From: Candidatus Electronema halotolerans
GTDB taxonomy: Bacteria; Desulfobacterota; Desulfobulbia; Desulfobulbales; Desulfobulbaceae
Reading direction: 5' to 3'
DNA length: 32,000 nucleotides
NCBI GenBank assembly: GCA_942493095.1
Contig: OW818675.1
Coordinates: 390,001 to 422,000 of the forward strand
Shown: positions 1 through 32,000 of the stretch, one piece after another
How positions within the stretch are numbered: the first letter of the stretch is position 1
Layout of the letters: every line of letters begins with the position of its first letter
Translations under genes and position numbers: made by a program
Notes under the pieces: model-generated
The model's input: only the letters and a program-made list of their open reading frames with translations
Database searches by the model: none
Told to the model about the DNA's origin: nothing

Positions 1-1
1 A

Positions 2-184
2 CTGCCTCTCAGCAGGGCATACACCAATGCCCCGCCCGGCACCTTGCTGGCCTTGATCGACAGTGTCGGCTGCTTGGAAATTGCCGTCAATCAGGGCAGC
101 GCAGCTGAAGTGCTGGCCTGCGCTGCGGGCGAACCGGTGACTGTGCGGCGGACTGCCTCTGCTTTTTCCTTGGAACGGCTCTGA
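2..184 (+). CDS. 3' end of a gene resembling the SAM hydroxide adenosyltransferase (DUF62, fluorinase/chlorinase-like) family; 5' end lies outside the window
   Basis: An open frame enters from the window edge and ends at TGA 182-184. The translation ...PPGTLLALIDSVGCLEIAVNQGSAAEVLACAAGEPVTV... resembles the conserved C-terminal LEIAVNxGsA block of that family. This is recalled from memory, not searched. Confidence 0.4.
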   Translation: MPLSRAYTNAPPGTLLALIDSVGCLEIAVNQGSAAEVLACAAGEPVTVRRTASAFSLERL

Positions 185-225
185 AGCCTTCCCAAATTTC
201 AAAAAAATCTCAGAGAGAAACGTTT

Positions 226-2016
226 ATGCAACACAACACGCTCAAAAAAAAGGTCTTGGCAGTCATGTTCGTGCCGCTGCTGCTGGTCTCGTGCAACCGC
301 CAGGATGAGAAAAAAGAAGCCCAGACTCCGAACCAGATTGTCAAGCAGGAGGAGGCAGCCAAGCCTGCGTCCATGCTCACGCTGGTGCCGGATGACACAG
401 TCTTTTTTTTCGGCGGACTGGAGCCGGTGCCTCTGAAAGAGCTGCTGCAATGGAATGTCAACCGTTTCAAAATGCCGAAAAGTTTTGATCCCAAAGAGCT
501 GCTGGAACCAGCCCGGAAAAAGGCTGAGACCCCAGGGCAGCGCATGGCCCTTCAGCTCTGGGCGGATTATTACGAAACCGCAGTCTCGCAGCAAGCCGCC
601 TTGGCAAGCTGGGGCATTCCTGACAATCCGCTGCTTGCCTCTTACGCAGTCGGCCTGTCGCCAGTGCTCCGCATCAGTTTGGATGATGTCGGCAAGTTCA
701 ATAAGAAAATTGAGGAAATGGAGGTCAAGGCGCAGGCCAAGGCCGAGCCGGAGACCTTGGGCAAGTTTGCTTGGAGACGCTATCCCCTGACCGAAAGCGG
801 GCTGAAAATGAGCCTGATCATCGGCACGGACAGCAATGATGCGGTGTTCATGCTTGATGTCGGGGCAGACAGCGAAGATGCGCTTGCCTTGGCCATAGGC
901 CGCCGCAAGCCGATGAAATCATTGGCCGAGAGCAAACGGCTTGAGTCGCTGCAAGCCAAGTACAGCCTGAATCCAGCCTTTATCGGCTATATTGATCACC
1001 GCCAGATTGTCACTGGCCTGACCACCAAAGACGGCAACTGGATGGCGAAAATGGTGCAGAAGCTTGCCCCGCAGCTGCCAAAGAAGGCGGCACGGTCGCT
1101 CGCTGCACTGCAAGCAGAAGGCTGCCAGAAGGATTTCACGGCCATTGCCGACAATTGGCCGCAGACGGTTGGCGGCTACACGACTTTTGATCTGAAGGCA
1201 ACACCTTCCCGGATTGATTCCATCACCGTGGTGGAAAGCAAGGACAAGGCCCTGCTGGACGGCCTGCGCTCACTGCGCGGTTTTGTTCCTGATTACAGTA
1301 ATGACCAAGCGGCTTTTTCCTTCGGCCTTGGTCTGAATATGGAAAACATTGCTCCCTTGCTCGTTCAGCAATGGAAGGATTTCACGGCCAAGCAGTACAG
1401 CTGCCCGCTGCTCCAAGAAATGCAGGCGGATGTGAAGCGGAAGAATCCTATGGCGGCCAGCATAGCCACCAGCATGGCCGCTGGAGTGCGGGGCCTTGCC
1501 TTTTCGCTCTTTGATCTGCAGATGGAGCCGCCGACCGCAGAAGGACAGACCCCTATGCCCAAGAGCCTTGACGCGCTCCTCAGTCTGTCCGCCAAAGACC
1601 CGGTCAGTTTGCTGCAAAACTTTGGGTTATTTTTTCCGCCCTTAGCTGCCTTGGACCTGCCTGCGGACGGCAGTCCGGTCCCGCTGCCTGTGCCGGTTTC
1701 CTTGCCTGTGACTCCGTCAGCCGCTGTCAATGGCCAGCACCTGACAGTCTATGCTGGCGAGCAGGGAAAAAAGGCGGCCAAGGCTTTGGCAGACGCAGCT
1801 CTTGACTCCTCGCCAGGCATCATGGCCGCTTCGATTGATTACAGCAAATATTATCAGCTGGCCGGAGATTTGATCGCCTATAAAACAGGAGAGCAGAACG
1901 CTGATGTGGCGGCCCTTTTCGAGGCCATGAAAAAGGCGAAGCTGCGGGTGTCGATGAAGCTGGACTTCACTGAGCGGGGCATTGAAATGACCGCAGACAT
2001 GATTGCTCCAGAGTAA
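226..2016 (+). CDS. hypothetical lipoprotein (596 aa)
   Basis: Long ORF whose N-terminus MQHNTLKKKVLAVMFVPLLLVSC has a signal peptide and an LVSC lipobox. I recognised no family motif. Confidence 0.6.
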   Translation: MQHNTLKKKVLAVMFVPLLLVSCNRQDEKKEAQTPNQIVKQEEAAKPASMLTLVPDDTVFFFGGLEPVPLKELLQWNVNRFKMPKSFDPKELLEPARKKAETPGQRMALQLWADYYETAVSQQAALASWGIPDNPLLASYAVGLSPVLRISLDDVGKFNKKIEEMEVKAQAKAEPETLGKFAWRRYPLTESGLKMSLIIGTDSNDAVFMLDVGADSEDALALAIGRRKPMKSLAESKRLESLQAKYSLNPAFIGYIDHRQIVTGLTTKDGNWMAKMVQKLAPQLPKKAARSLAALQAEGCQKDFTAIADNWPQTVGGYTTFDLKATPSRIDSITVVESKDKALLDGLRSLRGFVPDYSNDQAAFSFGLGLNMENIAPLLVQQWKDFTAKQYSCPLLQEMQADVKRKNPMAASIATSMAAGVRGLAFSLFDLQMEPPTAEGQTPMPKSLDALLSLSAKDPVSLLQNFGLFFPPLAALDLPADGSPVPLPVPVSLPVTPSAAVNGQHLTVYAGEQGKKAAKALADAALDSSPGIMAASIDYSKYYQLAGDLIAYKTGEQNADVAALFEAMKKAKLRVSMKLDFTERGIEMTADMIAPE

Positions 2017-2122
2017 CTGCCCGCCTGTCCCGTTCCGCCTGATTTTTGGTGAACAGAACGGGACATCTCCTGCCAAGGCGGAAACGCCATCAACTTGAAT
2101 CCACCATCAGCATGAGGCCGCT

Positions 2123-3928
2123 ATGAACATCAGACCGCTTGTCCCCGTCCTGCTTCTTGTCGCCCTTTTTGGCTGCTCAGAACCGAAAAAGGATGAGGCT
2201 CCGAAAAAACAGGAACAAACCAGCACTGCCGCTGTGGATGCTGAGGTCAAATCCCAGTCCGCTGCCCAGCCTGCGCCTGAACCCGCTCCAGCTCCGCCGC
2301 AGGAGGAACGGCTGAAAAGCAAGGAACTGGAAGAAGGAGTGCGGCAGGCAGCAGCGGAGCAGGCTGACAATCTCATCGCTGACAACAATCAGAGGGATGC
2401 AGCAGCCGGAAATGTCTCTTTGAGGACGAGCAAAGCAGTGCCTGCGGTTCTTTATGAAAGTAGAATCGACTTATCGGCCCCAATTGTCCAGTCGCCTGCG
2501 CCGCAATGGAACAGGGAATCCTACAATGCGGTCAACGAGAACGGCTTCATCCGCACAGCCAATGATCCGCTGTCAACCTTTTCCATTGATGTCGATACCG
2601 CCTCGTACAGCAACGTGCGCCGCTTCATCAATCAAGGGCAGATGCCGCCGCCAGGCGCAGTGCGAATCGAGGAGATGATCAATTATTTTTCGTATTCCTA
2701 TCCCCAGCCGGACGGCGAGCATCCCTTCTCCGTCACCACCGAGCTTGGCCCCTGCCCGTGGAAGAATGGCCACAAAGTAGTGCGCATCGGTCTCAAAGCC
2801 AAGGACATTGACAAGAAAGACCTGCCGCCCTCCAATCTGGTCTTCCTGATCGATGTTTCCGGCTCCATGTCTGATGCCAACAAGCTGCCCTTGCTCAAGC
2901 AGGCCATGAAAATGCTGGTGCGGCAGCTCAATGCAAAAGACCGGATTGCGATTGTTGTTTATGCGGGCAGCGATCATCTGGCTTTGGAACCGACTCCCGG
3001 CTCTGATCAGGGAACCATTTTCAATGCTATTGATTCGCTCGGCGCGGGCGGCTCGACCCATGCCTCCAGCGGCATCGTCACTGCCTATCAGCTGGCAGCG
3101 CAGACCTTCATGCCTGGCGGCAACAACCGGGTCATTCTCGCCTCAGACGGTGATTTCAATGTTGGCGTGACCAGTCGCGACGCGCTGCAAAAGCTGATCG
3201 AGGAAAAGCGGCAGAGCGGCATTTACCTGACCGTGCTCGGCTTTGGCATGGGCAATTATCATGACGACACGATGGAGATTCTTGCTGACAAGGGCAACGG
3301 CAATTATGCCTACATCGACAACCTGCTGGAAGCGAAAAAGGTGATGGTCAAGGAGATGAGCGGCACCCTGTTCGCCTTGGCCAAGGATGTGAAAATTCAG
3401 GTTGAGTTCAACCCGGTCAAAGTCGGGGCCTACCGGCTGATCGGCTACGAAAACCGCGCTTTGGCGGATGAGGACTTCAACGACGACAAGAAGGATGCGG
3501 GCGAGATTGGGGTCGGCCACACGGTGACAGCCCTGTATGAGCTGATTCCGGTGGGCGGGCAGGATGTGCCTTCCGTGGATCCGCTCAAATATCAGCAAAC
3601 GGATACAAAACCTGCTCAGGCGGCCCTTGCCAACGAGCTGATGACGGTCAAGCTGCGCTACAAGCCTTTGCAGTCGGATAAGTCGGTGCTCTTGGACACG
3701 GTGGTGCAGGACAATGACAGCAGTTTGGACAAGACCAGCAACGATTTCCGTTTTGCCGCTGCTGTGGCTGGCTATGGAATGCTGCTCACCGGCTCGGAGC
3801 AGGCAGGCGGCCTCAACTGGCAGCAGGTGCTTGATTTGGCCAAAAACGCCAGAGGGCAGGATGAGGACGGCTGGCGGGCTGAATTCATCCGCTTGGTGGA
3901 AACCACAGAGCTGCTGGCCAAGGAGTGA
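2123..3928 (+). CDS. von Willebrand factor type A (vWA) domain lipoprotein, YfbK-like
   Basis: Signal peptide with lipobox LFGC. The MIDAS motif DVSGSM lies in LVFLIDVSGSMSDANKLPLLK, followed by SDGDFNVG. The N-terminal LSTFSIDVDTASYSNVRRFI block and overall length are typical of YfbK-type vWA proteins. A GAGG lies 7-10 nt before the ATG. Confidence 0.85.
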   Translation: MNIRPLVPVLLLVALFGCSEPKKDEAPKKQEQTSTAAVDAEVKSQSAAQPAPEPAPAPPQEERLKSKELEEGVRQAAAEQADNLIADNNQRDAAAGNVSLRTSKAVPAVLYESRIDLSAPIVQSPAPQWNRESYNAVNENGFIRTANDPLSTFSIDVDTASYSNVRRFINQGQMPPPGAVRIEEMINYFSYSYPQPDGEHPFSVTTELGPCPWKNGHKVVRIGLKAKDIDKKDLPPSNLVFLIDVSGSMSDANKLPLLKQAMKMLVRQLNAKDRIAIVVYAGSDHLALEPTPGSDQGTIFNAIDSLGAGGSTHASSGIVTAYQLAAQTFMPGGNNRVILASDGDFNVGVTSRDALQKLIEEKRQSGIYLTVLGFGMGNYHDDTMEILADKGNGNYAYIDNLLEAKKVMVKEMSGTLFALAKDVKIQVEFNPVKVGAYRLIGYENRALADEDFNDDKKDAGEIGVGHTVTALYELIPVGGQDVPSVDPLKYQQTDTKPAQAALANELMTVKLRYKPLQSDKSVLLDTVVQDNDSSLDKTSNDFRFAAAVAGYGMLLTGSEQAGGLNWQQVLDLAKNARGQDEDGWRAEFIRLVETTELLAKE

Positions 3929-4050
3929 CGGGCAGGTCTGTGGCCGGAGCGGAGGAAAGGCTACCTCAAGCAGCCCGCAGGAGGCATTGATCCGCCGCGC
4001 TGTGCAGCCGCAGCTTGCCGTTTTCAACCAGCTTGGACAGGCGACAAGCA

Positions 4051-4084
4051 AAAAAGCCCCTGCCGCAATTGGCAGAGGCTTTTC
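4051..4084. terminator. bidirectional rho-independent terminator-like hairpin between the convergent vWA and RCC1 genes
   Basis: The sequence aaaaaGCCCCTGCCgcaattGGCAGAGGCtttt forms a 9-bp stem with one mismatch. An A-run precedes it and a T-run follows it, so either strand reads hairpin plus U-tract. Confidence 0.5.
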
Positions 4085-4145
4085 CTTCATCAACAAGCAG
4101 CAAAACAATCTCCCCGCTGCTCGTTATGCGACGATGAATGTTGTC

Positions 4146-6968
4146 TCAGAGCAGCAGCTTATAGACCGCCTGAAGAGATGCGCCGCCGCCACTGTAGCCA
4201 GTGCCGTTTGGCGCATTTTTCACGGTGGGATCGTATTCAGCCCCGGCAGGATCCTTTTCAGTCAGACTGTTCAGGTATTCCTGCAAGTCGCTGTAACCGT
4301 CCTTGTCATAGTCGCTGGTCGCGGTCGCAGTTGCCAGATTGCCGAAATACTTCTCTTCCCAAGCGTCGTCAATGCCGTCGCTGTCGCTGTCAATAATTTC
4401 CTTGAAGAGAGCTGCCACTGTGCAGTTTTCCGTCACTGGGCCGGTGGTGTAGCTGTTGCCATTTAACGTGCCATTGCAGCCGGTCACAGTATCAATGGAA
4501 TAGCCTTCATCCGGGGTGACAGTGAACGAGGTCGTTGTTCCATCTTCTACTGTCTGCGGAGTGGATGGGCTGATGCTGCCGTGCGCACCTGCTGATGGCG
4601 TGACCGTCCACATTGGAATTTCCTTGAAGGCAGCTTCCACCGTGCAATTTTCCGTCACTGGGCCGGTGGTGTAGCTGTTGCCATTTAACGTGCCATTGCA
4701 GCCGGTCACAGTATCAATGGAATAGCCTTCATCCGGGGTGACAGTGAACGAGGTCGTTGTTCCATCTTCTACTGTCTGCGGAGTGGATGGGCTGATGCTG
4801 CCGTGCACACCTGCTGACGGCGTGACTGTCCAAACAGTGGCAGGCAAACTGATTTCTACAGGTCTTTCTTTCCAAGCTGTCCCGTCGCCCAACTGGCCGT
4901 CCTCGTTGCCTCCCCACGCCCAGAGCGTGCCGTCCTGCTTCAGCGCAACCGTATGATAACTTCCAGCAGCCACCGCCTGCCACGTGTCTGTGCCGATCTG
5001 CACCGGACTGTTTTTACTTCCTGTTGTCCCGTCGCCCAACTGGCCGTCCCCGTTGCCTCCCCACGCCCAGAGCGTGCCGTCCTGCTTCAGCGCAACCGTA
5101 TGAGAACTTCCAGCAGCCACCGCCTGCCACGTGTCTGTGCCGATCTGCACCGGACTGTTTTTACTTCCTGTTGTCCCGTCGCCCAACTGGCCGTCCCCGT
5201 TGTCTCCCCACGCCCAGAGCGTGCCGTCCTGCTTCAGCGCAACCGTATGATAACTTCCAGCAGCCACAGCCTGCCACGTGTCTGTGCCGATCTGCACCGG
5301 ACTGTTTTTACTTCCTGTTGTCCCGTCGCCCAACTGGCCGTCCCCGTTGCTTCCCCACGCCCAGAGCGTGCCGTCCTGCTTCAGCGCAACCGTATGATAA
5401 CTTCCAGCAGCCACAGCCTGCCACGTGTCTGTGCCGATCTGCACCGGACTGTTTTTACTTCCTGTTGTCCCGTCGCCCAACTGGCCGTCCCCGTTGCTTC
5501 CCCACGCCCAGAGCGTGCCGTCCTGCTTCAGCGCAACCGTATGATAACTTCCAGCAGCCACAGCCTGCCACGTGTCTGTGCCGATCTGCACCGGACTGGC
5601 TTGATCTGCTGTTGTCCCGTCGCCCAACCGGCCGTCCCAGTTGCCTCCCCACGCCCAGAGCGTGCCGTCCTGCTTCAGCGCAACCGTATGATAACTTCCA
5701 GCAGCCACAGCCTGCCACGTGTCTGTGCCGATCTGCACCGGACTGTTTTTCCCTACTGTTGTCCCGTCGCCCAACTGGCCGTTCCCGTTTCTTCCCCACG
5801 CCCAGAGCGTGCTGTCATCCTTCAGCGCAACCGTATGATAACTTCCAGCAGCCACCGCCTGCCACGTGTCTGTGCCGATCTGCACCGGACTGTTTTTACT
5901 TCCTGTTGTCCCGTCGCCCAACTGGCCGTCCCCGTTGTCTCCCCACGCCCAGAGCGTGCCGTCCTGCTTCAGCGCAACCGTATGAACACTTCCAGCAGCC
6001 ACCGCCTGCCACGTGTCTGTGCCGATCTGCACCGGACTGTTTTTACTTCCTGTTGTCCCGTCGCCCAACTGGCCGAACCAGTTGTATCCCCACGCCCAGA
6101 GCGTGCCGTCCTGCTTCAGCGCAACCGTATGAACACTTCCAGCAGCCACAGCCTGCCACGTGTCTGTGCCGATCTGCACCGGACTGTTTTTACTTGCTCC
6201 TGTCCCGTCGCCCAACTGGCCGAACCAGTTGTTTCCCCACGCCCAGAGCGTGCCGTCCTGCTTCAGCGCAACCGTATGAGCACTTCCAGCAGCCACAGCC
6301 TGCCACGTGTCTGTGCCGATCTGCACCGGACTGGCTTGATCTGCTGTTGTCCCGTCGCCCAACTGGCCGTACCAGTTGTTTCCCCACGCCCAGAGCGTGC
6401 CGTCCTGCTTCAGCGCAACCGTATGAGCACTTCCAGCAGCCACAGCCTGCCACGTGTCTGTGCCGATCTGCACCGGACTGTTTTTACTTCCTGTTGTCCC
6501 GTCGCCCAACTGGCCGTCCCCGTTGTCTCCCCACGCCCAGAGCGTGCCGTCATCCTTCAGCGCAACCGTATAAGAACTTCCAGCAGCCACCGCCTGCCAC
6601 GTGTCTGTGCCGATCTGCACCGGACTGGCTTGATCTGCTTCTGTCCCGTCGCCCAACTGGCCGTCCTCGTTGTCTCCCCACGCCCAGAGCGTGCCGTCCT
6701 GCTTCAGCGCAACCGTATGAAAATCTCCGGCAGCCACCGCCTGCCACGTGTCTGTGCCGATCTGCACCGGACTGTTTTTACTTGCTGTTGTCCCGTCGCC
6801 CAACTGGCCGTGCCCGTTGTCTCCCCACGCCCAGAGCGTGCCGTCATCCTTCAGAACAACCGTATGAGAAGCTCCGGCAGCTACTTCAACAACAGCGGCC
6901 TGCGTTTCCGGTGCCAAGCCAAGCAGCACAAGCAGCCCAGCAAGAAAATACCATCTCCATAGCTTCAT
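4146..6968 (-). CDS. secreted RCC1-repeat (beta-propeller) protein with 14 blades, two InlB-B-repeat-like domains and an acidic Ca-binding-like tail
   Basis: The WAWG-x5-GQLGDGT signature occurs 14 times at 49-aa spacing. The start was moved to the internal ATG at 6968 ([24 protein letters not shown], a signal peptide), which is preceded by GGAGGA. The track ORF begins 13 codons further upstream at 7007. The C-terminal [19 protein letters not shown]...[13 protein letters not shown] resembles thrombospondin type 3 repeats. Confidence 0.9.
4389..4832. repeat. two tandem 222-bp (74-aa) near-identical coding repeats ([64 protein letters not shown])
   Basis: Positions 4429-4580 and 4651-4802 read almost identically at the DNA level, with a 222-bp period. 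Confidence 0.85.
4878..6896. repeat. tandem 147-bp coding repeats (about 13.7 units) that encode the RCC1 blades
   Basis: The string ccgtatgaNaacttccagcagcc recurs every 147 bp (for example near 4951 and 5098). The units are nearly identical in DNA sequence. Confidence 0.9.
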
Positions 6969-7107
6969 AACCTGTCCTCCAGTATAAATTGTTGTCAGGC
7001 CCTTCAAGATTTGTGAGACCTGTTAAATGATCAGTTTCGTTCAATGTTTGTGTCAGGACACTGCATGCCTTCTCTTGCGCCAGCAATCAAACCATTTTTC
7101 TGCGGCT

Positions 7108-7151
7108 GCGACAAGCGAAAAAGCCCCTGCCGCAAGAGGCAGAGGCTTTTC
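7108..7151. repeat. second copy of the 44-bp terminator-like hairpin element (direct repeat of 4041-4084)
   Basis: gcgacaagcGaaaaagcccctgccgcaaGAggcagaggcttttc matches 4041-4084 at 41 of 44 positions in the same orientation. Confidence 0.8.
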
Positions 7152-7289
7152 ATGCGCTGCCTGCAAGCCCTAAGCAATGTCACCCCTCGATCAACTCTGC
7201 AACTGCCTGCCCGCCCGCTTGTTCTTGCGGCTCATGAGCGAAACAGGTACAGTGCAGGGCAAGATGAACCCACTTCTGCGAGGTGAAAT

Positions 7290-7811
7290 ATGACTTCAGT
7301 CAGGGAACTGCTTGTCCGGCACAAGGCCGCTGCGGTTGGCATTGGGCTGGCTGTGCTGCTGATCAGTTGGCTTGCTTGGTATTTTTCCGACCGGCAGGTC
7401 ATCAAGCGGCAGTTGGTGGCAATGGCTTGGGATATCAGCCGTGAGCCGCAGGAAAGCACAATGGAGACCGCGATTAAGATGCGCGATGTCAAGGCCGTGC
7501 TGGCTCCTCAATGCCGGGTCACTGTGCCGGAGACGCATTTGGATGAGAACTTTGAGCGGGACATGGGCATCATGTATCTGATGAACTACCGCAGCCGCTA
7601 TGAGATGCTGGCTCCTTCCTTTGAGGAAATGGCAATCGACTTTCCAGCCGACAACGAGGCGGCAGTGCGGGCGACCGTGCTCCTCAAACGGCAGAAACAG
7701 CAGGGCCAGCCGACAGAGACATCTGCTCCGGTCAAGCTGACCCTACAAAAAACAGACGGCGACTGGCTGCTGAATCACGCGGAACTCGCCGCCGCCCTGT
7801 TGGACGACTAA
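7290..7811 (+). CDS. hypothetical membrane-anchored protein (173 aa)
   Basis: ORF with an N-terminal hydrophobic helix (AAAVGIGLAVLLISWLAWYF). Its stop overlaps the stop of the convergent cvpA-like gene. No family was recognised. Confidence 0.5.
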   Translation: MTSVRELLVRHKAAAVGIGLAVLLISWLAWYFSDRQVIKRQLVAMAWDISREPQESTMETAIKMRDVKAVLAPQCRVTVPETHLDENFERDMGIMYLMNYRSRYEMLAPSFEEMAIDFPADNEAAVRATVLLKRQKQQGQPTETSAPVKLTLQKTDGDWLLNHAELAAALLDD

Positions 7812-8617
7812 CGCGGCTCCGGGGCTGGCGGTTCATCCTGCTGCGGGATGATCACCGGCTCTCCGGGCACTGGAACCGGCCCATCCATGATGCGGCCTTG
7901 CGGCGGCTGCTCCGGCGGGAGAGCTGGTGCCATGCCTTCCTCCTGATATTGCTCCGGCATGACCTGACCCTGCTCCGGCCTAGGAATCGGTGCCATCTGC
8001 TGGGGGATGACTCGCTGGCCCCCTTGTTCCGGCTGCGCAGGCGGCAGATTCAGGACAGGGCCATGCTGCTCATGCTCCTGTTTGGACCGTTCCGGCGGTT
8101 TTGGCTGGAGATCCTTCCTCATGCTGTCATCACGAACGAACTGGCGGACCATATCCGCGCCTTGGTTCAAATACGGCACGGTCAGCGATTTGGCAAAGAG
8201 CGGATGCGTGGCAGGCAGCAGGGCCGTCACCGGCAGTTGGAGCAGCACGGCAACCAATACGCCTCTGGCAATGCCCAGCAGGCCGCCGCAAATGCGGTCA
8301 GCCCAGCCGAGCAGGCTGACTTCCAGCATTTTGTTGAGGAGCTGGCCGAGCAGGGTGAGCAGCAAGGCGGAAAAGAGGAAGAGAATGCCAAAGCTGGCAA
8401 AAAAGACCAATCCGGGCTGGGTGATGAAGTTCTTCACATAGGGCGTGACCTGACCGGCATATTCTCCGGCAGCCCACCAGCTACCCACCAAGGCGGCTGT
8501 GGCGGCAAGCTGACGGACAAAGCCGACGCAGAGGCCGCGCAGCAGGAAAAGGAGGAGGATCGCCGCAATGATCCAATCAAAGGTGCTGATGTCATTCAAA
8601 GCCATGCCGTTCACCAT
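7808..8617 (-). CDS. cvpA: CvpA (colicin V production) family membrane protein with a long Pro/Gln/Glu-rich C-terminal tail
   Basis: The N-terminal 160 aa form four hydrophobic helices, starting FDWIIAAILLLFLLRGLCVGFVRQ, which is typical of CvpA. The start could instead be the ATG at 8605. Confidence 0.65.
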   Translation of the reverse strand: MVNGMALNDISTFDWIIAAILLLFLLRGLCVGFVRQLAATAALVGSWWAAGEYAGQVTPYVKNFITQPGLVFFASFGILFLFSALLLTLLGQLLNKMLEVSLLGWADRICGGLLGIARGVLVAVLLQLPVTALLPATHPLFAKSLTVPYLNQGADMVRQFVRDDSMRKDLQPKPPERSKQEHEQHGPVLNLPPAQPEQGGQRVIPQQMAPIPRPEQGQVMPEQYQEEGMAPALPPEQPPQGRIMDGPVPVPGEPVIIPQQDEPPAPEPR

Positions 8618-8676
8618 CAGGAAAAAGGTCTGAGAAAAAATTATTTTTTTGCTGAAGACGGATTATACCCTGCGCC

Positions 8677-9504
8677 ATGAAGAGCACAAGTGCTAATCCG
8701 CCCCTCTGTCCTGCGTCGCTGCTGGAGGCATTTTTTTCTCTGCGCCGCAGATGGGCTGAACTGTCCTGCGGTTTTCATCTTGAGGACAAGTGCCGCATCA
8801 CCCTGTTTCCTCTTGCCCAGCTTGCTGAGGCTGAGGACAGGGCCGCGTTCTTCCTTTCCAGTGCGGAACAGAACCACCTGCAACGCTTCCGCTATCCCAA
8901 GCGGCGGCACGAATGGCTGGGCGGCAGAATTGCGGCCAAGGCCGCTTTGACAGGCGCAATGGAGGCTGCCGCATTCCGGCGGCTGACCATACTCCCGGAC
9001 CGGCACGGCAGGCCGACAGTCAGCGGCCAGCCTGATCCCAGTCTGTCGCTGTCCATTTCGCACAGCGGCGGATACGCTGCCGCCTTGGCCGGGCACGGGC
9101 CGAGCTGCGGCATTGATCTTCAGGAAGTGTCAGACAAGCTGCCTGATTTGACCAAATATTTTGCCATGCCTGCGGAGCTGGAGCTGCTGGCTGGCCAGCC
9201 TGAACTTGGCAGGCAGGAAACCGGCCTGACCATGCTCTGGGCTGTGAAGGAGGCCCTGAAAAAAAGCCTGCTTGCCGATCAGCCGGATATTTTTTCCGGG
9301 ATCGAGCTGAAGCAGCTTCATGCCGTTGCCAAGGGAGTCTGGCAATGCGCCTGCGCAGTGCGGCATCATCCCTTGCAGGCTGCTTTAGTTTATGATTTTT
9401 CACCGTATATTCTGGCACTGAGTTGCCCGGAGCAGGGTTCGCAGAAATTTGAAAAAGTGACGATGCAGCAGAGCACGCTGTACAATCTGCATTCCACCTG
9501 CTAA
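8677..9504 (+). CDS. 4'-phosphopantetheinyl transferase (Sfp-type) family protein
   Basis: Motifs GGRIAAKAA, ISHSGGYAAA, GIDLQEV and WAVKEALKK match the conserved PPTase blocks, including W..KEA..K. Confidence 0.75.
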   Translation: MKSTSANPPLCPASLLEAFFSLRRRWAELSCGFHLEDKCRITLFPLAQLAEAEDRAAFFLSSAEQNHLQRFRYPKRRHEWLGGRIAAKAALTGAMEAAAFRRLTILPDRHGRPTVSGQPDPSLSLSISHSGGYAAALAGHGPSCGIDLQEVSDKLPDLTKYFAMPAELELLAGQPELGRQETGLTMLWAVKEALKKSLLADQPDIFSGIELKQLHAVAKGVWQCACAVRHHPLQAALVYDFSPYILALSCPEQGSQKFEKVTMQQSTLYNLHSTC

Positions 9505-9560
9505 TATTCATGGAATGTTGTAAAATCAAGGCGAAGCGAAAACGTTAAAGGGAGCGTGCC

Positions 9561-11714
9561 ATGGCTGCGGAGAAAATGGAAAAACGGGAATTCAATCTTG
9601 ATTCGTCGGAATGGTATTTGAACCGGGAACTGACGTGGCTGGAATTCAACCGCCGGGTCATGCACGAGGCCGAGGACCCGCGCACCCCGCTGCTGGAGCG
9701 AATCAAATTTCTCGCCATTCTGGGCAGCAATCTGGACGAGTTTTTCATGAAGCGGGTCGGCGGCCTCAAGCAGCAGGTGGGCGCAGGCGTGCGCAGCCTG
9801 ACAGTTGACGGGAGAACGCCGAACGAGCAGCTTGCCGAATGCCATGAGTCCGTGCGGAACATACTCCTGCGCAAGGAGGAGCTGGAAGCCGAGCTGCTCC
9901 AACTGCTGGCAGGGCAGGGCATCCGCCTTGTCAGCTATCAGCAGCTTGACCGGGAGCAGCGCAAGGATGCTGACAATTATTTCTATGACAACATCTATCC
10001 CCTGCTCACCCCCCAAGGCATGGACCCGGCCCATCCCTTTCCGTTTATTTCCAATTTGTCCATCAACCTGCTGGTTGTGACCCGCTACGAGCATAATGAT
10101 CACAGCTTTCTCAACCGGATCAAGGTGCCGACCGGCGTGGGCGTGCCCCGTTTTATCCGCATTGGCAGCGAGCAGCTCTACATTTGTTTTGAAGATTTGA
10201 TCGCCAACAATTTAGCCACAGTGTTTCCTGGCCTGCTGATTGAATCCTGCTCCCTGTTCCGCGTGACCCGCAATGCGATCACAGAACGTGATGGAGAAAA
10301 GGCGAATGATCTTTTGGCAGTGATCGAGACAGCCCTGCGGGACCGCAAATTTGCCGAAATAGTCCGCTTGGAGATTGAAGAGGCTATGAGTTCGTCTCAT
10401 CGGGGCATGCTGGCTGCTGAACTGGGCATTGACGAGCATAAAGACGTGTTCACGGTCAAAGGGATTGTCGGCAAGCGCGATCTCTTCCAGCTCGCCGCCA
10501 TTGACCTGCCCAGCCTGCATTACCCGACTCATCAGCCCTGCGACCATTTCCGGCTTTCCTATGATTCCCGCAACATTTTTCATATCATCCGTGAATACGG
10601 GGCAATCCTGCTCCAGCACCCTTATGAGTCCTTTGACAGCTCAGTGCAGCGTTTTCTCCGCGAGGCCAGTCGTGATCCCAAGGTGTTGGCCATCAAGATG
10701 ACCTTGTACCGGACCTCGGCAGATTCCGGCATTATTCCCTGTCTGCTTGATTCGGCCAAAAACGGCAAGCAGGTGGCCGTGGTCGTGGAGCTGAAGGCCC
10801 GTTTTGACGAATCGGCCAACATCCGCTGGGCCGAGCATCTGGAGGAGGCCGGGGTGCATGTCACCTACGGCGTGGTCGGCCTGAAAACGCATTCCAAGGT
10901 GATTTTTGTCGTCCGCCGCGACTTTGACGGCCTGCGCCGCTATGCCCATATTGGCACCGGCAACTATCATGCGGGCACAGCTCGGATGTATTCTGACCTG
11001 GGCATGCTCACCTGTGATCCGATCATTGCCAAAGACCTGACCGAGCTGTTCAATTACCTGACCACCGGCTATGCGCCGGATAGAAATTATCTCAAGCTGC
11101 TGCCCTCGCCAAAGGTGCTGAAAAAGGCCTTGCTGGACAAGATCAAACGGGAGATCGCCCAGCATACGGAAAAAGTGCCCGGACGCATCCAGTTCAAGAC
11201 CAATGCCTTGGAGGACAAGGACATCACGGAGGCCCTGTATCTGGCCTCAATGGCTGGCGTGAAGGTGGATTTGATCGTCCGGGACAGCTGCCGTCTCCGG
11301 CCCGGCATTCCCGGACTGTCCGAGAATGTGCGCGTAATTTCAATAGTTGGCCGCTTTTTGGAGCACAGCCGGATTTACTATTTTTACAACGGCGGCAATG
11401 AGGAGTATTTTATTGGCTCGGCTGACATTATGAAGCGGAATCTGGAGGACCGGGTTGAGGTGATCACGCCGGTCGAGCTGCCTGATCTGCGGGCCGAGCT
11501 GCGCCGCTTTCTTGACATTCAGCTCACAGACCAGCGCAGTGCCTGGGAAATGCAGCCGGACGGCAGCTATATCCAGCGGCGGGGCGGAGAGCAGAGCGGC
11601 TCGCACGAAAAGCTGATCCGGCAGGCGGAAAAGCGGCTGTCCGATGCCCAGCGCTTGGTCAAGCTGAAAAAAAGGAAGCTGGTCAAGCGGAAGCAGGTGG
11701 TGCTGAAAAAGTGA
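9561..11714 (+). CDS. ppk: polyphosphate kinase 1
   Basis: The N-terminus YLNRELTWLEFNRRVMHEAEDPRTPLLERIKFLAILGSNLDEFFMKRV is the canonical PPK1 signature. The 717-aa length and the HxK-like PLD blocks (LKTHSKVIFV and GRFLEHSRIYYF) also fit. Confidence 0.95.
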   Translation: MAAEKMEKREFNLDSSEWYLNRELTWLEFNRRVMHEAEDPRTPLLERIKFLAILGSNLDEFFMKRVGGLKQQVGAGVRSLTVDGRTPNEQLAECHESVRNILLRKEELEAELLQLLAGQGIRLVSYQQLDREQRKDADNYFYDNIYPLLTPQGMDPAHPFPFISNLSINLLVVTRYEHNDHSFLNRIKVPTGVGVPRFIRIGSEQLYICFEDLIANNLATVFPGLLIESCSLFRVTRNAITERDGEKANDLLAVIETALRDRKFAEIVRLEIEEAMSSSHRGMLAAELGIDEHKDVFTVKGIVGKRDLFQLAAIDLPSLHYPTHQPCDHFRLSYDSRNIFHIIREYGAILLQHPYESFDSSVQRFLREASRDPKVLAIKMTLYRTSADSGIIPCLLDSAKNGKQVAVVVELKARFDESANIRWAEHLEEAGVHVTYGVVGLKTHSKVIFVVRRDFDGLRRYAHIGTGNYHAGTARMYSDLGMLTCDPIIAKDLTELFNYLTTGYAPDRNYLKLLPSPKVLKKALLDKIKREIAQHTEKVPGRIQFKTNALEDKDITEALYLASMAGVKVDLIVRDSCRLRPGIPGLSENVRVISIVGRFLEHSRIYYFYNGGNEEYFIGSADIMKRNLEDRVEVITPVELPDLRAELRRFLDIQLTDQRSAWEMQPDGSYIQRRGGEQSGSHEKLIRQAEKRLSDAQRLVKLKKRKLVKRKQVVLKK

Positions 11715-11847
11715 TCAAGGGCTTGCGCAAAACTAACGGATTGACCAATAAGCAGGAAAGCGGCATATTGGCAGACAGCAAGTTTCCTGCTGTCCTGATG
11801 AATTTTGCGCAAACCCTACAGATAATGTCACAAGGAGCAAAAAAACT

Positions 11848-13137
11848 ATGAGCGACCTGAAAAAGATGTACAGCACCATCCTCGGCGATTCTTTTCCGAT
11901 GGAGATGACCATTTCCTTTGGCGATCAGACCTTAGTCTATCGCAAGCGGACTTGGGCGATTCCGCAGGAGGACGGCACGGTTGATGAGCGCGGCCTGCGC
12001 TACGGCGAAAACCCGGATCAGGAGGCGGCCCTGTACGAATTGGTCAACGGCAACCTCGCGCTGGGCGACTGCAAGTTTATTGAGCCGGGCAAAGGCTTGG
12101 TCAGCGGCATCAAGGTGGAGGACATGCTCCAAGTGGGCAAGCATCCGGGCAAGATCAACCTGACCGACGTTGACAACGGCCTGAACATCATCAAGTATTT
12201 GACAGACAAACCCGCAGCGGTGATTCTCAAGCACAACAATCCTTGCGGCGCGGCCCTTGGCGCAAATTTGGCTGATGCCTACAACCGGGCCAACCGGGCG
12301 GACCGAATTGCCGCTTTTGGCGGGGCTGTGATTGTCAACCGGGCCTTGGACAAGGAAACCGCCGAGCTGATGAGCCGGAACTACTTGGAGGTGGTCTGCG
12401 CCCCGGAATTCGAGGACGGCACCTTGGAGATTCTTGCCAAGGCCAAGAATCTGCGGGTCATCCGCATGGACGGCATAGCCCGTTTGGCAGAGTTTGAGAA
12501 ATACCGCTTTGTCGATTTCAAATCGCTGATTGACGGCGGCATCATTGTCCAGCAGTCAGCAGTCAACTCCATCCGCTCTGCCGCTGATCTGAAACCGGCG
12601 GTTGCCACGTGGAAAGGCCAGGAATACCGCTGCGAGCGGCAGCCCACGCAGCAGGAGCTGGATGATATGATTTTTGGCTGGGCCGTGGAGCATGGCGTGA
12701 CCTCCAACTCAGTCATTTACGTCAAGAACGGCTGCACAGTCGGCATTGGCACCGGCGAGCAGGACCGGGTCGGGGTGGCCGAGATAGCGGTTTCTAAAGC
12801 ATACATAAAATATGCGGACATCACCTGCTTTGACCGCTTCGGCATTCCTTATGCGGATTTGGCCTTGGAAGTGGCGCAGGGCAAACGTGATGCGGCGGAC
12901 AAGGAGAAAATTGATGCGCAGGTGAAGGCGGACAAGGCCGGGCTGCCCGGTTCAGTGATGATCTCCGATGCCTTTTTCCCCTTCCGCGATGCGGCGGACG
13001 TGGGCATCCGCGAGGGAGTCGGAGCTATTCTTCAGGCAGGCGGCTCCATGCGGGATTATGCGTCCATCGAAGCCTGCAACGAGGCTGATCCGCAGGTGGC
13101 CATGATGTTCACCGGCCAACGCTCATTCAAGCATTGA
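11848..13137 (+). CDS. purH: AICAR formyltransferase-domain protein (PurH-like, lacking the N-terminal MGS/IMP cyclohydrolase domain)
   Basis: Motifs LRYGENPDQ, ILKHNNPCGAA, GTGEQDRV and SDAFFPFRD are PurH AICARFT-domain signatures. Only about 50 aa precede the RYGENP motif. AAGGAG lies upstream of the ATG. Confidence 0.8.
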   Translation: MSDLKKMYSTILGDSFPMEMTISFGDQTLVYRKRTWAIPQEDGTVDERGLRYGENPDQEAALYELVNGNLALGDCKFIEPGKGLVSGIKVEDMLQVGKHPGKINLTDVDNGLNIIKYLTDKPAAVILKHNNPCGAALGANLADAYNRANRADRIAAFGGAVIVNRALDKETAELMSRNYLEVVCAPEFEDGTLEILAKAKNLRVIRMDGIARLAEFEKYRFVDFKSLIDGGIIVQQSAVNSIRSAADLKPAVATWKGQEYRCERQPTQQELDDMIFGWAVEHGVTSNSVIYVKNGCTVGIGTGEQDRVGVAEIAVSKAYIKYADITCFDRFGIPYADLALEVAQGKRDAADKEKIDAQVKADKAGLPGSVMISDAFFPFRDAADVGIREGVGAILQAGGSMRDYASIEACNEADPQVAMMFTGQRSFKH

Positions 13138-13269
13138 AACACCGTGTCTTAAAATCAACCCGAATCAGGGGAGGTTTCCAAAAAACGTTCGGCAACTGCC
13201 TGATTTTTTGGTACAAAAAGAGACAGGGTCACGATGACACTCCGGGGTGCCCTAGGTTATGACTGGTAA

Positions 13270-13301
13270 GGGCGGCCCCCTGTGGCCGCCCGGTGTTTTC
13301 C
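13270..13301 (+). terminator. GC-rich hairpin (GGGCGGCC-ccctgt-GGCCGCCC) followed by GGTGTTTTCC; either the purH-like terminator or part of the metY leader
   Basis: A perfect 8-bp G/C stem with a 6-nt loop is followed by an interrupted T-tract. It lies 130 nt after the purH-like stop and 120 nt before the metY start. Confidence 0.3.
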
Positions 13302-13419
13302 CGTAATTCCGGTGCGTTGCACGGGCAGACACGGGAGCCTGCCCCTTGCCTTCCGCCCGGCCATCGGCTACAAAGAAGCACGCTGTTTTTTTCTTCCCAA
13401 GCGCACAAGGAGGCCGCAG

Positions 13420-14706
13420 ATGAGCCAGCATCACTTTGAAACCCTTGCCCTTCATGCCGGGCACACCGTGGATCAGGACACTCTTTCCAGAGCTGTGCCG
13501 ATCTACCGGACCAGTTCCTATCTCTTTAAAAACAGCCAGCACGCTGCTGACCTCTTCAGCCTCAAGGAGATGGGCAACATCTACACCCGGCTGATGAATC
13601 CCACTCAGGACGTGCTGGAAAAACGGCTTGCCGCTTTGGAAGGCGGGGCGGCAGCTTTGGCACTGGCTTCAGGCACCTCTGCGATCTTCTACTCAATCAT
13701 CAACATCTGCGCCGCAGGGGATGAAGTCGTGGCCGCCTGCAATCTCTACGGCGGCACCTACACCCAGTTTGATGCCATCCTGCCGCAGTTCGGCATCAAG
13801 GTGCGCTTGGTTGATCCCAAGGAGCCAGACAACTTTGACCGGGCAGTCAATGACAAGACCAGAGCCATCTTCTGCGAGACCATCGGCAATCCCGGCTTGG
13901 ACATGACTGATCTGGAGGCAGTGGCCGCAATAGCCCGCAAGCATCACCTGCCCCTGATTGTCGATTCCACTTTCACCCCGCCCTGTTTGCTCCGGCCTTT
14001 GGAGCACGGTGCGGACATTGTTGTTCATTCCCTGACCAAGTGGATCGGCGGGCATGGCACCGCCATTGGCGGCATTGTCGTTGACAGCGGCACATTTGAT
14101 TGGACAGACCCCAAGTTCACCCTCTATAACCAGCCAGATGGAGGCTACCACGGCCTGCGCTTTGCCCACGATCTTGGCGCGATGAACCCCATCGCCTTTG
14201 CCTTGCGGATGCGCTTGGTGCCGCTGCGTAATCTGGGGGCCTGCATCAGCCCGGACAACTGCGCTTTCTTCCTCCAAGGGATTGAAACCCTGTCGCTGCG
14301 CATGGAGCGGCACTGCGCCAATGCCTTGGCCGCAGCAGAGTTTCTCCAAAAGCACCCGCAGGTGGAATGGGTGCGTTATCCGGGCCTGCCGGGCGAGGAA
14401 AATAAGGCTGCGCACCAGTATTTGCAGCACGGCTCTGGCGGCATGATTGCCTTTGGCATCAAGGGCGGGCGCGAGGCAGGGCGGCGGTTTGTTGACAGCC
14501 TGCTGCTCTTCTCTCATTTAGCTAATGTCGGCGATGCCAAGTCCTTAGCCATCCACCCGGCCAGCACCACCCATTCGCAGCTCTCTGCCGAGCAGCTTGC
14601 CGGGGCTGGATTGAGCGAATCCATGATCCGCCTCTCCATTGGCATTGAGCATATTGACGATATATGCGCGGACTTGGAGCAGGCCTTGGCTGCCGCCGCA
14701 GGCTGA
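13420..14706 (+). CDS. metY: O-acetylhomoserine sulfhydrylase / aminocarboxypropyltransferase (PLP-dependent Cys/Met metabolism family)
   Basis: MSQHHFETLALHAGH..., NPTQDVLEKRLAALEGG and SLTKWIGGHG (the PLP lysine) are typical of MetY. The start was moved to the ATG at 13420, which is preceded by AAGGAGG. The track ORF starts at 13282 and lacks an RBS. Confidence 0.9.
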   Translation: MSQHHFETLALHAGHTVDQDTLSRAVPIYRTSSYLFKNSQHAADLFSLKEMGNIYTRLMNPTQDVLEKRLAALEGGAAALALASGTSAIFYSIINICAAGDEVVAACNLYGGTYTQFDAILPQFGIKVRLVDPKEPDNFDRAVNDKTRAIFCETIGNPGLDMTDLEAVAAIARKHHLPLIVDSTFTPPCLLRPLEHGADIVVHSLTKWIGGHGTAIGGIVVDSGTFDWTDPKFTLYNQPDGGYHGLRFAHDLGAMNPIAFALRMRLVPLRNLGACISPDNCAFFLQGIETLSLRMERHCANALAAAEFLQKHPQVEWVRYPGLPGEENKAAHQYLQHGSGGMIAFGIKGGREAGRRFVDSLLLFSHLANVGDAKSLAIHPASTTHSQLSAEQLAGAGLSESMIRLSIGIEHIDDICADLEQALAAAAG

Positions 14707-15606
14707 TCAGCTTGTCCGGCTGACAATGTATTGAGCTAAGGCGCGCAGCGGTTCTGCCCGTTCATCAAAAGAAGCCAAGGCGGCCACGGCCCGATCCGCC
14801 GCCTCCGCTGCGAGAATGCGGGTTTTCTCTATCCCGAAAAAGGCTGGGTAAGTGGCCTTGCCCAGCCCGGCATCGCTGCCTGCCGTCTTGCCAAGCTGCT
14901 CCGTGGAGGCGGTGACATCCAAAAGATCATCAGCAATCTGGAAGGCCAGTCCGACTGCGCCGCCATAGTCAGACAATGCGGCAAGCTGGGCTTCATCTGC
15001 GCCGCCGCCAATGGCTCCCATCTCCACTGCCGCCCGGATCAGCGCGCCGGTCTTGGAACGGTGGATGGTTCTGAGGCGTTCAAAAGAAATGGCCTGCTGC
15101 TCGCTGGCAATGTCAAGGAACTGGCCGCCAACCATGCCCAGCGAGCCTGCGGCCTGCGCCAAGACCGCCATGAGTTGGAGACGGATTGTTGGCTCCGGGC
15201 CGGGAAAGCTGTTGCTGCTGATCAGCTCAAAAGCGTAGGTCAGCAGGCCATCGCCCGCCAAGATGGCTTCAGCCTCGCCAAACTTCTTGTGGCAGGTGGG
15301 CTGGCCCCGGCGCAGGTCATCATTGTCCATTGCCGGCAGGTCATCGTGAATCAGGGAATAGGTGTGGATGCACTCCAAGGCGCAGGCCGCAGGCAGGAGC
15401 AGTTCCACTGCCGCCGGGTCAGAACTGACACAGTGGGCTGCGGCCAGACAGAGGATGGGCCGGACCCGCTTGCCGCCGACAAAGAGGCTGTAGCGCATGG
15501 TCTCAATATGCTTGGCAAAATCGCCCTCTGCGGGCAGCATGCAGTGTTGCAGTGCCCGCTCGATAAGCTGCCGCTGCTCCTGAAGATAGGCTTTAACATC
15601 AAACAT
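14707..15606 (-). CDS. ispA: polyprenyl (farnesyl/geranylgeranyl) diphosphate synthase
   Basis: Both aspartate-rich motifs are present (LIHDDLPAMDNDDLRRG and FQIADDLLD). The start was moved to MFDVKAYLQ at 15606, which is preceded by AGGAGAG. The track ORF extends to 15726. Confidence 0.9.
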   Translation of the reverse strand: MFDVKAYLQEQRQLIERALQHCMLPAEGDFAKHIETMRYSLFVGGKRVRPILCLAAAHCVSSDPAAVELLLPAACALECIHTYSLIHDDLPAMDNDDLRRGQPTCHKKFGEAEAILAGDGLLTYAFELISSNSFPGPEPTIRLQLMAVLAQAAGSLGMVGGQFLDIASEQQAISFERLRTIHRSKTGALIRAAVEMGAIGGGADEAQLAALSDYGGAVGLAFQIADDLLDVTASTEQLGKTAGSDAGLGKATYPAFFGIEKTRILAAEAADRAVAALASFDERAEPLRALAQYIVSRTS

Positions 15607-15845
15607 GGTTCTCTCTCCTGCGACCGGATTGCCTTGTGCGGATTTAACGTCTCTCCCAAGCATAGCTTTTTTGACCTGTTGAAGCCAAACAATTTTCATG
15701 GTCTGTTGACTTGCTTGAATTCGCATGCACGTCCTGCTTGCTTTCCAGCCGAAATCTGATTACGTTCTGCTTCAGCGCGTTGTGCGGCAATGCTGGATGC
15801 GCGCTCCTCCTGCTTGCACGTATAACTTGAATCCACAAGAAAAAC

Positions 15846-16919
15846 ATGACAAAAACAGTGCTGATCACCGGCGGCTGCGGTTTTATTGGCGTGAACTTTG
15901 TCCGCCTGCTTCTGGCGGAGCGGCAGGACTGGCGGGTGATCAATCTTGACAAGCTGACTTATGCGGGCAACCTGCACAGTCTGGCTGATATTAGTGAGCA
16001 TCCCAATTACACCTTTGTCAAAGGCGACATCTGCGATGCCCCGCTCTTGGACCGGCTTTTCCGCGAGCAGCAGATCGACACTGTGGCCCATTTTGCCGCT
16101 GAGTCGCATGTTGACCGCTCTATTACCGGCCCGGCGGAGTTCATCCAAACCAATGTAGTCGGCACCTTCACCCTGCTGGAGGCGGCCAAGCGGCACTGGT
16201 TAGACAGCGGCGCAGGCAGTGACCGCTACCGTTTTCTCCATGTCAGCACAGACGAGGTCTTTGGCTCGCTCGGCCCGACCGGCTTTTTCAGCGAAGAAAC
16301 TGCCTATGATCCGCGTTCGCCCTACTCGGCCTCCAAAGCCTCGTCTGATCACTTAGTGCGGGCCTATTTCCACACTTACGGCCTGCCCGTGCTGATCACC
16401 AACTGCTCGAACAACTATGGGCCGTATCAGTTCCCGGAAAAGCTGATTCCGCTGGTGCTCAACAACGGCCTGCACGGCCAGCCGCTGCCTGTCTATGGCG
16501 ACGGCGGCAATGTCCGCGACTGGCTTTATGTGCAGGATCACTGCGAGGCCATTGTCCGGGTGATTGAGCAGGGCAGACTCGGTGAATCCTACAATATCGG
16601 CGGCCACAACGAGAAGACCAACCTGCAAGTGGTTGAACTGCTCTGTGATCTGCTGGATGCAAAAGTCGGTCTGCTGCCATCTCAGCAACCGCGCCGCTCG
16701 CTGATCAGTTTTGTCACAGACAGGCTCGGCCATGACCGCCGCTATGCGATTGACGCAGGCAAGATGGCGAAGGAACTTGGCTGGCTGCCCAAGGTCACTT
16801 TTGAGCAGGGGATTGACAGGACGGTTGACTGGTATCTGCGCAACCAAGACTGGACCGCAGCAGTGACCGACGGCTCGTATCAGGAGTATTATCAAAAAAT
16901 GTACGGAGAACAGGCATGA
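15846..16919 (+). CDS. rfbB: dTDP-glucose 4,6-dehydratase
   Basis: [10 protein letters not shown] (Rossmann fold), the [10 protein letters not shown] catalytic YxxxK, and high overall similarity to RmlB. Confidence 0.95.
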
Positions 16920-17461
16920 AGGTTCAGGCGACCAGCATTCCCGATGTGCTGCTGATCGAACCGAAAGTTTTTGGCGACGAGCGCGGTTTTTTCTTTGAGA
17001 GTTTCAACCTGCTGCAATGGCAGCAGCTTTCCGGCCTGAACACCGTCTTTGTGCAGCACAATCATTCCCGTTCAGTGCAGAATGTCTTGCGCGGTCTGCA
17101 TTATCAGATCAAACAGCCACAGGGCAAATTAGTGCGGGTGACAATGGGAGAAGTTTTTGATGTCGCAGTTGACTTGCGTCGCAACTCGCCTACCTTTGGT
17201 CAGTGGGCAGGTGAAATTCTTTCTGCTGAGAACAAGCGGCAGCTTTGGGTGCCGGAGGGTTTTGCGCACGGCTTTTTGGTGCTGTCCGATGCAGCGGAAT
17301 TCCTTTATCTGACCACGGACTACTACGCGCCGGAGCATGAGCGGGCTGTTATTTGGAATGACCCGGATTTGAATATTGTCTGGCCTTTGGCGGGCAGTGA
17401 GCCTTGCTTGTCTGAGAAGGATAAAAAGGCAGGCAGATTCAGCGAGGCGGAGTTGTTTTAG
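16916..17461 (+). CDS. rfbC: dTDP-4-dehydrorhamnose 3,5-epimerase
   Basis: The blocks [19 protein letters not shown] and [16 protein letters not shown] are typical of RmlC. An ATGA overlap couples it to rfbB. Confidence 0.95.
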
Positions 17462-17476
17462 GTTGGATTTTTCCTG

Positions 17477-17505
17477 TTGACGAAGGGAGATGCGCTGTTT
17501 AAATT
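17477..17505 (+). promoter_or_regulatory. candidate sigma70-type promoter for the nuclease cassette
   Basis: TTGACG, a 17-nt spacer, then TAAATT. An inverted repeat GATAGACA-N17-TGTCTATC (17508-17540) follows immediately, about 100 nt upstream of the first cassette gene. Confidence 0.3.
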
Positions 17506-17602
17506 GGATAGACAACACGTTGTAATCTTTCTGTCTATCTTGCAACGATTGCATGGTTAATAGAACCATAGAGCTTTTTGTTAGGGCAAGAAGACCATCA
17601 GC

Positions 17603-18145
17603 ATGAGCCATGATTGGAGGAGAAAAAAAGCCAGGTTCAAGGTACCAAGTGATAAAACACTAGGAATTGTCGTTCTTGGGGCGGTAGCAGTCGTAGCCGC
17701 GTTCACAATCCTCGGCAAAAGAATAGCCAAAGAACCTATTAGCGAAAGTTCTCAAATGTCCCATACCATAAGGGTGATCGACGGAGACACTATTGAATTA
17801 TCATCTGAGAAGCTGAGGCTATTCGGGATGGATGCACCAGAAAAAGGCCAACCATGCAAAAGGAACAATGCCCCCTATGATTGCGGCACTGCTTCTAAAG
17901 AGCATTTAGAATTCTTGCTTACAGGAGCAAAAGTTGAATGCACCAAGAAGAAGAAAGATAAATGGGGAAGATATATTGCCTTGTGCTCTGCGGATGGTGA
18001 AGATGTCAGTCGACTAATGGTACGACATGGATGGGCTATAGCTTATAGAGAATATTCAACTTCTTATGTTGAAGATGAGGAATTTGCTAAATCTAATAGG
18101 CTTGGAATGTGGTCAAAGCAATTTGCCGTTCCATCCGAATGGTGA
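17603..18145 (+). CDS. membrane-anchored thermonuclease (staphylococcal nuclease, SNase) family protein
   Basis: IRVIDGDTIEL...LRLFGMDAPEKGQ...DKWGRYIALC...MVRHGWAIAY carries the SNase Ca/catalytic residues (DGDT Asp, R, D-x-x-E, GRY Arg). The N-terminus is RRKKARFK followed by a hydrophobic helix (LGIVVLGAVAVVAAFTIL). Confidence 0.8.
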   Translation: MSHDWRRKKARFKVPSDKTLGIVVLGAVAVVAAFTILGKRIAKEPISESSQMSHTIRVIDGDTIELSSEKLRLFGMDAPEKGQPCKRNNAPYDCGTASKEHLEFLLTGAKVECTKKKKDKWGRYIALCSADGEDVSRLMVRHGWAIAYREYSTSYVEDEEFAKSNRLGMWSKQFAVPSEW

Positions 18146-18168
18146 AAATCTGATAACGGTGACAAATT

Positions 18169-18612
18169 ATGAGCGAAAATAGCGACGATAAGAACCTCAC
18201 TAAACCATATAGCGGTGTTCCTACGCAGATAAACCTTGGCCCAAGCACGTCCATGGATTTGTCGTGGCTCCCGGAAAACGAGCGGAAAGCCCTTTTGATC
18301 GACTATACAAAGGGTATGATGGATATCAGCCAAAAAGCGCAAGAGCTTCACGTTGATGCTGCTGTCTTGAAAAGAACCCTCGATGACCTATCAGATACTA
18401 CTCGGGAAGTCTCTGATAGTGGAAATGTTGTAACGATAACGCACTCTCAAACGACGAAAGTCGGACGTACAGAAATAATGATGGGGAATAGTGAGCAGGC
18501 CCAAAGTGGAAAATTATCGAAAAGCCAAACCGGGGGAAAGGATTGGACTCCCTACTATATATTTGGCGGCATCTTAGCCTTAATTATTATTGCTGCTTTA
18601 ATGAAGGGCTAA
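18169..18612 (+). CDS. hypothetical tail-anchored protein (147 aa)
   Basis: ORF 23 nt after the nuclease gene. It has a single C-terminal hydrophobic helix (YYIFGGILALIIIAALM). No family was recognised. Confidence 0.55.
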   Translation: MSENSDDKNLTKPYSGVPTQINLGPSTSMDLSWLPENERKALLIDYTKGMMDISQKAQELHVDAAVLKRTLDDLSDTTREVSDSGNVVTITHSQTTKVGRTEIMMGNSEQAQSGKLSKSQTGGKDWTPYYIFGGILALIIIAALMKG

Positions 18613-18613
18613 T

Positions 18614-18913
18614 ATGAAGCCTGTCAAGGTGTATGTTTCGGATGACATCGCCGTGGATTCCGCAATCGAGTATTTGCAAAGCCACATCCCGGATGATGTT
18701 AGAAACTCTCAGGAGTACGGCTTCATATTTCCTGAAATAAAATCATGCATCGAGGAGTTTTCACAAAAAGCAAAGAAATTGGCTAACGCCGGAACAACTA
18801 TCCACATAGACAAAGAATATAAAGTTGCCGGATCAAAAATACTCGTCGTCCTTGAATACCCAAGGAAGAAAGGACTCTTTGAAAGAATTGCAGGGATTCT
18901 TAGAAGAGGATAA
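18614..18913 (+). CDS. hypothetical soluble protein (99 aa)
   Basis: ORF starts 1 nt after the previous stop, and AAGGG lies upstream. No family was recognised. Confidence 0.55.
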   Translation: MKPVKVYVSDDIAVDSAIEYLQSHIPDDVRNSQEYGFIFPEIKSCIEEFSQKAKKLANAGTTIHIDKEYKVAGSKILVVLEYPRKKGLFERIAGILRRG

Positions 18914-18915
18914 AC

Positions 18916-19728
18916 ATGAGTCGATATAGAGGAAATCGATATCGATCCTATAATAGAAGATCGGTAGGACACGAAAGGGCTTTAGAACACATCCGCGAAG
19001 CAGAAGCCCTGTCTAGAGAATTAGGCGGCACGGACCAAGATGTTAAGAACTATTTCTTTTCTCTTTCTTCTGCCCAACTGAGAGCGATCTTCGATAAGTA
19101 CGAATCTCAATACGGTAACTCAGCAAGGGAATATGCTGAGAAAACTCTTCCAAGTTGGAAAAGCGGACGAGTTCATATGAGCGGAATGGTTGCGGAAAGA
19201 CTTTTCAACCTACTGCCACCTGTCATGCTAATCGAGGCAAAATTCCAGTTAACTGAAAGTTTGTGGAAACACGTTGGTCCATCTTCTAACAAAAAATTTT
19301 ATGTTGGAGTCGATGTTAATCTTGAAGATATTTCCAGTCGAGTAAAATCACACTTAGAAGAAGTGGTTACGCATTATCAAATACCAAGCTCAATGGAGGC
19401 AAGGTTCAACTGGCTTTCGCAAGGTGATGTCACTGTAAAACAACAACTACTAAATCATTTTCGCCAACAAGAGAAGGTGCTGCTATCAGAAGCACTTCGA
19501 ACTCAATTGCCGGTATTAATAAATCACTTGAATAGCGAAAAAGGAAGTCTTACAACACACGCAGCCCAAGTCCTTAAGGTAGGGAAACATGAGGTTCAAG
19601 TAGTTGTAACTGAGGGCATCAATGGAGTATCCGAAACAGCACCTGTAAGGATTTCTGAATCAAGCGATTACAGTTGGATATGGTGGGTAGTCGGAATTGT
19701 TTTTGTTTTGTGGCTACTGAGCAAGTAG
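18916..19728 (+). CDS. hypothetical tail-anchored protein (270 aa) with an Arg-rich N-terminus
   Basis: ORF starts 2 nt after the previous stop, with AGAGGA upstream. The C-terminal helix is YSWIWWVVGIVFVLWLL. No family was recognised. Confidence 0.55.
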   Translation: MSRYRGNRYRSYNRRSVGHERALEHIREAEALSRELGGTDQDVKNYFFSLSSAQLRAIFDKYESQYGNSAREYAEKTLPSWKSGRVHMSGMVAERLFNLLPPVMLIEAKFQLTESLWKHVGPSSNKKFYVGVDVNLEDISSRVKSHLEEVVTHYQIPSSMEARFNWLSQGDVTVKQQLLNHFRQQEKVLLSEALRTQLPVLINHLNSEKGSLTTHAAQVLKVGKHEVQVVVTEGINGVSETAPVRISESSDYSWIWWVVGIVFVLWLLSK

Positions 19729-19828
19729 CAGTGGATGCGATGAATAGCCCTAACAATCGCATGCACTCGGACAGCAAAAAGCACCGTTCTCGGTTTCACC
19801 TTTAAGCAGTGCTGTAGCTTCTGCCAAC

Positions 19829-20170
19829 ATGGCAGGCTTACCTTTTTTGATTCAGGCAAAGACTCCAGTCTATGCAACTTTAGTTGCATGTATTGTTGGT
19901 TTTATATTTATTTCCATTGGATTGTGCTGGAAACAGGTCATTAAATGGGCGTACAGAGGAACAGCATTACCTGAAAATATAAATCCTAATTTCGCCGAGA
20001 GTATCGACCAACGAATTTGGCGTTTCATTCAAAGATCAGCATACCCAGCGTTTGTTCTTCTCGGAGTTTCTTTGCCAGCAAAATTTTATTTAGACGCACA
20101 TCCTTTTGCAGAAGAAACACGTGGATTCAACTCGCAAGTGCAACTTTTTTTGGTTATCCAAAAAGCATAG
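19829..20170 (+). CDS. possible small membrane protein (113 aa) whose 3' end is supplied by the MITE-like element
   Basis: Two hydrophobic segments are present. No clear RBS was seen. The last 16 codons lie inside the inverted repeat that starts at 20121. Confidence 0.3.
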   Translation: MAGLPFLIQAKTPVYATLVACIVGFIFISIGLCWKQVIKWAYRGTALPENINPNFAESIDQRIWRFIQRSAYPAFVLLGVSLPAKFYLDAHPFAEETRGFNSQVQLFLVIQKA

Positions 20171-20306
20171 GTTGGCTGGCACTTTGAATACTTCATGTAA
20201 ATTTTCAATTATTTTCTCTTAGTTAGCGACAAAAGCAAAGTTGTGACACTCCCGTAACTGCCTTTTCTTGCAACCAAAAAAAGTTGCACTTGGAACTTGA
20301 ATTCAC
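20121..20306. repeat. MITE-like element 1 (186 bp) with 35-bp terminal inverted repeats starting GTGGATTCAA
   Basis: 20121-20155 (gtggattcaactcgcaagtgcaactttttttggtt) pairs with the reverse complement of 20272-20306 at 31 of 35 positions. It sits exactly at the low-GC to high-GC transition. Confidence 0.55.
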
Positions 20307-20323
20307 CTCGGAGTGCCAAAAAT

Positions 20324-20512
20324 ATGTCGCAAACCAACCTTCTCACCACCTCCACCAATCTGCAAAAGGCTGTTGCGTGGATCAGCGAGACCATGCAGCA
20401 GCACCCGGACAAGCAACGCGCCAAGGTGATGACCGCAGCAGAGCTGCGCTTTGACCTCACCCCTGCGGAATGCGAGTTTCTCCGCCGTCATTTTCACCAG
20501 ACGGACCGCTGA
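20324..20512 (+). CDS. small hypothetical protein (62 aa), translationally coupled to recD2
   Basis: The ATG at 20324 follows GGAG. Its stop TGA (20510-20512) lies 3 nt before the helicase ATG at 20516. GC content is host-like. Confidence 0.45.
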   Translation: MSQTNLLTTSTNLQKAVAWISETMQQHPDKQRAKVMTAAELRFDLTPAECEFLRRHFHQTDR

Positions 20513-20515
20513 CTG

Positions 20516-23038
20516 ATGCTTCCACCTCTGCCCTCTTCGCAGCTCCCGCCGGAAACCCTCAGCGGCGTGATTGAGCGCATCACCTACCACAGCCCGGAAA
20601 ACGGCTGGACAGTGCTGCGGGTCAATCCCTTTGATTCGCGAGGCGGCACGGCCACGGTGATTGTCCATCAGGTTCGAGTCTTTGCCGGGGCAACCATGCA
20701 GTTCAGCGGCGAATGGGTTGTGCATCCCCGCTTTGGCCGCCAGTTCAAGGCCAAGCAGGCTGCGGAGCTGAAACCGGCCTCAGCAGGCGCGCTGGAAAAA
20801 TACCTCGGCTCCGGCCTGATCAAGGGTGTCGGCCCCAAGACGGCCCGCAAGATTGTTGAGCATTTCGGCAAGGATACGTTGGAGGTCTTTGAGGAGCGGA
20901 TTGAGCAACTCACTGACGTGCCCGGCATTGCCGAGAAAAAGCTGAACATGATCAGCACGGCCTGGACAGAGCACCGCGCCATCCGCGACGTGATGCTCTT
21001 CCTTCAGACGCACGGCATCTCCACCCTCTTCGCGGTGCGCATCTACAAGCAGTACGGCGACGAGTCGATTGCCATTGTCTCGGCCAATCCCTACCGCTTG
21101 GCTGAAGATTTCTACGGCATCGGCTTTTTCTCGGCGGACAAAGTGGCTCTGTCCATCGGCTTTGGGCAGGACTCGCCTTTGCGCATCACTGCCGCCATCC
21201 GCCATGTCCTCAATACCAGCCGGGAGCAGGGCCATTGCTGGCTGACCCAGGCCCAGATTGACAAGCAAGTTGCCGAGCTGCTGCAACTCAATCTCTCCGA
21301 CCGCATCGCCCTGTTTCTCCACGAAATGGAGCAGCAGGACAAGCTGCGCGTCCGCCTGCTGGTCACGCGCAAGGGCCGGGAGGCGGAACGCTGCTACTAC
21401 TCGAAGAGCCTGTATTATGACGAGAAGTACGTGGCCGAGCGGCTGCGGGCTATGGTGCGGCCTTTGCCGCATAGTGTTGAACGGATTACCGATTGGCTGC
21501 GGCGTGCTGGAGAAACGACAAGTTTTCAGCTTGCGGCAGAACAGGCCTCGGCAATTTTGACCATAGCCTGCTGTCAGTTCGCCATTCTCACCGGCGGGCC
21601 GGGCTGCGGCAAGACCACGACCACGCGGGTCTTGGTTGCCCTGCTGCGGGCTATGGGCCGCTCAGTGACGCTGGCTGCGCCCACAGGCCGGGCTGCCCAG
21701 CGCATGGGCGAGGTCATCGGCTTGGAGGCCAAAACCATCCACCGTTTGCTGGAGTTTCAGGGCACGGGCTTCAAGCGCAACGAGGACAATCCCCTCAAGA
21801 CGGATGTCTTGATTGTTGATGAATGCTCGATGCTTGACATCAGCCTGACTGCGGCCCTGCTCAAGGCGGTCAGCAAGGACACAGCCTTGGTCTTTATCGG
21901 CGACGCGGATCAGCTCCCCTCGGTCGGGGCAGGCAATGTGCTGCGTGATTTGATCGCGTCGGGCAGCATTCCGGTCTGCACTTTGAACACCATTTTCCGG
22001 CAGGCGAGCCGCTCCAGCATCATCACTTTTGCCCATCAGATCAACTGCGGCGAAACGCCCAAGGTCGGCTCACCCTTCAAGCATCCTGAGCTGTGGAAGA
22101 GCAACGACTGCCTGTTCATTGATTCCGACGAGGCGACCCAAGCCCAGCTCGGTTTCATTGCCAAGGCCCGGCAGCATTTTCAGACGGTCGAGGAGCGCGA
22201 GCAGGCCGGGACTGAAGACCCGTTCAGCTTTGAGGCGGAAACGATCAGCAGTCCGTATCAGCGTTTTGAGCTGCCGGAGCAGTTCCAGCATGTTGACTTG
22301 CAGAGCTTGGCCGTGGCGGAAGGCCCGGCGGCGGAGCTGTCCGCAGTGGTGAAAAAGGTCCATCCGTGGTCATCGCTCTATTACGGCCTGACGGCGGCGG
22401 ACACGGTGCGGCGGCTTTATACGGAATGGATTCCCAAATACTGCGGCAAGGACTGCGAGATTCAGGTGCTTTCGCCCATGAACCGGGGCAGTCTCGGCAC
22501 AGGCGCGCTCAACAAGATGCTGCAAGAGGCGGTCAATCCACCGCAGGAAGGGCGGGCCGAAATCAGGCTCGGCGGCGAGCGGCTTTTCCGCACCGGCGAC
22601 CGGGTCATTCATCGGCGCAACAACTATGATCTCGGCGTGTTCAACGGCGACATCGGCAGGATTATCGAGGTGAACAACGCGGATTTGACCCTGCGCGTCC
22701 GCTTCTTCCCGGATCAGCGTGAGGTCGAGTATCAGCGCGAGCAGCTTACGGAATTGGAACTGGCCTACGCGATCACCATTCACAAGGCGCAGGGTTCAGA
22801 GTTTGAGGCGGTGATTCTGCCGGTGCTGACCCAGCATTTTCGGATGCTCTTCCACAACCTGCTCTACACCGGTCTGACGCGGGCACGGAAGCTGGCGGTG
22901 TTCGTCGGCACGAGGAAGGCGTTGACGATGGCGGTGAAGAATCGGGATACGGGGCTGCGGCAGACGGCGTTAAGGGAGTTGGTGGGAGGAAACGCTGTGG
23001 ATTCAAATTGCATAGGAGTTACGCAGTTGGCTTTATAA
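20516..23038 (+). CDS. recD2: RecD2-type (RecD-like) SF1 ATP-dependent DNA helicase, full length
   Basis: N-terminal LSGVIERITYHSPENGWTVLRV, helix-hairpin-helix GSGLIKGVGPKTARKIV, Walker A LTGGPGCGKTT, DECSML, IGDADQLPSVGAGNVL and TIHKAQGSEF. The last 16 codons (NAVDSNCIGVTQLAL) are encoded by MITE-like element 2. Confidence 0.9.
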   Translation: MLPPLPSSQLPPETLSGVIERITYHSPENGWTVLRVNPFDSRGGTATVIVHQVRVFAGATMQFSGEWVVHPRFGRQFKAKQAAELKPASAGALEKYLGSGLIKGVGPKTARKIVEHFGKDTLEVFEERIEQLTDVPGIAEKKLNMISTAWTEHRAIRDVMLFLQTHGISTLFAVRIYKQYGDESIAIVSANPYRLAEDFYGIGFFSADKVALSIGFGQDSPLRITAAIRHVLNTSREQGHCWLTQAQIDKQVAELLQLNLSDRIALFLHEMEQQDKLRVRLLVTRKGREAERCYYSKSLYYDEKYVAERLRAMVRPLPHSVERITDWLRRAGETTSFQLAAEQASAILTIACCQFAILTGGPGCGKTTTTRVLVALLRAMGRSVTLAAPTGRAAQRMGEVIGLEAKTIHRLLEFQGTGFKRNEDNPLKTDVLIVDECSMLDISLTAALLKAVSKDTALVFIGDADQLPSVGAGNVLRDLIASGSIPVCTLNTIFRQASRSSIITFAHQINCGETPKVGSPFKHPELWKSNDCLFIDSDEATQAQLGFIAKARQHFQTVEEREQAGTEDPFSFEAETISSPYQRFELPEQFQHVDLQSLAVAEGPAAELSAVVKKVHPWSSLYYGLTAADTVRRLYTEWIPKYCGKDCEIQVLSPMNRGSLGTGALNKMLQEAVNPPQEGRAEIRLGGERLFRTGDRVIHRRNNYDLGVFNGDIGRIIEVNNADLTLRVRFFPDQREVEYQREQLTELELAYAITIHKAQGSEFEAVILPVLTQHFRMLFHNLLYTGLTRARKLAVFVGTRKALTMAVKNRDTGLRQTALRELVGGNAVDSNCIGVTQLAL

Positions 23039-23151
23039 CTCGTTGATTTTGTTCAACTGGCAGTTTATGCGGCCAAGGGTCAACTTGCTGTAATAATTGA
23101 ACTCCTATTTTCAACTGCGTAAGTCCTATTGCATTTACAACTTGAATCCAC
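22997..23151. repeat. MITE-like element 2 (155 bp) with imperfect 33/40-nt terminal inverted repeats starting GTGGATTCAA
   Basis: Left arm is gtggattcaaattgcataggagttacgcagttg. The reverse complement of the right arm is gtggattcaagttgtaaatgcaataggacttacgcagttg. The arms share a 10-nt terminal block and an 11-nt internal block. The element is followed by TTTTTT. Confidence 0.5.
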
Positions 23152-23158
23152 GAATTTT

Positions 23159-24457
23159 TTAGAGGCTGTAAGTTAACGACAGCACGCTATTGAAACTATC
23201 CTCAGAAAAGCTCGCGCCAATATCCACCTTGATATCTTTGTTCCAGTTTACACCACCACCTAATGTATAATACATTTGATCAGAATCAATTGCCTGAAAA
23301 CCATCATGATCCGGGATGCGGAAGAGACCAGCCCGAATTTGACAATTCAAGCTGTTAGAAACAATAAAGGTCTTTTCCGTGCCGAAACGGAGAATTACAC
23401 CGTCGTCTATTTCCTCATCCAGCGTATTGCCACTCGTGCTGGCATCTGCCAACGCGGAATATCCCACCCAATCTGCCTGCGCGGTTAGCAGCCAGTTTGG
23501 AACAGGATACCACGCCACACCAACACTCCAGATGTCTGGAGTGTCAAAAATGGCCTGCAAGTTTTCGATGGCATCATCGCAGCTACTCAGGGAGCATGTG
23601 GTTTCTACACTGCTGTAATCAATGCTGAATGAACTGCCTTTGCGGTATGAAAGAGCGGCAGAAATATCAGAAGCCGGTTTGAACAGCATTCCTAAGCTGA
23701 AGCTAAAGTCATTGTCGTTACCGTCAATTATGCCGCCATAGCTGATCGAGCTGTCATGAACACTGCCGGTATAGGTGTTCGTCGTCCACATTTCACGCAA
23801 ATTAGTGTTCAGTGTTTCCAAACTGACCGCAGCACCGAAAGAAAACAGCTCGCTATAGTTGAAAGCAGCAGCTATTCCATAACTCCTCTTTCGATATTCC
23901 TCAATGTTTTTTTCAGAAATATTCTCTTGCAGAAGATTTAAGGTGCTATCGAATACCGGCTCCGGCCCGGAGTTTTGATTGTCGCTGCCAGTGAAAGCCG
24001 AACTGCGATAATAGACAGAGGCGGTTAGCTTTCCGGGAACGACTTGCATCGCCGCACCAGCAAAAGAAAGATCGGCAATGCTGTCATCAAAGGTTCTGAA
24101 CTCATCCAGATCAGGTCCCAAACCGATATTGTTGACTGAAGCATAGGTGTCCATGTAATCTTTTTCATAGGACGAATAGCTAATATCGACTGCAAGCTGC
24201 ATATCTCGCAATGCAGACAGGCCTGCCGGATTCAGAGCCGAAGCCCGCACGTCATCAGCAACAGCTAACGCTGCTCCACCCATGGCGAGATATTTGCCAC
24301 CTGTAACTTCAGAAGGTTCTAAGTCAAAAGGCAGATGGAGTGCCCAATAGCCATTGCTGCTGAGACCATGAGGGTTGCCCCATGCCACACTGCTCAGACA
24401 AAATGAAGCTGTAATGGCGCTCAACAGAATCATTTTCACCTTTACACATGGAGACAT
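23159..24457 (-). CDS. outer-membrane beta-barrel protein, possibly FadL/TodX-like
   Basis: Signal peptide (ILLSAITASFCLSSVAWG). The block YLAMGGAALAVADDVRASALNPAGLSAL resembles the N-terminal FadL-family motif. Alternating beta-strand patterns run to the C-terminus. GGGAGG lies 7-8 nt before the ATG. Confidence 0.55.
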   Translation of the reverse strand: MSPCVKVKMILLSAITASFCLSSVAWGNPHGLSSNGYWALHLPFDLEPSEVTGGKYLAMGGAALAVADDVRASALNPAGLSALRDMQLAVDISYSSYEKDYMDTYASVNNIGLGPDLDEFRTFDDSIADLSFAGAAMQVVPGKLTASVYYRSSAFTGSDNQNSGPEPVFDSTLNLLQENISEKNIEEYRKRSYGIAAAFNYSELFSFGAAVSLETLNTNLREMWTTNTYTGSVHDSSISYGGIIDGNDNDFSFSLGMLFKPASDISAALSYRKGSSFSIDYSSVETTCSLSSCDDAIENLQAIFDTPDIWSVGVAWYPVPNWLLTAQADWVGYSALADASTSGNTLDEEIDDGVILRFGTEKTFIVSNSLNCQIRAGLFRIPDHDGFQAIDSDQMYYTLGGGVNWNKDIKVDIGASFSEDSFNSVLSLTYSL

Positions 24458-24466
24458 CTTTCTTTC

Positions 24467-24507
24467 CTCCCTTTTTATAAAAAGGGAGAGACAAAATTAT
24501 CTCTCCC
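24467..24507 (-). promoter_or_regulatory. overlapping hairpins at the OMP ribosome-binding site (terminator-like stem plus a 22-bp perfect palindrome)
   Basis: On the minus strand GGGAGAGA-uaauuuug-UCUCUCCC-UUUUUA forms a terminator-like stem. The 22-bp palindrome CTCCCTTTTTATAAAAAGGGAG (24467-24488) shares the CUCCC arm with that stem and includes the SD purines. Confidence 0.35.
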
Positions 24508-24671
24508 CGGGCTGATATAACGGTTGCACGAAAAATGGCAATCAGTTTGATATGGCGACCATCATATAAACTCATTTGCTTTATATAATTAAACTCCTTA
24601 ACAAAGCAGAGATGTCTGATAGCCGTTCACCACATAACCGCTATAGTTCCGACATAGATCACGCCTTGGAA

Positions 24672-25256
24672 TTATTTCCGATCATACGCACAGCATCCAT
24701 TCTTGCTGGCCGGATAGAAAGATTCAAAGTTTTGACCTTTGGCGTACTGCGAACAGCGTTGGCCACTTTTGCTGACAAAGGTGGATTCACAGCTCATCCG
24801 GTAGGACTCGCCGCAGACAATATTTGGCCTGTCGGTCATTTTTTCAAATGATGCCGTGCTACCTATCGCCTCGGACACTGCACAGAAAATTTCTGCTGAC
24901 CATTCGCCGGACGCATTACCTATCATGCTGCACTCGTCAGTACATTTATTAACGATGTCATCTAACGAGCTGTTCAAGCCTGCAATGTATCCGTTACCAA
25001 AGTCCACTGCCATCTTCCCTGTAAACCTTCTGTTTTTTATATCACGAACAACTCGATCTACAGCATCGCCGACAATCTGCACCAAGTTGTCCGCTCTGTG
25101 GCAATCTTGGCCGAGGTTATTCCATGCAGCGGAAACAAGTTTAGATGAAGTCCGCTTCGCCATGTTGTAGAAACCGCTCTGGGCTGCGGCATTTTTCGCA
25201 TACCCATTCAACAACAGGAGAGATGATGCGAATAGAACTAACATTAGTTTTTTCAT
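24672..25256 (-). CDS. secreted Cys-rich hypothetical protein (194 aa, 9 Cys)
   Basis: Signal peptide MKKLMLVLFASSLLLLNGYAKNAAA and an RBS-like AGAGGAAAAG upstream. Low GC. No family was recognised. Confidence 0.55.
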   Translation of the reverse strand: MKKLMLVLFASSLLLLNGYAKNAAAQSGFYNMAKRTSSKLVSAAWNNLGQDCHRADNLVQIVGDAVDRVVRDIKNRRFTGKMAVDFGNGYIAGLNSSLDDIVNKCTDECSMIGNASGEWSAEIFCAVSEAIGSTASFEKMTDRPNIVCGESYRMSCESTFVSKSGQRCSQYAKGQNFESFYPASKNGCCAYDRK

Positions 25257-25299
25257 ACGCTTTTCCTCTTTTTTGGTGATTGATGGTCTCTATTTGCCT

Positions 25300-25857
25300 T
25301 TACTCAGCACAGATTTTGCTGAATTTCGATACGGGAAAATTATAACTGAAGGCCGTGGAAAAGCTTCCCCGAACCTTGCTTTTGCAATCAATGCTGCATA
25401 CTTGGTATGGGTATGAAATATTTAAAACCATATCAACGATTTGAGTGATAGTAATATTCCACGACCCTAACTGAACTTCGCATTCATGAATGAACGGCAC
25501 AATGGTGCTGACGATAAAACTCTCCTCCATGCAGCTAACGCTGTTTTCTTGGTTGATACGGTCAATTTCGTCATAGTAAGAATGGATCAGCGTTGGCAGG
25601 AAATCGTTCAGGATGACATCGCTCGAATAACTGCGCTGTATCGAACGTAGCGAGCGGGTCAGAATCTTTGGCATGTGCTCGTCGCGAATGGTTTTCCACG
25701 GGATACCATTCGCTTTCAAGTTTTTGTAGATAGTACGCACCGATGCTTTGGCGAGCTTATCAGCCACTTCGCGAGCATCTCCTGTTTGTGAATACGCCAC
25801 GCTAGGCACAACGAGAAACAAGCCAAACAGCAGAATAATTAGTTCTTTCTTATTCAT
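25300..25857 (-). CDS. secreted hypothetical protein (185 aa, 5 Cys)
   Basis: Signal peptide MNKKELIILLFGLFLVVPSVAYS and GGAGGA upstream of the ATG. Low GC. No family was recognised. Confidence 0.55.
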   Translation of the reverse strand: MNKKELIILLFGLFLVVPSVAYSQTGDAREVADKLAKASVRTIYKNLKANGIPWKTIRDEHMPKILTRSLRSIQRSYSSDVILNDFLPTLIHSYYDEIDRINQENSVSCMEESFIVSTIVPFIHECEVQLGSWNITITQIVDMVLNISYPYQVCSIDCKSKVRGSFSTAFSYNFPVSKFSKICAE

Positions 25858-25944
25858 TTTATATCCTCCATTGAATTATTAAATGCCCAGCCGTAAGCGG
25901 TAGGGTATCAATTTCTCGGCTTCCTATCTCTGATCTCAAAAATT

Positions 25945-25973
25945 ATTAAACTGAAAAAATTTCCATCTGTCAA
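25945..25973 (-). promoter_or_regulatory. near-consensus sigma70 promoter for the secreted-protein/OMP operon
   Basis: The minus strand reads TTGACA, a 17-nt spacer, then TTTAAT, about 90 nt upstream of the ATG at 25857. Confidence 0.45.
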
Positions 25974-26343
25974 ATTAAATTTTACGCAGCGGAACCGCCA
26001 CCGTGATCGTATAGCGGTTTCAGGTTGTATGGTTATCAGAAAAAGATTAAACTTGACTTGTCTGTTTTTTCCATTTTTTCACACACGGAGGTCTGCCATG
26101 ATTTATTCTATTGATTTCAGAAAGAAAGTCTTGTCTGTTTATGAAAAACAGAAATCATTGAGAAGAACTGCAGATTTGCTTGACGTTTCCTATAAATTTG
26201 TTCAAAGTCTTGTAAAAAGATGGAAGACTGAGGGGACGATTGAGCCGAAGCCTCATAAAGGCGGAAATCCTCCGAAAATCAAGGAAGTTCATATTCCTTT
26301 TCTGACCAGCATGATTGATGACGAGAACGATCTTACGCTTGAA

Positions 26344-27648
26344 GGGAACCTCGAAAAATTCGAGATAAAGCTTTTTCAGCTTATCAATAGTGTCTTTGAC
26401 AGTTGAAAACTTCAAATACATAAATTGTTATTTCCTGTTTTTTATTTATTTTGAGCAAACTTCTGTTGAAATATGTTCCTGAATGCGTTTCTTTTTTTTA
26501 AATCTTAAATTTTATTAAGAGTTCCGTACCTGTCAATATTGAACGTCAAGTTTCTCAAGCCTATTTTCGCAGCAGCGCGAATGAAACCTGTTCCTCGGAG
26601 AATCATATTGCCAGCACGTTGCGCCTGGATGCCGAAGACGTGTTCAATCCGGGAGCGAATTTTTGATCTTGTCCGATTTCCCTGCTTCTCCCATTCGGTC
26701 AGTTTCCGGCTTCGTGTTCCTTTGCGGTTCAGATGCTCTCTGTATCCATTCTCGTTCAACCAGTTGAGCTTTTTTTCAGATCTGTATGCCGAATCCGCAT
26801 AGATATCCCGACTGGTGTTGTCAGGGTCAAGCAGCTCCTCAAAAATATTGCTGTCATGAACCTCGGCACTGGTCACCGCATATTTTCGGATGAATTTATG
26901 CTTCACATCAACAGATATATGATTTTTATAACCAAAAAAGCTTCTGCCGTTCTTTTTGGTCCAACGGGCATCAGTATCCTTCTGCGCCTGCTTATTTTCA
27001 CTCCATCCTTCAGGCTGTTCACCATTCTTGATCTGCTTGTTTTCCTTGCGGCTGTTACGCTGGATCGGGGCGTTGACTATGGAAGCGTCGACTATCTGCC
27101 CTTTTCTGGCTTGATATCCATTTTCATCAAGAAATTTGTCAAAAACAGAAAACAGTTCCTCGATTTTTCCTGCTTTGGTCAAAGTTTCACGAAAAAGCCA
27201 TATCGTTGTCGCATCTGGAACTTTGTCAGCCGCCCGAAGTCCAAGGAATCTGGAAAACGAATATCTGTCAAGAATTTGATATTCCATCCCTTTATCAGAA
27301 AGATTGTATAATGATTGCAAAATTAAAATTTTGAACATCATGACTGAATCATAACCTTTAGCTCCAGCATTTGATTTCACAGGCTTTCTTTTTGCTTCTT
27401 CAAGAATTGGCCGAAATATTTCCCAGTCAATAGCCTTGTTGATCTTAACTAAAGGATCACCTGCTTTGTCAATTCGGGAAAGACGAATATAAAAATCAAA
27501 AAATCCAAGTTGGTTCATCTGTGCATCTCCGGCAGCATGAGTTGAATTGATGCCGAAATTATAACATAATAGACTGAAATTTCAATATTAAAATAAAAAA
27601 TAACAAAACAAATGCAGCAGAATGGATGTTGTATTTTTCGAGGAACCC
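26344..27648 (-). mobile_element. IS5-family insertion sequence (1305 bp) nested in the IS630 transposase gene
   Basis: Inverted repeats GGGAACCTCGAAAAAT (26344-26359) and ATTTTTCGAGGAACCC (27633-27648) match at 14 of 16 positions. They are flanked by a TGAA direct repeat (26340-26343 and 27649-27652). Removing the element restores the IS630 reading frame. Confidence 0.85.
26505..27518 (-). CDS. IS5-family DDE transposase (337 aa)
   Basis: DRYSFSRFLGL...VPDATTIWLFRE, IVDASIVNAP, FGYKNHISVD, EVHDS, IYADSAYRS, SRIEHVFG and the LRNLTFN tail match the InsH/IS5 pattern. Confidence 0.9.
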   Translation of the reverse strand: MNQLGFFDFYIRLSRIDKAGDPLVKINKAIDWEIFRPILEEAKRKPVKSNAGAKGYDSVMMFKILILQSLYNLSDKGMEYQILDRYSFSRFLGLRAADKVPDATTIWLFRETLTKAGKIEELFSVFDKFLDENGYQARKGQIVDASIVNAPIQRNSRKENKQIKNGEQPEGWSENKQAQKDTDARWTKKNGRSFFGYKNHISVDVKHKFIRKYAVTSAEVHDSNIFEELLDPDNTSRDIYADSAYRSEKKLNWLNENGYREHLNRKGTRSRKLTEWEKQGNRTRSKIRSRIEHVFGIQAQRAGNMILRGTGFIRAAAKIGLRNLTFNIDRYGTLNKI

Positions 27649-28377
27649 TGAAGAGATGTGTGATCGCTTATACGAGAAATTCAATTTAAAAATAGCACCT
27701 TCCACGCTGTGCGAAACTCTCGCCAGACTGAAAATCAGCCGGAAAAAAAAACTTTCCGCGATCCGGCGGCGTATAAAGAAGAAAATATAGCAAAGACAGT
27801 TAATTACCTTGCAGGCCTGATCGAGGCTGACAAAAAGAATTTCATCTTTATTGATGAGACAGGATGCTGTTTGAACATGTCGAGAAAATTTGCAAGATCA
27901 AGAAAAGGAACAAGAGCTTTTTCAAAAAGACCTTCAGGTAAAGGGAAAAGAATAAGCATGATAGGAGCTGTAAAGTTTGGAAAAATATTGAAGTGCATGA
28001 AATTTAAAGGAACCATGACAGGAGATGTCTTTTATTTCTATATAAAAAATTATCTTTTGAAATATCTTGACAGCAGTAAGACAGTCGTTCTTGACAATGC
28101 CAGTCCTCATAAAAACAAAGAAGCTCTCGCTTTGATCAGAAGTACAGGAGCGAAGATCATTTTCCTCCCTCCTTATCGTCCTGAACTGAACCCTATTGAA
28201 TACTGCTGGTCAGTAATGAAAAACACTATAAGAAAATTGAAGCCGAGAACAGAGCGTGAGCTGATGGAAGCTTATGATATATCTCTGAAAACGGTTAAGT
28301 CAAAATCAATCAAATCGTTTTTCCGTCATTGCTGGGTTTGATATCTGTTCAATACGAAACCGCTATACGTCAGGTTT

Positions 28378-30387
28378 GTGTCTTGGCCGGGCCGGGGCCA
28401 CCTCTCCACCCTGTTCGCGGTGCGCATCTACAAGCAGTATGGCGATGAATCCATTGCCCTTGTCTCGGCCAATCCCTATCGTCTGGCCGAAGATTTCTAC
28501 GGCATCGGCTTTTTCTCGGCAGACAAGGTGGCCCTGTCCATTGGTTTCAGCCAAGATTCGTCTCTGCGCATCACTGCCGCCATCCGCCACGTCCTCAACG
28601 CCAGCCGGGAACAGGGGCATTGCTGGCTGACCCAGGCCCAGATTGACAAGCAAGTATCCGAGCTGCTGCAACTGAGTCTTTCTGACCGCATCGCCCTGTT
28701 TCTCCACGAAATGGAGCAGCAGGACAAGCTGCGTGTCCGCCTGCTGGTCACGCGCAAGGGCCGGGAGGCGGAACGCTGCTACTACTCGAAGAGCCTGTAT
28801 TATGACGAGAAGTACGTGGCCGAGCGGCTGCGGGCTATGGTGCGGCCTTTGCCGCATAGTGTTGAACGGATTACCGATTGGCTGCGGCGTGCTGGAGAAA
28901 CGACAAGTTTTCAGCTTGCGGCAGAACAGGCCTCGGCAATTTTGACCATAGCCTGCTGTCAGTTCGCCATTCTCACCGGCGGGCCGGGCTGCGGCAAGAC
29001 CACGACCACGCGGGTCTTGGTCGCCCTGCTGCGGGCTATGGGCCGCTCAGTGACGCTGGCTGCGCCCACAGGCCGGGCCGCGCAGCGCATGGGCGAGGTC
29101 ATCGGCTTGGAGGCCAAGACCATCCACCGTTTGCTGGAGTTCCAAGGCACAGGCTTCAAGCGCAACGAGGACAATCCCCTCAAGACGGATGTCCTGATTG
29201 TTGATGAATGCTCAATGCTTGACATCAGCCTGACAGCGGCCCTGCTCAAGGCGGTCAGCAAGGAAACAGCCTTGGTCTTTATCGGCGATGCGGATCAGCT
29301 CCCTTCGGTCGGGGCAGGCAATGTGCTGCGTGATCTGATCGCATCCGGCAGCATTCCAGTCTGCACTTTGAACACCATTTTCCGCCAGGCGAGCCGCTCC
29401 AGCATCATCACCTTTGCCCACCAGATCAATCAAGGCGAAACGCCCAAGGTCGGCTCGCCGTTCAAGCATCCTGAGCTGTGGAAGAGCAACGACTGCCTGT
29501 TCATTGATTCCGACGAGGCGACGCAGGCCCAGCTCGGTTTCATCGCCAAGGCCCGGCAGCATTTTCAGACGGTCGAAGAGCGCGAGCAGGCCGGGACAGA
29601 AGACCCGTTCAGCTTTGAGGCTGAAACGATTAGCAGTCCGTATCAGCGTTTTGAGCTGCCAGAGCAGTTTCAGCATGTCAATCTGCACAGCTTGGCGGTT
29701 GCCGAAGGCCCGGTAGAAGAGCTGGCCGCAGTGGTGAAAAAGGTGCATCCTTGGTCATCGCTCTACTACGGCCTGACAGCGGCGGACACGGTGCGGCGGC
29801 TTTATACGGAATGGATTCCCAAATATTGCGGCAAGGACTGCGAAATTCAGGTGCTCTCGCCCATGAACCGGGGCAGTCTCGGCACAGGCGCGCTCAACAA
29901 GATGCTGCAAGAGGCGGTCAATCCACCGCAGGAAGGGCGGGCCGAAATCAGGCTCGGCGGCGAGCGGCTTTTCCGCACCGGCGACCGGGTCATTCATCGG
30001 CGCAACAACTATGATCTCGGCGTGTTCAACGGCGACATCGGCAGGATTATCGAGGTGAACAACGCGGATTTGACCCTGCGCGTCCGCTTCTTCCCGGATC
30101 AGCGTGAGGTCGAGTATCAGCGCGAGCAGCTTACGGAATTGGAACTGGCCTACGCGATCACCATTCACAAGGCGCAGGGTTCAGAGTTTGAGGCGGTGAT
30201 TCTGCCGGTGCTGACCCAGCATTTTCGGATGCTCTTCCACAACCTGCTCTACACCGGTCTGACGCGGGCACGGAAGCTGGCGGTGTTCGTCGGCACGAGG
30301 AAGGCGTTGACGATGGCGGTGAAGAATCGGGATACGGGGCTGCGGCAGACGGCGTTAAGGGACTTGGTGGGCGGAGAGGATTGCTGA
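28378..30387 (+). pseudogene. recD2: 5'-truncated second copy of the RecD2-type helicase (lacks about 167 N-terminal codons; helicase core intact)
   Basis: Colinear with 21018-22990 at a constant 7,385-bp offset, with no indels. Homology begins about 34 bp from the IS630 right end. The frame is open from a GTG at 28378, and all helicase motifs are retained. Confidence 0.7.
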
Positions 30388-30405
30388 GAAATATTACAGT
30401 CGCAA

Positions 30406-30796
30406 TCACCAGATGCGCTGCAAGCCAGCATACTCATCAAAGGCTTGATCTCTGCTCAGAAGCGGCATGTTCTCCGCCAAACTTTGCGCGATGAGCAGGC
30501 GGTCAAACGGGTCTTTGTGATGAAACGGCATTGATCTGACAAAGTCCAGATGCTTCGGCTGCACAGGCAGCAGTTTCATCGCATTACCCCTGACATGCGT
30601 CTCAACCAAGTCCGGGAAGGAGAAGTTCAGCTTCAGTTTGCCCATGCTGGCCTTGATGGACATTTCCCAGAGGCTGGGCGATGCTGATCAGCCGTTCGTT
30701 GCGGATATCTTCGATGAGCTGCCGCGCCGGGCCGCTCAGATTCGGATTGCCGCCGATGAACCAGAGAAAAGTGTGCGTGTCCAGCAGAAGCTTTAT
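30406..30796 (-). pseudogene. vapC: PIN-domain VapC-type toxin gene, frameshifted and lacking an ATG start
   Basis: The C-terminal frame gives SLWEMSIKASMGKLKL...HHKDPFDRLLIAQSLAENMPLLSRDQAFDEY. The N-terminal part (I)KLLLDTHTFLWFIGGNPNLSGPARQLIEDIRNERLISIA is in another frame. The span is 391 nt, one more than a multiple of 3, and the shift lies near 30673-30680. The first codon is ATA. Confidence 0.6.
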
Positions 30797-31017
30797 GGCA
30801 TGTAGTCCTCGAAATCATCAAGTGGCGCATCAAAATCATCCGCCATTTCAATCAGTCCAGCGGCACTGCCGAATTTCGGGCGCGGCAGGACAGGAAACGG
30901 CACGAGTTTGAATCCTGAGCCGTCATCCTTTGTGATGATGACTTCTTCGCCAGCGGCTGCCATTACAATCAGCTTGGCAAGCATGGTCTCCGCTGCTTTC
31001 AACGCGACTTGGGGCAT
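30793..31017 (-). CDS. type II antitoxin, Phd/YefM-like (74 aa)
   Basis: GEEVIITKDDGSGFKLVPF and the C-terminal RPKFGSAAGLIEMADDFDAPLDDFEDYM resemble antitoxins paired with PIN toxins. The stop overlaps the vapC 5' end. Confidence 0.55.
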   Translation of the reverse strand: MPQVALKAAETMLAKLIVMAAAGEEVIITKDDGSGFKLVPFPVLPRPKFGSAAGLIEMADDFDAPLDDFEDYMP

Positions 31018-31143
31018 GTCAGCCTCCTGCTGTTGACAGCAACCAATGTTGTTTTTTGCTCCTGCTTGAATTTTCAGGAGAACGCTTTCAGCATAGCATG
31101 TTCAGGCGGGCAATGCAACGAGCTGAACGACTGGCCTTTCTCT

Positions 31144-31203
31144 GTCGGCACGAGGAAAGCCTTGGCAATGGCGGTCAAGAATCTAATCACGATCTGGCGG
31201 CAG
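31144..31203 (+). pseudogene. short relic of a recD2 3' end (third copy)
   Basis: 31144-31182 (gtcggcacgaggaaagccttggcaatggcggtcaagaat) matches 30289-30327 and 22904-22942 at 34 of 39 positions. It translates to VGTRKALAMAVKN, against VGTRKALTMAVKN in the helicases. Confidence 0.55.
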
Positions 31204-31341
31204 TGCAGGTTCACGCCCGAATCGAGTCATCCCCAGCCGATGGACCCCATGTTGTCTTAGCAGGCAATTCAATGAAATGATTCACTTTGCGAAGCAATTT
31301 GTCTCTGCAATGTATCATCCGGGGCTTGACACCAGCCCGTC

Positions 31342-32000
31342 TTACAACAGCCCCGCCACCATCGCCTTGGCCTCGTCCTGAATCCGGGCCAAGTGCGCCG
31401 CATCAATGAAGCTCTCCGCATAAATCTTGTAGATGTCCTCGGTGCCGGAAGGGCGCAGGGCGCACCAGCCGTTTGCCGCAACAATCTTCAGGCCGCCGAT
31501 GGGCGCATCATTGCCCGGAGCCTTGGTCAGCACCGCCGTGATCGGCTCGCCAGCCAGCGTCTTGACTGACACATCTTCTGGCTGCAAATTTTTCAGCACC
31601 GCCTTTTGCGCAGGTGTGGCGGGCGCATCAATGCGGGCATAAATCGGCGCGCCAAACTGCTTGGTCAATTCCTGATAATGCTGGCCCGGATCGCGCCCGG
31701 TCTTGGCTGTGATTTCAGCGGCCAGCAGATTGAGGATGATGCCGTCCTTGTCTGTGCTCCAAACCGTGCCGTCCTTGCGCAGGAAGCTCGCGCCTGCGCT
31801 TTCCTCGCCGCCAAAAAAGATGCTGCCTTGGCGCAGGCCGTCAACAAACCACTTGAAGCCGACCGGCACTTCCACCACTTTGCGGCCCAGCGCGGCTGCG
31901 GCCCGGTCAATGATCGAGCTGCTGACCAAAGTCTTGCCAATCGCCAGATCATCCCGCCACTGCGGACGGTTCTGCGCCAAATACGAGATTGCCACGCTCA
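31342..32000 (-). CDS. pgm: phosphoglucomutase (alpha-D-glucose phosphate-specific), C-terminal part; the gene continues beyond the window
   Basis: [25 protein letters not shown] and [16 protein letters not shown] are Pgm signatures. The frame remains open to the window edge. Confidence 0.9.

Follow-up and report, generated by a model that had tools for sequence, protein, structure and literature searches.

SNIPE is a single polypeptide in which an N-out transmembrane (TM) helix is joined to DUF4041 and to a GIY-YIG nuclease that faces the cytoplasm; it is further defined by cleavage of phage DNA in the course of injection and by binding of the tape measure protein or entry receptor (Saxton et al., bioRxiv 10.1101/2025.11.03.685801). 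Exported non-specific nucleases that destroy incoming DNA in the periplasm are encoded by Vibrio ICEs (IdeA/SxnA) and by integrated elements of Campylobacter (Dns/CJE0566/CJE1441) (PMC12378983). Here we describe a cassette of four open reading frames (ORFs), A to D, from the cable bacterium Candidatus Electronema halotolerans, for which SNIPE and the IdeA/Dns DNases are the closest analogues, neither being homologous to it. Like SNIPE, the cassette has a nuclease at the inner membrane (as predicted here), would use location instead of sequence to tell self from non-self, is proposed to target DNA on its way into the cell, and is both widespread and mobile. Unlike SNIPE, it encodes its nuclease separately, as an SNase, NS or PLD enzyme with a predicted periplasmic orientation, and it has four separate genes, three of them for partners without a known fold. 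Searching the four proteins against Pfam gave no DUF4041 or GIY-YIG match; we would not class the cassette as SNIPE, since it differs in architecture and, on its predicted orientation, does not place the nuclease in the cytoplasm.

With the IdeA/Dns-type DNases the cassette shares an exported nuclease (export signals are predicted here) carried as mobile-element cargo. Those DNases stand alone, whereas the cassette nuclease heads an operon with B-C-D and is not of the kind that acts alone, and the B-C-D core is also found without a nuclease. CBASS and Pycsar resemble the module in their conserved core, an effector slot taken by unrelated folds, and sensor-domain fusions, but the module has no cyclase or any other component in common with them, and its effectors are exported enzymes (export again being predicted); to our knowledge, effectors of the described core-plus-effector defence systems are generally cytoplasmic or membrane-embedded.

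We regard the cassette as a good, though unproven, candidate for a new type of barrier to foreign DNA entering the cell, and read it, with a probability that we put at roughly 0.45, as a self-contained, horizontally mobile conflict module that targets such DNA at the envelope. The defence role is one that we infer from genomic context. The initial annotation of this DNA had at its centre an undescribed, envelope-associated nuclease cassette, and this proposal has held up: the partners match no known prophage, partition or housekeeping family, their order is conserved, and their linkage to a nuclease exceeds chance.

The cassette and its surroundings

An ORF map of the window (the whole 32,000-nucleotide stretch of DNA that was analysed) gave the same four ORFs as the initial annotation, all on the plus strand (Table 1) and separated by the same gaps of 23 nt (A/B), 1 nt (B/C) and 2 nt (C/D). 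The abrupt GC drop first noted after the rfbC/rmlC stop was measured as a fall from ~0.58 to ~0.42. Low GC (0.39-0.47, in surroundings of 0.53-0.60) extends from ~17460 to ~20300, and the cassette has a GC fraction of 0.425 vs. 0.578 for the remainder of the window.

Table 1. Positions of the cassette genes and adjoining features in the window
Feature	Position	Strand	Basis or remark
Leader, rmlC stop to SNase start	17462..17602	+	Onset of low-GC island; GC drop
Gene A, SNase-fold nuclease, 180 aa	17603..18145	+	Pfam SNase match
Gene B, predicted tail-anchored, 147 aa, core	18169..18612	+	Homologs, synteny, C-terminal TM helix
Gene C, predicted soluble, 99 aa, core, fast-evolving	18614..18913	+	ORF in B-D slot, HMM
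Gene D, predicted tail-anchored cytoplasmic helical domain, 270 aa, module signature gene	18916..19728	+	Homologs, AlphaFold
ORF E, hydrophobic, 113 aa	19829..20170	+	Within low-GC island
35-nt inverted-repeat pair, initially termed MITE-like	20121..20306	.	Distal edge of low-GC island

Several neighbouring features had originally been drawn into the description of the cassette, namely a promoter-like site, a MITE-like element, a helicase with IS elements, and a toxin-antitoxin (TA) context; all are local and lie outside the system. The leader holds one sigma-70-like match (9/12, at 17477-17505), but the claim that the cassette has its own promoter-like site was not upheld, as the four such sites found do not rise above chance (5.0 ± 2.1 in shuffles). 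Terminator-like sites numbered three vs. 3.5 ± 1.7 in shuffles, and the leader matched no RNA family in Rfam. The MITE-like element has a basis in the only inverted-repeat pair of the window (35-nt arms at 20121-20155 and 20272-20306, 89% complementary and 116 nt apart), but it does not mark the end of the conserved module, which falls ~400 nt earlier, before the non-conserved ORF E. We rejected ORF E as a fifth component for its lack of conservation: none of 34 related genome loci contains a relative, its exact sequence is absent from the protein collection, and it matches no family; it is probably outside the module. A RecD2-like helicase and an IS do lie near the cassette in this window, as had been described, but they do not accompany the module elsewhere, and with no RecD2 helicase near BCD in the 34 genome loci we discarded it as a part of the system. 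The reported TA pair could not be substantiated: the candidate small ORFs (30158-30663) have no PDB match, and one overlaps a second copy of the helicase.

The four gene products

By its sequence, gene A is a genuine member of the Pfam SNase family (PF00565), matching profile positions 1-107 of 107 at E = 6.5e-16 and 59.2 bits (cutoff 21). Its IDGDT, R-x4-D-x2-E (RLFGMDAPE) and WGR motifs align with D19/D21/T22, R35/D40/E43 and R87 of S. aureus nuclease, so that the active site is intact, as first annotated, and both the Ca2+ ligands (D21, D40, T41 region) and the catalytic R35, E43 and R87 of the family are represented. Among 36 partner SNases the catalytic residues are kept in at least 97%, and four additional cysteines in 78%. 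The N-terminus has a basic tail, MSHDWRRKKARFK, followed by a hydrophobic TM anchor rich in Gly and Ala, LGIVVLGAVAVVAAFTILG, which agrees with the signal-anchor with positive residues recognized earlier; the basic tail, predicted to be cytoplasmic, is conserved in SNases that are the first gene of the operon. Because of this tail, the TM anchor and the four conserved cysteines, we predict gene A to be a type II signal-anchored, outward-facing Ca2+ nuclease located outside the cytoplasm. Staphylococcal nuclease and the YncB-type thermonucleases (PF00565) share with gene A the HMM match, the Ca2+ ligands and catalytic Arg and Glu residues; unlike them, gene A has a signal anchor that is predicted to stay uncleaved and is preceded by the conserved basic cytoplasmic tail, the four extra cysteines, and operon linkage to B-C-D. 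Its sole match in PADLOC-DB v2.0.0 was the generic 'SNc+LTD' model (4.6e-10).

The three partner genes had been called ORFans and instead represent large conserved families, with 241 homologs for B and 484 for D, the latter forming ~800 representative clusters at 50% identity. That they belong to no recognisable family was, however, borne out. Nothing significant was returned by single-sequence scans of B, C and D against Pfam, NCBIfam, PHROGs and PADLOC, or by a pooled scan of 129 B-C-D family members; PADLOC-DB v2.0.0 gave no match at E ≤ 1, profiles of all three found no match in the PDB, and there was no match to known prophage, partition or housekeeping families. A keyword search of the literature turned up no paper describing the B-C-D gene set, one apparent match (PMC7641849) having eukaryotic Tudor-SN as its subject.

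The AlphaFold model of gene D is confident (pLDDT 81.5) and includes the single C-terminal TM helix initially annotated, as one hydrophobic helix at H253-269. Foldseek found no relative of this model in the PDB or BFVD (best E 0.66 and 0.15, TM ~0.1). The N-tail of D is basic, and some relatives carry N-terminal fusions to HIRAN (P0046, P0155, P0363) or WYL (P0307, P0333, P0374). In other relatives the TM helix is followed by SH3_3 or Cys-containing repeats, which we take as periplasmic; since relatives thus carry periplasmic domains past the helix, an N-in/C-out topology is supported for D on sequence grounds. These periplasmic extensions, together with the cysteines and the basic N-tail of gene A, favor the predicted arrangement originally proposed, with the nuclease outside and its partners tail-anchored inside. 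Annexin repeats are marked by a GxGT Ca2+ loop and five helices. An annexin lead for D, checked in three ways (pooled profile scan, hhalign and Foldseek), was not significant: residues ~25-97 scored 18.8 bits (E = 0.0018) against Pfam Annexin, whose cutoff is 25, that profile was matched by only 3 of 86 D members, hhalign with an approximate annexin A5 sequence gave a probability of 5.5% (P = 0.007), and no annexin was among the Foldseek matches of the model.

Gene B is the most conserved component of the module. It is 93% identical to a Nitrosomonas protein, and in 57 of the 58 well-flanked distinct loci it precedes D. Its single C-terminal TM helix, also noted at the outset, appears as one hydrophobic helix at H127-146 in an AlphaFold model that is otherwise poor (pLDDT 48.5) and unusable for a fold search. 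Of the 32 genome loci that have both B and D, nearly all carry an ORF of ~93-124 aa (most 99-105) in the slot between the two, the exception being L003, where the filter listed none; by HMM, gene C was found in 50 of the 58 well-flanked loci. G60 is the sole nearly invariant residue of the C family, and its C-terminus is basic (mean net charge +3.6). We considered a C-terminal amphipathic membrane-binding helix in gene C, and did not find it convincing (hydrophobic moment 0.50 vs. 0.44 in shuffles). In PHROGs, gene C has a weak holin match (E = 0.085).

Conservation, nuclease partners and mobility

The cassette is a real, horizontally transferred operon that occurs across many bacterial phyla. 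The B-C-D order was kept in 32 of 34 genome loci (with the C slot exception of L003), and B-C-D synteny was seen in almost all of the loci that were inspected, which span more than 10 phyla; loci come from Nitrospirota, Alpha-, Beta- and Gammaproteobacteria, Desulfobacterota, Acidobacteriota, Planctomycetota, Synergistota, Chloroflexota and Myxococcota. The co-occurrence on which the initial annotation depended was thus found, with the same gene order in dozens of unrelated genomes, and in many relatives A and B overlap by 4 nt.

An exported non-specific nuclease lies within 3 kb of BCD in 34 of the 58 well-flanked loci, far more commonly than expected by chance. The other ~40% of loci have no nuclease within this distance, so the nuclease is not essential to the BCD core. 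Partner nucleases belong to three unrelated folds, SNase (most), Endonuclease_NS and Nuc-like PLD, and in all three they have N-terminal signal peptides or anchors. PLD partners were accepted only for L030, L033, L051/L098 and the L103 fragment; an iterative search seeded with PLD was discarded, having drifted via a small shared C-terminal motif into an over-count. The invariant core is B-C-D, and the nuclease is a swappable accessory. The initial idea of a nuclease and three partners as one system therefore stands as to synteny and fails as to the nuclease being a fixed part of it.

Loci with BCD and no nuclease would be accounted for by abortive infection through a breach of the compartment, a kind of 'reverse holin', in which D, on infection, would cause B (and D itself) to make the inner membrane permeable, giving Ca2+ and a nuclease stored harmlessly outside access to the DNA in the cytoplasm and so killing the cell; in nuclease-less variants membrane collapse alone would abort infection. 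Neither B nor D resembles holins or pore-formers, however (no PHROGs match, no significant Pfam match, no match in the PDB), and proteins with one TM helix each would demand large oligomers. We therefore hold this reading to be unlikely, even though it would also account for the presence of single TM helices in two core proteins and for effectors that are all exported and either Ca2+-dependent or non-specific. Signal-arrest-release anchors are rich in Gly and Ala, and the SNase anchor may by analogy recall them.

Flanks are unrelated between loci, and cassette GC is constant at 0.36-0.47 across loci where flank GC varies from 0.26 to 0.67. The 93% identity of B to a protein from Nitrosomonas also speaks for mobility. 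Two other Electronema genomes have no cassette downstream of rmlBC. Mobile contexts among relatives include a position between two IS256-type transposases, proximity to integrases, a prophage-like region, a conjugative plasmid and three IMG/VR contigs; plasmid carriage of the module is rare (2 of 72,556 records), and it was not found in deposited phage genomes. Such carriage as cargo in IS, integrase, prophage and plasmid contexts would fit an anti-transformation device borne by mobile elements, whose periplasmic nuclease, like IdeA, SxnA and Dns, degrades DNA from competence uptake and so shields the carrier element from curing by recombination, with BCD regulating or positioning the nuclease. 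Periplasmic DNases that are encoded by mobile elements and block transformation are documented, and transforming dsDNA is exposed in the diderm periplasm (PMC12378983). The known examples are nonetheless stand-alone nucleases, and the device would leave the BCD core, the HIRAN/WYL fusions and the nuclease-less loci unexplained, which makes it quite improbable in our judgment. Many hosts of the module are not known to be naturally competent, which further counts against it.

Near some loci are conflict genes: type I, II, IIG and III restriction-modification, HerA, Pycsar-type TIR, CHAT, Abi_2, PIN/Phd and PADLOC candidate families (PDC). Many loci lie among housekeeping genes (e.g., sdh, glnA and sulfite reductase), which counts against the defence reading. 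Secreted SNase, NS and PLD nucleases frequently have nutritional or eDNA roles, and a non-conflict function at the envelope, whether scavenging of eDNA for phosphorus or nucleotides or remodelling of biofilm eDNA, with BCD as a membrane accessory, would suit both these housekeeping neighbors and hosts that are mostly environmental diderms. The chance of such a function seems slim to us, given a patchy distribution driven by horizontal transfer with GC independent of the host, carriage on mobile elements, cytoplasmic fusions of D to domains that sense nucleic acid, and the lack of any transporter or phosphatase linked to the module.

A proposed barrier at the cell envelope

As a conflict module against foreign DNA, the cassette might work as follows. 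D may sense nucleic acid at the inner membrane face, a role suggested by its basic N-tail and by the HIRAN and WYL fusions of its relatives. The signal would pass through a membrane-embedded assembly of B, D and the nuclease anchor, for which the conserved cytoplasmic tail of the nuclease is a likely docking site, and the Ca2+-dependent nuclease would then destroy DNA in transit, the host chromosome being spared because the nuclease sits in a different compartment. Variants that lack a nuclease may prevent entry on their own or rely on a periplasmic nuclease of the host. Counting against this main reading, phage and conjugative DNA are generally thought to traverse the periplasm within a protective channel, and the access of a periplasmic nuclease to them is therefore questionable. 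The lack of PADLOC matches for B, C and D, the loci without a nuclease, and the rarity on plasmids and absence from deposited phage genomes weigh against it as well.

A broader proposal, doubtful as it stands and put forward tentatively, is that B-C-D forms the core of an unrecognised, widespread envelope-surveillance immune system, with a fold that has no known relative and with self and non-self distinguished by compartment. On detection by D of nucleic acid or Ca2+ influx on the inner side of the membrane, the Ca2+-dependent, non-specific nuclease kept outside the cytoplasm would be unleashed where DNA enters or be admitted to the cell, and the weak annexin-like GGTD...YG...E-x-T motif in D might serve as a Ca2+/membrane switch.

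Should the module prove to serve defence or exclusion, it would represent a new immune architecture, in which the effector lies across the membrane from the sensor and self-immunity comes from compartmentation, not from sequence or modification. SNIPE, whose topology is the opposite, is so far the only system for which experiments have demonstrated compartment-based self-immunity. A role would thereby be given to three families (~800 clusters for D alone) that have no Pfam, NCBIfam, PHROGs or PADLOC annotation, and there would be an explanation for why mobile elements so often carry secreted SNase, NS and PLD nucleases. The cassette is small (2.1 kb) and self-contained, which makes cloning and testing easy. 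In cable bacteria, the locus downstream of rmlBC is variable, and the cassette marks a recent acquisition there from a foreign source.

Layout and surroundings of the cassette

In the closed genome of Ca. Electronema halotolerans, a cable bacterium, the SNase nuclease gene A and its partner genes B, C and D form a low-GC cassette, with intergenic gaps of 23, 1 and 2 nt, between rmlB and rmlC upstream and a RecD2-type SF1 helicase downstream. ORF calling returned exactly the four positions of the initial annotation, and exact-sequence look-up gave locus tags for A (GCAAIG_01920), C (GCAAIG_01925) and D (GCAAIG_01930). GC fell from 0.53–0.60 to 0.39–0.47 directly after the rmlC stop and rose again near 20300; the cassette has 0.425, against 0.578 for the remainder of the window.

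The initial annotation had also counted the helicase, IS elements and a 'MITE' as cassette context, and had assigned the cassette its own promoter-like site. These surroundings proved local to this genome and incidental to the module, and promoter-like and terminator-like matches around the cassette did not exceed the chance level; Rfam gave zero family matches. The RecD2 helicase was rejected as a module part because none was found near the module at any other locus, and ORF E (113 aa, 3' of D) because it was not conserved at other loci. The 'MITE' is a single inverted-repeat pair outside the conserved module, on its far side. For the TA pair of the initial annotation, small candidate ORFs at 30158-30663 matched nothing in PDB, and one of them overlaps helicase copy 2.

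Coordinates of features in the window
Feature	Position	Strand	Remark
Gene A	17603-18145	+	180 aa
Gene B	18169-18612	+	147 aa
Gene C	18614-18913	+	99 aa
Gene D	18916-19728	+	270 aa
ORF E	19829-20170		113 aa
Inverted repeat ('MITE')	20121-20306		one pair
Small ORF	20297-20512		71 aa
RecD2-like helicase, copy 1	20516-23038		840 aa
Helicase collinear repeats	~21018-22943		constant spacing 7,385 nt
Second low-GC island	23000-28370		GC ~0.38-0.47
FadL/TodX-like outer-membrane protein	23159-24457	-	in second low-GC island
31-nt inverted repeats	26008 and 28339		flank the DDE-transposase IS
IS with DDE transposase	26505-27518		in second low-GC island
RecD2-like helicase, copy 2	28378-30387		669 aa
Helicase, third, partial match	31144-31183		88%

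The helicase is duplicated, its copies sharing a 90% protein cluster, with 89% identity over a 300-nt reference and 94–100% for short collinear repeats. The small ORF ends 3 nt before the first copy, where GC regains the host level. The second low-GC island, between the copies, also holds two unannotated ORFs and an HTH protein, and its IS adjoins the second copy at its truncated 5' end.

A conserved and mobile three-gene core

The three partners had been taken for ORFans; their sequences instead indicate families that are conserved yet unannotated, with no significant match in Pfam, NCBIfam, PHROGs or PADLOC. Word-indexed search recovered 484 homologs of D (best 81% identity, in a Gallionellales MAG), and exhaustive profile search 800 representative clusters at E ≤ 1e–3, or 634 at E ≤ 1e–10; B, for which 241 homologs were found, shares 93% identity with a protein of Nitrosomonas sp. 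Is35.

A genome scan found 34 loci in Nitrospirota, Alpha- and Gammaproteobacteria, Thermodesulfobacteriota, Acidobacteriota, Planctomycetota, Synergistota, Chloroflexota, Myxococcota and others, and tblastn placed B directly upstream of D in 32 of them. The slot between B and D held an ORF of ∼93–124 aa (most 99–105) with a shared pattern in 31 of these 32 (at locus L003 the ORF filter listed none), just one glycine of this slot ORF, C, being nearly invariant. Adding metagenomic and viral loci brought the total to 107 distinct D loci, 58 of them with at least 1.5 kb upstream (well-flanked); among these, 57 have B and 50 gave an HMM hit to C. Flanking genes had nothing in common between loci, cassette GC stayed at 0.36–0.47 whether flank GC was 0.26 or 0.67, and in two other Electronema genomes (Ca. 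Electronema sp. TJ, L132, and sp. VV, L133) other genes follow rmlBC and the cassette is absent; thus B-C-D is a self-contained, frequently transferred unit. The three Electronema genomes compared each have different genes 3' of rmlB-rmlC, namely radical-SAM genes, a glycosyltransferase or the cassette; the region resembles a variable hotspot of integration in cable bacteria.

Elsewhere the A-B-C-D cassette is flanked by two IS256-type transposases (Nitrosomonas), adjoins a phage-type integrase (Gallionellales) or type I or Eco47II restriction-modification genes (Marinimicrobia), neighbors a Pycsar-type TIR, a GIY-YIG protein and UDG, or lies, SNase ORF included, in prophage-like surroundings (terminase, Dam, integrase). 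A conjugative Vibrio harveyi plasmid carries B-C-D without a nuclease, near Abi_2, IS elements, a resolvase and an MqsA-type TA module. Deposited plasmids with the module are rare (2 records), deposited phages lacked it, and IMG/VR had it on 3 contigs. Among 150 flanking ORFs surveyed were type IIG, III and II restriction-modification genes, HerA, CHAT, a Pycsar-type TIR, resolvases and members of PADLOC candidate families, together with glnA, sulfite reductase and recC. This mixed context favors a conflict or MGE-cargo role, short of proof; some loci have plainly housekeeping surroundings.

The AlphaFold model of D, confident from a 33-sequence alignment (pLDDT 81.5, pTM 0.67), consists mainly of helices, the C-terminal one a TM helix, plus three short strands; Foldseek found no match in PDB (best E 0.66, TM ∼0.1) or BFVD (best E 0.15), and a profile search of PDB sequences was empty. 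Some relatives of D bear at the N-terminus HIRAN (P0046, P0155, P0363) or WYL (P0307, P0333, P0374), and further ones have weak HARE-HTH or winged-helix matches, all of them domains associated, in conflict systems, with the sensing of nucleic acids or ligands. Other relatives run on beyond the TM helix, through a linker rich in Ser and Pro, to Cys-containing repeats or SH3_3; these domains beyond the helix establish the family as N-in/C-out. Nine long variants (∼590–630 aa; P0361, P0370, P0376, P0383, P0391, P0392, P0397, P0398, P0401) have mutually homologous extensions after the helix (no TM predicted in P0383) and linker, which matched nothing significantly in Pfam; that of P0361 comprises three tandem Cys-containing repeats (...QWSTGD...C...GHFAKVQA), presumably a periplasmic domain for sensing or binding.

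Residues ∼35–78 of D (ELGGTDQDVK...LRAIFDKYESQYG...YAEKT) form an annexin-repeat-like motif; the invariant family segment ELGGTDxDVK...Y..YG...E-x-T is reminiscent of the annexin repeat consensus, with five helices of the model in the corresponding order. Pfam Annexin scored D at 18.8 bits, below the cutoff of 25, and reached E ≤ 0.01 in only 3 of 86 family members; hhalign against annexin A5 repeat 2 gave 37% identity over 35 columns at a non-significant probability of 5.5%, and Foldseek matches to the model included no annexin. The model of B was poor (pLDDT 48.5), probably because B needs partners, and the amphipathicity of C's basic C-terminus was unconvincing.

A swappable nuclease with export signals

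A matches Pfam SNase (E = 6.5e–16), and alignment with staphylococcal nuclease chains sets its IDGDT against their D19/D21/T22, RLFGMDAPE against R35/D40/E43 and WGR against R87, an intact active site; these residues are at least 97% conserved in 36 SNases accompanying the module elsewhere. Four cysteines absent from the staphylococcal enzyme are kept in 78% of those 36 and point to a disulfide-bonded, extracytoplasmic enzyme. (The S. aureus sequence in the 36-SNase alignment is consistent with the chain alignment.) A begins with a strongly basic tail (MSHDWRRKKARFK) and then a single hydrophobic helix, and in close relatives the tail retains the motif DWRR[KR]K...P[SQ]D; SNases downstream of D or unlinked to B have ordinary cleavable signal peptides and no such tail. 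Cysteines and basic tail with anchor together support well, as a prediction, the topology first proposed, N-terminus in and nuclease outside.

Roughly half of the well-flanked loci have an SNase immediately upstream of B, which it often overlaps by 4 nt; in a few the SNase is just downstream of D. In its place L009 and L027 have an Endonuclease_NS protein ∼1 kb from the module, and a Nuc-like PLD nuclease adjoins the module in L033, L030 and L051/L098 (a fragment in L103). Each of these nucleases bears a signal peptide, lipobox or anchor at its N-terminus. Such a slot, taken by three unrelated folds, all exported and all non-specific, is typical of an effector position. An exported nuclease occurred within 3 kb in 34 of the 58 well-flanked loci and in 24 there was none, so B-C-D is the functional core and the nuclease optional, a correction to the four-gene system first proposed.

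The motif TVYVTRTGxKYHRxxC, which made iterative search drift, occurs in ∼100-aa lipoproteins adjoining B-C-D (L020 8512-8820, L033 1682-1981, L104 110-415) and C-terminally in partner nucleases of all three folds (L027 8853-9896, L049 10310-11032, L033 692-1669), with only a weak Pfam match, to Ada_Zn_binding, in L027; possibly it serves these exported nucleases as a shared module that binds DNA or metal. In L001 (Nitrospirales), 1.3 kb upstream of the cassette, a second exported protein (3857-4891) joins an SNase domain to ComEA-like helix-hairpin-helix repeats.

Proposed exclusion of incoming DNA at the envelope

Keyword searches of the literature turned up no account of these genes as a set, and as far as the searched libraries and papers show, the feature is real and without prior description. 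We rate it a candidate envelope-located, nuclease-based exclusion of incoming DNA, with components without known relatives. The central idea of the initial annotation stands, recast around B-C-D. D would sense nucleic acid on the cytoplasmic side of the membrane and, together with B and the nuclease anchor, would build an assembly across it, the conserved cytoplasmic nuclease tail being the likely contact; the nuclease would destroy foreign DNA at the envelope, compartmentation protecting the chromosome. We put this whole model at slightly below even odds (about 0.45). Its main difficulties are that, on the prevailing view, DNA entering by injection or conjugation crosses the periplasm shielded, and that the nuclease is missing in ∼40% of loci. 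Abortive compartment breach by the same components is rather unlikely, and a non-conflict eDNA function quite improbable.

In function, SNIPE comes closest to such exclusion at the envelope. This one-protein system, which combines an N-out TM helix, DUF4041 and a GIY-YIG nuclease on the cytoplasmic side, cuts phage lambda DNA during injection (Saxton et al., bioRxiv 10.1101/2025.11.03.685801); the logic is alike, but the proteins are unrelated and our nuclease is predicted on the opposite side of the membrane. Second come IdeA, SxnA and Dns, MGE-borne periplasmic DNases that destroy transforming DNA (PMC12378983). A comparable anti-transformation device is an unlikely reading of the module; those DNases, unlike A, are stand-alone genes.

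Follow-up and report, generated by a model that had tools for sequence, protein, structure and literature searches.

Probable IS30-family relics at the junctions of unrelated chromosome segments around a recD2 helicase gene in the cable bacterium Candidatus Electronema halotolerans

In the stretch of DNA that we have analysed (32,000 nt, hereafter the window), which comes from the cable bacterium Candidatus Electronema halotolerans, a small open reading frame (ORF) and a full-length recD2 helicase gene are bracketed by two short elements with the same termini, which raises the question of whether the helicase segment was brought in as a unit between these elements, or whether the elements mark points at which the chromosome has been recombined. 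Insertion sequences abound in cable-bacterial genomes (PMC10030654), and MITEs are recognised recombination hot spots (PMC10969869). The preliminary description of the locus left both explanations standing, and its basic geometry holds: the two elements, E1 (20121-20306) and E2 (22997-23151), have the coordinates and the termini that were described, the terminal inverted repeats (TIRs) of E1 match at 31/35 positions, and a high-GC segment (0.60-0.61 over 20501-23000) lies between two low-GC blocks (0.41-0.47 on either side). In our reading, which we consider likely, E1 and the outer shell of E2 represent non-autonomous relics of the IS30 family, situated at the junctions of three unrelated chromosome segments: a block with rfbBC and an SNase-like gene, a native operon of the small ORF and recD2, and a conserved FadL cluster.

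The terminus that the elements share, GTGGATTCAA...TTGAATCCAC, represents a terminal inverted repeat of the IS30 family of insertion sequences: an IS30-family transposase adjoins this terminus (NF033563, with 221 bits where the cut-off is 80), and the coding sequences of full-length IS30 transposases stop 9 nt short of the terminus, their stop codon falling inside AACTTGAATCCAC. A genome scan with the consensus end has returned at least 117 stretches, and among the matches listed most are located at a distance of 30-140 nt from the end of a contig, as is characteristic of an insertion sequence with many copies; Desulfobulbaceae S01.Bin068 accounts for at least 12 of the contigs, contigs of Ca. 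Electronema JC and KV are also among them, and in all three of these genomes contig-end copies occur that carry N- and C-terminal coding sequence of the transposase. The autonomous insertion sequence with these termini that had been anticipated is represented, to judge from these sequences, by autonomous partners in related genomes, i.e. outside E. halotolerans. An IS30-type family was active, or still is, in Candidatus Electronema as well as in related Desulfobulbaceae. The same type of terminal repeat is found in many other phyla, where short elements (68-340 nt) with the same inverted repeats (IRs) are also present. A search with a 43-aa C-terminal peptide returned a single 32-aa fragment annotated as IS30 family and no full-length cable-bacterial transposase, and searches of the literature with the TIR strings found nothing relevant.

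The terminal repeat is homologous to that of IS30 from E. coli (TGTAGATTCAATCTGTCAATGCAAC, compared with xGTGGATTCAAGTTCCAAGTGCAAC here), and in both cases the C-terminus of the transposase, ...VAL(T/G)(D/T)*, runs into the right inverted repeat (IRR), with the stop codon placed within the IR. Both systems produce short target-site duplications (TSDs), of 2 bp in IS30 and of 3 bp in the present subgroup, where the duplication lies one base outside GTGG/CCAC; this 3-bp TSD is found in 14 of the 20 credible IS30-type pairs, which were classified by hand from 44 pairs detected by script (15 of the 44 with a TSD). In contrast to IS30, E1 and the E2 shell lack a transposase gene (no ORF in either has a family match), both are without a TSD, and the E2 shell measures only 34 nt. 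IS30 is known for insertion targeted to inverted repeats, and it promotes deletions, inversions and fusions.

E1 and E2 are accompanied by further traces of the family. With at most one mismatch, the terminal 10-mer occurs eight times in the window, where 2.4 occurrences are expected, and none of 100 shuffles reached eight. A third IS30 relic (15622-15836), which ends 9 nt before the ATG of rfbB, has its right IR at 15814-15836 and a degenerate left IR, and keeps remnants of the N- and C-terminal codons of the transposase; a 14-nt stub of an IS30-type IR is located at 2091-2104. No strand is assigned to this relic, to E1 or to the parts of E2. As three start codons are preceded, at 9-18 nt, by AACTTGAATCCAC, an outward promoter in the IR was considered and rejected: the motif consists of the final part of the IS30 transposase gene together with the IR, and a promoter with this spacing would have its -10 box on the ATG; a promoter scan was empty.

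E1 is an IS30-family-derived element of 186 nt, with 35-nt arms (20121-20155 and 20272-20306) that are 89% complementary and match the IRR of cable-bacterial IS30 copies; by the family rule, it probably extends one base further on each side. To its left lies low-GC block A (17519-20120, plus strand), which comprises an SNase-like nuclease gene and four ORFs of no assigned function. A reading of this block as a defence system was examined with Pfam and PADLOC and rejected, a weak SNase-domain match being all that was obtained. Block A is contiguous with rfbC in independent assemblies (contigs L121, L122, L123 and L124, 99.4-100% identical). One of these, L121, comes from another sample and represents the allele without E1: it is 99.8% identical to the window over 17519-20120, its homology stops exactly at 20120, and it diverges at the first base of E1. 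There, the ORF that E1 interrupts is intact and encodes a 120-aa membrane protein ending in ...AEETLKLSGGSLVIVILAWFAPLWIQE*, whereas in the window the truncated gene forms a chimeric ORF of 113 aa (19829-20170, plus strand), whose last 16 codons (RGFNSQVQLFLVIQKA*) are supplied by E1, as had been proposed. An exact-protein look-up of the chimeric product returned no contig. Beyond the breakpoint, block A runs on into other genes in L121, with a 384-aa ORF and a DUF1641 gene, and this continuation follows neither E1 nor E2 and occurs nowhere else in the window. Among the 129 loci compared, there is no further copy of the interior of E1.

E2 begins with GTGGATTCAA and ends with TTGAATCCAC, and the term "MITE-like" that was used for both elements is right in kind, given their IS30-family IRs, but E2 proves to be a nested pair of two unrelated elements, i.e. 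a 34-nt IS30-type shell that is split by a 116-nt MITE of another family, which we refer to as MITE-X. The left part of the shell (22997-23012) consists of GTGGATTCAA, followed by A and by TTGCA, the left TSD copy of the inner MITE; it holds only 10-16 nt of IR-like sequence. The right part (23129-23151) is a solo IS30-type IR, TTGCATTTACAACTTGAATCCAC, which opens with the 5 nt of the right-hand TSD copy, and it matches the left IR of cable-bacterial and Bdellovibrionales IS30 copies at 22 of 24 positions. MITE-X itself (23013-23128) is delimited by the TIRs TAGGAGTTACGCAGTTG and CAACTGCGTAAGTCCTA, and its 5-bp duplication, TTGCA at 23008-23012 and 23129-23133, is perfect and sits at the offset that is typical of its family. 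The family features, i.e. conserved 17-nt TIRs, a length of approximately 100-130 nt and a 5-bp TSD, are all present; a homologue in locus L046 (79%) has no IS30 termini, a metagenome scan has returned at least 120 stretches, and among the matches listed the 5-bp TSD accompanies 60 of 108 distinct copies (0.87 expected). In the metagenome loci, solo TIRs of MITE-X are not followed by a transposase that could be its autonomous partner.

Between the two elements, the 62-aa ORF (20324-20512, plus strand) starts with an ATG 17 nt after the end of E1 and has no family match; its homologue in L002, a locus from a related Electronema genome, shares 77% of the amino acids, while on the contig of P0002 a 66-aa ORF occupies the same position and is a candidate counterpart. 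It is followed by recD2 copy 1 (20516-23038, plus strand, 840 aa), which is full length, contains all RecD2 domains in Pfam and is 95% identical to P0001. A second copy (28403-30387, plus strand) is truncated at the 5' side and keeps its native 3' end; it is presumably a pseudogene. The two copies align over 21018-22990 and 28403-30375 with 95.4% identity, and the homology ends 6 nt before E2, in agreement with the limit of about 22990 that had been described. The final codons of copy 1 are replaced, its end being ...LVGGNAVDSNCIGVTQLAL instead of the native ...LVGGEDC; the tail had been attributed wholly to the element, and the E2 sequence does supply it, except for the 6 nt that precede E2. 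Finally, an internal remnant of the recD2 3' region, 53 nt long, which stops short of the 3' end of the gene, is located at 31131-31183 on the plus strand.

On the right, a FadL-like outer-membrane gene and the two genes upstream of it (194 aa and 185 aa) occupy 23159-25857 on the minus strand. The order [185 aa][194 aa][FadL] is, by comparison with relatives, conserved core synteny in cable bacteria and not a foreign island; the homology to the relatives, which are without E2, extends as far as the stop codon of FadL, at 7 nt from E2. The next junction is formed by an IS630-family element (26008-28369, plus strand), which is interrupted by an IS5-family element with its transposase gene at 26505-27518 on the minus strand. 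The two low-GC blocks are unrelated to each other, and since the right block is conserved core synteny, while the left block continues into other genes in L121, the idea of a single low-GC island that was split by the helicase module has to be abandoned.

Could the module still have moved as a whole? In a composite-transposon-like event, an IS30-family transposase acting in trans on the outer ends of E1 and E2 would have moved the 3-kb unit of the small ORF and recD2, and several features agree with this: the left end of E1 (GTGG...) and the right end of E2 (...CCAC) are inverted, point outward in the correct orientation and match IS30 IRs; the two inner junctions of the module are also insertion-sequence ends; the ORF that is cut by E1 is cut exactly at the E1 terminus; MITE-flanked segments are known to be mobilisable (PMC10969869); and transposition followed by a later loss of flanks is compatible with the inverted outer ends. 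Against it, under the 3-bp family rule there is no TSD around the E1..E2 unit (ACA against AAT), just as there is none at E1 (ACA against TCG) or at E2 (CGC against AAT), and the empty site does not match, as the DNA that follows the insertion point of E1 in L121 does not follow E2. The left end of E2, moreover, carries no more than 10-16 nt of IR-like sequence, and the presence of the 5'-truncated recD2 copy with its native 3' flank 5.4 kb downstream, in direct orientation, points to local duplication or rearrangement, and not to import. The small-ORF and recD2 pair also recurs in the related Electronema genome (L002) and has a host-like GC content, contrary to an imported module. We therefore regard mobilisation as a unit as unlikely: the helicase segment is native DNA that remains between two rearrangement scars and is not composite-transposon cargo, and of the two original explanations it is recombination junctions, with the exact L121 breakpoint at E1 and without TSDs, that the data favour.

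An assembly artefact, in which a long-read metagenome assembly would have fused unrelated segments at short shared repeats, seems to us less probable still. The window belongs to a closed, metagenome-assembled genome of 3.2 Mb (Sereika et al. 2023; PMC10030654), contigs built from short reads are interrupted within E1, E2 and the IS630 IR, and exact-protein look-ups of recD2 copy 1 and of the 62-aa ORF (both start variants) returned no contig, so that the two inner junctions, from the right of E1 through the small ORF and recD2 to the left of E2, lack support from an independent assembly. Nevertheless, the shared repeat of approximately 25-35 nt is much shorter than anything that could mislead long reads; of the four junctions, two (block A/E1 and E2/FadL) recur, at 99.4-100% identity, in contigs that were assembled from short reads of other runs (L120, L122 and L123); and L001, a locus from a related genome, contains the same kind of tandem partial recD2 copies. 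The least probable account, to which we give hardly any credence, treats the inverted repeats as functional structures that are conserved in place and not mobile, for instance as RNA hairpins or terminators of transcription: both are predicted to fold into long, stable hairpins (E2 over 155 nt, z = -7.6, followed by GAAUUUUUU in a non-canonical terminator form between the convergent recD2 and FadL genes; E1, z = -4.8), but E1 is missing from the orthologous site in the 99.8%-identical strain, E2 is absent from the recD2 3' ends in L001 and from the FadL relatives, IS30 IRs form the termini and a MITE with a TSD forms the core, Rfam gives no match in 19900-23400, and a terminator scan is empty at E1 and E2; any terminator activity would be a by-product.

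The best reading of the elements is accordingly that they are scars of insertion-sequence-mediated rearrangement in a mosaic region, to which the truncated recD2 copy and the 53-nt remnant also belong. In the history that we propose, IS30-type elements would first have inserted into the chromosome, one of them cutting the 120-aa ORF and another one landing 4 codons before the recD2 stop; deletions, inversions or translocations, which may have proceeded by homologous recombination between dispersed copies (the partner copies in the source genome are ones that we infer) or by intramolecular events of the IS30 type, would then have exchanged one flank of each element, leaving flanks without a target duplication; lastly, the MITE of the other family would have inserted into the E2 relic and given rise to the TTGCA duplication.

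The recD2 copies may have had a part of their own in these events. In two genomes, that of the window and that of L001, a full-length recD2 precedes copies that are truncated at the 5' side, at differing points; the native 3' end is kept in copy 2 of the window and in the second L001 copy, while the third L001 copy runs past the edge of the locus. The DNA between the copies consists of the FadL cluster and insertion sequences in the window, and of toxin-antitoxin and caspase-like genes in L001. The window copies are mosaics, with blocks of 100% identity next to blocks of 88-90%, a divergence as is seen between different species. In Electrothrix (L251), recD2 is accompanied neither by partial copies nor by the small ORF, which indicates that the tandem relics are lineage-specific. 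It is conceivable, although we hold it to be doubtful, that in the E. halotolerans lineage the 3' part of recD2 has repeatedly served as an anchor for recombination; repeated integration of circular DNA in the Campbell manner would agree with this pattern, as would a one-sided, homology-facilitated capture of DNA that bears a recD2 fragment, and if so, the IS30 relics would mark the ends of captured pieces.

Similar behaviour has been described for the Correia elements of Neisseria and for QMITE of Coxiella (PMC10969869), small elements with TIRs that lie between genes or at their 3' ends, form long hairpins, can donate C-terminal codons to ORFs, nest into one another and mark strain-specific rearrangements. 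E1 and the E2 shell share with MITEs the IS30-homologous TIRs, the small size and the missing transposase; a TSD of family length is absent. They also recall the mobilisation units of Acinetobacter integrons, in which a gene segment is likewise enclosed by a pair of short TIR elements, oriented in a way that is compatible with mobilisation (PMC10969869), but E1 and E2 are not copies of each other and have no TSD, and the empty-site comparison contradicts the insertion of a unit.

IS30 relics around recD2 are ordinary for a genome that is filled with insertion sequences; they represent neither a new kind of mobile element nor a new mechanism. They do provide two signatures for annotation: the IR consensus xGTGGATTCAAGTT..A..TGCAAC with a 3-bp TSD, for IS30 relics in genomes that are rich in insertion sequences, and TAGGAGTTACGCAGTTG with a 5-bp TSD, for a very widespread MITE family. 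For the organism, the locus illustrates how insertion-sequence debris reshapes a cable-bacterium chromosome: unrelated gene blocks have been joined, the C-termini of two proteins have been rewritten, and the recD2 operon has been stripped of its native upstream region.

The two inverted-repeat elements, E1 (20121-20306) and E2 (22997-23151), bracket a 62-aa ORF (20324-20512) and the full-length recD2 copy 1 (20516-23038). Upstream of E1 are rfbB and rfbC (to 17461) and the low-GC block A (17519-20120), while downstream of E2, a FadL-like gene (23159-24457), whose product is 100% identical to a protein of the cable bacterium Candidatus Electronema halotolerans, together with two small genes (23159-25857, minus strand), is followed by an IS630-family element that is interrupted by an IS5-family element (26008-28369), the 5'-truncated recD2 copy 2 (28403-30387), a PIN toxin pair (30406-31017, minus strand) and a 53-nt recD2 remnant (31131-31183). 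The sequence statements of the preliminary description are all borne out: the 35-nt arms of E1 match at 31/35 positions, E2 starts with GTGGATTCAA and finishes with TTGAATCCAC, the GC content is 0.60 inside the bracketed segment versus 0.41-0.47 outside, the alignment of the two recD2 copies (21018-22990 with 28403-30375, 95.4%) ends 6 nt short of E2, and E2 supplies the C-terminal tail of recD2 copy 1, as E1 does for the ORF 19829-20170. The 10-mer common to the termini of E1 and E2, counted with one mismatch allowed, occurs 8 times in the window versus 2.4 expected, and 8 was reached in no shuffle.

The terminus of E1 and E2 is the end of an IS30-family insertion sequence. A scan for the consensus of the ends, GTGGATTCAAGTTNNANNTGCAA, with one genome per species, returned at least 117 stretches across many phyla; among the matches listed, most are located 30-140 nt from a contig end, with Desulfobulbaceae S01.Bin068 contributing at least 12 contigs and Ca. 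Electronema JC and KV also represented. Multicopy repeats are places where assemblies break. The transposase that comes after the terminus in a complete Bdellovibrionales chromosome reaches 221 bits with the NCBIfam IS30-family model (cut-off 80), and in several phyla, full-length IS30 transposases stop 9 nt short of the terminus. The cable-bacterial IS30 copies have the transposase start (MMAQF...) at one end and the transposase end (...INNRPRKSLGFNTPKKLFLEACQKVALGT) at the other, with the stop codon within AACTTGAATCCAC; E. coli IS30 has the same architecture, with a visibly homologous inverted repeat (IR), TGTAGATTCAATCTGTCAATGCAAC, and a transposase C-terminus that reads ...GVALTD. An autonomous insertion sequence with the termini of E1 and E2 was sought, and it is present in other genomes, as IS30-family copies with the transposase coding sequence. 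In the end alignment, both arms of E1 resemble the right IR type, and the right end of E2 and a motif at 15814-15836 resemble the left IR type; a third IS30 relic, located at 15622-15836, retains traces of the transposase gene from its start as well as its end. Between this relic and the start codon of rfbB downstream there are 9 nt, and thus, the upstream region of rfbB is IS-derived. At 2091-2104, 18 nt ahead of an ATG (2123), a stretch of 14 nt is identical to the outer IS30 IR (CAACTTGAATCCAC); this may be what is left of another relic, or a site that matches by chance or is target-like. In S01.Bin068 (L024, 4603-4695), an IS30 copy has inserted into a second copy, 70 nt in from the left end of the latter, which is consistent with the known tendency of the IS30 family to insert near its own ends.

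Both bracketing elements had been described as MITE-like; their termini have been confirmed, but E2 is not one element, being a MITE that is nested in an IS30-type shell. The inner 116 nt of E2 (23013-23128), which we refer to as “MITE-X”, have a 79% homologue in S01.Bin068, without IS30 termini. Scanning of metagenomes with the pattern GTTACGCAGTT-N70-98-AACTGCGTAAG returned at least 120 stretches (loci L130-L249), and the 108 distinct copies analysed have a common 17-nt terminal inverted repeat (TAGGAGTTACGCAGTTG / CAACTGCGTAAGTCCTA), unrelated interiors and a length of ~100-130 nt; a perfect 5-bp duplication flanks 60 of these copies, versus 0.87 expected from shuffled partners. In the window, TTGCA occurs on both sides of MITE-X at the family offset (23008-23012 and 23129-23133). 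The MITE-X family is very widespread; searches returned no transposase partner, no Rfam family and no match in the literature on its terminal inverted repeat. What remains of E2 without the MITE and one TTGCA is a 34-nt shell, GTGGATTCAAATTGCATTTACAACTTGAATCCAC, i.e. a 23-nt solo IS30 IR and a 10-nt inverted copy of the IR tip. A 6-nt filler (AACGCT, 22991-22996) is located directly before E2, and a GC-rich 33-nt filler (28370-28402) directly before recD2 copy 2.

The target-site duplication rule of this IS30 subgroup was derived from short and full-length elements of other genomes: the elements start one base outside GTGG and end one base after CCAC, with a 3-bp duplication in 14 of 20 credible pairs (classified by hand from 44 script-detected pairs), where chance is 1/64 per pair. 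Under this 3-bp rule, no duplication was found at E1 (ACA vs TCG), at E2 (CGC vs AAT) or around E1 and E2 as one unit (ACA vs AAT). We regard L121, a contig that comes from another sample and lacks E1, as decisive on the composite unit: it is 99.8% identical to 17519-20120, the homology breaks off precisely where E1 begins, and L121 continues with the intact 120-aa version of ORF 19829-20170, a 384-aa ORF and a DUF1641 gene, a continuation that was found nowhere in the window, including after E2. The left end of E1 is thus a true transposon-end junction, and neither E1 alone nor the stretch from E1 to E2 is a simple insertion into that site; L121 is an E1-free allele, yet not one that matches a unit insertion. 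Given these missing duplications and the missing continuation, the proposal that the helicase module was mobilised as a unit is not borne out.

The module does not split a single low-GC island either, as had been suggested: the right block is conserved cable-bacterial synteny, and the left block is joined to rfbC. The cluster of the 185-aa, 194-aa and FadL genes is conserved in Ca. Electronema aureum and other cable bacteria, preceded in relatives by a KDPG-aldolase gene, and it matches the relatives as far as the stop codon of FadL, which is 7 nt away from E2. Independent assemblies show block A joined to rfbC, and in L121, the block runs into other genes; this low-GC block differs between strains and contains, alongside an SNase-like nuclease, ORFs without a family match (17603-19728; 2742-3896 in L121). 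A homologous 62-aa ORF (77% at the amino-acid level) precedes recD2 in the related Electronema sequence L002, and a 66-aa ORF, whose likeness is one of position alone, precedes it in the P0002 contig; since the small ORF and recD2 are thus paired in relatives and resemble the other genes of the host in GC content, the helicase segment looks native. E1 and E2 are therefore located where native or accessory segments that are unrelated to one another meet, which supports the alternative explanation, that they mark recombination junctions. IS-derived MITEs and their nesting, the donation of C-terminal codons by MITEs, and MITEs as recombination hot spots and brackets of mobilisable segments have already been described (PMC10969869), and E1 and E2 belong to this known class of IS-derived MITEs.

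A composite transposition with a later loss of the flanks is an unlikely history, which would need extra events. An assembly error is unlikely, because the repeat in common is shorter than 35 nt and short-read contigs of independent origin reproduce two of the four junctions, those between block A and E1 and between E2 and FadL; for the two inner junctions, exact-protein look-ups found no contig. Parts of the window are recovered at 99.4-100% identity in short-read contigs from public runs. Conserved terminators, which would agree with the long hairpins into which both E1 and E2 fold and with the U run after the E2 hairpin, are excluded, as conservation at orthologous sites is contradicted by the allele that lacks E1 and by relatives of recD2 and FadL that have no E2, and no Rfam family was found for either element.

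The IS-richness of cable-bacterial genomes is already known (PMC10030654). The IS630-family element of the window, which the IS5-family element interrupts, has its HTH and DDE parts split, and a solo IR of IS630 type is located at 24614-24645, between FadL and the 194-aa gene. A 953-aa protein (4146-7007, minus strand) consists of ~14 RCC1 repeats; its DNA contains near-identical tandem 147-nt units (92-94% identity), and there are 216-nt repeats at 4395-4832.

The closest relatives of the recD2 copies are found in Electronema and Electrothrix. Copy 1 has kept its 5' end and the small ORF and has lost its last 4 codons, while in copy 2 the first ~167 codons are missing and the native end is retained, as is the native DNA downstream. 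Their identity varies block-wise, from 88-90% at 21018-21313, a divergence that equals that of either copy from the recD2 of a sister genome, to 100% at 22510-22910. The sister genome L001 (GCA_976560315.1) carries three recD2 copies in tandem, one of them full and two partial (6189-7510 and 12768-13064), with differing truncation points and with toxin-antitoxin and caspase-like genes located between them; the first two copies finish with ...LVGGE and are not followed by an E2-like element, and the third extends past the edge of the fetched locus. In two related genomes, 5'-truncated recD2 copies and, in the window, the short remnant thus occur in tandem downstream of a full gene, separated by accessory or toxin-antitoxin genes, while recD2 is single-copy in Electrothrix. 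Judged from these gene arrangements, the pattern suggests that, in this lineage, local duplication or capture has happened at recD2 more than once, and this recurrent pile-up of truncated copies is the aspect worth following.

Follow-up and report, generated by a model that had tools for sequence, protein, structure and literature searches.

Why does Candidatus Electronema halotolerans carry two direct copies of recD2, 7.4 kb apart on one chromosome, that are identical over hundreds of base pairs and clearly diverged elsewhere? We addressed this question in a stretch of 32,000 nucleotides (contig OW818675.1, positions 390,001 to 422,000; here referred to as the window) and in the recD2 loci of related genomes. 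The features of the window that bear on the answer are collected in Table 1.

Table 1. Features of the recD2 region, in positions of the window
Feature	Positions	Strand	Description
Inverted-repeat element 1	20121..20306	.	186 bp, directly upstream of the conserved recD2 locus; termini with motif GTGGATTCAAGTTG
62-aa ORF	20324..20512	+	Conserved, directly 5' of recD2; part of the ancestral locus
recD2 copy A	20516..23038	+	Full-length SF1B helicase RecD2, 840 aa, CAK8712624.1
Repeat copy 1	21018..22990	+	1,973 bp; codons 168-825 of copy A
Identical tract 1	21350..21636	+	287 bp, 0 differences; 28735-29021 in copy B; putative gene-conversion tract
Identical tract 2	22472..22977	+	506 bp, 0 differences; 29857-30362 in copy B; putative gene-conversion tract
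Inverted-repeat element 2	22997..23151	.	155 bp; begins exactly where A/B homology stops; motif as in element 1
Three-gene cluster	23159..25857	-	185-aa protein, 25300-25857; 194-aa protein, 24672-25256; FadL/OmpP1-type outer-membrane protein, 23159-24457
IS630-family element	26010..28367	+	HTH part 26029-26406, DDE_3 part 27709-28341; terminal inverted repeat; TA/TA flanks
IS5-like element	26343..27649	-	Transposase 26505-27518; inverted repeat; Pfam DDE_Tnp_1 and DUF772
Putative illegitimate joint	28368..28402	.	About 35 bp of non-recD2 DNA, from IS630 end to start of homology
recD2 copy B (repeat copy 2)	28403..30375	+	5'-truncated; without codons 1-167, starts at codon 168
Putative toxin-antitoxin pair	30406..31017	-	PIN domain 30406-30663; DUF2281 30793-31017; between copy B and third remnant
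Third recD2 3' remnant	31144..31183	+	Eroded; 40 nt, 87.5% identical to A/B; encodes VGTRKALAMAVKN

The repeat and the two recD2 copies

In a computed alignment, the two repeat copies pair at a fixed offset of 7,385 bp with zero indels and 91 mismatches over 1,973 bp (95.4% identity), which bears out the constant offset noted in the original prediction. Identity at this offset rises from a background of ~25% to 70 to 100% from about 21016 to 22996 and falls back to background on either side. The differences are unevenly spread, with 34 in 21018-21349, none in 21350-21636, 55 in 21637-22471, none in 22472-22977, and 2 at positions 22978 and 22987; manual counts of 34, 0, about 54, and 0 had thus been right to within one. 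The changes had also been described as mostly third-position and synonymous, and indeed 74 of the 91 fall at third codon positions (13 and 4 at first and second positions), leaving 14 amino acid differences over 657 codons. Overall, dS is 0.174 and dN is 0.011 (dN/dS, 0.063); by block, dS is 0.46, 0, 0.27, and 0.008, and dN/dS is 0.05 to 0.06 in the divergent blocks, where the copies differ by 6.6 to 10% at the nucleotide level (4.6% overall).

Copy A, which we predict to be the working full-length recD2, has Pfam matches to OB_YrrC, HHH_5, HHH_RecD2, AAA_30/AAA_19, SH3_13, and UvrD_C_2. Its N-terminal modules are those of RecD2 (OB_YrrC at residues 13-87, HHH_5 at 102-146, and HHH_RecD2 at 152-241), and it matches the Deinococcus radiodurans RecD2 structure (PDB 3e1s) with an E value of 5e-76. 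The motor of an SF1B helicase with an SH3-like 2B domain and a UvrD_C_2 C terminus is present in both copies, each matching AAA_30/AAA_19, SH3_13, and UvrD_C_2. Missing from copy B are the OB fold, the HhH, and the start of the HHH_RecD2 domain: there is no OB_YrrC or HhH match, the HHH_RecD2 match begins at profile position 16, and tblastn against copy A covers residues 168-825. Copy B retains the native C terminus and the native 3' flank. The last 14 codons and the stop codon of copy A sit within inverted-repeat element 2, and its C-terminal tail reads LVGGNAVDSNCIGVTQLAL, where the usual tail is LVGGE.

An insertion into a single ancestral locus

Relatives have a single recD2 locus, the upstream flank of which matches that of copy A and the downstream flank that of copy B; therefore, 7,385 bp were added inside one ancestral locus, consisting of one recD2 3' portion plus 5.4 kb. 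On the upstream side, homology between relatives and the window starts at about 20332, just past inverted-repeat element 1, and L001, L002, L004, L012, and L033 (our labels for related genomes) all share the 5' flank of copy A together with the 62-aa ORF. The ORF has no Pfam match, is 74 to 88% identical at the amino acid level in L001, L002, L004, L012, L020-22, L028, and L033, and has counterparts of 62 and 66 aa at the equivalent site 5' of recD2 in L107 and the P0002 contig. On the downstream side, the copy B flank at 30376-30430 and 30762-31037 is collinear with L003. E. aureum (L001) has an element related to inverted-repeat element 2 just 3' of its recD2, oriented the other way (4974-5091 matches window positions 23128-23012 at 84%).

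The recD2 duplication originally predicted is therefore a true repeat, but the second copy is best described as a truncated remnant from codon 168, and the event as insertion into a single ancestral locus and not as a simple duplication. Because the copies are direct repeats, they can promote deletion or amplification but never inversion, which retains one half of the earlier suggestion that they promote deletion or inversion of the DNA between them.

Identical tracts and probable gene conversion

The two identical tracts exceed what the density of differences would lead one to expect. In 200,000 random redistributions of the 74 third-position differences across the 657 third positions, the longest run of identity reached 136 third positions, against 168 observed, and the observed second-longest run (95 third positions) was reached in none of the 200,000 shuffles. 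Sequence constraint does not account for them, because relatives differ there by 7 to 30%: their orthologues vary more in tract 1 than anywhere else in recD2 (7 to 30% divergent from A/B), and across tract 2 these orthologues are 7 to 17% divergent. Furthermore, in L018, a related genome with the same architecture, differences are evenly spread and the longest identical run is 59 bp (copies 1 versus 2); therefore, the tracts are a secondary feature and not a property of the recD2 gene. These observations support the later gene conversion that had been proposed, and we infer that both tracts arose by such conversion between the two copies.

The alleles might instead have shared both segments before they met, given that recD2 mosaics exchange segments between lineages. 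The gene is strongly mosaic across the clade, with the L019 allele 2 to 4% from copy B at 21018-21217 but 26 to 35% from it at 21418-21617. However, 0 differences over 793 bp would demand very recent exchange in both lineages, the closest sampled allele to either tract sequence is still at least 7% away, and the L018 copies, of similar origin, are without such tracts. Moreover, the obvious recombination partners are the two copies themselves, which share a chromosome at a distance of 7.4 kb, and we consider prior sharing unlikely.

Origin of the two alleles

Outside the first 200 bp of the repeat, copies A and B are each other's nearest neighbors. Within it (21018-21217), copy B is nearest to recD2 of another organism, L019, at 3% divergence in 500 of 500 bootstraps, whereas A and B differ by 12.5% and A is nearest to B in only 2 of 500; this segment is the only one in which one copy groups with a foreign allele. 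The dN/dS of the divergent blocks is too low for the truncated copy B to have spent much of the divergence drifting as a pseudogene. Taken together, these results agree with the proposal that the copies diverged under purifying selection in separate lineages, and they suggest that A and B are alleles from different Electronema lineages that were later partly homogenized by gene conversion. Support for a foreign origin comes mainly from three sources: that 200-bp segment, the argument from dN/dS, and the parallel in L018.

Duplication in place followed by divergence, with parts held identical by gene conversion, would also place direct repeats without indels on both sides of an insert, in the manner of long target duplication, and would make A and B nearest neighbors over most of their length. 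It does not predict the affinity of copy B to L019 rather than to A in 21018-21217, and to reach a dS of 0.27 to 0.46 at a dN/dS of 0.05 to 0.06 it needs long purifying selection on a copy without an N terminus or a detected promoter. Remnants in L018 have equally low dN/dS, and we give this route somewhat less credence still than prior sharing of the tracts.

Recurrence in relatives and the status of copy B

L018 carries a full recD2 and two truncated direct copies that begin at different codons of the gene, all of them open frames (dS, 0.33 to 0.52; dN/dS, 0.05 to 0.06). Its truncation points, at about codon 387 and at most codon 487, differ from codon 168 of copy B. In L004, a 150-bp recD2 remnant lies 5 kb downstream of recD2, and the third remnant in our window, detected by blastn (E = 9e-7) and tblastn (E = 0.009), is 95.6% identical over 45 nt to the recD2 of L018. 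We infer that homology-anchored insertion downstream of recD2 happened repeatedly in this genus.

Against this background, copy B appears to be a 5'-truncated remnant and not a second gene. An uninterrupted frame of 669 codons with all motor domains (28378-30387; GTG start; annotated as CAK8712659.1) might be taken to mean that it encodes a functional, N-terminally truncated helicase, or that it is a maintained cassette, a silent donor kept for recombination with the expressed copy. Relative to the crystallized D. radiodurans RecD2 construct, itself truncated at the N terminus, copy B starts only about 18 residues further in, and the truncated copies of L018 are likewise open frames with low dN/dS. 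However, no promoter-like site was detected upstream on the + strand, the GTG start is weak and located in junction DNA, truncation points differ among copies, and older remnants are worn down to 40 to 150 nt; as a cassette, copy B would supply no protein diversity, nearly all variation being synonymous. A functional or maintained copy B is accordingly doubtful, more so than either of the alternatives above.

An artifact of metagenome assembly or polishing is very improbable as the source of the duplication or of the perfectly identical tracts: although the genome is a MAG from Nanopore reads, polished with long and short reads, with a 2.4-kb nested IS between the copies, the contig is circular (a closed genome from long reads, SNP rate of <0.1%), both junctions are unique sequence, polishing would not clear sharply bounded blocks yet leave 91 differences elsewhere, and L018, an independent assembly, shows matching architecture.

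DNA between the copies

The insert holds a three-gene cluster and a nested pair of IS elements. The FadL-type protein matches Pfam Toluene_X. Cable bacteria share the cluster as a conserved set, and nearly all of its homologues are from Electronema/Electrothrix and related Desulfobulbaceae; no second copy was detected in the E. halotolerans genome. In L100, L101, L102, and L106, the cluster follows an aldolase gene and never adjoins recD2 (homology was confirmed at the sequence level for L100 and L102). Its GC content is 45.5% here versus 48 to 53% in relatives and 60% in both recD2 copies.

The IS630 element (Pfam HTH_28/29 and DDE_3) is interrupted within its transposase gene by the IS5-like element. 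IS630 is 35 bp away from the joint and is flanked by a TA target duplication of its own; it is therefore a separate, later simple insertion and not what produced the junction. Together with 25858-26009, the joint DNA makes up a region of roughly 185 bp upstream of the FadL cluster, and this region directly adjoins codon 168 of recD2; no homology to intergenic regions of relatives was found for 28368-28402.

Two kinds of mobile element were considered and rejected. An IS-mediated duplication, by a composite transposon or at an IS junction, is at odds with the position and target duplication of IS630 and with L018 junctions that are without IS. A site-specific integrative element at the gene 3' end is at odds with the variable truncation points and with the passenger DNA of the window, L018, and L004, in which no integrase or recombinase was found. 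No tRNA genes and no close viral relative were found.

A proposed sequence of events

We consider it probable, though well short of certain, that a foreign allele entered at recD2 with an illegitimate joint at codon 168 and that conversion between the direct copies followed. Shared recD2 sequence would have let one end of a relative's DNA recombine with the resident gene, and the far end would have formed an illegitimate joint at codon 168. Integration could have been one-sided and homology facilitated, or a circle bearing a recD2 fragment could have integrated by a single crossover. The product would be a complete recD2, passenger DNA, and a headless remnant of resident or donor origin. During this event or afterwards, RecA-type nonreciprocal recombination between the direct copies would have transferred tracts of at least 287 bp and at least 506 bp from one onto the other, removing about 60 differences that would otherwise be expected, and the IS630 and IS5 elements would have inserted later.

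The FadL cluster sits awkwardly with this explanation. It is a conserved cable-bacterial set with its sole copy here; had it arrived with the foreign allele, a resident cluster must have been lost, and if it is native, the model needs an added rearrangement. Its GC content, far below that of both recD2 copies and below that of relatives' clusters, is a poor fit to cotransfer from one donor.

Comparison with known systems

Insertion with long target duplication has been described for restriction-modification units in Helicobacter, Haemophilus, Neisseria, and others, with repeats of 46 to about 420 bp (Furuta et al. 2010, PMC2853133). Like these, the recD2 locus has a passenger of a few kilobases between long direct repeats of a sequence that is single copy, with matching outer flanks, in relatives, and no integrase or transposase appears responsible. 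Unlike them, the repeat is 1,973 bp long, the passenger is not restriction-modification, and there are arrays of several truncated copies. Nor are the copies near-identical products of the insertion: they differ by 4.6% with a synonymous bias, so that one probably came from another lineage and was not copied at insertion. Homology-facilitated illegitimate recombination, with one homologous and one illegitimate end, is known from naturally competent bacteria and E. coli conjugation (PMC3240628). Such a process would explain a foreign allele with its passenger, an arbitrary joint at codon 168, and the lack of a recombinase.

The identical tracts have few-hundred-base-pair, sharply bounded counterparts in other diverged direct copies. 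Intragenomic conversion between diverged repeats occurs between tuf or rRNA paralogues and from silent pilS to expressed pilE in Neisseria. As in pilS/pilE, one partner at recD2 is a truncated copy without evidence of expression; unlike pilS/pilE, there is no sign of programmed or adaptive conversion, and at a dN/dS of 0.06 no protein variation is generated.

Core genes that flank variable loci can become mosaic by hitchhiking, as does gnd beside the E. coli O-antigen cluster. Like gnd, recD2 adjoins a highly variable region, and its own sequence is a patchwork in which the extent of divergence among lineages changes greatly from segment to segment, but recD2 also leaves truncated duplicates behind. 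Integrative islands at gene 3' ends carry a replacement end, and tRNA-gene islands form tandem arrays; direct arrays of 3' gene fragments between successive blocks of accessory DNA are likewise seen here, but with no integrase and no tRNA, and the differing fragment starts (codon 168, about codon 387, and codon 487 at most) leave no fixed attachment site.

Implications

On this reading, the locus would be a clear example of gene transfer with subsequent gene conversion, though not an unusual one. Repeated in the genus, the process would result in arrays of truncated recD2 copies of varied lengths, with accessory genes between them.

A full-length and a truncated recD2 in one locus

Compared with itself at a fixed shift of 7,385 bp, the window shows a match from ~21016 to 22996, with background identity on either side. 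Positions 21018 to 22990 and 28403 to 30375 align over 1,973 bp with zero indels, as the original prediction had it, and with 91 mismatches; both sliding identity and block counts recover the uneven divergence that it described (see table). The changes had also been called mostly third-position and synonymous, and the computed values agree: third codon positions hold 74 of the 91 differences, amino acids differ at 14 of 657 codons, and dN/dS over the whole repeat is 0.063, with dS by block, in order, of 0.46, 0, 0.27, and 0.008. The repeat is real, its first description was accurate, and the reading attached to it proves correct in essentials. The host is Candidatus Electronema halotolerans, a cable bacterium (Desulfobulbaceae) whose genome is closed at 3.2 Mb, a circular metagenome-assembled genome that was built from Nanopore reads with Flye, polished by Racon, Medaka, and Illumina reads, and has a reported SNP rate of <0.1%.

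Features of the recD2 repeat, its surroundings, and the related array in L018 (window positions unless stated)
Feature	Position	Strand	Detail
Copy A, full-length recD2	20516-23038		full RecD2 domain set: OB_YrrC, HhH, HHH_RecD2, SF1B motor, SH3_13, UvrD_C_2
Copy B, open frame	28378-30387		GTG start
A versus B, first block	21018-21349		34 mismatches
A versus B, identical tract 1	21350-21636		287 bp, 0 mismatches
A versus B, third block	21637-22471		55 mismatches
A versus B, identical tract 2	22472-22977		506 bp, 0 mismatches
A versus B, last differences	22978 and 22987		2 mismatches
Inverted-repeat element	22997-23151		155 bp, contains last 14 codons of A
GTGGATTCAAGTTG motif	2091-2104, 15823-15836, 20293-20306, 23138-23151	-
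GTGGATTCAAGTTG motif	20121-20134, 22997-23010	+
IS630-family element	26010-28367
IS5-like element	26343-27649
Solo sequence like an IS630 terminal repeat	24614-24645
Third recD2 remnant	31144-31183		40 nt
RCC1-repeat ORF	4146-7007	-	953 aa
RCC1 147-bp units	4878-6884
216-bp direct repeat	4395-4610 / 4617-4832		96%
44-bp direct repeat	4041-4084 / 7108-7151		93%
L018 recD2 copies (GCA_976560315.1, CDPDQU010000029.1)	584-3064, 6189-7510, 12767-13064 of L018		one full, two truncated; all direct

Copy A (CAK8712624.1, 840 aa) matches the D. radiodurans RecD2 structure. Copy B (CAK8712659.1, 669 aa) is homologous to A from codon 168 onward only: its OB fold and HhH are missing, and its HHH_RecD2 domain has lost the first part. 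No promoter-like site was found upstream of its frame. At its other end, the homology stops in the stop-codon region, where B retains the usual ...LVGGEDC* terminus. What is annotated there as another “exodeoxyribonuclease V alpha subunit” is a truncated remnant rather than a second helicase gene.

The 5.4 kb between the copies carries a minus-strand cluster of three genes (185 aa, 194 aa, and a FadL/OmpP1-type outer-membrane protein) and an IS630-family element, which is dead because an IS5-like element is nested within its transposase gene. Since TA borders the IS630 element at both ends, it is a later simple insertion, and once it is subtracted, ~185 bp of DNA from upstream of the FadL cluster directly meets recD2 codon 168. 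The element was ruled out as the cause of the truncation, having its own TA duplication and lying 35 bp from the joint. A solo sequence resembling its terminal repeat lies within the FadL cluster, between two of the genes. Junction DNA has zero homology to the intergenic regions of relatives. Downstream of B, a PIN/DUF2281 pair is followed by a third recD2 3′ remnant, encoding VGTRKALAMAVKN; near it, 31212-31264 matches positions 8365-8417 of L018, a related genome (88.7%), and may be old recD2-downstream flank.

Among relatives drawn from genome and metagenome collections, including E. aureum, UBA5173, and Electronema spp. JM, KV, and PJ, recD2 is single; in Electronema sp. JC, one full recD2 is accompanied by a short remnant. 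The upstream flank of A, including a conserved 62-aa ORF (20324-20512), is common to most of these relatives, and the downstream flank of B matches the JM locus in collinear order (30376-30430, followed by 30762-31037). These matches imply that 7,385 bp, made up of a recD2 3′ portion and passenger DNA, were added inside one locus.

Two inverted-repeat elements bracket copy A, and their ends are four of the six occurrences in the window (0.3 expected) of the 14-nt motif GTGGATTCAAGTTG with ≤2 mismatches. Three occurrences precede start codons (2123, 15846, 20324) by 9 to 18 nt, and the motif could be regulatory or could mark the end of a MITE. The pair was considered as a composite transposon, but the elements showed no target duplications, and solitary copies of the motif stand ahead of unrelated start codons. 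Between rmlC and the first inverted-repeat element, upstream of the recD2 locus, a block of 42% GC (17500-20120) contains a homologue of staphylococcal nuclease (17603-18145) and four ORFs that match no family; absent from relatives' loci, it is probably another accessory insertion. Elsewhere in the window, an ORF encodes 14 RCC1 repeats in head-to-tail 147-bp units (91 to 94% DNA identity), with an additional 216-bp direct repeat in its region and a 44-bp direct repeat bracketing the gene.

Origin of the two copies and of their identical tracts

Low dN/dS (0.05 to 0.06 at dS of 0.27 to 0.46), too low for a truncated copy drifting long as a pseudogene, bears out the proposal that the copies diverged under purifying selection. 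Their further description as probable orthologues from different lineages also held up. Across 21018-21217, B is 3% from the recD2 of L019, an allele on an unrelated metagenome contig, and 12.5% from A, and L019 is the nearest neighbor of B among sampled alleles in 500 of 500 bootstraps. Elsewhere in the repeat, A and B are mutual nearest neighbors at 6 to 7%, which points to a close relative as donor. recD2 is mosaic clade-wide: L019 differs from B by 2 to 4% in one 200-bp stretch and by 26 to 35% in another. Taken together, the low dN/dS, the L019 affinity of B, and this mosaicism argue, on sequence comparison, that A and B are alleles of different lineages rather than the outcome of a duplication in place followed by drift. 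The closest alleles to A and B (L018, L019, and L033, another relative's locus) are 7 to 12% away, so either copy may be the incoming one.

The two identical tracts are not conserved DNA, given that orthologues differ by 7 to 30% in tract 1, the gene's most variable part, and by 7 to 17% in tract 2. None of 200,000 shuffles of the third-position differences matched the longest or second-longest identity run between A and B. As a control, the full and truncated copies in L018, which has the same architecture, differ at 106 of 1,325 sites, evenly distributed, and their longest stretch of identity is 59 bp. Within tract 1, 21418-21617 (RecD2 residues ~300 to 367) is hypervariable: the alleles of relatives split there into two classes far apart from each other, L019, E. 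aureum, JM, and the relative's locus L002 being ~24 to 35% from the class with A, B, and L018 (7%).

Both alleles might instead have shared the tract segments before they met, as the recD2 mosaicism across the clade would allow; yet this would take two very recent exchanges, and at least 7% separates every sampled allele from the tract sequences. The best reading of these alignments is the one first put forward, gene conversion (nonreciprocal homologous recombination) between direct copies, which would have erased ~60 expected differences at or after insertion. Being mosaic and partly converted, recD2 is an unsafe phylogenetic marker in this clade.

Recurrence downstream of recD2

L018 carries three recD2 copies, the second starting near codon 387 and the third sampled from near codon 487 and extending past the fetched stretch. 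They are open frames (dS 0.33 to 0.52, dN/dS 0.05 to 0.06) of ~60% GC, set in accessory DNA of 26 to 45% GC that encodes a caspase-like peptidase, toxin-antitoxin pairs (UPF0175/DUF3368, MNT/HepT), and an M36 peptidase between the copies. The short remnant in Electronema sp. JC measures 150 bp and lies 5 kb downstream of recD2, past a 1,395-aa ORF and a toxin-antitoxin pair. Many draft contigs terminate within or shortly after recD2, which is consistent with repeats there, although only suggestively. One of the two copies in the window is a truncated remnant of an insertion at a recurrent hotspot.

A phage link is unsupported, viral collections holding only distant relatives (44% identity). 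A site-specific island was rejected after an integrase, a tRNA, and a fixed attachment point were sought and none found: the passenger blocks of the window, L018, and JC yielded no recombinase genes and the locus no tRNA, and truncation points vary between copies. We consider it improbable that the region downstream of recD2 in Electronema is a recombinase-free cassette-exchange site, in which accessory genes between full and truncated recD2 would excise as circles via RecA acting on the direct repeats, the circles would enter recD2 of another genome through a single homologous crossover, and each round would add a layer and a truncated copy. If true, this would explain why the truncated copies are open frames with low dN/dS and why recD2 alleles are mosaic throughout the genus.

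The array pattern fits homology-anchored insertion, not a site-specific element. Such insertion would have occurred repeatedly at recD2 with an illegitimate second joint, possibly through homology-facilitated illegitimate recombination or Campbell-type integration of a circle with a recD2 fragment. Among described phenomena, “insertion with long target duplication” (PMC2853133) comes nearest, from which the present case differs in its much longer repeat and diverged copies.

The FadL cluster and its exposure to deletion

Among cable bacteria the FadL cluster is conserved, and one copy was detected in E. halotolerans. At four other loci it follows an aldolase gene and never adjoins recD2, and a search found it beside recD2 in no other genome. 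Its GC content is 45.5%, versus ~57% for the surrounding genome, 60% for both recD2 copies, and 48 to 53% for the cluster in relatives. The idea of a foreign low-GC island was revised: the cluster is a conserved cable-bacterial set in its sole copy, with GC still anomalous, that may have come with the foreign allele or by rearrangement. Of the deletion or inversion foreseen in the original prediction, deletion stands and inversion does not, as direct repeats favor deletion or amplification. Deletion between these 2-kb repeats would take the genome's only FadL cluster; such repeats also break short-read assemblies.

Implications

The locus clearly exemplifies known processes, namely import of an allele, partial duplication, and gene conversion; what is modestly new is that arrays of recD2 remnants recur in cable bacteria. 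To our knowledge, the routes of gene exchange in these organisms have not been characterized. Truncated recD2 arrays in several Electronema genomes mark a gene-gain hotspot and provide a footprint of transfer driven by homologous recombination in a multicellular bacterium that has not been cultured.
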